Origin: Candidatus Pacearchaeota archaeon
GTDB taxonomy: Archaea > Nanobdellota > Nanobdellia > Pacearchaeales > DTIR01
Direction of reading: 5' to 3'
DNA length: 40,265 bases
NCBI GenBank assembly: GCA_016211995.1
Contig: JACRHU010000078.1
Coordinates: 1 to 40,265 of the forward strand
Shown: piece by piece, positions 1 to 40,265 of the stretch
Layout: every line of letters begins with the position of its first letter
Position numbering within the stretch: the first letter of the stretch is position 1
Translations under genes and position numbers: made by a program
Notes under the pieces: generated by a model
The model's database searches: none
What the model saw: the letters and a program-made list of their open reading frames with translations, nothing else
Told to the model about the DNA's origin: nothing

Positions 1-177
1 AAGATGAGATTAATAACTTATGAGCAAGTAAAAGATGGCACTTCTATGTTTAATTTAATTGAAGACAGGGATATTGGATCTGATTCTTTAGAAAGAAGAT
101 TACAACAAAATAAGCAAACTCTTTACAGAATGATTGAACAGAGTTTGCCTGAAGGATATAACTATTCAAAAAAATAA
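1..177 (+). CDS. 3' end of an ORF entering from upstream of the window (hypothetical protein)
   Basis: Frame 1 is open from base 1 to TAA at 175-177 (...QSLPEGYNYSKK*). It is too short for the ORF track and has no recognisable motif. Confidence 0.25.
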   Translation, partial: KMRLITYEQVKDGTSMFNLIEDRDIGSDSLERRLQQNKQTLYRMIEQSLPEGYNYSKK

Positions 178-352
178 AGAAAGAATGGTGCTAGATAAAA
201 ATGAAGAGAAAAGTTTGCTTGCGCATGTTAATAAGAGAGAATGCCATATTAATGTCTATGATAAAGAGCTTTTCAAATATGCAGAGAGTCTTGGACAAAA
301 ATATGAAGAAGAAACAGGCATTCTGACTATTGTTTCTTTGTATAGAAAGTAA
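134..352 (+). CDS. Small hypothetical protein, tandem paralogue 1 (true start probably ATG at 185)
   Basis: The ORF opens with TTG at 134 and the first in-frame ATG is at 185. Its C-terminal half (HINVYDKELFKYAESLGQKYEEE...LYRK) aligns with the next ORF (IIEVYDKKFMPIAERINEMYNAG...LKRYY). Confidence 0.4.
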   Translation: MNRVCLKDITIQKNKERMVLDKNEEKSLLAHVNKRECHINVYDKELFKYAESLGQKYEEETGILTIVSLYRK

Positions 353-361
353 AAGATTAAC

Positions 362-409
362 ATCAAAAAAATCGGCAGATTTTTAGGATCCTGAAAACTA
401 AAAGTTTTC
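362..409. repeat. Twin-hairpin intergenic element, copy 1 (possible bidirectional terminator)
   Basis: Hairpin AAAAATC(367-373)/GATTTTT(378-384), central AGGATCCT (385-392), then hairpin GAAAAC(393-398)/GTTTTC(404-409). The same architecture recurs at 13147, 18096, 28236 and 37524. Confidence 0.6.
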
Positions 410-454
410 CTGAACAAAAAGTTTAAATACTTCTTATAAGGTATAGAAAATAAA

Positions 455-727
455 ATGTTGCTGCAAAATAAAATAAATGAATTGTTAAAGATTCTGGAAA
501 AAGAAACCCCAGAAGGATTTAGTAATAGTGTGGAGAGAGACAGAAGCACTATTACTATGAGATTAGGAGAAAAAGGAATGACAATGCTTGTTTTCAAGCT
601 TAATTCTAGGATAATTGAGGTTTACGACAAAAAATTTATGCCAATTGCAGAAAGAATAAACGAGATGTATAATGCAGGAATAGAAGATGCTCCAAAAAAG
701 TTTGATATACTTAAAAGATATTACTAA
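455..727 (+). CDS. Small hypothetical protein, tandem paralogue 2
   Basis: 90-aa ATG ORF that shares the VYDK-x-(F/M)-x2-AE...Y...(K/R)(Y/K) C-terminal pattern with ORF 134-352. Confidence 0.5.
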   Translation: MLLQNKINELLKILEKETPEGFSNSVERDRSTITMRLGEKGMTMLVFKLNSRIIEVYDKKFMPIAERINEMYNAGIEDAPKKFDILKRYY

Positions 728-935
728 CATAAAAATAAAAATGGAGCAAGAAAAACCAACGATGGAAAGAAAACGAGCACAGGAGATAGTTGATACAATG
801 GTTGATAAGCTTGAAAAAATTTTAAATGTTCAAAATCCCTATTCGCCAAGTCCGACTCCTTACTATTATGTTGGTAGCGCTAAATTGCATAAAGTATTAC
901 TAGAAGCTTTTGAGGGAAAGTATAAACTTATTTAA
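687..935 (+). CDS. Small hypothetical protein (likely start ATG 741, MEQEKPTMERK...)
   Basis: ORF track. The upstream part overlaps the end of ORF 455-727, so the internal ATG at 741 is the more plausible start. No recognisable motif. Confidence 0.4.
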   Translation: MLQKSLIYLKDITNIKIKMEQEKPTMERKRAQEIVDTMVDKLEKILNVQNPYSPSPTPYYYVGSAKLHKVLLEAFEGKYKLI

Positions 936-951
936 AAAAAGAAAAGATTTT

Positions 952-3900
952 TTATAACTTCAGGCTTACAATCTTACTGACTCCTTCTTGCATGCTTACA
1001 CCATAGAGTACTGGTGCTTCTTCTATTAAAGAGTCATTATGTGTTATTGCTATATACTGGGCATCTTTGATGTTCTGCTTTAAAATTGATGCCAATCTTC
1101 CTGAATTTCTCCTATCAAGAGCAGGATCAATCTCATCAAGTATATAGAAACAGTATGGCTTATATCTTTGGATTGCTAAAATAAGGGCAATAGCAACAAG
1201 TGTCTGCTCTCCTCCTGAAAGGCTTGCTGCATCAAAATATTTTCCTTTTGCAAGCTTGACAGCTATTTCCAAGCCACCAGCAAAAGGATCTTCTTGGTTC
1301 TCAAGCTCAAGGAATGCTTGCCCTTTTTCACAGAGGTGGGAGAAATTTTCTGTGAAAAAGGCATTAATAATATTAAGAGTTTTATTGAATGTAATTTTCT
1401 TTTTTCTGTCAATTTCTTCAATAATTTTTAAGATGTCTTCTTTTTCTTTTCTAAGTTGCTCTACTTTTAAGGCTACTTCATCGTATTCTTTTTTAACACC
1501 ATCATAAACTTCTAATGCACGCATATTCACATTTCCTAATCTTTCAAGTGTTTGTTCTGTCTTTTCAAGCTTTTCAACAAGTACTTGTCTCGAACCAGCT
1601 AACAATTCAAGATCCTTAAAATTTATGAAGTCTGCCTCAAGAGATTCATATTTAGCATTTATCTCTGCTTTCTGAATTCTTAGGTTATTTATTTTGTCCT
1701 CATTATTCCTGATCTCTACTTGTAACTCATAAATTTTCTTGTTTTTTTCATTGATTATATTTTGAACATCTGTCCTATCCTTAAAAGATTTCTGGAATCT
1801 TTCATACTGCTCTTTTTCTTTTTTCTCTTTTTCTATTAAATCAGCTTGTTTTTCTTCAAGAAGCACTTCAATATCATCGGTTTTTTGCCTTGCATCTTCG
1901 ATTTCTCTTTGATTTGTTTTTATAATATTTCTGAACTTTTCCAAATCTCTTTGCTTGAATGTGAGCTCTGTACCTATATTTGCTTCTTCTCTTCGCATTA
2001 ATTCCAAGACTTCTAGATTTAATGAATCATATCTGTCTTCAATTCCTTTGTATTCATCTATACTTTTTTCTAAATTTTTTGATTTCTTCTCTAGTTCTTC
2101 AATCTCTTTTTTTAATACTGCTTCTTCTTCATTTATCTTTACATTATGCTGTCTTTTTTCTTCTATGCTTTCAAGCTTAACAATATCAGAGTTAAGCTTG
2201 TCAAGTTTATCCTTTATTTCTTTAAATCCTTCTTTTAGCTCAGAAAGCTCTTTTTCATTTTTATGCCTCTTTCCTTCTTTAATTTTAAAATCAGAATTTA
2301 TTTCCTCAACTTCTGTTTCTATTTCATCAAGCACTTTGGAAGCATGCTCTTTTGTTATTTTTGTTCCACAAACAGGGCAAGTATCAAGTTTTTCAATATT
2401 GGATTTTATCTTGTTAAAGTTCTCTATTTTATTCTTATTCACTGCTATCTCTCTTTCTATTGTCGATATCTCGTTTTGTAGGGAATTTTCTTTTTCAGAT
2501 AGCGTTGATAATTTAGTTTTTAGCTCATGTTGTATTATTTGAGCTTTTTTAAGCTCGAATACAGACATATGCAAAGAAAGTTGATTGATTTGATTAAATG
2601 TAAATTCAGCATCATTCTTTATTTTCTGCAATGACTTCCTTTTATCACTAAGCCTGTCATTTAAAGAATTTAGCTCTGTCTTGAGCACATAAAACTTTTT
2701 TCTTTTTTCTTCGATTTCATCAAGTTGTTTCTTTTTTTCTCTTAGCTCTTTGTCAGAATAAGATTTTATGCCTTTTTTTCTTTCTTCGAGTGCTTTTTCT
2801 CCTTCAGTAATATTCTTTACAAGTTCTTCATTTCTTCTTTCTGCCTCTCTTATCTGGCTTTCAAAACTCTCTTTTCTTACTGTAAGTCCAGCAATAGTTG
2901 CTTTGAGCTCTGATATTTCTGAATTTAACAGTTCTTGCTCTTTTCCACCAGATTTTTGAATTCTTTGTGTAATTTCCTTTATTTTTTCTTCAAATTCTGT
3001 AATCTCTGCATTTATCGAATCAATTTTTACCCTTAATTTTCCAATATCTATATTAATATCCTCTATTTCTTTCTCCAGATTTTGCCTTGCCTTCTCCTTT
3101 TCATTCATGTCTTTTTTTAATACAGAAGCCTTGCATCTTTTGACAGTAAGCTCAAGATCTTTATACTTCAATGCTTGCGCTCTCTCAATATCAAGATTTT
3201 TCATGTATGCGAACCTTTCATGCAATATTGTATTAACTTCTGAAAGTTTCTGCTCTGTTTTTTCAAGTTCTCTTAAAGATTTTTCTTTCCTAACCTCATA
3301 AACACTGATCCCTGCAACATCCTCAAGTATCTTGCGTCTTTCTTCACCCCTCATTTCAACAAACCTTGCTATCTCTCCCTGCAAAATAATATTAAAACCA
3401 TAAGGATCTATATTCGCATGCGCAAGCATGTCTAACACTTCTTGCCTTGTTTTAGTTTCTTCATTTAGCTTATAAATGCTTAAACCATTTCTTCTGACAA
3501 TTCTTGAAATTGTCAGATCAGCTTGAGTAGGAAACATTTTATCAGAATTATCTAAGATTAAGTCAACACGAGCTTCAAATGCTGGCTTATTTTCCTTGCC
3601 ACCATTATAAATCAAATTAGCAGCTTTTGCAGCCCTTATACTCTTAATGCTTAACCTGCCTAAAACAAAGCATATTGCATCTGTTATATTGCTATTATGC
3701 ACAAAAATGTTATTTGCAATGAAATTATGGTCTTTCTCAACACACAAATCGTAAACCCATCCATCTCCTTGAACCTCTTCAATTTCAACTATCTCATCCC
3801 AGTAGATGTCAGATTCTACTAATAATTTAAGGGTATCAACCAATACAGACTTAGAATTAAACAAATTTTTTATAAGTAAATTTAAACCATTTCTTGAAGG

Positions 3901-5403
3901 GAGACATTGATTATAACAGTATGCATCAAATAAAGGAAATTGTTTTTTTATAAACTTCACACTTATTCCTTGGTCTTTTGCTATTTCTTTTACTAAACTG
4001 TTAACTTCTATCAAATCCAAATTCGGATTTGCCTTTTTATCCAGATTTTCTGTTATTTTCCTCTTTTTCTCTTTGTGCACTAGTTTTATATTTCTGAAAA
4101 ATGTTCGAAAGTTGTTCACACCATAAATTATTATGTTCTCATACTCTCCTCTAAAACCAGATTCTTTAATTCCTTTAACAACTTTTCTTTTTATGTATGT
4201 TATTCCAAGCCTTAAAAGACATACTTCTATGCATTTTGCTAATTTTTTACTCTTTGTTGTTATTTCTATACTTCTATCAGAGACGTAACCATCTCCGCAA
4301 TACAATCCGTTCAACAAAGCTGAAATTTCTTTATTATTCGAATGTTTTAAAATGATGTTAGATATGGCTTTATCTTCTGTTTTTGAGGCCATGCCTAATT
4401 TGGCTAAAATCTTCTTAAGCGGCTCTGAAAATATCAAAACATCCCAGCAGTTAGGTTTGTACTCTCTGATTATTGGTTCTTTATTAAACAATTTTCTGAC
4501 TAATTCAACATAATCTTCTATAATCTCTTCATCTCCATTCGTAAACCATATCTGGCTCGATTCTGCGAGCCTTCCCTCTGCAAGGAGATATCCGAAAAAT
4601 CTTGTAAATTCTTCTGAATTTTTAAAGGGAAAAGATGTTTCTTTTCCATTTGATATTACTCTATCAACAAAATTTAAAATTTCTATATCTGACAATTTTG
4701 CATTTCTCATTACCCTTATTAAATGTGCAAAATTTATTGATTGTTTATCTAGTAAGCCCTTTATAACATAATAAGAAACACCTATTTTCTCAGCCAGTTG
4801 TTTCCATGTTAAATTTTCTTTTAAAGAACTTAAAATTAACTTATATTCCTCTCTATAAGGAACATAAATCCTGTCATTTTCTTCAATTTTATCAAGTAAT
4901 TCTATAAAATATCTGTGTTCTGGCTCAAAACTAATTTTTCTTGGAATAGCGATTCTTATTCCTTGTTTAAGCTCATCAGCTCTTGCGGCTACAATCTGAT
5001 TTTCTTTCAGTATAAACAAAGGATGGTATTTTGTTGTTTTGATTTCTTTTCCACTCCGAGTTTTTATTCTTAACATTTTGTCTGTAAAGGCTCTTTTAAC
5101 AAATGCTTTGATTTGTTTCTTTTGCGTTTTTAATGTTTCAAAGTCTAAACATATCACCTCTGTACCATCTCCTTGAATAAGAAATCCGTCTTCTGTCTCT
5201 ACAGCTTTTTTTAAACGAGAGTTTACTATCTCTTCTATCCTCTCTATTGTTCCGTCTCCTAACTGAACTAAAGAATCTCCAGTTAAGCATTTACCGCTTC
5301 CATTTGGGCCAACAACTACATTTAAACCAGGATCAAACAATATTTCTGTCTCTTTTGCAAAGCTCTTGAAGCCATGCAAGACTATTTTTTTAATGAATGT
5401 CAT
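952..5403 (-). CDS. smc: SMC-family chromosome segregation ATPase, interrupted by an intein. The extein is 951 aa with a CxxC hook at the coiled-coil apex and no recognisable hinge.
   Basis: Head motifs are MTFIKKIVLHGFKSF...GPNGSGK | SNITDAICFVLG and NIILQGEIARFVEM. The C-terminal signature is LSGGEQTL with Walker B FYILDEID and GVSMQEGVSKIVSLKL. Long K/E-rich coiled coils lie between, and CPVCG is encoded at 2368-2379. Confidence 0.9.
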   Translation of the reverse strand: MTFIKKIVLHGFKSFAKETEILFDPGLNVVVGPNGSGKCLTGDSLVQLGDGTIERIEEIVNSRLKKAVETEDGFLIQGDGTEVICLDFETLKTQKKQIKAFVKRAFTDKMLRIKTRSGKEIKTTKYHPLFILKENQIVAARADELKQGIRIAIPRKISFEPEHRYFIELLDKIEENDRIYVPYREEYKLILSSLKENLTWKQLAEKIGVSYYVIKGLLDKQSINFAHLIRVMRNAKLSDIEILNFVDRVISNGKETSFPFKNSEEFTRFFGYLLAEGRLAESSQIWFTNGDEEIIEDYVELVRKLFNKEPIIREYKPNCWDVLIFSEPLKKILAKLGMASKTEDKAISNIILKHSNNKEISALLNGLYCGDGYVSDRSIEITTKSKKLAKCIEVCLLRLGITYIKRKVVKGIKESGFRGEYENIIIYGVNNFRTFFRNIKLVHKEKKRKITENLDKKANPNLDLIEVNSLVKEIAKDQGISVKFIKKQFPLFDAYCYNQCLPSRNGLNLLIKNLFNSKSVLVDTLKLLVESDIYWDEIVEIEEVQGDGWVYDLCVEKDHNFIANNIFVHNSNITDAICFVLGRLSIKSIRAAKAANLIYNGGKENKPAFEARVDLILDNSDKMFPTQADLTISRIVRRNGLSIYKLNEETKTRQEVLDMLAHANIDPYGFNIILQGEIARFVEMRGEERRKILEDVAGISVYEVRKEKSLRELEKTEQKLSEVNTILHERFAYMKNLDIERAQALKYKDLELTVKRCKASVLKKDMNEKEKARQNLEKEIEDINIDIGKLRVKIDSINAEITEFEEKIKEITQRIQKSGGKEQELLNSEISELKATIAGLTVRKESFESQIREAERRNEELVKNITEGEKALEERKKGIKSYSDKELREKKKQLDEIEEKRKKFYVLKTELNSLNDRLSDKRKSLQKIKNDAEFTFNQINQLSLHMSVFELKKAQIIQHELKTKLSTLSEKENSLQNEISTIEREIAVNKNKIENFNKIKSNIEKLDTCPVCGTKITKEHASKVLDEIETEVEEINSDFKIKEGKRHKNEKELSELKEGFKEIKDKLDKLNSDIVKLESIEEKRQHNVKINEEEAVLKKEIEELEKKSKNLEKSIDEYKGIEDRYDSLNLEVLELMRREEANIGTELTFKQRDLEKFRNIIKTNQREIEDARQKTDDIEVLLEEKQADLIEKEKKEKEQYERFQKSFKDRTDVQNIINEKNKKIYELQVEIRNNEDKINNLRIQKAEINAKYESLEADFINFKDLELLAGSRQVLVEKLEKTEQTLERLGNVNMRALEVYDGVKKEYDEVALKVEQLRKEKEDILKIIEEIDRKKKITFNKTLNIINAFFTENFSHLCEKGQAFLELENQEDPFAGGLEIAVKLAKGKYFDAASLSGGEQTLVAIALILAIQRYKPYCFYILDEIDPALDRRNSGRLASILKQNIKDAQYIAITHNDSLIEEAPVLYGVSMQEGVSKIVSLKL
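3694..5289 (-). mobile_element. Class-1 intein (532 aa) with LAGLIDADG homing-endonuclease domain, inserted in the SMC Walker A between GSGK and S
   Basis: The intein starts with Cys (CLTGDSLV; TGC = revcomp of 5287-5289). It has a TxxH block (TTKYH), LAGLIDADG motifs FFGYLLAEGRL and LLNGLYCGDGYV, and the terminal block VYDLCVEKDHNFIANNIFVHN followed by +1 Ser (AGC = revcomp of 3691-3693). Removing it restores the canonical GPNGSGKSNI P-loop. Confidence 0.9.
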
Positions 5404-5489
5404 TTTCTCTTTTTCTTTACCTTTTTATATCGGTAAATTTAAGAGAATTTAAAGAAAAACATGTATTTAAAATCTTTTGTTTTTCAATT

Positions 5490-6161
5490 TTAGAAGTCAA
5501 CTATGCTTTTCTGCTCTTTTTTTGCCTTTTCTGTCTTTAATGTCTGCCAAGTTTCCCTGAAAATGCCATCTTTTTTATGGTCTTTATAATGCTCTTTCAA
5601 AAATTTCTGAGTTATTGGGTCTGATGTATATCCTGAACCAAAATCAACTCCTAATTTTTTCTTTAAATCAGCAACCTCTTTTTCTCTTTGCACTTTAGCG
5701 AGAATAGAGGCAGCAGAGCATGCAACATGATTTACATCTGCTTTATGCTCTATAATAAAATTCAGATTATTTGTATTTTTAACAAATCCTACAAGATACA
5801 AATGCCATTTTGTAATATTATTTGATGGGCAATCAATGACAACATTTATTTTTTCATTTTTTTTATTGAGCTTGTTAATAATCTCAGCAGCCTTGATAGC
5901 CTCTATTTTGTTTAGATTCAAGCCTGCTGCTTGCCTCCCATCAATCTCATTAGGATGAACAACAAAAATTTCATATCCTACTGCAACCTTTCTTATCTCA
6001 GCAGCAAGAATTTCACGTCTTTTATCAGTAAGTTTCTTGGAATCTCTCACTCCCAGTCTTTTCAGTCTTTCTTCATCTTCTTTTTTAAGAAGCACACCTG
6101 CCATAATCATTGGACCAATTAATGGCCCTCTTCCTGAATCATCAATTCCTAGGACTAGCAT
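5490..6161 (-). CDS. rnhB: Ribonuclease HII
   Basis: N-terminal MLVLGIDDSGRGPLIGPMIMAGV (the RNase HII DEDD motif I context). Size is 223 aa, and the ADV..VACSAASILAKV motif is present. Confidence 0.9.
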   Translation of the reverse strand: MLVLGIDDSGRGPLIGPMIMAGVLLKKEDEERLKRLGVRDSKKLTDKRREILAAEIRKVAVGYEIFVVHPNEIDGRQAAGLNLNKIEAIKAAEIINKLNKKNEKINVVIDCPSNNITKWHLYLVGFVKNTNNLNFIIEHKADVNHVACSAASILAKVQREKEVADLKKKLGVDFGSGYTSDPITQKFLKEHYKDHKKDGIFRETWQTLKTEKAKKEQKSIVDF

Positions 6162-6169
6162 TTTAAAGA

Positions 6170-6362
6170 TAGCGGGGGTGGGAATTTCACGAGCCTAGAG
6201 TTTTTCTAAACCCATTTTGAACCACACGCTTGAGCCTTGTAAGATTTTTCTTATCAAGGTACCTCAGGGTTATGGGCCTTTCGCGTCTCTCTAAAGACTC
6301 TGCGAGCACTCCTGGTTGAGCGTCTATTTCATTTTGTAAAATAAACACTGCTCCACCCCGCT
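6170..6362 (-). tRNA. Initiator-like tRNA-Met (CAU) interrupted by about four introns (32, 21, 32, 32 nt)
   Basis: This is the GC-richest intergenic segment. The ends pair as AGCGGGG/CCCCGCT (A1:U72). Exon pieces give D-arm GAGC-AG|CCAGGAGT-GCTC, anticodon arm CAG|GG-CCCATAA-CCCTG, T-arm GTG(T)GG-TTCAAA|T-CCCAC and discriminator A. The exons sum to 76 nt. The T-stem needs one bulged U and position 33 is C, so the model is not clean. Confidence 0.55.
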
Positions 6363-6399
6363 ATAACAAAATGAGAATTTAGAATATATATAAACTTAA

Positions 6400-7953
6400 C
6401 TACTTCTCAGAATTCAAAAGCTCTTCAAATCTTTTTTGTCCAAAAGATGTTGGATAATTTCCTGTGAGGCAGGCAAGACAACATTCCTCTTCTGATACGC
6501 GTAATGCTTTTAGCAGTCCATCTTTTGTTTGATAATGCACAGAATCAGCCCCTATTAGCCTGGCTACTCCCTTTTCTAATTCTTCTATATTATTTATATC
6601 AAGACCAGAAGTAATCAATTCTTTTATTGTTGGAAAATCAATTCCATAAAAGCATGGAGAGATTATCGGAGGAAATGTTGAGCGCATATGAACTTCTTTT
6701 GCTCCTCCAATCTCCTTTAACATACATGCTATTATCTTGCTTGTTTCGCCTCGCACAAAACTATCTTCAATACCAATAACTTTTTTTCCCTCAATAAGTT
6801 CTGGAATTATTCCGTACTTATTTTTCATTATCCTCTCTCTTTCATCAGGCTTTCCTATAAACCCCCTTCCGCTTAAAATAACCTGATGTTTGACTATAAT
6901 AGCCTCAACTTTAGGAACTCCAAGAATTTGTGACATTGCTTCTGCTACAGCAGTAGGAGTGTCTGGTATTGGTACAATAATATAGTCACTCTTATTAGCT
7001 AGAATCGCATAGAGTAAAGGTTCGGTCCTAGTAAGCTCTTCTCCTAATCTTCTCCTTACAGATTGAACACTATCTGTCTTAAAAATAGACTGTTTTGCCA
7101 TAAAATAATTTGGTTCAAAAACACATAACGCCTTTTTTTGATTATCAGAAAATCTATATTCTTTTAATTCAGAATCAAATTGCAAGAGAGAGCCAGGAGC
7201 TACTTCCTTAATATCTTTTAAGTCTATCCCTATACTTTCTAGAGAGATAGATTCAGAAGCTAAAGTAAAAATATCTTTTGTATCTGCATAGAATAATGGC
7301 CTAATTCCTAAGGGATCGCGGAATGCTGCAACTTTTCCCTTACCATTTATAAAAACAACATTATATGCTCCATCAAAATTTTTGCAGATATCTTTAACCA
7401 CTTCTTCAAGATTTGGCTCTTTTCCTCCCCCTATTTCTTCTAATTTTTTCATGCTTATAGAGAGATAGTGCATTATCAATTCTGTATCAACATCTGTATC
7501 TAAAACATACTCATTATTTTTTTCAAGTTCCTGTGCAAGTTCTTGGTAATTGGCAAGATTTCCATTAAAGGCGATGGCAAACCTTTTCCAGATTTTCCCA
7601 TGCTGTCTTAAGAAAGGCTGGGCTTCAATTAAAAAGTCCCCATACTCTTTACTTGCACCAGAAGTAGAATAACGCGTATGCCCTATGCCTCTATTTCCAG
7701 CATAGTAATCAATAATTTTTTTGTGTGCACTATTATCTCTTGATTTAAAAACATCTTCTACTCTCCCTACTCCAACATATCTTTTTAGCTTAACCTTCTC
7801 GTCTTCATCATAAGTAACAAAACCTGCGCTCTGCTGGCCCCTATGCTGCTCATTGGACAGCATTATTTCTAAGAACTCAGATGCTTTTCCTTTATACTCA
7901 GGATTTTTAATCACAACTGCAGCAACACCACACTCTTCACCATAACTTTTCAT
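6400..7953 (-). CDS. purF: Amidophosphoribosyltransferase-like class II glutamine amidotransferase (PurF family)
   Basis: N-terminal nucleophile context EECGVAAV, the PRPP-binding loop VIGIEDSFVRGETS, and the C-terminal CCLACLTGNYP motif typical of PurF. Confidence 0.8.
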   Translation of the reverse strand: MKSYGEECGVAAVVIKNPEYKGKASEFLEIMLSNEQHRGQQSAGFVTYDEDEKVKLKRYVGVGRVEDVFKSRDNSAHKKIIDYYAGNRGIGHTRYSTSGASKEYGDFLIEAQPFLRQHGKIWKRFAIAFNGNLANYQELAQELEKNNEYVLDTDVDTELIMHYLSISMKKLEEIGGGKEPNLEEVVKDICKNFDGAYNVVFINGKGKVAAFRDPLGIRPLFYADTKDIFTLASESISLESIGIDLKDIKEVAPGSLLQFDSELKEYRFSDNQKKALCVFEPNYFMAKQSIFKTDSVQSVRRRLGEELTRTEPLLYAILANKSDYIIVPIPDTPTAVAEAMSQILGVPKVEAIIVKHQVILSGRGFIGKPDERERIMKNKYGIIPELIEGKKVIGIEDSFVRGETSKIIACMLKEIGGAKEVHMRSTFPPIISPCFYGIDFPTIKELITSGLDINNIEELEKGVARLIGADSVHYQTKDGLLKALRVSEEECCLACLTGNYPTSFGQKRFEELLNSEK

Positions 7954-7991
7954 ACAGCAAAGAAAATAAATTAAGAGTTTTTAAGCTTATC

Positions 7992-8124
7992 TAATTTGTT
8001 GGCTTTGCACATCAGAAAAAAGCATCAGCTTTTTTGGGATGCTCAGAAATCTTTTTGATTTCTGACATAAATGTGTATAAATTCATAGTGTTCTAAAGTA
8101 ATTATGCGCAAAGCTTAATTTGTT
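7992..8124. repeat. Inverted-repeat element of the GCTTTGCACAT family (largest copy), flanked by 9-nt direct repeats
   Basis: Left arm GCTTTGCACAT (8002-8012). Right arm TTATGCGCAAAGC (8102-8114). Direct repeats TAATTTGTT at 7992-8000 and 8116-8124. Internal hairpins are AGCATC/GATGCT and CAGAAAT/ATTTCTG. Confidence 0.6.
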
Positions 8125-8131
8125 AAAAAAA

Positions 8132-8794
8132 TTAAAATCCACCAACGCCAGTTTGAAGTCCTGTTCCGCCTCGTAAACCGCCTTGAAGGCCACCTTGTTG
8201 CAACCCGCCTTGTAATCCATTGCCAAATCCTGTATTTCCTTGCTGACCTCCTTGAAATCCCTGTCCTTGTGTATTTCCATACCCTCCTGTGCCAAAACCT
8301 CCAGGAGTCGCAACTGGTCTTATTGCAGGGCTAGCTCCTAATGCAAAACCACCAAACCATTGCGAGACTTGAACTGCATCAAGATATTTTGGCTCAAACA
8401 AATGAAGCCTTCTTACAGGAGAATATGTTCTGTAAGAAGTAGGCAAGTAAACTCTCTGCTCTGGTTTAGCTTCTTTTTTAAAAACATGATATCCTTCTTC
8501 ATTCTTAGTATATTCAATATCTCTATACTTTAGAGTCCCTAGAATCTGCTCAAGTGTAACATCTTTCAGATCAGCTGTTACAGTTCCTTCTACATTTTCA
8601 TCAACGACTATTTTTTCTCCTAGATTATTTTCAAGTGTGGAGAAAAAATCCCTTATCTCAATATTTTTAACATAAAGAGACTCTATTTTCTTTGGTTTGT
8701 TTTCTGAACTAGCTTGTGCATAGAGAGGACTAGGAAAAAAGAAAAGTAATAAAGATGCTCCAAAAAATAGCTTAATTTTAGTGCTGAGTTTCAT
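8132..8794 (-). CDS. Secreted protein with a secretin-N/STN-like domain and a Gly/Gln-rich low-complexity C-terminal tail
   Basis: Signal peptide MKLSTKIKLFFGASLLLFFFPSPLYAQA. The IEIRDFFSTLENNLGEKIVVDENVEGTVTADLKDVTLEQILGTL pattern resembles secretin N0/STN domains. The tail is GGFGTGGYGNTQGQGFQGGQQGN...GVGGF. Confidence 0.65.
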   Translation of the reverse strand: MKLSTKIKLFFGASLLLFFFPSPLYAQASSENKPKKIESLYVKNIEIRDFFSTLENNLGEKIVVDENVEGTVTADLKDVTLEQILGTLKYRDIEYTKNEEGYHVFKKEAKPEQRVYLPTSYRTYSPVRRLHLFEPKYLDAVQVSQWFGGFALGASPAIRPVATPGGFGTGGYGNTQGQGFQGGQQGNTGFGNGLQGGLQQGGLQGGLRGGTGLQTGVGGF

Positions 8795-8800
8795 TTTGAA

Positions 8801-9385
8801 TTACCTTATAATTATAACTCTTGGTTCTTCAAAGTATCTATTAATGTCTACTGTGATAACCCTGCCTTCATGGATTATTTTTATTCTATGCTCCAAGAAA
8901 CTGTCTCTTCTTCCGCGGAATTCTGGTTGATAAGGTCGATATCTACCCTGTTGCTCTCTTATCTCTCTATCTCTCTCTGTCTTATAATCACTCTTTGGAA
9001 CTATTCTAACTCCTGGCACTTTGAAAGTCTCTGTTTCAACCCTTATCTCTGTTGGTTTTGGTTGGACCTCTTTTGGTTCAATTCTTCTTAGTTCTCCACT
9101 CTGCCCACGCAAACTGCCATCTCTTCCATAATCTCTTTCCATCCATTCTCTTCCATAATCTCTTTCCATCCAGGGTTGCCAGATATCATAGTTACTTGAA
9201 TAAAATACTTCTACTCTACCATCATAGTTTCTTCCTATGTCAAGTGTTGTAGAAATTTCAGTTCTATGTCTTCTAAATAAATTATCAAAAAGCCCTGCTT
9301 GGGCTTTATCAACCCCTGAAGCACTAACTCCTAGTAATACAACTGCTGCTAGTCCTGTATAAAGAACTTTCTTTAATGACACCAT
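8801..9385 (-). CDS. Secreted hypothetical protein with a tandem WMERDYGR(E/D) repeat
   Basis: Signal peptide MVSLKKVLYTGLAAVVLLGVSASGVDKAQA. A 25-nt unit is repeated with 27-nt period at 9121-9172. The protein is charged and R/E-rich. Confidence 0.6.
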   Translation of the reverse strand: MVSLKKVLYTGLAAVVLLGVSASGVDKAQAGLFDNLFRRHRTEISTTLDIGRNYDGRVEVFYSSNYDIWQPWMERDYGREWMERDYGRDGSLRGQSGELRRIEPKEVQPKPTEIRVETETFKVPGVRIVPKSDYKTERDREIREQQGRYRPYQPEFRGRRDSFLEHRIKIIHEGRVITVDINRYFEEPRVIIIR

Positions 9386-9421
9386 TTTATATATTATCTA
9401 TATACTTCAAAGTTTAAAAGT

Positions 9422-9700
9422 TTATCCTTTAAACCAGCTAACTATCCTTGCAAAGAATCCTTCTTTCTTTTCTTGTTTTTCCTCTTTTCTATCAACAATT
9501 AGCTGCGGCTTTGCTTGAAATTTCGGTGCATTTGCAGCCATTTGTTGCTGTGCCAGTGTAATTGCTCTTTCAATCTCGGTTCTATTTCTTCCTTGCTTGA
9601 CTAATGCCCATCTTAAAGTGTCTATTGTATATCCTTTACTTAGATTTCTCTTTACATAGTCAGCTAGTTGTTGTATATAGTCCTTCTCTCTAACCACCAT
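9422..9700 (-). CDS. Hypothetical small protein
   Basis: 92-aa ATG ORF with a helical N-domain (LSKGYTIDTLRWALVKQGRNRTEIERAI) and a K/E-rich tail. No family assigned. Confidence 0.5.
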   Translation of the reverse strand: MVVREKDYIQQLADYVKRNLSKGYTIDTLRWALVKQGRNRTEIERAITLAQQQMAANAPKFQAKPQLIVDRKEEKQEKKEGFFARIVSWFKG

Positions 9701-9790
9701 TTTATTTAAATTTATAATATACTCCTATTTAAAAAACTTTCTTATCTACCAAATAGAAAAAATTAAAAAGATGATTCAATAAAAAACCAT

Positions 9791-10117
9791 ATGGAAAATA
9801 AAGGATATAAAGATTTCTTCAAAAAAATGGCGAAAGAAGAACTGCCAAAATGCGATCCTATTCATGGATTTCATAAAGGGAAACTTCTTTTGAGTGAGTT
9901 TAATAAAGAAACAGGAGAATCCTTACGCTACTATCTTCATGGAGATGGTTCAGTGCATAAGCATGATTTAACTAATTCTATTTATACTGGAAAAGATTTA
10001 GGCGAGATAAGTAACCAAGAATATGATAAGATATTCAAGTTATATAATAAACAGAGAGAAGAAGAAAAATCTAGAAATTCATTGCCTCCTCCTACTCCCT
10101 TGATATTCAAAGATTAA
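9791..10117 (+). CDS. Hypothetical protein
   Basis: 108-aa ATG ORF, divergent from 9422-9700. No recognisable motif. Confidence 0.45.
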   Translation: MENKGYKDFFKKMAKEELPKCDPIHGFHKGKLLLSEFNKETGESLRYYLHGDGSVHKHDLTNSIYTGKDLGEISNQEYDKIFKLYNKQREEEKSRNSLPPPTPLIFKD

Positions 10118-10185
10118 ACTAAGGCTTTGCACATAAATGTATAGAAATTATTCAAAAGCTAATTATGTACAAAGATTAAACTAAG
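10108..10185. repeat. GCTTTGCACATAA-family inverted-repeat element flanked by a perfect 16-nt direct repeat that includes the stop codon of ORF 9791-10117
   Basis: CAAAGATTAAACTAAG occurs at 10108-10123 and 10170-10185. Between the two copies lie GCTTTGCACATAA ... TTATGTA(CAAAG). Confidence 0.65.
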
Positions 10186-10222
10186 AAAGATTTAAAAGTG
10201 ATTTATCCGTTCTCAAAATCAT

Positions 10223-10319
10223 GCCCGGATGGCCCAATGGTAAGGCGCAGGTTTGCTATCTGAGTGTGTGAATAACCTGTTTCCGAAAGGATATCTGGGT
10301 TCAATTCCCAGTCCGGGCG
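10223..10319 (+). tRNA. tRNA-Ser (GCU) with a 15-nt canonical (37/38) intron
   Basis: Acceptor GCCCGGA/TCCGGGC. Anticodon stem CAGGT/ACCTG with loop TTGCTA|intron 10259-10273|A. Long variable arm TTTCCGAAAGGATAT. T-arm CTGGG-TTCAATT-CCCAG. Discriminator G. Confidence 0.85.
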
Positions 10320-10331
10320 TATATCTATCAA

Positions 10332-11054
10332 ATGAAAAAAAGAGCAGAAAAAGAATTTAGACCTGCAACTCTTGATGAAAGAAAAGAATTCTATGAAAAA
10401 GAGTTTTCTATAGGCAAGGTTAAAAGCTGGTTTAAATCAAATGGAATGAAACTTCCGCAATTATGTGCACTAGATGCAGGAAGTGAAACAGGGATAATGC
10501 TCGATAAAAGATGGAAAAATACAATCTTTTACTTTCCATTTAGTGAATTGAAAGAAAAAATAAAAAAATATAATCCAGAGGACTTATATTATGATAGAAA
10601 TGTATACAAAAATCCAAAAAAAATTCTTAAAAAATTGCAATTTAATAAATGGATTAAACAAGAACTTGCTTTTGATATAGATTTAGATAATATTAAATGT
10701 AGATGCAAAAAGAAAAAAAGAGTATGTAGTAAATGCCTTAACAAGCTCTTTAAAATAACACAAAAAATGAAAAAAGAGCTCGAAAAAATAGGTTTCAAAA
10801 AATTAATATTAGTTTATTCTGGTAGAGGTTTTCATATACATGCCCTTGATGAAAAGGCTTATTCATTCAGCATTAAAGAAAGAAGAAACTTAAATAAAAA
10901 ATTTGCAAAATATCCTATAGACCCTTGGGTATCAAGAGGTTATATAAGACTAATGAGAATGCCTTATAGTTTACATGGGGTAGTTTCAAGGATGGTAATT
11001 CCTATTAAAAATAGCTTTCAGAAAGAAAAAACCATACCTAACTTTTTAAGTTAA
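10332..11054 (+). CDS. priS: Archaeo-eukaryotic primase small catalytic subunit-like protein (compact, 240 aa)
   Basis: AEP motifs are present: ELAFDIDLD (DxD), LVYSGRGFHIH (SGxGxH) and RLMRMPYSLHG. A Cys cluster CRCKKKKRVCSKC lies between motifs I and II. Confidence 0.75.
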   Translation: MKKRAEKEFRPATLDERKEFYEKEFSIGKVKSWFKSNGMKLPQLCALDAGSETGIMLDKRWKNTIFYFPFSELKEKIKKYNPEDLYYDRNVYKNPKKILKKLQFNKWIKQELAFDIDLDNIKCRCKKKKRVCSKCLNKLFKITQKMKKELEKIGFKKLILVYSGRGFHIHALDEKAYSFSIKERRNLNKKFAKYPIDPWVSRGYIRLMRMPYSLHGVVSRMVIPIKNSFQKEKTIPNFLS

Positions 11055-11163
11055 GCTTTCTTTGCCTTCTTCTTATAGTATTTCTTTTTCTTTTTTGCCT
11101 TTGCCATTTTACAAGCAAAATCACCTCAATTTATTTAATGAAAATGCATATTTAATATTTTCT

Positions 11164-11241
11164 ATTTACTAGGCTATGTGTAAAAATAGAGAGCATATAG
11201 ATATGATTTTAAGATAAATTTACACATAGCATATTTACTAG
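11164..11241. promoter_or_regulatory. 12-nt perfect inverted repeat flanked by 9-nt direct repeats, upstream of the receiver-domain gene
   Basis: GCTATGTGTAAA (11173-11184) pairs with TTTACACATAGC (11219-11230). ATTTACTAG occurs at 11164-11172 and 11233-11241. The half-site resembles the TTTGCACATA family motif but in the opposite relative orientation. Confidence 0.5.
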
Positions 11242-11273
11242 ACCATATAAAAATATAAATACCTGCTATATTA

Positions 11274-11762
11274 TTGAATTTTGTGAAAATCCTCGATAAC
11301 TTATTGAGCAGAAAAGATAAGGAGCCACCAAAATATGCAAATGAAGGCAGGGGAAAGAGAATTCTTGTTGTAGAAGATGAAAGAAATCTTATGAGACTTA
11401 TTGCAGAGGTGCATCTTAAAAGAAGAGGTTATGAAGTAAGATGTGCATATAATGGAAGAGATGCATTAAGAGAGATAGAAAAACAGATTCCTGATTTGAT
11501 TATAACAGATTTAAGGATGCCAATAATGTCTGGAGAAGAACTTGTTAAAAATATCAAGGCAAATCCAGACCAAAGGATAAATGAGATTCCAATAATAATG
11601 CTTACTGCCAAAGTGTCTGACAGCGAAGTTTTCAAAGGCTGGCAGGCAGGATGCTTCGCCTATCTTACCAAACCCTATAATCCCCTTGAATTGTTTAGGT
11701 TTATGCGGGAAGCTTTTCATCCCTCAGATATGTATGACACAGAGAAAACTTATGAAATTTAG
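11274..11762 (+). CDS. Stand-alone CheY-like response-regulator receiver domain
   Basis: KRILVVEDE...DLIITDLRMPIMSGEEL...IIMLTAK...YLTKPYNPLEL carries the acidic pocket, phospho-acceptor D, T and K. The start is uncertain (TTG 11274 or GTG 11283) and there is no in-frame ATG near the N-terminus. Confidence 0.8.
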   Translation: MNFVKILDNLLSRKDKEPPKYANEGRGKRILVVEDERNLMRLIAEVHLKRRGYEVRCAYNGRDALREIEKQIPDLIITDLRMPIMSGEELVKNIKANPDQRINEIPIIMLTAKVSDSEVFKGWQAGCFAYLTKPYNPLELFRFMREAFHPSDMYDTEKTYEI

Positions 11763-11808
11763 GTTTACATCTCAGAAAAAGCTAATCGTGTGCAAAGCTA
11801 GAAATTTA
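11754..11808. repeat. Degenerate copy of the GCTTTGCACA inverted-repeat element at the 3' end of the receiver gene
   Basis: GAAATTTA occurs at 11754-11761 (containing the TAG stop) and at 11801-11808. Left arm GGTTTACATCTCAGAAAAAGC resembles 8001-8022. Right arm is CGTGTGCAAAGC (11787-11798). Confidence 0.45.
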
Positions 11809-11940
11809 AGGGCGTGTCTAAAAATTCACTAATATACAGTCGGTATCTCCTAATTTTTGACCTCTGAATTCATGGATTTTAAATCAATTCCTTTACTGAT
11901 AATAAAATAAATTAAAAAGAGCTTATTTTTTAAACACGCT

Positions 11941-11968
11941 AGGAATTTAAAAAGCTTTTTAAATTCCT
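11941..11968. promoter_or_regulatory. Perfect 28-bp palindrome 17 nt upstream of ORF 11985
   Basis: AGGAATTTAAAAAGCTTTTTAAATTCCT is its own reverse complement. Confidence 0.55.
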
Positions 11969-11984
11969 TATTCTTTATTGAATT

Positions 11985-12227
11985 ATGACTGGATATACAG
12001 AAGTGTTCGGCGGACTTGGCTCATTACTTGGATTTATATTTAGTTTAGGATTTTCTATAAATGGTCAGAGGGGGCTTGATTTTATTTCTCAGACAGATTT
12101 ATTGACAAGCAATCCACAAATTTATCTTAAAGGCCTTTTTATATTCTTAACAGCAGTGGTTATCTGTGGTGGAATTGGAGCGATAGTTGGTGCAATTCTT
12201 GATGCAGCTAGCAGAAAGAATTATTAA
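11985..12227 (+). CDS. Small glycine-rich membrane protein (hypothetical)
   Basis: 80-aa ATG ORF with two hydrophobic Gly-zipper-like segments (GGLGSLLGFIFSLGF and LTAVVICGGIGAIVGAIL). Confidence 0.45.
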   Translation: MTGYTEVFGGLGSLLGFIFSLGFSINGQRGLDFISQTDLLTSNPQIYLKGLFIFLTAVVICGGIGAIVGAILDAASRKNY

Positions 12228-12234
12228 TTACTTA

Positions 12235-13134
12235 CTAGAGGTGTGATTCTTTTATACTGCAGATTTTTGCTGCATATGAACTTCCAGCATGACCGCATGC
12301 TTCAAGATTTGAACCTTTCAAGTATTCAGCTAAAAAACCAGCAGAATAAGCATCTCCTGCGCCATTTGTTCCTTGAACTTCGACTTTGTAGATTGGAATT
12401 ACAAATTTATTTTTTCCTTGCATTACAATAGAGCCCCTTTCGCCTTTTTTTAATATAGCAATAGGACATAATTCACTTATTTCATAATCAAGCTCTAAGG
12501 CCTCTTCTTCTGTTGCAAATAAAATGTGTGTGCTCTTCAAAATATCTTCAATATTCTCCCTTTGCCTTATGATAGCAGAAGGGTCTGAGAGATCAAAACT
12601 TAATTTTGCTCCAATAGTTTTTGCATATTCTAAAGTTTCCTTAACTCTTGAGGGATTTGTCATTAATTCATACCCAGATGTATGGAATATTTCTGCTTCT
12701 TTTAGTTGAAATAAATCAAAGTTATAACGGCCTGCAACACCCATTGCAGATATAGAAGTTTTTTCTCCATCTGGTGTAATAAAAAGATAGCATAAACCGC
12801 TTTCTCCCTTCTCAATATTTATTAATGAATTGATTCCTTTAGATTCAATTTCTTTTATATATTCTTCTCCATAAGAATCATCTCCTACTGTTCCAAACAA
12901 TGCTGTTGTCACACCAAGATTTGCAGCACCAATAATAACATTTCCTGTTGAACCTCCAGTTGCATGAACACAGGGTTTTTCTATGAGCTTTAAAAATTCT
13001 AAGTATGGAATATTTTCTTTTGAATTATGAAATCCTTTTTTTATACCAAGTCTGTTTAATTCAGAATAAGATACATTAATTATAATATCAGTTATTGCGT
13101 TTGTTAACCCTGCAATCTGAATCTTTTTTTCCAT
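12235..13134 (-). CDS. PfkB-family carbohydrate/nucleoside kinase (ribokinase-like)
   Basis: N-terminal GG motif (HATGGSTGNVIIGAANLG) and C-terminal PfkB signature GTNGAGDAYSAGFL. Confidence 0.85.
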   Translation of the reverse strand: MEKKIQIAGLTNAITDIIINVSYSELNRLGIKKGFHNSKENIPYLEFLKLIEKPCVHATGGSTGNVIIGAANLGVTTALFGTVGDDSYGEEYIKEIESKGINSLINIEKGESGLCYLFITPDGEKTSISAMGVAGRYNFDLFQLKEAEIFHTSGYELMTNPSRVKETLEYAKTIGAKLSFDLSDPSAIIRQRENIEDILKSTHILFATEEEALELDYEISELCPIAILKKGERGSIVMQGKNKFVIPIYKVEVQGTNGAGDAYSAGFLAEYLKGSNLEACGHAGSSYAAKICSIKESHL

Positions 13135-13146
13135 TTTCAGTTTATG

Positions 13147-13205
13147 AAAAAAACAGCTTTGCTGTTTTTAGCATCCTAAAAAAGCTTAATGTCAAGCTTT
13201 TTTTT
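13147..13205. repeat. Twin-hairpin intergenic element, copy 2
   Basis: Hairpin AAAAACAGC(13149-57)/GCTGTTTTT(13161-69), central AGCATCCT (13170-77), then hairpin AAAAAAGCTT(13178-87)/AAGCTTTTTT(13194-203). Confidence 0.6.
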
Positions 13206-13209
13206 GATA

Positions 13210-15480
13210 TCAGCTGTATTTTACTAAGATGCTCCCTAATTTATCCTTTATAGATTTTATGCTGCTGACTTTGTAGTATATTACTGCAGGATTTTTTGCT
13301 GCTAATACCTTAACTTGCTGCCCAAGGCTACTGCTTGATGCAACTTCAACAAATACAAACGCTGTATCTTTCTTTGAAGCAATATTCTGTATTGAGCTGT
13401 ATATTCTGTTATCTCCTGCAACCTCTCCGTCTGTTATTAAAGTGTATATTGTTTTTCCTTGTTTCAAATCCTTTTCTATTTTTTTAAAAACATCGCTATT
13501 AAGATAGGTTCCCCCGCATTGAGGCGAAAGAGAAACATCTTTAACCCTGTGCCTTTTTGCGTCATAAATACTAACAAGATCATCCAATCCACTGTATCTT
13601 GTCATGTCTGAAAAATCTACAATACCAAATTTTGGATGTTTTCCTAATTTTTTTGCTGTATTTACAAGACCTTTCATTAAGCCGTATTTAACTCTGTTTA
13701 AGATATCAAATTTATTGCCTGTTCCAACAAAAAAACCTCCAGTCATTGTGCCAGAAGAGTCTTGTAATAACACCCAGTTATCAGGAATCTCTATTCCTGT
13801 AAGTTGCGAAGAATAAGATTTCAATGGAGTTTCTTTAAGCTCATAATCATTAAATCTCCAATATCCATTTCCTATATCAACAAGAACAGGCAACCCTGTT
13901 TTCTGTTGAAAATCCATTATCTTTTTAACATTTAACTTATTTATTTCAGTGGAAGTAAGATTCAAAGAGCTTCTTAACTTCCAAACTTTTTTTGTTCCTA
14001 GCTCAAATGAAATATTCTCTTCAGAAGGATTTTTTAATTCAATCAAATCAGCATTCTGCTTGTAATATTCATCAGTAGCTATACTAGCTATGCTATTCAA
14101 AACACGTTTAGAAGGCATTCCTGCGCCTTTTCCTCCTCCACCATAGCTATCATAATCATCATAATTAGTTCCTTGTTGGATTACATCTTCAAGTAAATCA
14201 TCTCTCTCTTTGTCTGGTAGTTCTTCAAGTAAATCATCCATTGTCTGGGACATGCTATCTCCTTCCATCTCCTCATCGCTTTTGCCTTTTCCAGCTCCTT
14301 GACCTTCATCTTCTTCTCCTTCTTCACTCTCTTCTCCTTCTTCTTCACCTTGTCCTCCAGCCTGGCCTTCTCCAGATTCTCCTGAACCTTGCCCTGAACC
14401 AGAGCCAAAACTTGATGTATTGCTGTCAAAACTTCCCTGCTTTTCTCTTACTGAAATGTACTTTGAAATTGCTTTTACAAAACCTTTTATAGAATCGTAT
14501 CTTGAAAGTTGAGAATCAAATACTCTTGTCAAGGAAGCAACAAAATATTTTTGTATTCCTTCATATTTTAAATTGGAAAAATCTGTGATATCTGAAATTT
14601 TTTTAAGATATTCTTTTCTGTCAATTCCAAGCATCTTTAAATGCTCGTCTTTAACATCTGAGATAAATCCAGAATACATTTCTTTTAGAACATCAAGAGC
14701 AGCTAAATTGCTTAATTTTTTGCTATTTAAATCATCTAAAAAAATCTGTGCTGCATTTTTTCTAGCCTCTTCTGAATTAAAAGACATTGTTGAATATAAA
14801 AGTCCGACTAATGAAATAGGAACATCTGTTGTCCTGTTTGCTGCAGAGTTCATATAAACAATTGGTAAAATCCCAGAAGGATAATGCATTACTGGCTGAG
14901 ATTCAATTTCTCTGCCATTATCCTGGAAAATAAAGCTTATCTTCTGTTCAAGTGTTTCATTATTATATCCAGAAGTTTTTGAAATAAATGCTATGTTTAA
15001 AATAGCATCCCAGCAAAGGTTCTTTATATTGTTTGCCTTAAACATTGCCTGTGCCTTTGACAAGCTAGGCTCTGCCTCTTTTATGCCGTCATACAATGTT
15101 TTTGTAATCTTTCTTTCATCAAATCTGCTGTTAGGACAAAACCATGGGTGCAATTGCTCATGAAAATGCACAAAAAGAAATGTGTCATAGATAATATTTT
15201 TCAGCAGTTCTGAGTCGGAAATTTTATTCTTAACCCTATAGAGCTTTTGGCTAGCTATTTTGTAAGCAGGAACTATGGTATCTTCAAAATTTTTTTTAAG
15301 TTTAGCTTCATTATTTATATTAATAAAAATTCTTTTATTGTCTGTATAAGCATCAAAATCTGTTTTTGATTTTGGATTAGAACCATAATTAATCTCTTTA
15401 TCAGAATCTAAAGGCGTTGCTAATCTAACTATCTCTCTCCATGTTTTTCCTGATTCTAGCACTATATCTTTGGCTTTCAT
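13210..15480 (-). CDS. HExxH putative metallopeptidase domain, acidic low-complexity linker and C-terminal vWA-like domain (DUF2201-type MoxR partner)
   Basis: FVHFHEQLH is encoded at 15148-15162. The linker runs GSGSGQGSGESGEGQAGGQGEEEGEESEEGEEDEGQGAGKG.... The vWA MIDAS-like motif is VLLQDSSGTMTG, followed by LITDGEV. The gene lies immediately downstream of an AAA_5 ATPase. Confidence 0.7.
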   Translation of the reverse strand: MKAKDIVLESGKTWREIVRLATPLDSDKEINYGSNPKSKTDFDAYTDNKRIFININNEAKLKKNFEDTIVPAYKIASQKLYRVKNKISDSELLKNIIYDTFLFVHFHEQLHPWFCPNSRFDERKITKTLYDGIKEAEPSLSKAQAMFKANNIKNLCWDAILNIAFISKTSGYNNETLEQKISFIFQDNGREIESQPVMHYPSGILPIVYMNSAANRTTDVPISLVGLLYSTMSFNSEEARKNAAQIFLDDLNSKKLSNLAALDVLKEMYSGFISDVKDEHLKMLGIDRKEYLKKISDITDFSNLKYEGIQKYFVASLTRVFDSQLSRYDSIKGFVKAISKYISVREKQGSFDSNTSSFGSGSGQGSGESGEGQAGGQGEEEGEESEEGEEDEGQGAGKGKSDEEMEGDSMSQTMDDLLEELPDKERDDLLEDVIQQGTNYDDYDSYGGGGKGAGMPSKRVLNSIASIATDEYYKQNADLIELKNPSEENISFELGTKKVWKLRSSLNLTSTEINKLNVKKIMDFQQKTGLPVLVDIGNGYWRFNDYELKETPLKSYSSQLTGIEIPDNWVLLQDSSGTMTGGFFVGTGNKFDILNRVKYGLMKGLVNTAKKLGKHPKFGIVDFSDMTRYSGLDDLVSIYDAKRHRVKDVSLSPQCGGTYLNSDVFKKIEKDLKQGKTIYTLITDGEVAGDNRIYSSIQNIASKKDTAFVFVEVASSSSLGQQVKVLAAKNPAVIYYKVSSIKSIKDKLGSILVKYS

Positions 15481-15491
15481 TTTCCATTCTT

Positions 15492-17333
15492 CTATGACCC
15501 TGAAACTCCTAAAGTTCTTTGAATCCTATGTTGATATATCTCTGGAAGAATCATTCCTTGCTCTCTCTGTTTTTTATAATAGAATTTTCCTAAATCATCT
15601 ATTACATCTGTTATTTTCGTTTTTTTATTATATCCTTTTAACATAGGGTTAATTTCTTCTTTATAGTCAGTCAAGAAACCGCATAAAGTCATTAAATCTG
15701 CCACATTTCTTGCTATGAGAACATTTCTTATCTCTTCAGAATTGCTTATTTTTGCTCTTAACAATTTTGCCTGCTCTGTTAGATTATCTACCAAAGTTTC
15801 TACCCCCCCAGATTCATGTATAGTATCTCTCAGGGATTTTTGTATTGCAGTCCTCTTTATTCCCTGATTTGGATCCATCATATCAAAATTAGTAGTAAAA
15901 AGTTTTGACTCCTGCATGTAATCCTGCAATAAGCTGACATACTGATTAAGAATTTGATTTATAGCATTTACAGGACTCTGTGATTCTGATTTTTGTTTGT
16001 TTCTTGCAAGCAATGCAGTAGCTCCTGCAACTTCTCTTATACTAACATATTTCTTCATATCAAGATATTCTTCAAGAGGATTTTTTGCCTTCAAGGAATC
16101 TTTAACATTTCTCAATGTTGCAAGAACATCAGCAAGCCTTTTAATCTGTACAATATCTCTGAATATCATAGGAACTTTGAACGAATAAGTTATTTCATGA
16201 ATTTTTTTTATATTATCAGTTTCATGCAAGCTTTCTGTTATAGTAATTCCTTTTTTAAGCTTTGATTCCCAATCACTGATTACATTCTTTTCATAGTTAA
16301 AATATTCAATTAAATTTCCGCTGAATGTAGCGATAAGAAGGTCAGAAAGTTCTAATGCAGAATAGAGTATCGGCTTATCTGTTCTTTTTGATTCTGTTAT
16401 CCAAGAATATGTTGAGAGCCAATCTCTTTCTAGATTTTCAAGAGTTTTTTCAGGAATGCCTAGATACTTTACAGTCCTTTCTGTGAATTTTTTCATAAAT
16501 TCTTCATGAGGCTTTTTTCCATCCTCTCCGAGCCATAGGACAGAGCCTGCGCTTGGAGCAGCATTGCCAACATATGTTTTTAGTAATCTATTATCAACAG
16601 CTGCATCTAACTGCAAGGTTTGTGTAAATTTTGAGTCATCTGTGTTTGCTGGGTTCTGCGCAGTAATTATAAGCAATTTCTTTAATCTACCGCTCTTTTC
16701 ATTGTATTTTCCATAATTTCCTGTAAATTCAGGAATAGGGATTCCAAATTTGTATATCTTACCTCCTAAATGCATTTCATTATCAAATAACTGCAGAGTT
16801 TCATTTGAATCTCCCCTATTAATCTCATCAACAATTACTGCTGCTGTTTTTTCAATAATATCTATCCTTGGATTTATAACCGGCATTCCATTCTCCATTT
16901 TTCCTTCCTGAAATGGTGAAAATAAATTATTCATAAAAGCATTTGCGCTGAGCCTGTATGCAAAGAAATTTTCTTTATTTAAGATTGCAGATACATATTT
17001 CATTGCAGTAAATGTTTTTCCTACACCTGTCTCTCCTTCTAAAAGAATAGGCATATCCCTTATATTAGAGCAAAAAATTTCATCTTCTAAGGAAATATCT
17101 AAAGCTTCTTTTTTAGGGACAAGGCTTTTTCCATAGGTTTCATCAAGAGAGATTACATGGTTGGTTTTATCATAACTGACTCGATATAATGGGGAAGGAA
17201 CTGTGTTTTTTCTCATTACATCATAGACAGAGCCTGCATATGAGAGAAGCATTGCTGCGTGCATCCTCTCCTCATTCTGCTCGGTTTTCCCTAGCTCACT
17301 TAATATTTTTTCTAATGTATATTTTTCATTCAT
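15492..17333 (-). CDS. MoxR/AAA_5-type AAA+ ATPase with long N- and C-terminal extensions
   Basis: Walker A is ILLEGETGVGKT, Walker B is AAVIVDEINRGD, sensor-1-like is IITAQNP, and LDAAVDNRL is present. The start is placed at ATG 17333 (MNEKY) because AGGAGTGG precedes it. The ORF track's longer start is at 17354. Confidence 0.8.
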   Translation of the reverse strand: MNEKYTLEKILSELGKTEQNEERMHAAMLLSYAGSVYDVMRKNTVPSPLYRVSYDKTNHVISLDETYGKSLVPKKEALDISLEDEIFCSNIRDMPILLEGETGVGKTFTAMKYVSAILNKENFFAYRLSANAFMNNLFSPFQEGKMENGMPVINPRIDIIEKTAAVIVDEINRGDSNETLQLFDNEMHLGGKIYKFGIPIPEFTGNYGKYNEKSGRLKKLLIITAQNPANTDDSKFTQTLQLDAAVDNRLLKTYVGNAAPSAGSVLWLGEDGKKPHEEFMKKFTERTVKYLGIPEKTLENLERDWLSTYSWITESKRTDKPILYSALELSDLLIATFSGNLIEYFNYEKNVISDWESKLKKGITITESLHETDNIKKIHEITYSFKVPMIFRDIVQIKRLADVLATLRNVKDSLKAKNPLEEYLDMKKYVSIREVAGATALLARNKQKSESQSPVNAINQILNQYVSLLQDYMQESKLFTTNFDMMDPNQGIKRTAIQKSLRDTIHESGGVETLVDNLTEQAKLLRAKISNSEEIRNVLIARNVADLMTLCGFLTDYKEEINPMLKGYNKKTKITDVIDDLGKFYYKKQREQGMILPEIYQHRIQRTLGVSGS

Positions 17334-18060
17334 TTTCCACTCCTGCTTTTGCAAGGGCAGTCATATATTGCTTAAGCTGATCGAGGGTTACAGTTTTCCT
17401 TAATTTATCAAGGCTGTATAATGAAGCATCAAGAAATTTCTTATTGTAAAGCATGCTCTCGACAGTCTCATCTGTAAGATTAAATCCTTCGAGAATACAA
17501 TCTGTAAAGACAAGTGCCTCTAAGTCTCTTCTGCTTTCTGCGCCTAAAAGAAATTCTTTTCTTTTCTTGCTTACAACATCAGAAATCATTTTGCCAACTG
17601 CTTCATAGTACAAGTCTGCTTCTTTTGCATTTTTCATGTCTGCCTTTCTTGATTTTTCATACACTGTTTTAAACTCATCAAATTTATTTTTATAATTAAC
17701 ATTCATTTGTTGTGAATACATTCCTGCTTCGAGCATTATTGCCTTAAGGTCAAAATAAGAAAGCCCTTCATCATCCTCTTCTTCATTTTCTTGCTCTTTC
17801 TCAACTTTCCTCAATGCCTTTGAAACTAAGATAAGATTATCGCAAATCTTATCTCCCTCAAGCATTAGATAGTAATCCATGAATAATATTCCTTTGTAAA
17901 AATCATCTCTCTTTATTCTAACTCCTTTTTTAATTGTGCTTTCAGCTACTAGCTTTTGTAAAAATGTATTGCTATGCAAACCAAAAGCTACCTTGAATTC
18001 CATATCATTCACATTAGGAAGATTTCTTATTAAAGTTCCTAGATATTTTTCTAGACTCAT
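17326..18060 (-). CDS. Hypothetical helical protein (244 aa), first gene after the internal gap of the cluster
   Basis: ATG preceded by AGGAGGAG. It overlaps the AAA+ start by 8 nt and has an acidic patch EKEQENEEEDDEG. No family recognised. Confidence 0.55.
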   Translation of the reverse strand: MSLEKYLGTLIRNLPNVNDMEFKVAFGLHSNTFLQKLVAESTIKKGVRIKRDDFYKGILFMDYYLMLEGDKICDNLILVSKALRKVEKEQENEEEDDEGLSYFDLKAIMLEAGMYSQQMNVNYKNKFDEFKTVYEKSRKADMKNAKEADLYYEAVGKMISDVVSKKRKEFLLGAESRRDLEALVFTDCILEGFNLTDETVESMLYNKKFLDASLYSLDKLRKTVTLDQLKQYMTALAKAGVENE

Positions 18061-18095
18061 TTTAAAAACTCCTCCTTATTATTCTCTGAATTACA

Positions 18096-18142
18096 TAAAA
18101 ATATTTTATTTTTAGGTTCCTGAAAATTCTTTATGAATTTTC
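18096..18142. repeat. Twin-hairpin intergenic element, copy 3
   Basis: Hairpin AAAAAT(18097-102)/ATTTTT(18108-113), central AGGTTCCT (18114-121), then hairpin GAAAATTC(18122-129)/GAATTTTC(18135-142). Confidence 0.55.
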
Positions 18143-18172
18143 TTGATTTAGGAAGTTGAAAATCTTTGATTT

Positions 18173-19051
18173 TCATCTTAAAAACTCCTTTACAGCATCG
18201 ATTTTTATTTTCATTTCAAGCATTTTTTGGTAAGTCTGCTGCAAATTCTCGATAGAGCCCTGATGTTCAGGAATCCAGTAAACTCCTCCAAGATATAGCT
18301 TAAAGCTCCTATCACCACTCCAGATTTTTCCTTTCATTGAACTTAGGGTCCTTTTATCAATATCTCCTTCATGCTTGTCAAGAAGACTAGAAAGCTCTTC
18401 AGGAGTAGCTGACTTTGCAGCCTTCATAACTTTTTCATAAACTGATTTTTCACTGGGTTCAATTGATGGCCTGAAAGATGGCTTGAAATGTGCTATAAAT
18501 TCTGGGAAAGTTATCAAATTGTAAACTTTGTTGTCTAAAATAAGCACTCTTTCATATCCTGTTATTGAACCAAATACAGAATCTTGCAATTTTTTAATCA
18601 GCCCGCTGTCTTCAATTTCTAATTCCTTCTGTTCAGTTATCTCCTCAGCATATTTTTTAGCAATTGTTGATTCAAGCTCTGAGATTACACCTGAACTAAG
18701 TCTGCCTTTAAGCGGATGATTATCTTCAAGATCAGAGAACCCTGTCAAAACTCTTTTTATAAAATCAGACTTCAGCTTTTTAAAATCATCTTTATATTTA
18801 GTGAAATATGCCTCTTCTTGTTGCATTGGTGTTGCTATTTCTTCAAGTCCATAAGTTTCTGTATACACTTTTATATAATCTTTCGCAGGATTTCTTGAAG
18901 GAACAAAAATATGGCCTTTATAAAAGATCTGTAAATCGTCTCTAAAAACTGGAAGCTGTGGTAGAGCCATTGCTAGTGTTATTTCATCTTCTACTATCTT
19001 TATATCATCCTTGAAAAATAAATCATTGCCTTTGACAACTCTCTCTGTCAT
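18173..19051 (-). CDS. Hypothetical protein (292 aa)
   Basis: ATG preceded by GGAGGAAAA. It has an ATGA start/stop overlap with the upstream 95-aa ORF. No family recognised. Confidence 0.55.
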   Translation of the reverse strand: MTERVVKGNDLFFKDDIKIVEDEITLAMALPQLPVFRDDLQIFYKGHIFVPSRNPAKDYIKVYTETYGLEEIATPMQQEEAYFTKYKDDFKKLKSDFIKRVLTGFSDLEDNHPLKGRLSSGVISELESTIAKKYAEEITEQKELEIEDSGLIKKLQDSVFGSITGYERVLILDNKVYNLITFPEFIAHFKPSFRPSIEPSEKSVYEKVMKAAKSATPEELSSLLDKHEGDIDKRTLSSMKGKIWSGDRSFKLYLGGVYWIPEHQGSIENLQQTYQKMLEMKIKIDAVKEFLR

Positions 19052-19335
19052 TTTTCCTCCAAATATTCATTTTCAAATTCATTTTTTCTAACATAATGCC
19101 TTGCATAAATTTCATAATCACCTGGTTCAGCTAGTATTTCATATTCATATCCTTTTGACTGCAATGCCTTAATCTCTAGATTGTTTAAATTTAGTTGTGA
19201 AAATGTCTTTTGAATTGTTTCTGCACATTCTTTATAAAAAGCTACAACAAACCAATCAATCTGTCTTGCTTTTGTTGCTTTTTGTGGCTTGAATTGCCTC
19301 CAGCTTGTATTGAGTTTATCTTCTAATTTATTCAT
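19048..19335 (-). CDS. Hypothetical protein (95 aa; MNKLEDKLNTSWRQF...)
   Basis: The internal ATG at 19335 is preceded by CAGGAGGA. The longer ORF-track start (19446) would lie inside the QueC-like gene. It overlaps the QueC-like stop by 8 nt. Confidence 0.5.
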   Translation of the reverse strand: MNKLEDKLNTSWRQFKPQKATKARQIDWFVVAFYKECAETIQKTFSQLNLNNLEIKALQSKGYEYEILAEPGDYEIYARHYVRKNEFENEYLEEK

Positions 19336-20155
19336 GTTTTTCCTCCTGTATTTTGTATTGCAGGGGGTCTTTAATGCCTGCATTTTCAAATGCCTCACTT
19401 CTTTTAATACAAGCAAAACAAGACCCGTCTGCAATTTCTTCAGCACTGAAGCATGATCTAGTTTTTTCTAGTGGAATATTTTTTTCAATTGCATATTTTA
19501 TTAAATTTCTTTTATACAAAATATCTCCAAATTCGGGGTCTGTTAATGGAGAGGTAATTTGCCAAGTCCAATCTGCTGTTTGTATACAGGTATTTAAGGT
19601 TTGGCTTCTAAGACTAAGCAATCCTAACTCTGGTTCGGTTTTGTCTTCTCCAACTGAACCTGAAAAAATTGTTCTTATATTTTTTTCTAATTTAGAATCA
19701 AGCGAAACAGCATACATTACAGCGAGATTCTGCATTGTTGAATTTCTTAGAGGATGCCCTACTGTTTTTGCCAGATTCTCAGGCAGATATTGCTTAAACT
19801 CTCTGGATGGAATTTTAAAATCAATTTTTACAGCTTCTTGCATAATGCTTGAAAATCTTTTTTTATAAAAATCAATAAAAAAATCAAATGCTTGCTCTTC
19901 AAATTTTTCTGCCCTTGCTCCTCTTCTAAAAAATACAGGATAAATTTTAGAACCCCATTCTTCTGCTAGTATGTTGAGCATTACAGTTGAGTCTAAACCT
20001 CCTGAGCAAAGAGCTATTACACTCTCATTAACAGGTGGCCTTGAAACATATCCTCTCTCACTTCTTAAGATTTCTTCTATTGTTTCTATATTTCTTGCAT
20101 AATTTTGCTGTGCATTTTTTACTCTTTCTCTAATTTCTTCAATACTTTCCTGCAT
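19328..20155 (-). CDS. Divergent QueC-like PP-loop ATPase (7-cyano-7-deazaguanine synthase family)
   Basis: The PP-loop ALCSGGLDST is encoded at 19985-20005. HPLRNSTMQNLAVMYA matches the QueC ARN block, and the C-terminus SCFSAEEIADGSCFACIKRSEAFENAGIKDP matches the QueC Zn/C-terminal block. A 45-aa N-terminal extension is present and the fourth Zn Cys is absent. Confidence 0.7.
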   Translation of the reverse strand: MQESIEEIRERVKNAQQNYARNIETIEEILRSERGYVSRPPVNESVIALCSGGLDSTVMLNILAEEWGSKIYPVFFRRGARAEKFEEQAFDFFIDFYKKRFSSIMQEAVKIDFKIPSREFKQYLPENLAKTVGHPLRNSTMQNLAVMYAVSLDSKLEKNIRTIFSGSVGEDKTEPELGLLSLRSQTLNTCIQTADWTWQITSPLTDPEFGDILYKRNLIKYAIEKNIPLEKTRSCFSAEEIADGSCFACIKRSEAFENAGIKDPLQYKIQEEKHE

Positions 20156-20768
20156 TTTTCAATATCTCCTTTAATTTATCATAATCCTCATCATAGATGT
20201 GCGCAGAAACAACATACATTACAAGTTCTCCACATTTTATCTTCAAAGCAGAGGCAACATTATTCTGTATTTCATTCAATGATATCATATTTGCATAAAC
20301 TTTTTTTCCAAAATCAATACTTCTGCAGAATGCAACGAGCATTAGTTTATTATTCCTAATTTTAAAGTCAAGCATGCTTACACAAGGAATATAATCTGAA
20401 TCGTCTTTCATTATTGTTGAGATTGTAGCTGATTTGCATTCAGGTTTATCCCTTAACTTTTGTTTGACCCATTCTATCTGATTTTTTCCATCAAAATTGA
20501 ATAATCTAGTGCCATAGCTTAATGCATTTTTGAGTTCTGGAACTCTTTTCTGCTCAAAAAAATTAGAATTCATCCATTCAATCATATTATTGTCAGAGTA
20601 TTGTTTTAAGATTCTATCTCTTAATAAAGGATTTTTTATTTTAACAGCTAAATGTATAATCTCTCGTATATCCTTATCTCCATCTTTCACTGGCTTTCCT
20701 TTTCTAAAAATCTGGCTGCATGATTCAAGCCATGCCTCCCCTATTGTTTTGCATTTAATTTCTTTCAT
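20139..20768 (-). CDS. Thymidylate-synthase-fold enzyme, archaeal short type (ThyA-like; dUMP-type Asn present)
   Basis: TIGEAWLE N-terminus, KSATISTI, catalytic IPCVSMLDF, CRSIDFGKKVYANMISL and SAHIYDEDY. The start is placed at ATG 20768 (GGGGGAT upstream, ATGA overlap with the upstream stop). The ORF-track start is 20780. Confidence 0.7.
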   Translation of the reverse strand: MKEIKCKTIGEAWLESCSQIFRKGKPVKDGDKDIREIIHLAVKIKNPLLRDRILKQYSDNNMIEWMNSNFFEQKRVPELKNALSYGTRLFNFDGKNQIEWVKQKLRDKPECKSATISTIMKDDSDYIPCVSMLDFKIRNNKLMLVAFCRSIDFGKKVYANMISLNEIQNNVASALKIKCGELVMYVVSAHIYDEDYDKLKEILKNAGKY

Positions 20769-21058
20769 TTTATCCCCCATGCCTTTCTTACGCTGCTGTA
20801 AGAAATATCTTTAATATATTCCACATCTTCTAATTTATCTTTATTATTTCTCTTCTTGATTAGCATCTTAAAATAATATGGGGCATGAGAACTGATAATA
20901 ATTCCCTCCCTTATCTCGGGGAAACCCTGTTTTTTATATTTTAATTGTATTCTTATACTGCTATAGCTCCCATATCCAAAGTTTTCATAAACCGGAGATT
21001 TATACCAATAATATGTTGGGTGAATTTCTTCAAGAATAGATTCAATATTTTTTGGCAT
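20765..21058 (-). CDS. Hypothetical protein (97 aa)
   Basis: ATG preceded by TAGGAGGAAAAA. It is wedged by overlaps between the ITPase and ThyA-like genes. No family recognised. Confidence 0.5.
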   Translation of the reverse strand: MPKNIESILEEIHPTYYWYKSPVYENFGYGSYSSIRIQLKYKKQGFPEIREGIIISSHAPYYFKMLIKKRNNKDKLEDVEYIKDISYSSVRKAWGIK

Positions 21059-21614
21059 TTTTTCCTCCTAAAAATTTAGCAAGTTTAGCAAGAGCCTTTT
21101 TTCTATGGGAGAATTTTGCCCTTTCTTGTAATGAAATTTCTGAAAGAGGTTTGTTGAAATTTTGTGGAACAAAAATGCTGTTGTATTCCCAATCTGGATT
21201 GAATTTCTTGCTTATTTCTTTTACAATCTTTCCTTTCCATATACCAAAGAAAATTTCTTCTGTTTTTCCATCTTTATAACATATAATTGTTTTGAAATAC
21301 GCATCTCTGTTTGCTTTGTCTAGCAGCTTTTCAACTCCTTTAAATCCTATTGCTTGAAACAGTGTCTTGGTGTAAGTTCCTGGAAAAATTTTGTATTCAG
21401 AAAAATAAATTCCAGTATCATCAACAATAACTGGTTTTTTTAATTTTTGGAAGGCTTGCTCTGCTTTGTTTTTCACAACCTGTTCTTGGTCAAGTGTTTT
21501 TGGCTCTTCTAGTTTTAAGTCTTTCATTACTAACTTTATATTTTGTAAAATAAGCCTGGCTTCTTTGAATTTTGATTCATTCTCTGTTATAAAATAAACT
21601 TGTTTCATTTTCAT
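21042..21614 (-). CDS. Ham1/RdgB-family non-canonical purine NTP pyrophosphatase (ITPase)
   Basis: FITENESKFKEA, VDDTGIYF, and a C-terminal ...SEISLQERAKFSHRKKALAKL (SHR motif). Size is 190 aa. Confidence 0.85.
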   Translation of the reverse strand: MKMKQVYFITENESKFKEARLILQNIKLVMKDLKLEEPKTLDQEQVVKNKAEQAFQKLKKPVIVDDTGIYFSEYKIFPGTYTKTLFQAIGFKGVEKLLDKANRDAYFKTIICYKDGKTEEIFFGIWKGKIVKEISKKFNPDWEYNSIFVPQNFNKPLSEISLQERAKFSHRKKALAKLAKFLGGKNAKKY

Positions 21615-22678
21615 TTCTGATACTCCTGGGCAATTGCCTTGAAAAGGCCAGTTGCTGATTTTACTGTATTTTTATTTAAGCATATGTCATCTCCTAGCAT
21701 GAACCTCTTGTAACCAAGAGACATCAAGTAAGCAATATCTGTAAGGTCATTACATGCAGGCATTTTTTCTATGTCTTTAAGAGAGCCAAAAATTCTCGAT
21801 GCAGCTATTGCATTTGGCTCTGCCCTTATTATTTCTTTCATTGCGCCGATTATTAAATGCGGAGCATCAAGTTCCACATATAAGTCTCCTCTTGGAAGCA
21901 TTAATCCAATTTCTTTATTTTTTGCCTTTAATTTTTGGTAGTCATTCCTAACAAAATCCATTCCTTCTTTATCTTCTGGCTTTCCAATAATTACAGCTTC
22001 AGAATGAATTTTCCAGACATCTTCGTAATCAGAGAGTTTTTTTGTATAAGAGATAAAAACTTTGTTCATGCCTAATTTTTTCATTGCCTCAAGATATTTG
22101 ACATCATTATCAGTGAAGTGGCCATCAATTTTTAATGAAGGATCAAGAATATTTACTGACATGCTTGGTCTTATTCCTACCTCTCCTTGACTTGCTAATG
22201 GAAGACCTTTTCTTCTTTCAACAGATCCAGGAATAACCAGTGTATCTTGATTAACAATGTCTTCAATTTGTCCAGTAAAATTCCCGTCATCTATCCATAG
22301 CTCTGTCGGTAAATTTACTTTTATTTTATGGCTGAGCCTTACATAATGAATCTCACCATCATTCAAAATCTTGACAGAATATTCTTTTATTCTTAGTTGC
22401 CTGCATTTTAAATCAACCCAAACATCTTTTCCAGAAGCCCTTTCGTTGACTAGAGAAAGTGTTTCTTCTATATTATCAACAGGAATTGTTGTATTTAGTC
22501 TGACACCTTCTATAATTGGCTCAAGTAAGTCTGTGAAATCTCCTTTAGCAGGAACAGTAAGTATTAAGCTATAGTCTCCTATTTTCTGAGGTAAGCTTTC
22601 TTGATATGTTTTAGAAAAAAAAGGACCCCCTAAAAGAAGTCCTAATAATCCTTGTTTACGTTGATTTTTTTGAGGCAT
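21611..22678 (-). CDS. Pyruvate-kinase-like TIM-barrel protein lacking the PK C-terminal domain (divergent active-site motifs)
   Basis: Collinear with PK. VWVDLKCRQLRIKE matches DTKGPEIR, LWIDDGNFTGQIEDI matches IDDG, RRKGLPL matches KGVNLP, IIGKPEDKEG matches KIEN, and MLPRGDLYVEL matches ARGDLGVE. At 355 aa it has no allosteric C-domain. Confidence 0.5.
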   Translation of the reverse strand: MPQKNQRKQGLLGLLLGGPFFSKTYQESLPQKIGDYSLILTVPAKGDFTDLLEPIIEGVRLNTTIPVDNIEETLSLVNERASGKDVWVDLKCRQLRIKEYSVKILNDGEIHYVRLSHKIKVNLPTELWIDDGNFTGQIEDIVNQDTLVIPGSVERRKGLPLASQGEVGIRPSMSVNILDPSLKIDGHFTDNDVKYLEAMKKLGMNKVFISYTKKLSDYEDVWKIHSEAVIIGKPEDKEGMDFVRNDYQKLKAKNKEIGLMLPRGDLYVELDAPHLIIGAMKEIIRAEPNAIAASRIFGSLKDIEKMPACNDLTDIAYLMSLGYKRFMLGDDICLNKNTVKSATGLFKAIAQEYQK

Positions 22679-23606
22679 TTTCTTGTGTTAATGGGTGGAT
22701 TATATCAAGAACCTCTTTAACCTGCTCTGGAGTCTGTCTTCTTTTCAAAATTTTTACTCCTTCTCCAAGGTTTTGGGAATAATAACCAGCAATTGCAACA
22801 GCACAATCTATTAGTCTAGAGTAATCAAGCATTCTCATTACTCTTTCAGGGCCTAAAACACTCTCCCATTGCTTCTGAACCTTATCATAGTCTTCTCTAC
22901 TGTAACTCATTTCAGGCCTTAGAATATAAGTATCAAATTTTTGTGCGAGCTCTTTCATCATCTTTGTAGCATCTAGATCTTGTCCAATTGTATCACCAAT
23001 ATATTTCTTTACTCTGTCTTTCTTTACTAGTTGATAAAAGCCTTCATCACCTGCGATAATCAATAAAGGCTTTTTAACATTTGGAGTTTTACAATGATTT
23101 AGTAAGAAATACGCAGCAAGGTCGTAGCTCTCAACTATATTACTTCCACCACCTCCTTCAGGATAAACTTCATTAATATTCTTTATCAGCTCCTTGCCTT
23201 TTGCAAAATCAGTAACTTGTAAAACATAAGAATCTCCAACATCTCCAACTGCAAGTAATGCTACTTCAAGCTTATTTTCTAGTTTCTTACCCTCTTTTAA
23301 TTCCTCTAAACTACATCCTTGGATTAAGGCATTTGATTCTGAGTAATAAGTAGCAAATTTTTCAAGAACTTTTGCTGGCGCTTCTTTCATTGAGCCAGTT
23401 TTATCGAGCATGACTATTGCAACCAAATCACTATCTGTTGCTATCTCTTTTCCTACAGGTGCTGGAAGTCCTTTTGATTTATGTCCTATATATTCTCTAT
23501 CATCTGATTTAGCATAATCAGAAGCCTTTCTTCTTGTCACCTTTGCATCATCGCTCCAGTTATACCTACTTTTAGGAGTGTCGTAACTTGAGCTAGATCC
23601 ACCCAT
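22656..23606 (-). CDS. vWA-domain protein with a 60-aa Ser/Asp/Lys-rich N-terminal extension starting MGGSSSS
   Basis: MIDAS-like VAIVMLDKTGSMKE, plus EGGGGSNIVESY and LLIAGDEGF. GGAGGAT lies 6 nt upstream of the ATG. This is the first gene of the cluster. Confidence 0.6.
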   Translation of the reverse strand: MGGSSSSYDTPKSRYNWSDDAKVTRRKASDYAKSDDREYIGHKSKGLPAPVGKEIATDSDLVAIVMLDKTGSMKEAPAKVLEKFATYYSESNALIQGCSLEELKEGKKLENKLEVALLAVGDVGDSYVLQVTDFAKGKELIKNINEVYPEGGGGSNIVESYDLAAYFLLNHCKTPNVKKPLLIIAGDEGFYQLVKKDRVKKYIGDTIGQDLDATKMMKELAQKFDTYILRPEMSYSREDYDKVQKQWESVLGPERVMRMLDYSRLIDCAVAIAGYYSQNLGEGVKILKRRQTPEQVKEVLDIIHPLTQENASKKST

Positions 23607-23842
23607 TCTAGTTATCCTCCCTAAATACTTTTTTCATTTTTAGCTTAATTTTGCTGTTTATCTTGTTTATAAGTTTTCTTATTGTTTATCAGTTATTTTT
23701 GTTTATACTAATATCTAGAGTTGTATTAGATATAGATATTACGTACAATTTTTTGTCACTATAGTTGTATATTCTCTAGAAAAGGTTTAGGTTAAATTTA
23801 TATACTAAAATTTTATATTCATAGTATAAGAAAAGAGGGAGA

Positions 23843-24556
23843 ATGAGAAAGAGTTTAAGAAAAATTAGAGATCCTAGTGAAAGGCATGGAGGTGCGAGCT
23901 CTTTATTTAATGAATTTATTCTTGGTGGCCAGGATGGACTAGTTAATGTTTTAGGAATTATACTTGGTATGGCTATTGCAACATCAGATGCTAAACTTGT
24001 AATTATTGCTGGTCTGGCAGCTGCATTTGCAGAATCTATCTCAATGGCAGCTGTTGCTTATACCTCCACTAAAGCGCAAGAAGATTTCTACTACAGCGAA
24101 GAGGAAAGAGAGGTATATGAAATTAAGACTGTCCCTTCAAAAGAAAGAAAAGAGATTTATGATATCTACTATGCAAAAGGATTTAGAAGAAAATTGCTCA
24201 ATGATATAGTAAAAAATATAACATCAAATAAGAGAAGATGGCTTGATATAATGATGAAAGAAGAGCTTGGATTAACAAAAAGTTTTCTACATCCAATAAA
24301 AACAGCTTTGATTGTCGGTCTTTCAGCTATAATCGGTTCTTTAATCCCTCTTTTTACCTTCTTCTTTTTGCCAATAAAGACAGCAATAGTCTATTCTCTC
24401 ATAATATCTGCAATCGCATTATTTATTACAGGGATAGTTGAAGCAAAACTTACAGTCGGGCATTGGATTAAGAAAGGGATTCAGCTTACATTAATAGGAA
24501 TGACTGCTGCGCTTATTGGATTTATAGTTGGAAAGATTCTTGGCATTTCAATATAA
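23843..24556 (+). CDS. VIT1/CCC1-family iron/manganese transporter
   Basis: EFILGGQDGLVNVLGIILGMA, a central acidic cytoplasmic segment (EEEREVYEIK...), and C-terminal TM helices. Confidence 0.75.
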   Translation: MRKSLRKIRDPSERHGGASSLFNEFILGGQDGLVNVLGIILGMAIATSDAKLVIIAGLAAAFAESISMAAVAYTSTKAQEDFYYSEEEREVYEIKTVPSKERKEIYDIYYAKGFRRKLLNDIVKNITSNKRRWLDIMMKEELGLTKSFLHPIKTALIVGLSAIIGSLIPLFTFFFLPIKTAIVYSLIISAIALFITGIVEAKLTVGHWIKKGIQLTLIGMTAALIGFIVGKILGISI

Positions 24557-24613
24557 TTTCTGTCTAGTCGCAAAAATCATAAATTTTAAATACCTATGAC
24601 ATATTGAATTTTC

Positions 24614-24994
24614 ATGGGAAAATTTATAATTTTTATAATATTTTTTGTTTTAGGAATACTCGGAGGAGCTTATCTAAAAGAAAACTCTACTACTCCAGTA
24701 GATTTCACGCTAGATACTACCGGAAAAGTTGTTAGTAATGCGGCTGAAGAAAACATTAATTTTATACTTTATCCTTTTAAATCCCTATCTAATTTAAACC
24801 CAGTAGTTTTATCATCCCTTTTATTATTATTTTTTGTATTTCTGATATTTATAATAACTAAAACATTTTCGACATTGTTTATTTCTGGTATCGGTCTAAC
24901 TGGGGGTGTGTTAATATTTTTCGCTCCGATAATTGGTTTTGGAATTCTTGCCTTTGGAGTTATTTATTCATTAATCCTAGAAGAAATTTTATAG
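24614..24994 (+). CDS. Hypothetical membrane protein
   Basis: 126-aa ATG ORF with 3-4 hydrophobic segments. Confidence 0.45.
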   Translation: MGKFIIFIIFFVLGILGGAYLKENSTTPVDFTLDTTGKVVSNAAEENINFILYPFKSLSNLNPVVLSSLLLLFFVFLIFIITKTFSTLFISGIGLTGGVLIFFAPIIGFGILAFGVIYSLILEEIL

Positions 24995-25040
24995 TTTTTA
25001 GATTCTGAAAGTTTAAAAATAAGATTTTGCTTATCTTCTC

Positions 25041-26123
25041 ATGAAAATCAGTATAATCGGAGCAGGTCCTGCTGGATGCTTTACAGCATATCTTCTTGCT
25101 AAACATGGTTTTGATGTTTCAGTATATGAACAGAAAAGTAAAATAGGCAAGATACAATGCGGTGGCGGTTTAACTCCTTCAATAGAAAAAGTAGATGCTA
25201 TGTTCAGGACAAAAGAATTTAAAAAAACTATAGTCAACAGAATAGCTAGCAATATCTTTCGCTCTCTTAATAATTCTTTAGAAATTAAATTTAAGCATCC
25301 AGAATATGTAGTTAACAGAATTAAATTTGATAATTTCATAGCAGATAAAGCAAGAAAAGCCGGTGCCAAGATAAATCTGCGAAGCAAATTTATAAGAATT
25401 AAAGAAAAAAGACAGAAAATTAAGTTTATAATAAAGCAGAATGACAAAGAGATAGAAAAAGAAACAGATATTCTTATCGGCGCAGACGGTGCACTAAGCC
25501 AGGTTTGCAAGTGCATTGGCATTAAAAAAAATTTAGTTCTTGCAATTGAAGCAAGATGCATAGGAAAATTCAAAAGAAATGTATATGAAATTTTCCTTGG
25601 GAAAGAATATGGAAAACTCTATGCATGGATTATCCCAGAATCCTCAAGTATCGCAAGAGTTGGTTTATTTGAGGAATATAATAAATTCAAACATTTAATT
25701 AAAAAATTAAATGCTAAAATCTTGGATATGCGTTCTGGCTATATATCTATTGATAAGCCAATTAAATGCTATTGTGGGAAGAATGTCTACCTTGTAGGAG
25801 ATGCAGCATGTCAGGTTAAAGCTTCAACTGGCGGAGGGATAATTCCTAGCCTTATAGGAGCTAAAATTCTTGCGAAAAGTATAATTAATAAAGAGAGTTT
25901 TGAAAAAAATCTTAAAAAATTCAAACGAGATTTATATCTTCATTATATTATAAGAAAAGTACTAAACAAGCTCTCTGACTCGGATTATGACAAGCTGCTT
26001 GAGATGATTAAAAATGACTCAAAGATTAAAAAATTCTTGGAAGAAAGCAGCAGGGATGAGATCAGCTTCTCAAAAATACCTTTTAGAGCTAAATTTCTTA
26101 GATATGCTAAAAAAATAATTTAA
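25041..26123 (+). CDS. FAD-dependent geranylgeranyl reductase family oxidoreductase
   Basis: N-terminal dinucleotide fold ISIIGAGPAGCFTAYLLAKHGFDVSVYE, plus GADGALSQV and LVGDAACQVKASTGGGI. Confidence 0.85.
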   Translation: MKISIIGAGPAGCFTAYLLAKHGFDVSVYEQKSKIGKIQCGGGLTPSIEKVDAMFRTKEFKKTIVNRIASNIFRSLNNSLEIKFKHPEYVVNRIKFDNFIADKARKAGAKINLRSKFIRIKEKRQKIKFIIKQNDKEIEKETDILIGADGALSQVCKCIGIKKNLVLAIEARCIGKFKRNVYEIFLGKEYGKLYAWIIPESSSIARVGLFEEYNKFKHLIKKLNAKILDMRSGYISIDKPIKCYCGKNVYLVGDAACQVKASTGGGIIPSLIGAKILAKSIINKESFEKNLKKFKRDLYLHYIIRKVLNKLSDSDYDKLLEMIKNDSKIKKFLEESSRDEISFSKIPFRAKFLRYAKKII

Positions 26124-27367
26124 GGAAATCTTTTTTTATTTTCTTTTAGGGCTTCAAAAACAGGTGTTGTTCCATGGGCTATAAAATAAAGAGCAGAGCC
26201 CCCACCTGTCGAAGAGTTTGCGTTAAATTCTTTTCCCCTAGATTTTATATCACTAACAGTATCACCACCTAAGGCAATAGAATTTTCTGGATTTTGGTTC
26301 ATATATTCTACTATTGAATCAGTAGCCTCGCAAAATCCTGCTGTATAAATTCCTGGTGTTCCTGCCATAACTATTCTGCCTTTATATAAAACACATTTTT
26401 CTAGGCCTTTTTTTGCAGACTCTGATAAAACAAAATCAACAATCATATATTCTTCTGGAATATCGCTACAAGACTTAATTTCATAGACTTTACCAAATGC
26501 ACCATCCTCTTTTTTTGCTATCCTAACTTTTTGAGGGAATAATATCTTATTAGGATATAACTCAAGTACTTTTTCTACCTCATCAAAAAAGGTTTTACCT
26601 TCATCATCAACAACAGATTTTCCAATCATGACTTCTATTCTACTGTCTCGTGCTTCTTTTTGTTCTTCTTTCTTGATTGTCTTTTGGAGAACATAATAGA
26701 GCGTATTTAAAACAATCCCTCCCGGAATTATAAAGTCATATGTTTCAATAAAGCCTGCTAAACCATCTTTTATTTTTTCTCCTTTTATGCCTCCGAGAAT
26801 TGCTATCGAAAGTCTCCTTTCCTCTCCTGCCCATTTTTCTAACTTTTCCATTTCTCTCTGCTGGCTTCTTGTTAAATATCCTAGTAGATGATTAAGAATT
26901 CCAGTATTTGATGCATTTTTTCTATGCGCTTTACCAAAACCGCCAATTGCTACTTTCCCTTCTTTTCCTACAAGAGCTGCAAATTGTTCAGCAAGTTGAG
27001 AGTCATTTTTTTCTTCTCCTTCATGAAACCTTGTATTGCCTAAAACAGCTATATCCCTTGCCTTGAGGCTATTAACAAATTCAATTGCTGCAGGAGTATT
27101 ATTTTCTGGAAAGTATTTAACCTCTTTTCCTAATTTTTCAGTTAAATGAGAAGCAACAAAATCTAAAGGCTTTGCTTTTCCAAATCTGCCTTCATGTGCA
27201 AGAATAATTGTAATTCCTTGGTTATCAGAAATCTGCTTTAAATCCTCAAGCTCTTCATCAACCCTCTTTAGTTTAGGATCATTTGCATCTGCACTATAAA
27301 CCCATTTTTCACCAGGGTTGATTATTGTATCTTCTAGCTTATTAACCTGGGTAAAGTCTATGGGCAT
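26120..27367 (-). CDS. pgk: Phosphoglycerate kinase
   Basis: IILAHEGRFGK, GNTRFHEGEEKND, GGFGKAHRKNAS, ILGGIKGEKI, GGDTVS and STGGGSALYF are all collinear with PGK motifs. Confidence 0.9.
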   Translation of the reverse strand: MPIDFTQVNKLEDTIINPGEKWVYSADANDPKLKRVDEELEDLKQISDNQGITIILAHEGRFGKAKPLDFVASHLTEKLGKEVKYFPENNTPAAIEFVNSLKARDIAVLGNTRFHEGEEKNDSQLAEQFAALVGKEGKVAIGGFGKAHRKNASNTGILNHLLGYLTRSQQREMEKLEKWAGEERRLSIAILGGIKGEKIKDGLAGFIETYDFIIPGGIVLNTLYYVLQKTIKKEEQKEARDSRIEVMIGKSVVDDEGKTFFDEVEKVLELYPNKILFPQKVRIAKKEDGAFGKVYEIKSCSDIPEEYMIVDFVLSESAKKGLEKCVLYKGRIVMAGTPGIYTAGFCEATDSIVEYMNQNPENSIALGGDTVSDIKSRGKEFNANSSTGGGSALYFIAHGTTPVFEALKENKKRFP

Positions 27368-27429
27368 GTTAATTCGATTTAGAACTCTTCTAATTCTTTA
27401 AATAGTTTTATATTCTAAAAAATATAGTT

Positions 27430-27624
27430 CTATTTTTTCTTTTTTGCAGCTTCCTTCTGTGCTTTTTCTATCTCAGCTTTTATATCAACGCCAAGCTTTT
27501 CAAGAGACTTAATATGTGCTTGAATAAATGCATCAACTATGCTTATTAGTTTTACAAGCTCATTTCTCTCTGCGAATAAAGTTGACAGTGCACCTTTATG
27601 AAAGCCTATTTGCTCGCTAGTCAT
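27430..27624 (-). CDS. Small helical hypothetical protein
   Basis: 64-aa ATG ORF that overlaps the HAD gene stop by 8 nt and has a K-rich tail. Confidence 0.4.
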   Translation of the reverse strand: MTSEQIGFHKGALSTLFAERNELVKLISIVDAFIQAHIKSLEKLGVDIKAEIEKAQKEAAKKKK

Positions 27625-28195
27625 TTTTTTCCTCCTTGCTAAATTTAATAAACTTGATTATTTGTGAAGCATTATATAAATCTGCTGCTACATAATCTGG
27701 TTTATCTTTATAATGCCCATCATTCCCAGCATAACCTGTTGTAACAAGAATAGTCTGCAGATTTTTATTTTTTCCTAAAGAGATATCACAAGTCTGATCA
27801 CCAATCATCCAACCACTATTTAATTCTATTTTCAGCTCTTGAACTGCTTTTTCTAACATTCCTGGCTCTGGTTTTCTGCATGGACATTTTTCGCTAATTC
27901 TATGCGGGCAATAATAAATTCCATCAAATATAATTCCTTTTTCTTTCATCTCTGCATCAAATCTTTCGAGAAGCTGTTTAAAGTCTTTATCTTGTATAAT
28001 GCCATAACCTATCGCTGCCTGATTGGAGATTAAAACAAGCCTGTTATCCATAGACATTTCTTTCAGGCCTTTAACTGCATTTCGCAAATATTTTGGTTTT
28101 AAACTTCCTATTCCTAATCTTCGTAGAAAGATTCCAAAAGAATCTTTGTTTACAATTGTTCCATAAAAATCCAAAAATATTGTTGATTTTTCCAT
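27617..28195 (-). CDS. HAD-IIIA family phosphatase (GmhB/histidinol-phosphatase-like)
   Basis: Motif I is IFLDFYGTIV. The Zn-finger-like CPHRISEKCPCRKPEPGM and WMIGDQTCDI are also present. Confidence 0.75.
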   Translation of the reverse strand: MEKSTIFLDFYGTIVNKDSFGIFLRRLGIGSLKPKYLRNAVKGLKEMSMDNRLVLISNQAAIGYGIIQDKDFKQLLERFDAEMKEKGIIFDGIYYCPHRISEKCPCRKPEPGMLEKAVQELKIELNSGWMIGDQTCDISLGKNKNLQTILVTTGYAGNDGHYKDKPDYVAADLYNASQIIKFIKFSKEEKND

Positions 28196-28235
28196 TTTTT
28201 ATTGCTACGTTGTTAATGCCTAAGCAATTGATATC

Positions 28236-28283
28236 AAAAAAATCCTTTCGGATTTTTAGGATCCTAAAAACATTTTAGTTTTT
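28236..28283. repeat. Twin-hairpin intergenic element, copy 4 (closest match to copy 1)
   Basis: Hairpin AAAAATCC(28238-45)/GGATTTTT(28250-57), central AGGATCCT (28258-65), then hairpin AAAAAC(28266-71)/GTTTTT(28278-83). It shares ATCAAAAAAATC...GATTTTTAGGATCCT with 362-392. Confidence 0.65.
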
Positions 28284-28345
28284 ATGATTGCTTACATTTG
28301 TCTCGGCTTATCAATGCCGAGTTATTGATAGATCATTGATTATGA

Positions 28346-28636
28346 TTAAGCTTTGATAACTTTTATATTTTTATTTTTAACATGCCACTCTGTATGGCCA
28401 AATTGTATGATTAAATCTATCTCTTTTAAATGTTGCACTTGGGGGATATCACAGGCACCAAAACAAGAGCCAAACCAAATTATGCATGTTGCCTTAGTCT
28501 GTTTTTCAATTTCCTCGGCAACTTGGGTCGCTTTAGGCTTTAAACCATCTGGAAACTGCAAGAGCACAAGCTTTGCTTTTTCTTTCTTTATTATTTTAAC
28601 AATTTTATCTATTTCTAAATCATAATCAGATTCCAT
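28346..28636 (-). pseudogene. dph2: Dph2 (diphthamide synthesis, 2-(3-amino-3-carboxypropyl)histidine synthase) N-terminal fragment only, 96 aa
   Basis: YDLEIDKIVKIIKKEKAKLVLLQFPDGLK...GSCFGACDI...IDLIIQFGHT matches the first ~90 residues of archaeal Dph2 (~330 aa). The ORF then stops, and no continuation exists in any frame before 28195. Confidence 0.6.
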
Positions 28637-28687
28637 GTATAAAAGAAAAAGAAAAGGTTTTTATATTTAATGAATTAGCATTAATGG

Positions 28688-29629
28688 ATGGAAAAATTGA
28701 AGCATATAATAAGAACGCAGGACTTTGATCATGAGTTTTTAGAGAGCTTATTTAAAAGAACTTCTGAAATCAAAAACGAGCTCGTCTCTGGAAAATATCC
28801 TTATTCATTTTCTGATTCTTTAAATGGAAGAATTTTAGCTTCATTATTCTATGAAGAGAGCACAAGAACAAGATTTAGTTTTGAGTCTGCAATGTTGAGA
28901 CTTGGGGGAGAGGTTGTAGGAACAGAAGCTGCAAAATTATTTTCTAGCGCAACCAAAGGTGAGTCACTTGAGGATACTATAAGAATAGTAGACAATTATG
29001 CACATGTTATTGTTTTAAGGCATAAACAAGATGATGCAGCAGAGATAGCTGCAAAATATTCAGAGGTTCCTGTGATAAATGCTGGTTCAGGAAAAGGCCA
29101 CCATCCAACTCAGACATTACTTGACCTCTACACAATAAATGAAGAACTTGGAGGAATAGATGGAAAGAAAATAGCAATGATTGGAGATTTAGCAAATGGA
29201 AGAACTGTGAGATCACTTGCTTATATTTTAACCAAATTTAAGGATGTTGAAATAATTTTTATTGCTCCTGAAAATCTTAAAATGAAAGATGATATTAAAA
29301 AGCATCTTAGAGAGCATAAAATTAAATTTTCAGAAAAAAGTTCATTAGAGGAAGTATTACCTTATATTGATATTGCTTATATAACTCGCATACAAAAAGA
29401 AAGAATGTCCTGGTGGAATTATAGAAAATCACGTGGAAAATATAAGATAGGTGAAAAAGAACTTAATTTAATGAAGAAAGATGCAAGATTAATGCATCCT
29501 CTTCCACATGTTGAGGAAATTTGCTTAAGCCCAGAAATAGAACAAACAGACATAAGGGTAGCTTATTTCAGACAGGCAGATAATGGGCTATATGTTAGAA
29601 TGGCTTTGCTAGAATATCTTTTAAAATAA
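28688..29629 (+). CDS. pyrB: Aspartate carbamoyltransferase catalytic subunit
   Basis: FYEESTRTRFSFE, HPTQTLLDL, MHPLP and the overall length of 313 aa. No pyrI follows. Confidence 0.9.
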   Translation: MEKLKHIIRTQDFDHEFLESLFKRTSEIKNELVSGKYPYSFSDSLNGRILASLFYEESTRTRFSFESAMLRLGGEVVGTEAAKLFSSATKGESLEDTIRIVDNYAHVIVLRHKQDDAAEIAAKYSEVPVINAGSGKGHHPTQTLLDLYTINEELGGIDGKKIAMIGDLANGRTVRSLAYILTKFKDVEIIFIAPENLKMKDDIKKHLREHKIKFSEKSSLEEVLPYIDIAYITRIQKERMSWWNYRKSRGKYKIGEKELNLMKKDARLMHPLPHVEEICLSPEIEQTDIRVAYFRQADNGLYVRMALLEYLLK

Positions 29630-29708
29630 TTAAAAAGAATAAGATTAATATCTGAGCGATTGACAGCTCAGCAATTGTAAGCCTGTCAAGGCTTAGATCT
29701 TAACAAAA

Positions 29709-30602
29709 ATGAAAATAATATATTCTGAAAAATGTCTAGAATATGACCCTTCCAAGCTCCTTGGAGGGCATCCTGAAGTTCCTGAAAGAGTTAGCAAAAC
29801 TTACGATTTTTTAAAACAAAAAGGATTTGAGTTTATTGAAGCAAGTCCTTGTTCTGAAAAAGAAATTTTACTTGCGCATTCTGAAAATCATTTAAACATT
29901 GTTAAAAGTGCAAATTTCTCCGGCCATGATACTGTTGCATTTCCTGATTCTCTTAGATATGCAAGACTGTCAGCAGGAGCTGCAATCCAAGCAGCTGAGC
30001 TTGCTTGTAAGGATAAAGAATTTATATTCTCATTAACAAGGCCACCAGGGCATCATGCTTCTATACGGCCTGCAGGATTTTGTTACCTTAATAGTATGGC
30101 AATTGCAATCTCAAAACTTTTAAAGGGAAGAGTAACAAGAGCTGCAATTCTTGATATTGATGTGCATCATGGAAATGGCACAGAGGATTTGATTTATGGA
30201 AAAGATAATGTTTTATTCATAAGCATACATCAATATCCTTTATATCCATTAAGTGGGTTAGAGAGCAGGTTGAATTGCATAAATATTCCATTAAATCCAG
30301 GAACAACAGAGGAGCAGTATCTTGCAGCATTGAATAAAGCACTGTTTCATATAGAAAGATTTGGACCAGAAATACTCGGAATTTCAGCTGGTTTTGACAC
30401 ATACTGTGAAGAAGATAAGTATGATTTAGGCGATTTTCAATTAAAAAAAGAGAGTTATAGAAAAATAGGAGAAATGATAAGTAGAACATGCAAGCAATTA
30501 AAAATTCCTTCTTTCGCAATACTTGAAGGGGGATATTCAGAAGATTTACCAGAACTAATACATAATTTTTTGAATGGAATTAAAGATGGTGAAAGTTCTT
30601 GA
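29709..30602 (+). CDS. Histone deacetylase / acetoin-utilisation (AcuC) family deacetylase
   Basis: RPPGHHA, DIDVHHGNGT, SAGFD and LEGGY. Confidence 0.9.
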   Translation: MKIIYSEKCLEYDPSKLLGGHPEVPERVSKTYDFLKQKGFEFIEASPCSEKEILLAHSENHLNIVKSANFSGHDTVAFPDSLRYARLSAGAAIQAAELACKDKEFIFSLTRPPGHHASIRPAGFCYLNSMAIAISKLLKGRVTRAAILDIDVHHGNGTEDLIYGKDNVLFISIHQYPLYPLSGLESRLNCINIPLNPGTTEEQYLAALNKALFHIERFGPEILGISAGFDTYCEEDKYDLGDFQLKKESYRKIGEMISRTCKQLKIPSFAILEGGYSEDLPELIHNFLNGIKDGESS

Positions 30603-30867
30603 GTTAATTAAAAAAATTCCAGGAGGAAAAGTTTCTACATATAAAGCTATCGCCTTGAAACTTAAAATGCATCCACGAGTTGTTGCAAAAGAGCTAGGAA
30701 AAAATCCACATCCTATAAAAATTCCTTGCCATAGGGTTGTGCATAAGAACGGAAGGATTGGTGGTTATAAACTTGGAAAGAAAAAGAAAATAGAATTGTT
30801 AAAAAAAGAGGGGGTTAAAATCAAGAATGATAGAATAGATTTAAAAATATTCTTTCATAAGTTATGA
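30586..30867 (+). CDS. ogt: Methylated-DNA-protein-cysteine methyltransferase, DNA-binding/active-site domain only
   Basis: IPGGKVSTYKAIA...NPHPIKIPCHRVV (PCHR active site). An alternative ATG lies at 30574. The gene overlaps the end of the deacetylase gene. Confidence 0.8.
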   Translation: MVKVLELIKKIPGGKVSTYKAIALKLKMHPRVVAKELGKNPHPIKIPCHRVVHKNGRIGGYKLGKKKKIELLKKEGVKIKNDRIDLKIFFHKL

Positions 30868-30868
30868 T

Positions 30869-31453
30869 ATGAATAGGTGGATTAGAATACTGCTTTTCGC
30901 TGACTTTTTTGTATTATTAGCTGCTGGTATGCTGACTCCTATTTATGCTATTTTTGTTGAAAAGATTGGTGGTGACTTATTAGATGCAAGCATTGCGTGG
31001 GCAATTTTTTCATTTTCTTCAGGCTTTTTACTTTGGATTATAGGAAAATGGGAAGATAAAGTAAAACATTATGTAAAATTGCTAGTAGTCGGCTATTTTG
31101 TTAGAGCAATTGGTTTTTTAGGCTACTTATTTGTGAGTAACAGATATGAGCTATTTATTGTTCAGCTTTTAATAGGAATTGGAGCAAGTATAAGCTTACC
31201 TTCTTATGATTCCTTATACTCAAAATATATTGATAAAAAAGAATATGCAACAGAATGGGGTTTATGGGAAGGCATGAATCTAATGGTTGCTGCATTAGCT
31301 GCAATTATTGGAGGATTAGTTGCAACATATCTTGGTTTTACGTTCCTTTTTATATCAATGTTTGCCCTATCAATAATCGGATTCTTTATTTCTTTAACTC
31401 TATTGAAAAAGAAAAAGTTGAGTAACAAAAATACCCCATCAAAGAGATTATAA
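30869..31453 (+). CDS. Six-TM membrane protein resembling half of an MFS transporter
   Basis: 194 aa with about 6 hydrophobic helices. No specific motif. Confidence 0.5.
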   Translation: MNRWIRILLFADFFVLLAAGMLTPIYAIFVEKIGGDLLDASIAWAIFSFSSGFLLWIIGKWEDKVKHYVKLLVVGYFVRAIGFLGYLFVSNRYELFIVQLLIGIGASISLPSYDSLYSKYIDKKEYATEWGLWEGMNLMVAALAAIIGGLVATYLGFTFLFISMFALSIIGFFISLTLLKKKKLSNKNTPSKRL

Positions 31454-31460
31454 AAATACA

Positions 31461-31596
31461 AGCCTCAGGCCGGGATCGAACCGACGACCAATGCTTTTTT
31501 CTTATTTTTGCAACTCTTCTAGGAGAGTTGAGCCATAAGAGAACCTAGGTTCTCTTAGGTACGAAAGCATCGCTCTACCAACTGAGCTACTGAGGC
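31461..31596 (-). tRNA. tRNA-Thr (CGU) with a 63-nt intron at 37/38
   Basis: GCCTCAG-TA-GCTC-AGTTGGTA-GAGC-G-ATGCT-TTCGTA|intron 31497-31559|A-AGCAT-TGGTC-GTCGG-TTCGATC-CCGGC-CTGAGGC-T. The intron holds a 22-nt perfect palindrome (31536-31557) and a second hairpin CAACTCT/AGAGTTG. Confidence 0.85.
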
Positions 31597-31636
31597 GTAA
31601 AAGAAAAAGATTTTTAAGTTATTTATATCTTTTCAA

Positions 31637-31741
31637 ATGATGGATAGAGAATTTTATAAAAAAGACCCTGCAATTGTTGCTCAAGAATTACTTGGCAAAA
31701 TTTTAGTGAGGAAAATAGGTTATTTATATGTGCCAGCATAA
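31637..31741 (+). pseudogene. mpg: Orphaned 5' stub of a 3-methyladenine DNA glycosylase (mpg) gene
   Basis: MMDREFYKKDPAIVAQELLGKILVRKIG parallels FYLRDPAKVAKELLGKLLVRKLG of the intact mpg at 32788. It then diverges (YLYVPA*) exactly where the cassette begins. Confidence 0.55.
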
Positions 31742-31775
31742 TAATATTTAAATAGTAGTTCTACGTAGCATAAAT

Positions 31776-31946
31776 ATGGTAAGCCACAGTATAAAGAGGG
31801 GCAACACTAAACTGACTTTGTCTATAGAGAAAAAAATCTTAGAGAATTTCAAAAAATTCTGTGACAAAGAAGGTTTGATAATTTCTAAACAAATAGAAAA
31901 ATTTATGAAACAGAAAGTTGAAAAATGGCGAAAGTTAAAGGATTAA
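31776..31946 (+). CDS. Small ribbon-helix-helix-like protein (56 aa), not in the ORF track
   Basis: MVSHSIKRGNTKLTLSIEKKILENFKKFCDKEGLIISKQIEKFMKQKVEKWRKLKD shows a beta-strand (KLTLSI) plus two-helix pattern typical of CopG/RHH. It overlaps the start of the LAGLIDADG gene. Confidence 0.45.
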   Translation: MVSHSIKRGNTKLTLSIEKKILENFKKFCDKEGLIISKQIEKFMKQKVEKWRKLKD

Positions 31947-32800
31947 AGAATATCCTAACAAAAGAAAAATTGAATGAACTATATATAGAAAGAAAATTGT
32001 CGATGGCTAAGATATCGAGATATTTGTGTGTAACCTACCAAACCATCATTTACTGGTTAAAAAAATTTAATATAGAAATAAGAGGTCCTAAAACCTATAA
32101 TAAGAAGCCTTTTTCTGGAGATATTTTGGAACGAGCTTATTTAATGGGTTTAAGTATAGGTGATTTTAATGTTAAAAAACATCATGCACAGATTTTAGTC
32201 AGAACCTCAACAACACATCCTGCTATGATAAGTTTATTTAACCAACTTTTTACAAAATATTCATTTGTTAAACAAATCAAATTAAAGAGCATGCCTTCTT
32301 GGTATTTGTATACTATCTTAGATAGTTCATTTGATTTTTTAATGGAAAAGGGTATCAATCTGGAAAATTTTAAAAAGGAAGAATTTTATGCGTTTTTGTC
32401 TGGCTATGTAGATGCCGAAGGGTGTTTATGCATAACAAACAACAAAGAGACTTTTAGGTATCATTTTTCTTTAGCATCTGAAGATATTAATATTCTGAAT
32501 GGCATAAAAGAATACTTATCTAAATTAGGGCATAAGGTTTCTTTTAGGATTTCTGCTAAAAGGGGAAATCTTACCACTAATGGAAAGGTTTACAACAAAG
32601 ACTATTGGGAGCTTAGATTGTATTCTAAAAAGGAAGTTTTAAATTTGATTGGAAAATTACAATTGCAACATTATGAGAAGATTAGATGGAAGGAACTTAT
32701 GTTTGAATTAAATAATTGTCGAAAATGGGTAGATGTTAAAGAGATAGTCTTTAGATTGAGGAAAGATATTGATAATGAGGTAGAAAAATGCATATTTTAA
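31925..32800 (+). mobile_element. Free-standing double-motif LAGLIDADG homing endonuclease with an N-terminal HTH
   Basis: HTH-like LSMAKISRYLCVTYQTIIYWLKKFNI. LAGLIDADG motifs are AYLMGLSIGDFNV and YAFLSGYVDAEGCL. The stop overlaps the mpg start by 13 nt. Confidence 0.85.
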
Positions 32801-33381
32801 TTAATAAATCTCATCTATTGAACTATAATTTTTATTTAAGAGATCCTGCGAAGGTTGCTAAAGAGTTATTAGGAAAGTTGCTAGTTAGAAAATTAGGAAA
32901 CAATATACTAATTGGAAGGGTAGTCGAGACAGAAGCTTATTTTGGCAGCGAAGATCCCGCTTCAAGAGCTTATAAGGGGGTTAATAAAATTTCAGAGTTG
33001 ATGTTTGGGAAACCTGGAAGATTACTGGTATATGTAGTTCATGCTAATAATTTAGTTAATGTGGTAGCTCATAATATTAATAATGTTGGAGCAGTTCTGA
33101 TTAGGGCCCTTGAACCCATCTATGGTCTAGATATTATGAAGTCAAATAGGAATACAAATAAGGATGTGCATTTATGTTCAGGTCCTGGGAAGTTAACTCA
33201 GGCATTATGTATAGAGAGGGCCCACCATGGTTTAGATATTACTAATAGAAATTCTGAAATAGTTCTTATTGATAATAAAGAAAAATTTGATATTCAAGAA
33301 GCTTTTAGAATTGGTGTAAAGAAAGACCTTGCGAAGAGGCTAAGGTTCTTTATTAAAGATAATAAATTTGTTTCAAGATAG
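32788..33381 (+). CDS. mpg: 3-methyladenine DNA glycosylase (Mpg/AAG family)
   Basis: FYLRDPAKVAKELLGKLLVRK, GRVVETEAYFGSEDPASRAY, GKPGRLLVYVVHA and VLIRALEP. Confidence 0.85.
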   Translation: MHILINKSHLLNYNFYLRDPAKVAKELLGKLLVRKLGNNILIGRVVETEAYFGSEDPASRAYKGVNKISELMFGKPGRLLVYVVHANNLVNVVAHNINNVGAVLIRALEPIYGLDIMKSNRNTNKDVHLCSGPGKLTQALCIERAHHGLDITNRNSEIVLIDNKEKFDIQEAFRIGVKKDLAKRLRFFIKDNKFVSR

Positions 33382-33391
33382 TTAAGAAAAA

Positions 33392-33625
33392 ATGTTCAAA
33401 CTTGGATTGATAAAAGATGCAATAAAGCCTTACGAGAGCAAGGTTTCTCATGTTGAGCTAGAGAAGGTTTTACAAGAAATAGGAAAAAAATATGGAATTG
33501 AAATAAGAAATTGTGGAAATGATGTTGTTGGTTTTATTCCATTTTATACAGAATCAAAACAAGAAAATTGGTATGAAGAATATTCTAAAGAACTTGAGAT
33601 TGTTTTGAAAGAAAAGTATAGCTAA
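33392..33625 (+). CDS. Hypothetical small protein
   Basis: 77-aa ATG ORF with no recognisable motif. Confidence 0.4.
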   Translation: MFKLGLIKDAIKPYESKVSHVELEKVLQEIGKKYGIEIRNCGNDVVGFIPFYTESKQENWYEEYSKELEIVLKEKYS

Positions 33626-33885
33626 CCTCTGTCAACTATTTCTTGAAGTGACTTTTCTAATTCAGTAATAGTTTTTTCAAGTTTTAAGAAGGCTGATCCA
33701 TAACAACAAGCTTTTTTCTCACCTTCTTTAAAAAAATGATATGAGATTATTGTATTTTTTTTGTCTCTTATAAATCCATTTTCTTCATCTATTACAAGAA
33801 TAAGTCCACTTTTTCCATAGTACATTCTTTTCAATAACGTTAAATCAGCCTTCACATTTGTTTCTTCTTTTTTTTCTTCTGCCAT
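33622..33885 (-). CDS. Hypothetical small protein
   Basis: 87-aa ATG ORF, convergent with 33392-33625 (4-nt overlap). Confidence 0.4.
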   Translation of the reverse strand: MAEEKKEETNVKADLTLLKRMYYGKSGLILVIDEENGFIRDKKNTIISYHFFKEGEKKACCYGSAFLKLEKTITELEKSLQEIVDRG

Positions 33886-34049
33886 CTCTCCTTCCTTGCA
33901 AGAAAGGTTTAAATATTTTTCCTTAGCAGGTTTTGTAAAGATACTGAGAGATAAAAAGAATAAGTTTGTATAAATTTATCCTTATCTCTCACAAATTTGA
34001 CAGAACTCCTTAGCAAGATTTTTAAATTAAGATAATCAAGTTAAAGTAT

Positions 34050-34229
34050 GCGGGGATGCCGGAGTGGCCAAACGGGCAGGACTCAGAAAAGTTTTGCCAT
34101 AGGGCAAGATGAGATGCCAAACTTAAGGTCATTCCAAAAGGGAAGGCAATGCTACACCTTTTGTAAAAAGGGAATGAAGAGAAATCCTGTGGCTTAGTGC
34201 CTGCGAAGGTTCAAATCCTTCTCCCCGCA
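34050..34229 (+). tRNA. tRNA-Leu (CAG) with a 96-nt intron at 37/38
   Basis: GCGGGGA/TCCCCGC acceptor. D-stem CCG/CGG. Anticodon stem CAGGA(34077-81)/TCCTG(34185-89) with loop CTCAGA|intron 34088-34183|A. Long variable arm TGGCTTAGTGCCTGC. T-arm GAAGG-TTCAAAT-CCTTC. Discriminator A. Confidence 0.85.
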
Positions 34230-34299
34230 TTCTTATTATTCTATAGTAGTAACAAATCGAAAGGTTTAAAAGGGCTGGTTTCTTAGAAAAAAGACTAAA

Positions 34300-34656
34300 A
34301 TGGAAGAAACACTATCAGAAAAAATCGCTGGGAAGGTAATAGATATAGTACCTATTAGTGAACTATCAAAAGGGGTACAGTTACTTGGCGTAGCACTAGG
34401 GTTTCTTCATGGGCTCTGTGACTCTAAAGGAATTCCTATCACAAAGGAACATTTAGAATTTATTATGACTTATGGAGCAGCAATTTCAAATGGGGCTTTG
34501 GGTGGATTAGCAGGATATGTAGTTAATAAAACATGCCCATATAGATTAGACAAAGGTCAAGCTGTATTTGGTACTTTTATGGAAGCTGCTGTTGGAGGTC
34601 TAGCTACAGCATTTGGTTATGGCTTTGGATACCTATGCGGCCATTTTTCAAAATAA
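34300..34656 (+). CDS. Glycine-rich membrane-associated hypothetical protein
   Basis: 118-aa ATG ORF with Gly-zipper-like segments (GALGGLAGYVV and AAVGGLATAFGYGFGYLCG). Confidence 0.45.
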   Translation: MEETLSEKIAGKVIDIVPISELSKGVQLLGVALGFLHGLCDSKGIPITKEHLEFIMTYGAAISNGALGGLAGYVVNKTCPYRLDKGQAVFGTFMEAAVGGLATAFGYGFGYLCGHFSK

Positions 34657-34821
34657 ATTAAAATCTTTTTATACTTTTGAATAATATTGAAAAAATAAAA
34701 TAAGGCCAAGCACTAAACTTTTAGGTGTGAGGGTCTACAGAAAAGTAATACTCTCTGGAGATTACCCCTGTCAATGATTTTAAGTCATAAAATTTAAAAA
34801 CATTGTAATTCTTATTCTATT

Positions 34822-35025
34822 ATGACAAGAAGATTAGTGAAGAGGAATCCATTTTATGTCGCAACGCTTACTGGAATCCTGTATTTTGCTGCCTATTGCT
34901 TTGCTAGGTACTTATTCAGCCAGGATTTTGATACTCAACGAGGTTTAATCGGAGCAGTTGTATTCTGGGTTATTTATTTTTTCCTTCAAATATCTTTAAA
35001 CATTAGGATTGATAGGCAACAATAA
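34822..35025 (+). CDS. Small two-TM hypothetical protein
   Basis: 67-aa ATG ORF with two hydrophobic helices. Confidence 0.4.
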   Translation: MTRRLVKRNPFYVATLTGILYFAAYCFARYLFSQDFDTQRGLIGAVVFWVIYFFLQISLNIRIDRQQ

Positions 35026-35099
35026 TTTCAGCTTTGCACATAATTAGCTTAGGGCTAATACTAATTCACTCAAATTTATGAGCAAAGCCAATAATTTCA
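35020..35099. repeat. GCTTTGCACATAA-family inverted-repeat element (58 nt) flanked by abutting 11-nt direct repeats that include the stop codon of ORF 34822-35025
   Basis: CAATAATTTCA occurs at 35020-35030 and 35089-35099. Left arm GCTTTGCACATAA is at 35031-35043 and right arm TTATGAGCAAAGC at 35076-35088 (1 mismatch). Confidence 0.7.
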
Positions 35100-35133
35100 C
35101 AAGATTTAAAAATAAACTAATTCTCTAATTTGT

Positions 35134-35532
35134 ATGGCAAAAGAGAGCAAGGAGAATATAATTATTGCGTTATTGATTATTATCATCATTGTACTAGGGG
35201 CAAGTTTATTCTTATTATTTAAAAAATTGACAAATAGTGGAAATGGCAGCTTTGAAAATGTTGTTTATCCAAAAGGAGCTGGTTGTGAAGAGCTTATAGA
35301 TTATTTTGCAAAAGAAAAAAATCTTGATATAAGACAGCCTGTTTGCACCCATTATTATGAAAAAGATGAGGTAACAGGCAAAAGTATATTAAAGAGATGT
35401 ATGTGCAATATAGTATACTGTGATTATACTTTATATGGAAGAATAAAAGGAATTAAAGAATGTGAGATGAAACAAATAGAAGTTAATACCACACTAATTG
35501 GTGAGATTACAGGCGGCCAATTTGTTAAATAG
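35134..35532 (+). CDS. N-terminally anchored Cys-rich hypothetical protein
   Basis: TM segment IIIALLIIIIIVLGASLFLLF, with 7 Cys in the extracytoplasmic part. Confidence 0.45.
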   Translation: MAKESKENIIIALLIIIIIVLGASLFLLFKKLTNSGNGSFENVVYPKGAGCEELIDYFAKEKNLDIRQPVCTHYYEKDEVTGKSILKRCMCNIVYCDYTLYGRIKGIKECEMKQIEVNTTLIGEITGGQFVK

Positions 35533-35584
35533 AATGGAATTAGAACCTATATTATTTATAAGTTGAGAATAACAGGAAAATATA

Positions 35585-36613
35585 ATGGCTAAGGAAGAAG
35601 GGACAAAAAGGATTGGAACTATTTCTGAGCTATTAAAAGATGGAAGCAAACCTCAAGAAATTAAAATAGAGCCAAAAAAAGAAGGTCACTCTTATTCATT
35701 TGGAAAACCATTGATAATTGCAGCAGGTTGTATTGCTGCGCTCTTATTTGGTTATTATCAACTTCCAAGGAATAATAGCAATACTAATTCAAAGACTAGT
35801 GATGTAATTGTAAAATCTGCTGAAGCAAAAGAAGTCAAACAAGATTATAAAGAATCTAGTTATTCAGACTATGCTGTTTTAGCATCTCATAATCTTTTTT
35901 CTAGATATGGGCAAGAACAAGCTAAAAAACAAGAACCTGAGAAGAAAGAAAATATTGAGAAAAAAATCGAAGTTGAGGAAATTCCAGTAGTCAAAGCCTC
36001 TCCTTTTGATGGTTTTAGTTATCCTGGGCATTATACTATTAATGGAGAAAAAGTAGGAGTTATTTCAGGAATGACTAATAGAGAATTTTATTTTTTAAAA
36101 AAAGGAGAAAATTTTAAAGACTACAGTATAGAAGATATAACTGAAAATGGAATAGTCGCTGTTAGTAATGATAAATCTGAAAAATATAGCTTGCCTATTA
36201 CTACAACTTTCAGTCCTCTTCCTCTTGCTGCTAGTGCACAGGCTCCAGCTCCACGTATTTCTGCTACTGCATCGCCTTTTGCTAATCAAGTAAGGCAGTT
36301 GATGGGAACTAGAATGCAACCTGCAGATTTAAATAGACTTTTAGAAAGAACAGGCAACATGAGTTCTGATGCCCAAAACAGAGTACTCGGATTTCTTCAA
36401 AGAGCACCTCCACAATTTTTAGATAATATTATGAGCAATCCAGAAGCAGCTAACAGAACATTGACAGCAATAGAATCAGGAGGATTTGGAGGTAGGGGAG
36501 GAATGTTTGGTGGCTTTGGAGGTATGGGTGGTGGAACAGCAGGAGGCGGAATGCCAGGGATGCCTGGAATGCCTGGTCAGTCTGGACAGCCATCTGGTCA
36601 ACCCGGACAATAA
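35585..36613 (+). CDS. Membrane-anchored protein with a PilP/GspC-like beta domain and a Gly/Met/Pro-rich low-complexity tail
   Basis: TM segment LIIAAGCIAALLFGYY. The YTINGEKVGVISGMTNREFYFLKKGENFKDYSIEDITENGIVAV pattern is present. The tail is GGFGGRGGMFGGFGGMGGGTAGGGMPGMPGMPGQSGQPSGQPGQ. Confidence 0.55.
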   Translation: MAKEEGTKRIGTISELLKDGSKPQEIKIEPKKEGHSYSFGKPLIIAAGCIAALLFGYYQLPRNNSNTNSKTSDVIVKSAEAKEVKQDYKESSYSDYAVLASHNLFSRYGQEQAKKQEPEKKENIEKKIEVEEIPVVKASPFDGFSYPGHYTINGEKVGVISGMTNREFYFLKKGENFKDYSIEDITENGIVAVSNDKSEKYSLPITTTFSPLPLAASAQAPAPRISATASPFANQVRQLMGTRMQPADLNRLLERTGNMSSDAQNRVLGFLQRAPPQFLDNIMSNPEAANRTLTAIESGGFGGRGGMFGGFGGMGGGTAGGGMPGMPGMPGQSGQPSGQPGQ

Positions 36614-36625
36614 TTTATAGATATC

Positions 36626-36955
36626 TCACAAACTTATTTTTTTATTTACAAGTATATTTTTTGGTTTTATTTTCTTATTTGTTAGCTCAAAACCCATTAT
36701 AATTATCTCATCTCCTATATGGATCAAATGAGCAGCAGCACCATTCATGCATATAATTCCTGAGTTCTTTTTTCCTTTGATTACATAAGTTTCAAGTCTT
36801 GCTCCATTTGTATTATCAACAACTAATACTTTCTCTCCTGGCCAGAAACCTGCTTTTTCAATTAATGCAGAATCTATTGTTATGCTTCCTATATAATTGA
36901 TATCTGCATGATTAACAATTGCTTTATGTATTTTTGATCTTAACATAAATCTCAT
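36626..36955 (-). CDS. panD: Aspartate 1-decarboxylase, pyruvoyl-dependent (bacterial PanD type)
   Basis: MLRSKIHKAIVNHADINYIGSITID (self-cleavage G|S site), VVDNTNGARLETYVI and NGAAAHL. Confidence 0.9.
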   Translation of the reverse strand: MRFMLRSKIHKAIVNHADINYIGSITIDSALIEKAGFWPGEKVLVVDNTNGARLETYVIKGKKNSGIICMNGAAAHLIHIGDEIIIMGFELTNKKIKPKNILVNKKISL

Positions 36956-37260
36956 TTTTTGATGATCGGAATTTCAAGAACATATTTTGCCTTATATGTC
37001 TTTGAAAATTGAAATGGCTTTAATTTTTGGATAGCTACCTTTTTCATATTCTTATTGAACCAAATTACATAAATTGGAAAAAAAACAAAAAACATATGCA
37101 AGTTTATTTGTTGTTCCCTCGAAAAAACAAATAATAAGGATTTTGCATTATTTTTCGAACAGAACATTAGACCCTTTATTCTAGAAAATAATGAATTGCA
37201 GATTTTAGCCTTAATTTTTTGTCTTTTTCCATTAATTGTCAAAGTTATAACCCTATACAT
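36952..37260 (-). CDS. DUF192-family protein
   Basis: The RIKGLMF...SLLFVF...MFFVFFPIYVIWF...KAKYVLEI pattern is typical of DUF192/COG1430. It has an ATGA overlap with panD. Confidence 0.6.
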   Translation of the reverse strand: MYRVITLTINGKRQKIKAKICNSLFSRIKGLMFCSKNNAKSLLFVFSREQQINLHMFFVFFPIYVIWFNKNMKKVAIQKLKPFQFSKTYKAKYVLEIPIIKK

Positions 37261-37346
37261 TTTTCACTCTCTATACTTCTGTCTGCCTATAAAAATAAAT
37301 AAAAAAGATCAATAATAAAAAATAAAAAGATTTCCTTGGTCTCTAT

Positions 37347-37472
37347 TTATCTTCTCTTCTTCTTTTTTCCACCACGGGCCATCTTTGCTTCGCAAACATT
37401 TCCTTTGGCATCAACATAATATAAATAGCCTTTTTTTCTTTTAACAACGCCTCTGGCAATTACACTTCCCAT
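37347..37472 (-). CDS. 41-aa basic protein not in the ORF track (MGSVIARGVVKRKKGYLYYVDAKGNVCEAKMARGGKKKKRR)
   Basis: Clean ATG...TAA ORF in an otherwise empty 360-nt gap, with GGAAAGGAGGTG upstream of the ATG. It has a beta-hairpin-like GYLYYVD-x-GNV core and a poly-basic tail. Confidence 0.5.
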   Translation of the reverse strand: MGSVIARGVVKRKKGYLYYVDAKGNVCEAKMARGGKKKKRR

Positions 37473-37523
37473 TTAAAAGCACCTCCTTTCCTTAGTTTTA
37501 AAATTTATAATTTTTATTTTCAT

Positions 37524-37568
37524 AAAAATTCTCCTAAATTTTTAGGAAACTGAAATTTTTCAAATTTC
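37524..37568. repeat. Twin-hairpin intergenic element, copy 5 (degenerate centre AGGAAACT)
   Basis: Hairpin AAAAATT(37524-30)/AATTTTT(37537-43), central AGGAAACT (37544-51), then hairpin GAAATTT(37552-58)/AAATTTC(37562-68). Confidence 0.5.
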
Positions 37569-37622
37569 ATTTTATATAGATATTATAATACCGACGAGTA
37601 TTTAAATCTTTCTCCTCGAGAT

Positions 37623-38630
37623 TCAGCCTACAGCTACACCATACTTATCTTTTATATATTTTTTCAAGAAGGTGAAAAATTCTTGTTCTGATTCAAAAAT
37701 CTTTGTTGTAAAGTATAAAGTAAATGGAGATTTCTTCTGGCTGGGGAATATAAGCCAGACATCTTTATTAGTCTCATAACCCTCTCTGAGCTCATTTATC
37801 ACTCCGGTGGAGGCAACTATTGTCGGAAAATAAGCAATTACTTTCTTACTCTGCCTTACAAGCCAATACAAGTCTCTGTTAATTGTCTGATAATACACTG
37901 TCTTATCAATTTCTACATCTGTGGGGATTTCTATAGTTCTTGGGTCGAAAACAGTAAAATATTTATTCAACTTTTCTACAAATAAATCAATTTTTTTAAA
38001 ATCTCCCTTGCTGTTTATATGTGTTATAGGCATACTGACATAGATTGGTTCCATTTTTGGATGAAAAAGTAATTTGTATAATGTATCAATTGGTTGTTTT
38101 ATTGGATAGACAAAAAATTGTTTTTTCCAGAATTCTGCAAATGTAGCAGTCATTTCTACCTCAACATTTTGCCATAAAAGAATCTCATCTTCGCTTGGCA
38201 TTTCCTGTTTCCATTGGTCTTTTTCAGAAAGTCTTTCTTCTATATCTTCACTCCTATCTATAAATGTTATAAACATGTCTGGGTTTAATTTATCAAGATA
38301 AAATTTTTCATATGCTCTTAGAAAGATTTTTTTCCAGAAAAATACAGCATGCATGATTATTATAACTACATCATTTTCTTTCAAATCATTTTCTAAATTT
38401 GCAAGAATTTTCTCGAGAACAGCTCCCCTTAAAGAGTTAAGTGTATTTGGATTAGCATTAAGAATATTTTCCCTCGTGATATTTAGTCCAACATCATGTG
38501 CATGAGAAAACATCATCTCTCCGATAGCATATACTAACGCTTTTTTACCCTTTTTTCTAGCAAACTCTACAAATGTCTTTAAATATTCCTTTTCTCCACA
38601 ACCTGAAACTCCTGTTGTTAATATTAGCAT
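37623..38630 (-). CDS. P-loop-like kinase N-domain fused to a C-terminal region reminiscent of nucleoside 2-deoxyribosyltransferase-like folds (function unknown)
   Basis: N-terminus MLILTTGVSGCGEKEYL (degenerate Walker A). The C-terminus has IYVSMPIT and VIAYFPTIVASTGVINELREGYETNKDVWLIF. The fold assignment is inference only. Confidence 0.5.
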   Translation of the reverse strand: MLILTTGVSGCGEKEYLKTFVEFARKKGKKALVYAIGEMMFSHAHDVGLNITRENILNANPNTLNSLRGAVLEKILANLENDLKENDVVIIIMHAVFFWKKIFLRAYEKFYLDKLNPDMFITFIDRSEDIEERLSEKDQWKQEMPSEDEILLWQNVEVEMTATFAEFWKKQFFVYPIKQPIDTLYKLLFHPKMEPIYVSMPITHINSKGDFKKIDLFVEKLNKYFTVFDPRTIEIPTDVEIDKTVYYQTINRDLYWLVRQSKKVIAYFPTIVASTGVINELREGYETNKDVWLIFPSQKKSPFTLYFTTKIFESEQEFFTFLKKYIKDKYGVAVG

Positions 38631-38771
38631 AGTTTCACATCACATTTTGAACTTATAAAGCTTACGTTTTGCTGTAATTTTAAAGTGGTGATATATACTC
38701 TAATGAATATATCACAAAATAATTGTTAACATTACATAAGATATTTAAAGAAAATTTAATTCTGAAATGGG

Positions 38772-40265
38772 ATGGTGAAAAAAAATCAAATAAAAGAGGT
38801 AGCTTGGATTAGTGATTTGCATATAGGTACTGTTTTCTATAACCCAAAAATAATGGAGGGAGTAGGCAAAATTCTTTCTTCTAGGCAGGATTTAAGCGCT
38901 GTCATAATTGATGGTGGCCTTATTCCAAGAGTTCCAAGCCATTTCGGAAGAATGAATGCTCAATACTTTGAGATACTTGACCAAGATATCGGTGCAAAAT
39001 ACGGGAAAGCTGTTGAGGAGAAGGTAAAAAAATTGCATGAGCTCAAGGCAGGTATTGAAGAAGAAGGCAAGGCAAGAGTAGACAGCTTGGATGAATTGAT
39101 TGAGGTAGTTCAGCCTGAAATTAAAAAGATGAATTTGCCTGCAGGAGATATTGTATATTATGCTTGGGGAGAAGAAGATTATAGTAATGTCCAAGATCTA
39201 ATAGATACTAAGATTAGAGAATATATTGTTTTTAAGGATTCAAAAGCTGATGAGATAAAAGAACAGCTCGAAAGATCAGAAGAAACAAGAAAGGCAAAAT
39301 ATGAAGAAATAACGACAAAAAGAAAAGAGGTATCAAAATTAAAGCAACAAATGAAAAAGGGAGGAGATGAAAAAGAGCTTGAAAAAGCAAATGCAGAAAT
39401 ACAAAAATTAACGGGTGAGCTTGAACACTTAAATATAGCCTATGATAGTTTTAAAAAACATCTTGCAAATCTCGAATCAGAAAAAGATGCCTATTCTCGA
39501 GGGATAAGAAGTTTTACAAAAACATGGCAGCTTAGTCCAAGTGAGTATTCTAACCCTAAAAAAACAGGTGTTAAAAATAGGGCATTGAAAGCATATAAAG
39601 AATTATTGTATCCAATGTTTAAAGGAAAACATTTAAGATTAATTTCACATCTTGAAGAAATTGTAAATATTGATGGTTTGTCTTTAAATATTTCACATAA
39701 CAGAAATGCTATATCTTCAAACTCTATTCTTCCTTCTTCTCTAAAAAATAGAGTAAGTCAGACAAAGATGAAAAATAGAAGAGGAGAAAAAGTAGCAGAT
39801 ATAGATGCTGAAGCACATCATGGTGGCTTTAAAATATATGCTCAAAAAAGAAGTAGTGATTCAAATGATACAATATATTTCTTGCAAGTTCCTCCATTAC
39901 AGGATCCAAGAGAGGTTAAGAAAGCAAGAGAGAGGTGGGTTAAAACATGGGATACAAAAAGGTATTATGATCCATTTGCTTCTGGTTTAACATTAACAAG
40001 AAAAAGAGAAGATGGAGTATTGGAAGTTGAATTTTATTCTTCAGAGCTGCTAGAAAAAATAGCTACAAACGGAAAACTTTCTTTAGGAAAGAATGTGAAA
40101 ATAGAAATAATAAGTGATATGCACATAGGTGCTCCTAATGAAAGAGGTTATATGACTAATTATCAGATGATTGAGGCAATAAAAAAATATCAAGAATCAA
40201 GGCTTCCGGATATTGTTGTAGTTGGGGGAGACGCGATAAATGGAGAGCATTTAGATCAGATAATA
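38772..40265 (+). CDS. Partial (5' 498 codons) large protein with two calcineurin-like metallophosphoesterase N-motif modules separated by a coiled coil. It runs off the window end.
   Basis: ATG at 38772 follows an in-frame TGA at 38763, and the frame stays open to base 40265. It is absent from the ORF track because it has no stop. Module 1 has VAWISDLHIG, VIIDGG and AEAHHGG. Module 2 has IEIISDMHIG and VVVGGDAINGEH. Confidence 0.7.
   Translation, partial: MVKKNQIKEVAWISDLHIGTVFYNPKIMEGVGKILSSRQDLSAVIIDGGLIPRVPSHFGRMNAQYFEILDQDIGAKYGKAVEEKVKKLHELKAGIEEEGKARVDSLDELIEVVQPEIKKMNLPAGDIVYYAWGEEDYSNVQDLIDTKIREYIVFKDSKADEIKEQLERSEETRKAKYEEITTKRKEVSKLKQQMKKGGDEKELEKANAEIQKLTGELEHLNIAYDSFKKHLANLESEKDAYSRGIRSFTKTWQLSPSEYSNPKKTGVKNRALKAYKELLYPMFKGKHLRLISHLEEIVNIDGLSLNISHNRNAISSNSILPSSLKNRVSQTKMKNRRGEKVADIDAEAHHGGFKIYAQKRSSDSNDTIYFLQVPPLQDPREVKKARERWVKTWDTKRYYDPFASGLTLTRKREDGVLEVEFYSSELLEKIATNGKLSLGKNVKIEIISDMHIGAPNERGYMTNYQMIEAIKKYQESRLPDIVVVGGDAINGEHLDQII

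Follow-up and report, generated by a model that had tools for sequence, protein, structure and literature searches.

The window analysed here, a Candidatus Pacearchaeota contig of 40,265 bp, carries on its minus strand a single uninterrupted open reading frame of 1,483 codons plus a stop, which encodes a complete, intein-containing SMC precursor of 1,483 aa (Table 1). The product is 100% identical to a database entry named 'AAA family ATPase [Candidatus Pacearchaeota archaeon]', for which precomputed Pfam matches include PF14890 (Intein_splicing) and PF14528 (LAGLIDADG_3). The insertion meets the criteria for a class 1 intein with a homing endonuclease, having Cys1 (CLTGD...), a C-terminal His-Asn (VHN), a +1 Ser and a LAGLIDADG domain. 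It follows GPNGSGK, and once its 532 residues are taken out of the Walker A loop a spliced SMC of 951 aa remains, the length proposed in a first-pass annotation of this DNA, every quoted motif of which we also located where it was said to lie. Protein splicing would excise the intein from the P-loop and rebuild the Walker A motif. Inteins occupy the same insertion site in other SMCs of DPANN (small-celled archaea), of both the hook and hinge types.

Table 1. Features of the smc locus, in window coordinates
Feature	Position	Strand	Basis
Complete smc gene, intein-containing precursor	952..5403	-	Single ORF
N-extein, residues 1-38, ending in Walker A GPNGSGK	5290..5403	-	Extein boundaries
Intein, 532 aa, with LAGLIDADG homing-endonuclease domain, in the P-loop (GK/C...VHN/S)	3694..5289	-	Splice boundaries
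Remainder of N-terminal SMC head half, extein 39-166, with R-loop SIRAAK and Q-loop ILQGEI	3310..3693	-	Pfam SMC_N 3-136, PDB 5xei, AF2
Predicted N-terminal coiled-coil arm, extein 167-473, aligning collinearly with the canonical SMC arm	2389..3309	-	AF2 helices, BLAST
Apical hook loop, extein 474-485 (CPVC 477-480 at 2368-2379)	2353..2388	-	Sole non-helical segment at the turn
Predicted C-terminal coiled-coil arm, extein 486-825	1333..2352	-	AF2 helices, BLAST
C-terminal SMC head half, extein 826-951, with LSGGEQ signature, Walker B FYILDEID, D-loop and H-loop ITHND	955..1332	-	Profile, PDB, alignment, motifs
RNase HII gene, directly upstream, syntenic marker of the smc locus	5490..6161	-	Pfam RNase_HII, 5.7e-43

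SMC heads and arms without a hinge

The heads of the window protein are those of a bona fide SMC. Pfam SMC_N matched the spliced protein at 8e-55, with the N-terminal part of the match covering residues 3-136, and residues 3-473 matched positions 1-470 of the NCBIfam profile SMC_prok_A, which scored 533.7 bits against 125 bits for the best Rad50 model. Sequence comparison with the PDB gave 1e-60 to 2e-97 for Smc heads, with the Pyrococcus head (5xei) at 2e-97, against 1e-13 for Rad50, and identity over the heads was 47% to hinge SMCs versus 28% to PfRad50. In the AlphaFold2 (AF2) model, strands and helices extend over residues 1-165, and Foldseek aligns the head with P. furiosus Smc (4i99) at a TM-score of 0.92-0.93. 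The ATPase motifs (Walker A, Q-loop, signature, Walker B, D-loop and H-loop) are all present and invariant across the family; residues F12, K13, S14, F15, G32, N34, G35, G37 and K38 are likewise invariant in the family alignment, and the D-loop of the window protein carries a proline at a position that is alanine in at least 90% of the family. The earlier assignment of both head halves as SMC-type rather than Rad50-type is thus borne out. The protein nevertheless misses the NCBIfam equivalog cut-offs, at 533.7 versus 729.4 bits for SMC_prok_A and 509 versus 567 for SMC_prok_B.

AF2 places two helical arms of about 300 residues each between the head halves, with the hook loop as the only loop between them. 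The N-terminal arm comprises helices 167-205, 216-343, 353-411 and 419-473, and the C-terminal arm helices 486-584, 589-605, 614-728, 740-757 and 768-825; breaks at 344-352 and 606-613 each lie about 130 residues from the hook. Residues 167-825 contain 17% glutamate and 16% lysine, and their sole proline is P478 of the CPVC motif, in line with the K/E-rich coiled coil first described. By BLAST, extein residues 1-470 aligned with residues 1-485 of a Woesearchaeota hinge SMC (P0147) at 41% identity, and extein residues 480-951 with residues 662-1155 of a second hinge SMC (P0152). These alignments show arms that run collinear with those of canonical SMCs as far as the hinge borders.

The hinge has long been regarded as a defining feature of SMC proteins, with proposed roles in DNA binding, as an entry gate and in communication with the heads. 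Pfam gave no match to SMC_hinge (PF06470) in the spliced 951-aa protein, and a local hinge HMM that recovered 96 hinges among relatives found none in the window protein, in agreement with the earlier failure to find a hinge-like segment between the heads. This absence is not a matter of sensitivity, since that Pfam model recognises the nearest hinge-bearing relatives at E~1e-33. In no sequence, whether among the 151 of the hook class or among the other relatives, do a hook and a hinge occur together.

The apex of the coiled coil

At the turn between the arms, the motif CPVCG occupies extein residues 477-481 (window 2365-2379), the arithmetic midpoint of the 951 residues being 475.5. Pfam Rad50_zn_hook (PF04423) matched residues 459-503 (window 2299-2433) at 28.9 bits, above its gathering score of 24.3. 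For the central 111 residues, the best NCBIfam match was Rad50_Sulf, aligned at its hook (39.7 bits, E=1.4e-10), followed by ASRP, another Rad50 model, SbcC and arcadin-4, all of them hook proteins. A profile built from 37 sequences matched 6zff and 1l8d in the PDB at about 1e-7, with the next match at 0.008, and an AF2 model of the hook (pLDDT 94) returned Rad50 hooks as its top Foldseek matches, with a TM-score of 0.77-0.83 and an rmsd of 2.7 Å to 1l8d. In both sequence profile and fold, the closest match to the apex is the P. furiosus Rad50 hook.

C477, P478 and C480 are invariant across 92 aligned homologues of 44-66% identity. A CPxC at the midpoint occurs in 120 of the 120 best hits, far above chance, and in all 151 hook-class sequences. 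With the Pfam threshold passed, the motif invariant in orthologues and its position at the AF2-predicted tip, the suggestion of a Rad50-type CxxC hook at the apex stands. The apex is a Rad50-like zinc hook in sequence and fold; zinc binding and intermolecular dimerisation are only inferred by homology. The AF2 models were of monomers and without metal, and sharing of zinc is inferred from similarity to 1L8D and 6ZFF.

In the solved structure 1L8D, zinc is common to two chains. By analogy, the spliced chain would double back to form an antiparallel coiled coil, each strand about 300 residues long, that places CPVC at the turn, and one Zn2+ held by four cysteines, C477 and C480 of each chain, would join two chains permanently at their tips. 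Alternatively, the CPxC could cap the hairpin within one chain. It would then either form a redox disulfide or serve as a structural zinc knuckle built from C477, C480, H488 and one acidic residue, and dimerisation would be limited to the heads, a kleisin or arm-arm contacts. Both H488 and D475, beside the two cysteines, are conserved at 90% or more in the same alignment, and AF2 yields a confident monomeric hairpin without a partner. Moreover, some Pacearchaeota orthologues ('mini' forms) have lost the apical module entirely, which leaves it possible that the lineage does not strictly need to dimerise at the apex, and a junction at the tip seems dispensable. An intrachain cap nonetheless appears unlikely to us: the CP[VL]C...T.EH of hook SMCs is very similar to the sequence CPVCGRELTDEH of the P. 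furiosus Rad50 hook, the zinc of 1L8D spans two chains, and the profile and fold searches matched intermolecular hooks only.

Orthology, partners and role

In trees of the heads, the hook clade, 'mini' forms included, is monophyletic (bootstrap 91/100 and 85/100), and its sister group consists of hinge SMCs annotated as 'chromosome segregation protein SMC [Ca. Woesearchaeota]'. The head phylogeny called for in the first-pass annotation nests the window protein inside archaeal SMC and not within Rad50. Of 19 hook loci, 15 have an RNase HII gene close to smc, as do 8 of 21 Nanoarchaeota hinge-SMC loci; this synteny is common to hook SMCs and Woesearchaeota hinge SMCs. By phylogeny and gene order, the gene is an orthologue of canonical smc.

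The ASRP family (ClsN/coalescin of Sulfolobus, Sph1/Sph2) comprises archaeal SMC-superfamily chromosome organisers with a zinc hook in place of the hinge (PMC9389158). These proteins share that arrangement with the window protein but are about 600 aa long and have their own divergent head family. The presence of a zinc hook and the absence of a hinge could mean that the window protein is itself a Rad50 or ASRP (ClsN/Sph) family member misannotated as an SMC, and NCBIfam does return 127 bits for ASRP and 125 for Rad50. Both scores, however, are far under the cut-offs (300 for ASRP, 700 for Rad50) and under the 534 bits for SMC, and the best stretch for the ASRP model (NF045487, 126.6 bits) is the coiled coil at 296-658. 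Family scores, head identity, the SMC syntenic slot of the gene and the head tree already contradict this identity, which we regard as scarcely tenable. To the hook of Rad50/SbcC (PF04423; 1L8D, 6ZFF, 5GOX) the likeness is in the apical CxxC with T..EH (profile E~1e-7, TM ~0.8); unlike those proteins, the window protein has SMC arms, lacks Rad50-type heads and has no mre11 partner in view, with no Mre11-type metallophosphoesterase among the window ORFs or the immediate neighbour genes.

Searches of the 40-kb window and of 10 kb on either side of 19 hook loci found no ScpA, ScpB or other kleisin. ScpA adjoins smc in Aenigmatarchaeota loci and shares a contig with smc at one Woesearchaeota-type locus (L055). 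In most Woesearchaeota hinge loci, too, ScpA is not adjacent to smc, and its absence from the flanks of hook loci therefore says little. When relatives of a Woesearchaeota-type ScpA were ranked, none of the named entries in the best 120 bore a Pacearchaeota label. The description of this gene as the only visible SMC applies to the 40-kb window alone.

The lack of a kleisin gene near any hook locus, when other DPANN lineages have ScpA beside smc, could point to a shift towards a Rad50-like or ClsN-like role, in which hook-hook contacts bridge DNA ends or join complexes, perhaps offsetting a lost Rad50/Mre11, and the protein is not a kleisin-closed condensin. The missing Pacearchaeota label among ScpA relatives is compatible with this idea, as is an apex for which Rad50 and ASRP models give similar scores. 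Yet the heads, the joint-like breaks and the arm length are still those of a canonical SMC, the window holds no mre11-like phosphoesterase, and the Woesearchaeota hinge loci mostly lack an adjacent ScpA as well; we consider such a shift quite improbable.

Our preferred reading, to which we assign a probability of roughly 0.8, is that the protein is the Pacearchaeota orthologue of the prokaryotic condensin SMC, with a hinge of about 190 residues replaced by a Rad50-type hook of about 12 on canonical arms. It has the head motifs, collinear arms of about 300 residues and joint-/elbow-like breaks of prokaryotic Smc (Smc-ScpAB; TIGR02169/TIGR02168) and of the Woesearchaeota hinge SMC, and shares with the latter the RNase HII neighbour and an overall identity of 37-41%. 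It differs from these proteins in having a CPxC loop of about 12 aa for a hinge of about 190 aa (PF06470), in being about 200 aa shorter, in scoring under the equivalog cut-off and in having no kleisin identified yet. We infer a role in chromosome organisation, which ATP-driven engagement and disengagement of the heads may serve as in Smc-ScpAB; any kleisin partner is likewise an inference.

This architecture has an engineered counterpart. The B. subtilis Smc(Zh) chimera, in which the PfRad50 zinc hook replaces the hinge, supports normal growth (Burmann et al. 2017, PMC5344682), and in fission-yeast Rad50 the MukB hinge can stand in for the hook, the two being interchangeable (PMC6969161). The hook SMC is therefore functionally plausible. 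Its design, SMC heads and arms with a Rad50-type hook, is that of Smc(Zh), but the chimera is artificial, whereas the window protein is natural and its type is conserved in at least 151 sequence clusters. The hybrid of SMC heads and a Rad50 hook, as originally proposed, would have been refuted by a detectable hinge, by heads falling within Rad50 or by a CxxC that was unconserved or away from the apex; none of these was observed, although zinc-mediated dimerisation remains an inference from homology.

Apparent replacement in other lineages

We found no earlier description of a natural SMC with a hook for its hinge, the closest precedents being the Smc(Zh) chimera and ClsN/ASRP. The exchange, previously made only by engineering, is here natural and conserved across a lineage of tiny archaea. 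An Iainarchaeum SMC at a separate position in the tree also bears a hook, and the swap appears to have arisen at least twice. We lean towards a wider picture in which the sole condensin-type SMC of Pacearchaeota dimerises by a zinc hook, Iainarchaeota made the swap independently, some Pacearchaeota lost the apex, and the hinge has been replaced repeatedly.

Evolution, too, made the engineered swap and retained it across a large archaeal lineage with SMC arm length and breaks preserved, which supports arm-centred models of SMC action. If the wider picture is correct, SMC function in free-evolving organisms does not depend on the hinge fold or on the DNA binding and proposed gating associated with it, and the natural series from hinge to hook to nothing would be ready material for testing how well models of loop extrusion and of DNA entrapment hold. 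The hook SMCs also offer structural and single-molecule work natural proteins with a small, zinc-dependent and chemically switchable apex, and raise the question of whether a kleisin is still used in very small DPANN genomes. SMC surveys seeded with hinge alignments, and equivalog cut-offs, miss or under-annotate such proteins, the window copy being named only as an 'AAA family ATPase'.

Hinge-less SMC variants are also known from marine Actinobacteria, for which a CXXC hook motif is explicitly stated to be absent (Sussfeld et al. 2025, PMC12153180); they resemble the window protein in being SMC-type without a hinge and differ from it in lacking the CXXC hook. We also met hinge-less forms in spirochaetes, and these, like the 'mini' Pacearchaeota SMCs, resemble the marine actinobacterial type.

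Spliced protein, heads and hinge

The smc gene of the window is interrupted within its Walker A loop by an insert (see the feature table) whose terminal residues, as read from the sequence, mark it as a class 1 intein. A database protein from Candidatus Pacearchaeota archaeon that is identical to the window protein (P0001) likewise carries Intein_splicing and LAGLIDADG_3 among its precomputed domains. Once the insert is removed, translation of the spliced reading frame yields 951 residues, the length given in the first-pass annotation, and all residue numbers used here refer to this product. Every head motif quoted in that annotation is present. The CPVCG motif, said to lie at the midpoint of the protein, occupies residues 477-481 (window 2365-2379), against an arithmetic midpoint of 475.5; the 659-residue arm region, described as rich in lysine and glutamate, contains 17% Glu and 16% Lys, with P478 of the CPVC as its sole proline. 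Because the motifs, the CPVCG position and the arm composition all check out, the initial observation is correct in every detail.

Features of the window and of related loci
Feature	Locus	Position	Strand	Remarks
smc ORF, single and uninterrupted	window	952-5403	(-)	1483 codons
LAGLIDADG intein, 532 residues	window	3694-5289	(-)	splits Walker A loop after GPNGSGK; begins Cys, ends His-Asn, then Ser
tRNA, 97 nt	window	10223-10319	(+)	Rfam; no match by ARAGORN
756-aa ORF	window	13210-15480	(-)	no Pfam family
620-aa ORF	window	15492-17354	(-)	adjoins 756-aa ORF; weak AAA_5 only (Pfam)
tRNA, 136 nt	window	31461-31596	(-)	Rfam; no match by ARAGORN
291-aa ORF with LAGLIDADG homing-endonuclease domain	window	31925-32800	(+)	adjoins methylpurine-DNA glycosylase gene, close to long tRNA
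ScpA (PF02616), Aenigmatarchaeota	L056	6281-6985		directly downstream of short-armed ~830-aa hinge SMC
ScpA (PF02616), Aenigmatarchaeota	L067	12502-13224		directly downstream of short-armed ~830-aa hinge SMC
ScpA (PF02616), Aenigmatarchaeota	L077	12609-13292		directly downstream of short-armed ~830-aa hinge SMC
ScpA	L055		(-)	same contig as Woesearchaeota-type hinge SMC
Hinge-negative spirochaete SMCs	L040, L042-L047, L050, L051, L057, L059, L060, L062, L070

The heads and arms are those of an SMC and not of Rad50, in line, as to the heads, with the first reading of the sequence. The protein matches SMC_N in Pfam (E=8e-55) and, in NCBIfam, scores 534 bits with SMC_prok_A, with residues 3-473 falling on profile positions 1-470 without change in length, against 125 bits for the best Rad50 model and 127 bits for ASRP. 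Searched against solved structures, the protein matches head constructs of Pyrococcus Smc best (2e-97 and 6e-88), with Rad50 heads no better than 1e-13. An AlphaFold2 model of the full-length protein, based on 92 homologues (mean pLDDT 80), has a head that superposes on 4i99, the Smc head of P. furiosus, at a TM score of 0.92-0.93 (Foldseek). Over 310 aligned columns, head identity to the window protein is 65% (median) within its own class, 47% for hinge-bearing SMCs and 28% for P. furiosus Rad50 (PfRad50).

The hinge that should separate the two arms is absent, as had been claimed. Pfam SMC_hinge gave no match in the window protein even at E=1; with the same model, the nearest hinge-bearing relatives (database proteins P0146 and P0147, 37-41% identity) scored E~1e-33, and the search was therefore sensitive enough to have detected one. 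A local hinge HMM identified a hinge in 96 of 269 collected relatives and in no member of the hook class, by which we mean SMCs with an apical CPxC, as distinct from canonical hinge SMCs with PF06470. By BLAST, residues 1-470 align with the first 485 residues of a Woesearchaeota SMC in which the hinge begins near residue 491, and residues 480-951 align with residues 662-1155 of another SMC whose hinge ends near residue 679. Since these alignments reach the hinge borders, about 190 hinge residues have given way to some 10-20, and the arms are collinear apart from this exchange.

The apical zinc-hook module

In place of the hinge, the apex carries what sequence and predicted fold identify as a Rad50-type zinc hook, with zinc binding itself inferred. 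The CxxC signature recognized in the first-pass annotation stands up to profile search, as residues 459-503 match Rad50_zn_hook at 28.9 bits, above the Pfam gathering score of 24.3. The central 137 residues find their best PDB matches in two hook structures of P. furiosus Rad50, 1L8D (6e-5) and 6ZFF, in which CPVCGRELTDEH aligns with CPVCGtkiTkEH of the window protein. A profile built from 37 diverse family members matched the same two structures at 7e-8 and 1.4e-7, the next match being at 0.008. Against NCBIfam, Rad50_Sulf ranked first for the apex (39.7 bits, E=1.4e-10, the match falling on the hook of the profile), ahead of ASRP, another Rad50 model, SbcC and arcadin-4, all of them hook proteins; SMC models gave only noise-level scores.

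An AlphaFold2 model of the apex alone (residues 425-535, pLDDT 94.4) predicts a helical hairpin with the CPVC held in a 12-residue loop. Its top Foldseek matches in the PDB are Rad50 hooks, led by 1L8D (TM 0.77-0.83, rmsd 2.7 Å) and followed by 7ZQY, 5GOX and 6ZFF. This separate model was made because Foldseek matches of the full-length model are dominated by the heads and are uninformative on the apex. In the full-length model, loop 474-485 makes the turn that connects helix 419-473 to helix 486-584, and the coiled coil is broken at 344-352 and 606-613, each ~130 residues from the apical loop, as an elbow-like discontinuity would be.

Conservation and descent of the hook class

The hook apex is a family feature and not an oddity of a single sequence. 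All of the 120 best homologues (44-66% identity, ~950 aa) place a CPxC at the exact midpoint, and none has a precomputed hinge domain; most bear the name 'chromosome segregation SMC family protein [Candidatus Pacearchaeota archaeon]'. Aligning 92 sequences shows no variation at C477, P478 or C480 and conservation of at least 90% at D475, K483 and H488. When cluster representatives were searched exhaustively, the matches showed a clean break, from ~950-aa hook proteins to 1100-1200-aa hinge proteins without CxxC. The 269 collected sequences divide into 151 with a hook, 96 with a hinge and 22 with neither, the last including several fragments or sequences with hinge-HMM scores under the threshold used; none combines hook and hinge.

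A neighbour-joining tree of head domains, for which PfRad50 served as outgroup, unites the hook proteins and four 'mini' forms in one clade (bootstrap 91/100, and 85/100 in a larger data set). The sister group of this clade consists of hinge-bearing SMCs; for two of these, the protein itself or a member of its 90% cluster bears the name 'chromosome segregation protein SMC [Candidatus Woesearchaeota archaeon]'. The phylogeny does not place the window protein within Rad50, in keeping with the first-pass reading. In the window, RNase HII is the gene immediately upstream of smc; it is also close to smc at 15 of 19 hook loci and at 8 of 21 hinge loci of Nanoarchaeota, and a ~410-residue Ig-like/membrane protein is also a common neighbour in both. 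Together with a Toprim protein and an AP endonuclease, these were the only recurrent neighbours, with no kleisin among them, when 742 ORFs from the 19 hook and 21 hinge loci were clustered. The window protein is an SMC orthologue, and gene order agrees with the tree.

A hook in place of the hinge is also found at locus L033 (8231-12928; Candidatus Iainarchaeum, JAGVWE010000005.1), whose SMC has CPVC at the apex, lacks a hinge and carries an intein in the same P-loop position; its Rad50_zn_hook match (E=3e-4) is under the Pfam gathering score. By its heads, this SMC belongs with hinge SMCs of Micrarchaeota and Aenigmatarchaeota and never joins the Pacearchaeota hook clade (0/100 bootstraps), which suggests an independent swap; lateral transfer of the apex is not excluded.

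The 'mini' SMCs of Pacearchaeota (representatives P0136, P0137/P0287, P0140 and P0142; ~780-805 aa, 45-47% identical to the window protein) group with the hook clade and have neither hinge nor CxxC, with ~150 apical arm residues missing. One of them, P0287 (locus L084, 6279-8693), lies in the same RNase HII ... AP-endonuclease neighbourhood and therefore looks like a positional orthologue without an apical dimerisation module.

Outside the archaea, spirochaete SMCs of ~930-1040 aa (Sphaerochaeta, Treponema, Brachyspira and others) lack a hinge by the local HMM and lack CxxC. Pfam SMC_hinge had no match in the three scanned (L040, L046 and L051), and a planctomycete control (L078) still scored with that model. 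They resemble the hinge-less actinobacterial SMCs (PMC12153180).

In those long sequences in which both junction motifs were readable, about half of the ones checked, the intein junction, GxGK/C...HN/S, is common to hook-type and hinge-type SMCs of DPANN archaea (also P0060, P0121, P0128, P0158-P0187, L039, L048 and L064). Inteins at the same site in both types suggest a long-lived homing intein allele in smc. The D-loop of the window ATPase is a proline variant: at residue 895 (window ~1123-1125) it reads DEIDPALD, against DEIDAALD in at least 90% of the family.

Partners, mechanism and neighbouring features

No kleisin, kite, Rad50 or Mre11 was detected by Pfam in the window (30 ORFs of at least 120 aa and three 72-90-aa ORFs downstream of smc). 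HMMs of DPANN ScpA, the kleisin partner of Smc, seeded on Aenigmatarchaeota and one Woesearchaeota-type locus, had no match in the window or within 10 kb of hook-type smc, and phmmer with PfRad50 heads found only transporter-like matches in the flanks. In a database search with the Woesearchaeota-type ScpA, the named entries among the best 120 matches were Woesearchaeota or Nanoarchaeota. This search cannot settle the presence of ScpA in hook genomes, because NCBI labels of these metagenome-assembled genomes are inconsistent, hook loci being labelled Pacearchaeota and also Woesearchaeota. For the genes that the first-pass annotation had suggested looking for (rad50/mre11, scpA/scpB and a second smc), the answer is thus negative for the window and the hook-locus flanks; that no assembly with both hook and hinge SMCs occurs among the best 80 loci listed is weak evidence.

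What the analysis shows is an SMC ATPase in which canonical arms end in a conserved CPxC loop resembling that of Rad50. In the Rad50 hook structures 1L8D and 6ZFF, a single Zn2+ is bound by four cysteines from two chains. By inference, two chains of the hook SMC would be joined in this way, forming a constitutive tip junction in place of hinge dimerisation, and ATP-driven head engagement would proceed as in Smc-ScpAB. Such a mechanism is plausible because a B. subtilis Smc in which the PfRad50 hook stands in for the hinge allows normal growth and a near-normal alignment of the arms (PMC5344682), the hook of fission-yeast Rad50 is replaceable by the MukB hinge (PMC6969161), and the natural protein keeps the SMC arm length and breaks.

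Canonical Smc is the same in all but the hinge, and the engineered Smc(Zh) chimera has the same design, yet is artificial. Rad50/SbcC share the hook but differ in heads and partner; ASRP/ClsN, hook-bearing members of the SMC superfamily, organise chromosomes in archaea but form a distinct, short and divergent family (PMC9389158); and the 'hinge-less' actinobacterial SMCs are explicitly without CXXC (PMC12153180). No account of a naturally occurring zinc-hook SMC was found in full-text literature, subscription-only work being outside the search. The SMC surveys in print took hinge alignments as their seeds (PMC5344682) and would exclude such proteins.

The hook SMC is real and conserved, and its interpretation as SMC heads joined to a Rad50-type hook is correct, with Zn-mediated dimerisation an inference from homology. 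As a natural and apparently repeated domain swap, it bears on what the hinge is for and is of high interest for the SMC field. That interest is tempered by the engineered precedent, which makes the swap mechanistically unsurprising, and by the inferred status of zinc binding, partners and in-vivo role.

Elsewhere in the window, where ARAGORN reported no tRNA, the lengths of the two tRNAs matched by Rfam suggest that they probably contain introns of archaeal type. The 291-aa LAGLIDADG ORF may encode a free-standing or intron-derived endonuclease.

What the first reader, a model, noticed from the sequence alone, without database searches (positions are those of the whole stretch)
13210..23606. 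Eleven-gene translationally coupled cluster: two vWA proteins, a MoxR AAA+ and a nucleotide-chemistry module (PK-like, ITPase, ThyA-fold, divergent QueC-like) - candidate undescribed conflict or nucleotide-modification system
All 11 ORFs are on the minus strand. Their junctions are overlaps of 4 nt (ATGA at 21611-21614, 20765-20768, 19048-19051), 8 nt (19328-19335, 17326-17333), 17 nt (21042-21058, 20139-20155) or 23 nt (22656-22678). GGAGG-like motifs precede most starts. The only real gap (18061-18172) contains a twin-hairpin element. Gene order 5'->3' is: vWA, pyruvate-kinase-like barrel, Ham1 ITPase, 97 aa, ThyA-fold, QueC-like PP-loop, 95 aa, 292 aa, gap, 244 aa, AAA_5/MoxR ATPase, HExxH-acidic-vWA. 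MoxR-vWA pairs are an established core of NTP-dependent conflict systems. QueC-like enzymes occur in the Qat and type IV CBASS defence systems. A ThyA-fold enzyme plus an NTP pyrophosphatase plus a kinase is the logic phages use to make modified pyrimidine nucleotides. I see no TGT/DpdA, TatD, cyclase or nuclease, so the cluster does not match Dpd, Qat or CBASS as described. Four members have no recognisable family. Such a cluster is a large investment for a reduced genome.
Basis: partly seen in the sequence, partly recalled or inferred. Interest (0 to 1): 0.85.

Follow-up and report, generated by a model that had tools for sequence, protein, structure and literature searches.

The report
Archaeal QueC-like/vWA nucleotide-conjugation gene cluster
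A tiny symbiotic archaeon (DPANN) carries a conserved, undescribed operon that joins nucleotide-modifying enzymes to a protein with an invariant glycine tip, which suggests a new way of attaching a nucleotide base to a protein, probably for conflict with viruses.

Summary
Eleven overlapping minus-strand ORFs lie at 13210-23606, and all seven family calls were confirmed by profiles or predicted folds. Nine of the eleven genes recur in the same order in more than 10 independent DPANN contigs at 30-65% identity. The 97-aa and 95-aa ORFs do not recur. A PfkB kinase (12235-13134) is a syntenic twelfth member. No PADLOC system matches. The flanks are housekeeping genes, and only 9 GTDB species genomes matched, so the cluster looks accessory.

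New findings:
- The first vWA protein has an invariant N-terminal Met-Gly-Gly and a disordered tail. The protein substrates of the QueC-family enzymes Cap9 (type IV CBASS) and QatC have the same feature.
- vWA + PK-like + ThyA-like + QueC-like form a four-gene core that Asgard archaea share. One genome fuses the PK-like and QueC-like genes.
- The vWA family is mostly viral. In 66 distinct phage loci, Gly2 tracks an adjacent adenylosuccinate-synthetase-like ligase (46/50). Non-Gly2 versions almost never have it (1/16).

Best reading (inferred, confidence about 0.4): the QueC-like enzyme attaches a ThyA-modified pyrimidine nucleotide to Gly2 of the vWA protein. The MoxR/zincin-vWA pair and two unknown proteins act downstream. 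The role is probably antiviral or other conflict. The chemistry and the biological role are untested.

The parts
22656..23606 (-). g01: 316-aa vWA protein with an invariant N-terminal Met-Gly-Gly and a tail of about 60 aa before the MIDAS motif (DKTGS). Proposed acceptor protein.
   Evidence: AlphaFold pLDDT 88; residues 1-13 are disordered. Foldseek gives vWF-A3 and integrin I-domains at E about 1e-5. MGG is invariant in 14 orthologues, and G2 is conserved in at least 90% of 30 homologues. phrog_2971 E 8.8e-18.
21611..22678 (-). g02: 355-aa pyruvate-kinase-like barrel without the C-terminal regulatory domain.
   Evidence: Pfam PK 30.8 bits. The family profile hits PDB pyruvate kinases, best 8iw2_A at E 3.7e-15. 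Invariant R59/N61, D88/K90/R92, K232/E234, D264 and S293 sit in stretches resembling the PK catalytic motifs. Fused to the QueC-like protein in L013.
21042..21614 (-). g03: Ham1/ITPase-family NTP pyrophosphatase, 190 aa.
   Evidence: Pfam Ham1p_like E 1.4e-34. NCBIfam XTP/dITP diphosphatase 151 bits, below the cut-off of 203. Co-occurs with the ThyA-like/QueC-like pair in archaeal and bacterial loci.
20765..21058 (-). g04: 97-aa ORF specific to this window.
   Evidence: No family hit. No tblastn match in any related locus; Ham1 abuts ThyA elsewhere.
20139..20768 (-). g05: short (209 aa) ThyA-fold enzyme with Asn at the base-specificity position, predicted to act on uracil.
   Evidence: Pfam Thymidylat_synt E 4.8e-13. 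TIGR03283 117.5 bits, below the cut-off. Best PDB hit is the CMP hydroxymethylase MilA. Invariant Cys129, R149, D152, H190 and Y192. The TS-N177 position is Asn in DPANN and Asgard and Asp in bacterial-type clusters.
19328..20155 (-). g06: divergent QueC-family PP-loop ATP pyrophosphatase, 275 aa. Proposed ligase.
   Evidence: Pfam QueC E 3.7e-14. TIGR00364 only 25.6 bits. The family of about 120 clusters has an invariant SGGxDS motif and Cys190/235/246/249. Best PDB profile hit is Cap9 9nto_B at E 1.9e-6; canonical QueC scores E 0.01.
19048..19335 (-). g07: 95-aa ORF specific to this window.
   Evidence: No family hit. No match in related loci.
18173..19051 (-). g08: 292-aa protein of unknown family, conserved only in the DPANN clusters.
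   Evidence: Present at the same position in 17 loci at 26-44% identity. No Pfam, NCBIfam, PHROG or PADLOC hit, and no hhalign relation to other members.
18061..18172 (-). The only sizeable intergenic gap. It is AT-rich, holds two small hairpins and ends in the g09 Shine-Dalgarno-like motif. It may hold an internal promoter.
   Evidence: MFE -17 kcal/mol, z = -1.68, with 14 of 200 shuffles as good. Not statistically distinctive.
17326..18060 (-). g09: 244-aa protein of unknown family, conserved only in the DPANN clusters.
   Evidence: Present in 15 loci at 23-43% identity. No significant hit of the family profile against PDB sequences.
15492..17333 (-). g10: 613-aa MoxR-type AAA+ ATPase with a C-terminal extension of about 350 aa.
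   Evidence: Pfam AAA_5 22.7 bits. Invariant GETGVGKT, DEINRGD and AQNP motifs. Always adjacent to g11.
13210..15480 (-). g11: 756-aa protein with an N-terminal zincin-like HExxH domain, a disordered acidic linker, a beta-rich domain and a C-terminal vWA domain.
   Evidence: AlphaFold pLDDT 82.8. Invariant H107, E108, H111, C115, D121 and MIDAS D574/S576. Foldseek matches the C-terminus to p44/Ssl1, Rpn10 and integrin I-domains. Full-length matches to phage and archaeal-virus VWFA proteins, including ATV ORF892.
13135..13209 (-). Two hairpins, each followed by a U-run. Likely the 3' end of the operon transcript.
   Evidence: MFE -21.5 kcal/mol, z = -3.58, with 0 of 200 shuffles as good.
12235..13134 (-). 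PfkB-family kinase, 299 aa.
   Evidence: Pfam PfkB E 1e-36. It is the only window flank gene conserved next to the cluster, in L008, L009, L021, L025 and L036. PfkB also lies next to QueC-like genes in bacterial-type loci.

Best explanation
The cluster is an accessory, chromosomally encoded multi-component system. I propose it is built around a QueC-family ligase (g06) and a vWA protein (g01) whose exposed N-terminal glycine is the acceptor.

Proposed steps, all inferred:
1. Ham1 (g03) converts a pyrimidine NTP to the NMP. PfkB and the PK-like enzyme (g02) supply or re-phosphorylate the nucleotide.
2. The uracil-type ThyA-like enzyme (g05) adds a one-carbon unit at C5.
3. The QueC-like PP-loop enzyme uses ATP to activate this nucleotide. 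The alpha-amine of Gly2 of g01 replaces ammonia as the nucleophile, exactly as Cap9 does with 7-carboxy-7-deazaguanine. The result is a nucleobase-tagged vWA protein.
4. The tagged vWA protein is then engaged or remodelled by the MoxR ATPase (g10), its zincin-vWA partner (g11), g08 and g09.

The biological role is most likely conflict (antiviral or inter-organism), by analogy with Qat and type IV CBASS.

Shown here: the gene families and folds, the conserved synteny, the invariant Gly2 tail, and the coupling of Gly2 to a ligase across archaea and phages. Inferred: the conjugation itself, the identity of the nucleotide, the order of steps and the biological role.
For: 1. Nine genes recur in the same order in more than 10 DPANN contigs. 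g01, ThyA-like, QueC-like and PK-like alone form the cluster in Asgard-type loci L014, L043 and L084.
2. MGG is invariant in the 14 orthologues aligned in A4, and Gly2 is conserved in at least 90% of the 30 homologues in A5. The first 13 residues are disordered and the vWA fold follows.
3. The QueC-family enzymes Cap9 and QatC act on partners that start M(G/S)G(G/S)GG and MGTS, with disordered tails. Cap9 attaches the base to Gly2 (papers 10.1101/2025.04.06.647259 and PMC13279940).
4. The best solved-structure match of the QueC-like family profile is Cap9, not QueC.
5. There is an independent parallel in viruses. Among 66 distinct phage homologues of g01, 46 of 50 with Gly2 have an adjacent adenylosuccinate-synthetase-like gene. 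That enzyme family joins an amino-acid amine to a purine base. Only 1 of 16 without Gly2 has it (Fisher p = 2e-10, not corrected for phylogeny). Mycobacteriophage HyRo gp246 (MGSG...) lies next to gp248.
6. The PK-like and QueC-like genes are fused in one Woesearchaeota genome.
7. The system is not housekeeping. All enzymes score below the equivalog cut-offs, only 9 GTDB species genomes carry the QueC-like gene, and the flanking genes are not conserved.
Against: - No direct evidence of conjugation exists. No complex modelling was possible.
- QueC-like proteins 42-48% identical to g06 sit in bacterial and other clusters that lack any Gly2 protein. These clusters carry DCD, an NMP kinase, an aminotransferase and an N-deoxyribosyltransferase-like gene. 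There the enzyme presumably makes a free nucleotide, and it may do the same here.
- A ThyA product has no carboxylate, so the chemistry cannot simply copy QueC or Cap9.
- The Gly2-ligase correlation in phages may rest on very few evolutionary events.
- PK-like genes mostly accompany the non-Gly2 phage versions, so their role is unclear.
- No nuclease, pore or other obvious effector was recognised, and the locus is not in a recognisable defence island.
Confidence: 0.4

Rival explanations
1. The cluster is a pathway for a free modified nucleotide. Ham1, ThyA-like, QueC-like, PK-like and PfkB would make a C5-hypermodified pyrimidine (deoxy)nucleotide. This nucleotide would be incorporated into the archaeon's own DNA or RNA, or released as a metabolite or signal. 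The vWA and MoxR proteins would be scaffolds or regulators, and the Gly2 motif would be unrelated to the enzyme.
For: The ThyA-like + QueC-like + Ham1 triad recurs without any vWA protein in bacterial-type clusters. There it sits with dCTP-deaminase-like, NMP-kinase, aminotransferase, N-deoxyribosyltransferase-like, methyltransferase and PfkB genes, a typical nucleotide-hypermodification or nucleoside-antibiotic gene set. The ThyA-like catalytic residues are intact. The PK-like catalytic motifs are intact.
Against: This reading does not explain why g01 and the PK-like gene are invariably linked to ThyA-like/QueC-like in DPANN and Asgard. It does not explain why Gly2 is invariant there, nor why Gly2 tracks a different amine-to-base ligase in phages. 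No glycosylase-type or polymerase-type DNA insertion enzyme (DpdA/TGT) is present in the window.
Confidence: 0.27
2. The cluster is ordinary nucleotide salvage for a reduced genome (thymidylate synthase, ITPase, NDP phosphorylation, nucleoside kinase, QueC for archaeosine) that happens to lie next to an unrelated MoxR-vWA chaperone operon.
For: DPANN genomes lack many biosynthetic pathways. Every enzyme family has a housekeeping member. NCBI annotates g06 as 7-cyano-7-deazaguanine synthase. GC content is uniform across the cluster and its flanks.
Against: All enzymes score well below the equivalog cut-offs. The QueC-like gene was found in only 9 GTDB species genomes. No QueD, QueE or ArcTGT is in the window. 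Tight translational coupling and conserved order link the enzymes to the vWA, MoxR, g08 and g09 genes in more than 10 contigs. L009 keeps the cluster but has only a distant ThyA-like gene 8 kb away.
Confidence: 0.08
3. The cluster is a domesticated or decaying viral cassette. The vWA/PK-like module and the MoxR/metallopeptidase-vWA pair would be virus assembly or host-takeover genes captured by the archaeon, with no integrated function with the enzymes.
For: The g01 family is predominantly viral: 142 IMG/VR hits and 1855 representatives. g11 resembles VWFA proteins of tailed phages, haloarchaeal tailed viruses and ATV ORF892 over its full length. MoxR/metallopeptidase-vWA pairs are described in jumbo phages (PMC7824862).
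Against: There are no capsid, terminase, integrase or other viral genes in the 40-kb window, and the flanks are cellular housekeeping genes. The QueC-like family has no hit in IMG/VR. Order and sequence are conserved across several DPANN orders. The overlapping reading frames argue for co-expression.
Confidence: 0.1

Closest known systems
Type IV CBASS Cap9/CD-NTase N-terminal deazaguanylation (bioRxiv 10.1101/2025.04.06.647259)
   Same: Both have a QueC-family PP-loop enzyme encoded next to a partner protein that starts Met-Gly-Gly followed by a disordered tail. Cap9 is the best solved-structure match of the g06 family profile. A nucleotide-metabolism fold is co-opted alongside in each case (TGT-like Cap10 there, ThyA-like here).
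   Different: This cluster has no CD-NTase, no TGT-like Cap10 and no OGG-like Cap11. The partner is a vWA protein. The associated enzymes point to a pyrimidine rather than 7-carboxy-7-deazaguanine. MoxR, zincin-vWA, PK-like, Ham1 and PfkB are additional components. The host is archaeal.
QatABCD anti-phage system (QatC/QatB; PMC13279940)
   Same: Both pair a QueC-like enzyme with a partner whose N-terminal glycine motif is conserved (and essential in QatB). Both include an ATPase component. In both, the chemistry of the QueC-like step is unresolved.
   Different: The QatC models score far below their cut-offs (NF041925 19.9 bits against 280; PADLOC QatC E 0.0095). There is no QatA, no helical QatB and no TatD nuclease QatD.
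MoxR AAA+/metallopeptidase-vWA chaperone pairs of jumbo phages and archaeal tailed viruses (PMC7824862; ATV p618/p892)
   Same: g10 and g11 have the same two-gene architecture: a MoxR ATPase next to a protein with an N-terminal HExxH domain and a C-terminal vWA domain. Foldseek gives full-length matches to phage VWFA proteins and to ATV ORF892.
   Different: Here the pair is embedded in a cellular operon with nucleotide enzymes and has no virion genes nearby. Sequence similarity is undetectable: no Pfam DUF2201 or VWA hit and no tblastn hit in phages.
Phage and natural-product pathways for C5-modified pyrimidines that use ThyA homologues (T4 dCMP hydroxymethylase, MilA/BcmA CMP hydroxymethylases, thymidine hypermodification including N-alpha-glycinylthymidine; PMC8989533, PMC11472151)
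   Same: Both combine a ThyA-fold enzyme with an NTP pyrophosphatase and kinases. MilA is the best PDB match of g05. In N-alpha-GlyT, a glycine amine is joined to the 5-methylene of a ThyA-homologue product after phospho-activation, which is a chemical precedent for the proposed step.
   Different: No 5-HMUDK, aGPT-Pplase, glucosyltransferase or DNA-level enzyme is present. A QueC-like PP-loop enzyme has not been reported in those pathways, to my knowledge and in the searches made.
Phage module: DnaJ-Ser/Thr kinase + g01-like vWA + PK-like or adenylosuccinate-synthetase-like gene (uncharacterised; for example Mycobacterium phage HyRo gp245-248)
   Same: The vWA protein is homologous and has the same tail, and the PK-like protein is homologous (29.6% identity by tblastn in L086). 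Gly2 is coupled to an amine-to-nucleobase ligase.
   Different: The phage modules have a protein kinase and use an AdSS-like ligase instead of the QueC-like one. They lack ThyA-like, Ham1, MoxR, g08, g09 and g11. No function has been published for them in the library searched.

Membership tests
Canonical QueC (7-cyano-7-deazaguanine synthase, TIGR00364) | Score at or above the curated equivalog cut-off (150.3 bits) | tested here: not met
   25.6 bits. The family profile matches PDB QueC 3bl5 only at E 0.01.
Canonical QueC (7-cyano-7-deazaguanine synthase, TIGR00364) | SGGxDS PP-loop motif | tested here: met
   S51, G52, G53, D55 and S56 are invariant in 31 family members.
Canonical QueC (7-cyano-7-deazaguanine synthase, TIGR00364) | C(x)8CxxCxxC zinc motif, as defined in PMC13082051 | tested here: inconclusive
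   The invariant cysteines are Cys190, Cys235, Cys246 and Cys249, giving a C-x10-C-x2-C pattern plus one distant Cys, not the canonical spacing.
Canonical QueC (7-cyano-7-deazaguanine synthase, TIGR00364) | Genomic association with preQ0/archaeosine genes (FolE, QueD, QueE, ArcTGT) | tested here: not met
   None among the Pfam hits of the cluster proteins or of 20 flanking ORFs of the window, nor in the annotated related loci.
QatABCD | QatC equivalog plus QatA ATPase, QatB and the QatD TatD-type nuclease | tested here: not met
   NF041925 scores 19.9 bits against a cut-off of 280. PADLOC QatC E 0.0095. No QatA, QatB or QatD hit on the ten cluster proteins scanned; g07 was not scanned against PADLOC or NCBIfam.
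QatABCD | Partner protein with a conserved N-terminal Met-Gly motif and a disordered tail | tested here: met
   g01 has an invariant MGG, and residues 1-13 have pLDDT below 50. The partner is a vWA protein, not a QatB homologue.
Type IV CBASS | CD-NTase with Cap9, Cap10 (TGT-like) and Cap11 | tested here: not met
   No cyclase, TGT or OGG family hit in Pfam or PADLOC. There is only a weak Cap9 similarity.
MoxR-class AAA+ ATPase with a vWA partner | Walker A GxxGxGKT, Walker B followed by N-R (DEINR), QNP sensor-1 region, and an adjacent vWA gene | tested here: met
   GETGVGKT, DEINRGD and AQNP are invariant. Pfam AAA_5 scores 22.7 bits against a cut-off of 22. g11 lies 11 nt downstream and has a vWA fold.
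VMAP/iSTAND/FtsH/beta-propeller MoxR-vWA ternary conflict systems (PMC7159879) | A third signature component (VMAP, inactive STAND, FtsH or beta-propeller) and effector domains fused to the vWA protein | tested here: not met
   No such Pfam domains on any member. g08 and g09 could not be related to anything. I had no VMAP model of my own.
Thymidylate synthase ThyA (methanogen type, TIGR03283) | Score at or above the equivalog cut-off (174.55 bits) | tested here: not met
   117.5 bits, matched over the full length.
Thymidylate synthase ThyA (methanogen type, TIGR03283) | Catalytic Cys, the R-S-x-D motif, Asn at the uracil-recognition position and the H-x-Y motif | tested here: met
   Cys129, R149, D152, H190 and Y192 are invariant. 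Asn is at offset +11 from the Arg in DPANN and Asgard (alignment to MilA).
Thymidylate synthase ThyA (methanogen type, TIGR03283) | Methyl versus hydroxymethyl transfer, and the one-carbon donor | not testable with these tools
   This needs an enzyme assay.
Pyruvate kinase | Equivalog score and full domain architecture (barrel, B domain and C-terminal regulatory domain) | tested here: not met
   TIGR01064 scores 32 bits against a cut-off of 306. The protein is 355 aa with no C-terminal domain. The best PDB match is a 321-aa 'pyruvate kinase', 8iw2_A.
Pyruvate kinase | Catalytic and metal-binding motifs of the barrel | tested here: met
   R59/N61, D88/K90/R92, K232/E234, D264 and S293 are invariant in 18 sequences. 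Assignment to the PK motifs is by my reading of the alignment.
Ham1/ITPase | Pfam PF01725 score at or above the gathering cut-off | tested here: met
   120 bits against a cut-off of 22.5. The equivalog NF011396 scores 151 bits, below its cut-off of 203.
vWA domain (g01 and the g11 C-terminus) | Rossmann-like vWA fold with a MIDAS DxSxS/T motif | tested here: met
   Foldseek probability 1.0 to vWF-A, integrin I-domains, p44 and Rpn10. D68-x-T70-G-S72 in g01 and D574-S-S576 in g11 are invariant. No Pfam VWA hit.

The most novel reading that the evidence does not exclude
Proteins of one large vWA family are tagged at their N-terminal glycine with a nucleotide base by non-homologous ligases: a QueC-like PP-loop enzyme in DPANN and Asgard archaea, acting on a ThyA-modified pyrimidine, and an adenylosuccinate-synthetase-like enzyme in hundreds of large phages, acting on a purine. 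Nucleobase-protein conjugation would then be a widespread regulatory principle in virus-host conflict across domains, well beyond 7-deazaguanine in CBASS and Qat. It would include the first pyrimidine-protein and AdSS-type purine-protein conjugates.
Probability: 0.3. Interest if true: 0.95.

Novelty: new variant of a known kind. Interest (0 to 1): 0.8.

Why it matters
QueC-family enzymes were shown to conjugate a nucleobase to a protein N-terminus only in 2025-2026. The downstream logic of that modification, and the chemistry of QatC, are still open.

This cluster offers a third, very different context for the same pairing of a QueC-like enzyme with a Gly2-tailed partner. It is archaeal, centred on a vWA protein, linked to a ThyA-like enzyme, and comes with its own candidate supply enzymes and a MoxR remodelling machine.

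The parallel pattern in phages, where Gly2-vWA is coupled to an adenylosuccinate-synthetase-like ligase, turns a single observation into a comparative rule. That rule can be tested in tractable hosts, for example cluster C mycobacteriophages in M. smegmatis.

For DPANN biology, the cluster is a 10-kb accessory investment in a reduced genome. It is a rare handle on how these episymbionts deal with viruses or hosts.

Tried and rejected
- PADLOC, NCBIfam, PHROG and Pfam scans of the members found no named defence system. g08, g09 and g11 had no sequence-level family. g07 was scanned against Pfam only.
- Profile searches of g09, g10 and g11 against PDB sequences found nothing useful.
- hhalign of g08 and g09 against each other, the phage kinase and g01 showed no relation.
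- tblastn of g10 against phage genomes gave no match.
- The QueC-like family has no hit in IMG/VR viral contigs, so the enzyme module is cellular.
- Literature searches for the combination QueC/ThyA/vWA/MoxR/DPANN, and for AdSS-like/vWA/phage, found no description. The PF06508 survey does not treat this clade. The MoxR-vWA conflict-system paper does not mention QueC or ThyA.
- A search for '8IW2' found nothing on the short PK-like structure.
- The provirus reading was rejected because the flanks are housekeeping genes.
- Gly2-type small ORFs in bacterial-type loci were rejected as spurious; one looks, from my reading of the sequence, like a translated tRNA gene.
- I could not model the g01-g06 complex or the QueC-like structure because the structure jobs were exhausted. 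The Cap9 residues Y115 and D117 could therefore not be mapped.

Full report
**Origin and context.** The QueC-like protein of the window is identical to an NCBI protein of a Candidatus Pacearchaeota archaeon, a member of the DPANN group. The window has about 32% GC with no compositional break at the cluster and no tRNA genes. The flanks are cellular housekeeping genes: Rad50 with an intein, RNase HII, the primase small subunit, a response regulator, VIT1, an FAD oxidoreductase, phosphoglycerate kinase, aspartate carbamoyltransferase, a histone deacetylase and methylpurine-DNA glycosylase. There is no integrase, transposase or virion gene. The locus is chromosomal and is not an obvious island.

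**Check of the observation.**
- All eleven ORFs are present on the minus strand.
GGAGG-like motifs precede most starts.
- The 112-nt gap holds two small AT-rich hairpins, but they fold no better than shuffled sequence (z = -1.7).
- The 75-nt spacer after g11 holds two strong hairpins, each followed by a U-run (z = -3.6, 0 of 200 shuffles as good). This looks like the end of the transcript.

**Identity of the members.**
- *PK-like (g02).* Pfam recognises the PK barrel. The g02 family profile hits PDB pyruvate kinases, with a 321-aa entry (8iw2_A) as the best at E 3.7e-15. Its invariant residues fall in stretches resembling the PK catalytic motifs. I therefore expect an active phosphotransferase that lacks the regulatory domain.
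- *Ham1 (g03).* Pfam Ham1p_like, E 1e-34.
- *ThyA-like (g05).* Pfam Thymidylat_synt. It aligns over its full length to the methanogen-type TIGR03283 model, but at 117 bits against a cut-off of 175. Its best PDB match is the CMP hydroxymethylase MilA. It keeps the catalytic Cys, the R-S-x-D motif and the H-x-Y motif. The base-specificity position is Asn in DPANN and Asgard members and Asp in bacterial-type members.
- *QueC-like (g06).* Pfam QueC. It is far from canonical QueC (25.6 bits against 150). It belongs to a family of about 120 90%-identity clusters with an invariant SGGxDS motif and four cysteines. The best solved-structure match of the family profile is Cap9 of type IV CBASS (E 1.9e-6), while canonical QueC scores E 0.01.
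- *MoxR (g10).* Weak Pfam AAA_5 hit. It has the MoxR hallmarks GETGVGKT, DEINRGD and AQNP.
- *vWA proteins (g01, g11).* Neither has a Pfam hit, but AlphaFold models are confident (pLDDT 88 and 83). g01 is a vWA/integrin I-domain fold. g11 has a helical N-terminal domain with invariant HExxH, C115 and D121 residues, a disordered acidic linker and a C-terminal vWA domain of the p44/Rpn10 type. It resembles VWFA proteins of tailed phages, haloarchaeal tailed viruses and ATV ORF892 over its full length. This is the MoxR/metallopeptidase-vWA architecture noted for jumbo phages (PMC7824862).
- *Unknowns (g08, g09).* They remain without any detectable relative.
- *Defence databases.* PADLOC finds no system.

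**Conservation.**
- Searching with the QueC-like family recovered 9 loci in GTDB species genomes, 67 in metagenomes and none in IMG/VR.
- The order vWA, PK-like, Ham1, ThyA-like, QueC-like, g08, g09, MoxR, g11 recurs in contigs labelled Nanoarchaeota and Woesearchaeota and in unnamed metagenome contigs. The Aenigmatarchaeota contig (L010) holds the first six genes before it ends. Identities are 30-65%.
- g04 and g07 never recur.
- Several loci carry two tandem MGG-vWA paralogues.
- Of all window flank genes, only PfkB is syntenic with the cluster, in 5 other distinct loci. PfkB also accompanies QueC-like genes in unrelated bacterial-type clusters.
- In Asgard-type loci (one from a Freyarchaeota MAG, L015, and one with Arf/Ras GTPase genes nearby, L084) only four genes remain: MGG-vWA, ThyA-like, QueC-like and PK-like.
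- One Woesearchaeota genome encodes the PK-like and QueC-like proteins as a single 571-aa protein.
- A wider, looser association joins ThyA-like (Asp variant), one or two QueC-like paralogues and Ham1 with dCTP-deaminase-like, NMP-kinase, class I/II aminotransferase, N-deoxyribosyltransferase-like, methyltransferase, radical-SAM and PfkB genes in bacterial and other contigs. That is the gene content of a pathway for a modified pyrimidine nucleotide or nucleoside.

**The key clue.** Every g01 orthologue begins Met-Gly-Gly and continues with a Ser/Tyr-rich tail of about 60 aa before the vWA domain. The first 13 residues are predicted to be disordered. Two recent studies show that QueC-family enzymes in anti-phage systems act on exactly such partners.
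- Cap9 attaches 7-amido-7-deazaguanine to Gly2 of a CD-NTase that starts M(G/S)G(G/S)GG (10.1101/2025.04.06.647259).
- QatC binds QatB, whose MGTS N-terminus and disordered tail are essential for defence (PMC13279940).

**An independent test in viruses.** The g01 family turned out to be large and mostly viral: 1855 representatives at 50% identity and 142 hits in IMG/VR. In 79 fetched viral loci the vWA gene follows a DnaJ-Ser/Thr kinase gene, and the loci fall into two classes.
- Versions starting MSE/MAE..DY are followed by a PK-like gene and have no ligase.
- Versions starting MG[G/S/Y] are followed by an adenylosuccinate-synthetase-like gene. The canonical reaction of that family joins an amino-acid alpha-amine to C6 of a purine nucleotide.

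After removing duplicates, 46 of 50 Gly2 proteins have the ligase within 6 kb, against 1 of 16 non-Gly2 proteins. Three of the four exceptions sit on truncated contigs. The single opposite case has a mis-called start. The Fisher p-value of 2e-10 ignores phylogeny, so the number of independent events may be small. Cluster C mycobacteriophages (HyRo gp245-248) are cultured examples. Gly2 in this vWA family is therefore coupled to an amine-to-nucleobase ligase of one fold in archaea and of another fold in phages.

**Interpretation.** I read the cluster as a composite of three modules:
1. A writer/substrate pair: the QueC-like enzyme and the MGG-vWA protein.
2. A supply module that shapes the nucleotide: Ham1, ThyA-like, PK-like and PfkB.
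3. A downstream remodelling or effector module: g08, g09, MoxR and zincin-vWA.

The chemistry is inferred. Three routes are plausible:
- Adenylation of a pyrimidine oxo group followed by attack of the Gly2 amine, as in GMP-synthase-type PP-loop enzymes.
- Activation of a 5-hydroxymethyl group (by the PK-like or QueC-like enzyme) and N-alkylation of glycine, as in phage N-alpha-glycinylthymidine (PMC11472151, seen).
- Amidation of a carboxylated intermediate, as in QueC and Cap9.

The bacterial-type clusters, which lack a Gly2 protein, would be the free-nucleotide counterpart. They would relate to the DPANN cluster as QueC relates to Cap9.

**Biological role.** The role is not established. Several points favour a conflict function by analogy with Qat and CBASS: the patchy distribution, the below-cut-off enzymes, the non-conserved flanks and the viral affinities of two modules. 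However, no effector domain was recognised.

**Rivals.**
- A pathway for a free hypermodified nucleotide, with the vWA and MoxR proteins as accessories, is the main rival (0.27).
- Housekeeping salvage (0.08) is disfavoured by scores, distribution and synteny.
- A captured viral cassette (0.1) is disfavoured by context and conservation.

**Novelty.** I found no paper describing this cluster, this QueC-like clade or the phage kinase-vWA-AdSS/PK module. I class it as a new variant of a known kind, namely QueC-family enzymes with Gly2-tailed partners. It has a realistic chance of opening a broader category of nucleobase-protein conjugation.

Noticed in passing
L086-L171 (IMG/VR and GenBank phage loci), e.g. 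L087 = Mycobacterium phage HyRo 148852-152571: There is a widespread, apparently undescribed phage module: a DnaJ-Ser/Thr protein kinase, a g01-like vWA protein, then either a PK-like gene (vWA starts MSE/MAE) or an adenylosuccinate-synthetase-like gene (vWA starts MG). It occurs in jumbo phages and in cluster C mycobacteriophages.
   Followed up: partly
L003, L012, L031, L038, L051, L052, L057, L083: Bacterial and other clusters combine an Asp-variant ThyA-like gene, one or two QueC-like paralogues and Ham1 (sometimes fused to a methyltransferase). They also carry dCTP-deaminase-like, NMP-kinase, class I/II aminotransferase, N-deoxyribosyltransferase-like or LOG-like, radical-SAM/SPASM and PfkB genes. 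This looks like a pathway for an unknown hypermodified cytosine nucleotide or nucleoside product.
   Followed up: partly
L013:5308-7020: A single 571-aa ORF fuses the PK-like barrel to the QueC-like domain in a Woesearchaeota MAG.
   Followed up: yes
L001, L008, L009, L021, L026: The MGG-vWA gene is duplicated in tandem in several DPANN clusters. The window has only one copy.
   Followed up: no
window 952-5403 (-): A Rad50/SMC-type ATPase (1483 aa) is interrupted by an intein with a LAGLIDADG homing-endonuclease domain.
   Followed up: no
window 31925-33381 (+): A free-standing LAGLIDADG endonuclease ORF overlaps the start of a methylpurine-DNA glycosylase gene. In L022 the glycosylase homologue lies directly upstream of the MGG-vWA gene.
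   Followed up: no
window 13135-13209: Two tandem hairpins, each followed by a U-run, lie between g11 and PfkB (z = -3.6). This is a terminator-like arrangement in an archaeon.
   Followed up: partly
window 6400-7953 (-): A 517-aa protein matches only class-II glutamine amidotransferase domains (GATase_6/7) and has no recognised synthase domain. In L083 an AsnB-like amidotransferase sits next to the QueC-like gene.
   Followed up: no
L090:260-10254: A kinase, vWA (MYSWG type) and PK-like module sits directly after a block of NAD-salvage genes (NAPRTase, nicotinamidase, NAD synthase, NUDIX, NMNAT). The arrangement is reminiscent of phage NAD-reconstitution counter-defence loci.
   Followed up: no
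PDB 8iw2_A: The closest solved relative of the PK-like protein is a 321-aa entry called only 'pyruvate kinase'. I found no paper for it in the library.
   Followed up: partly
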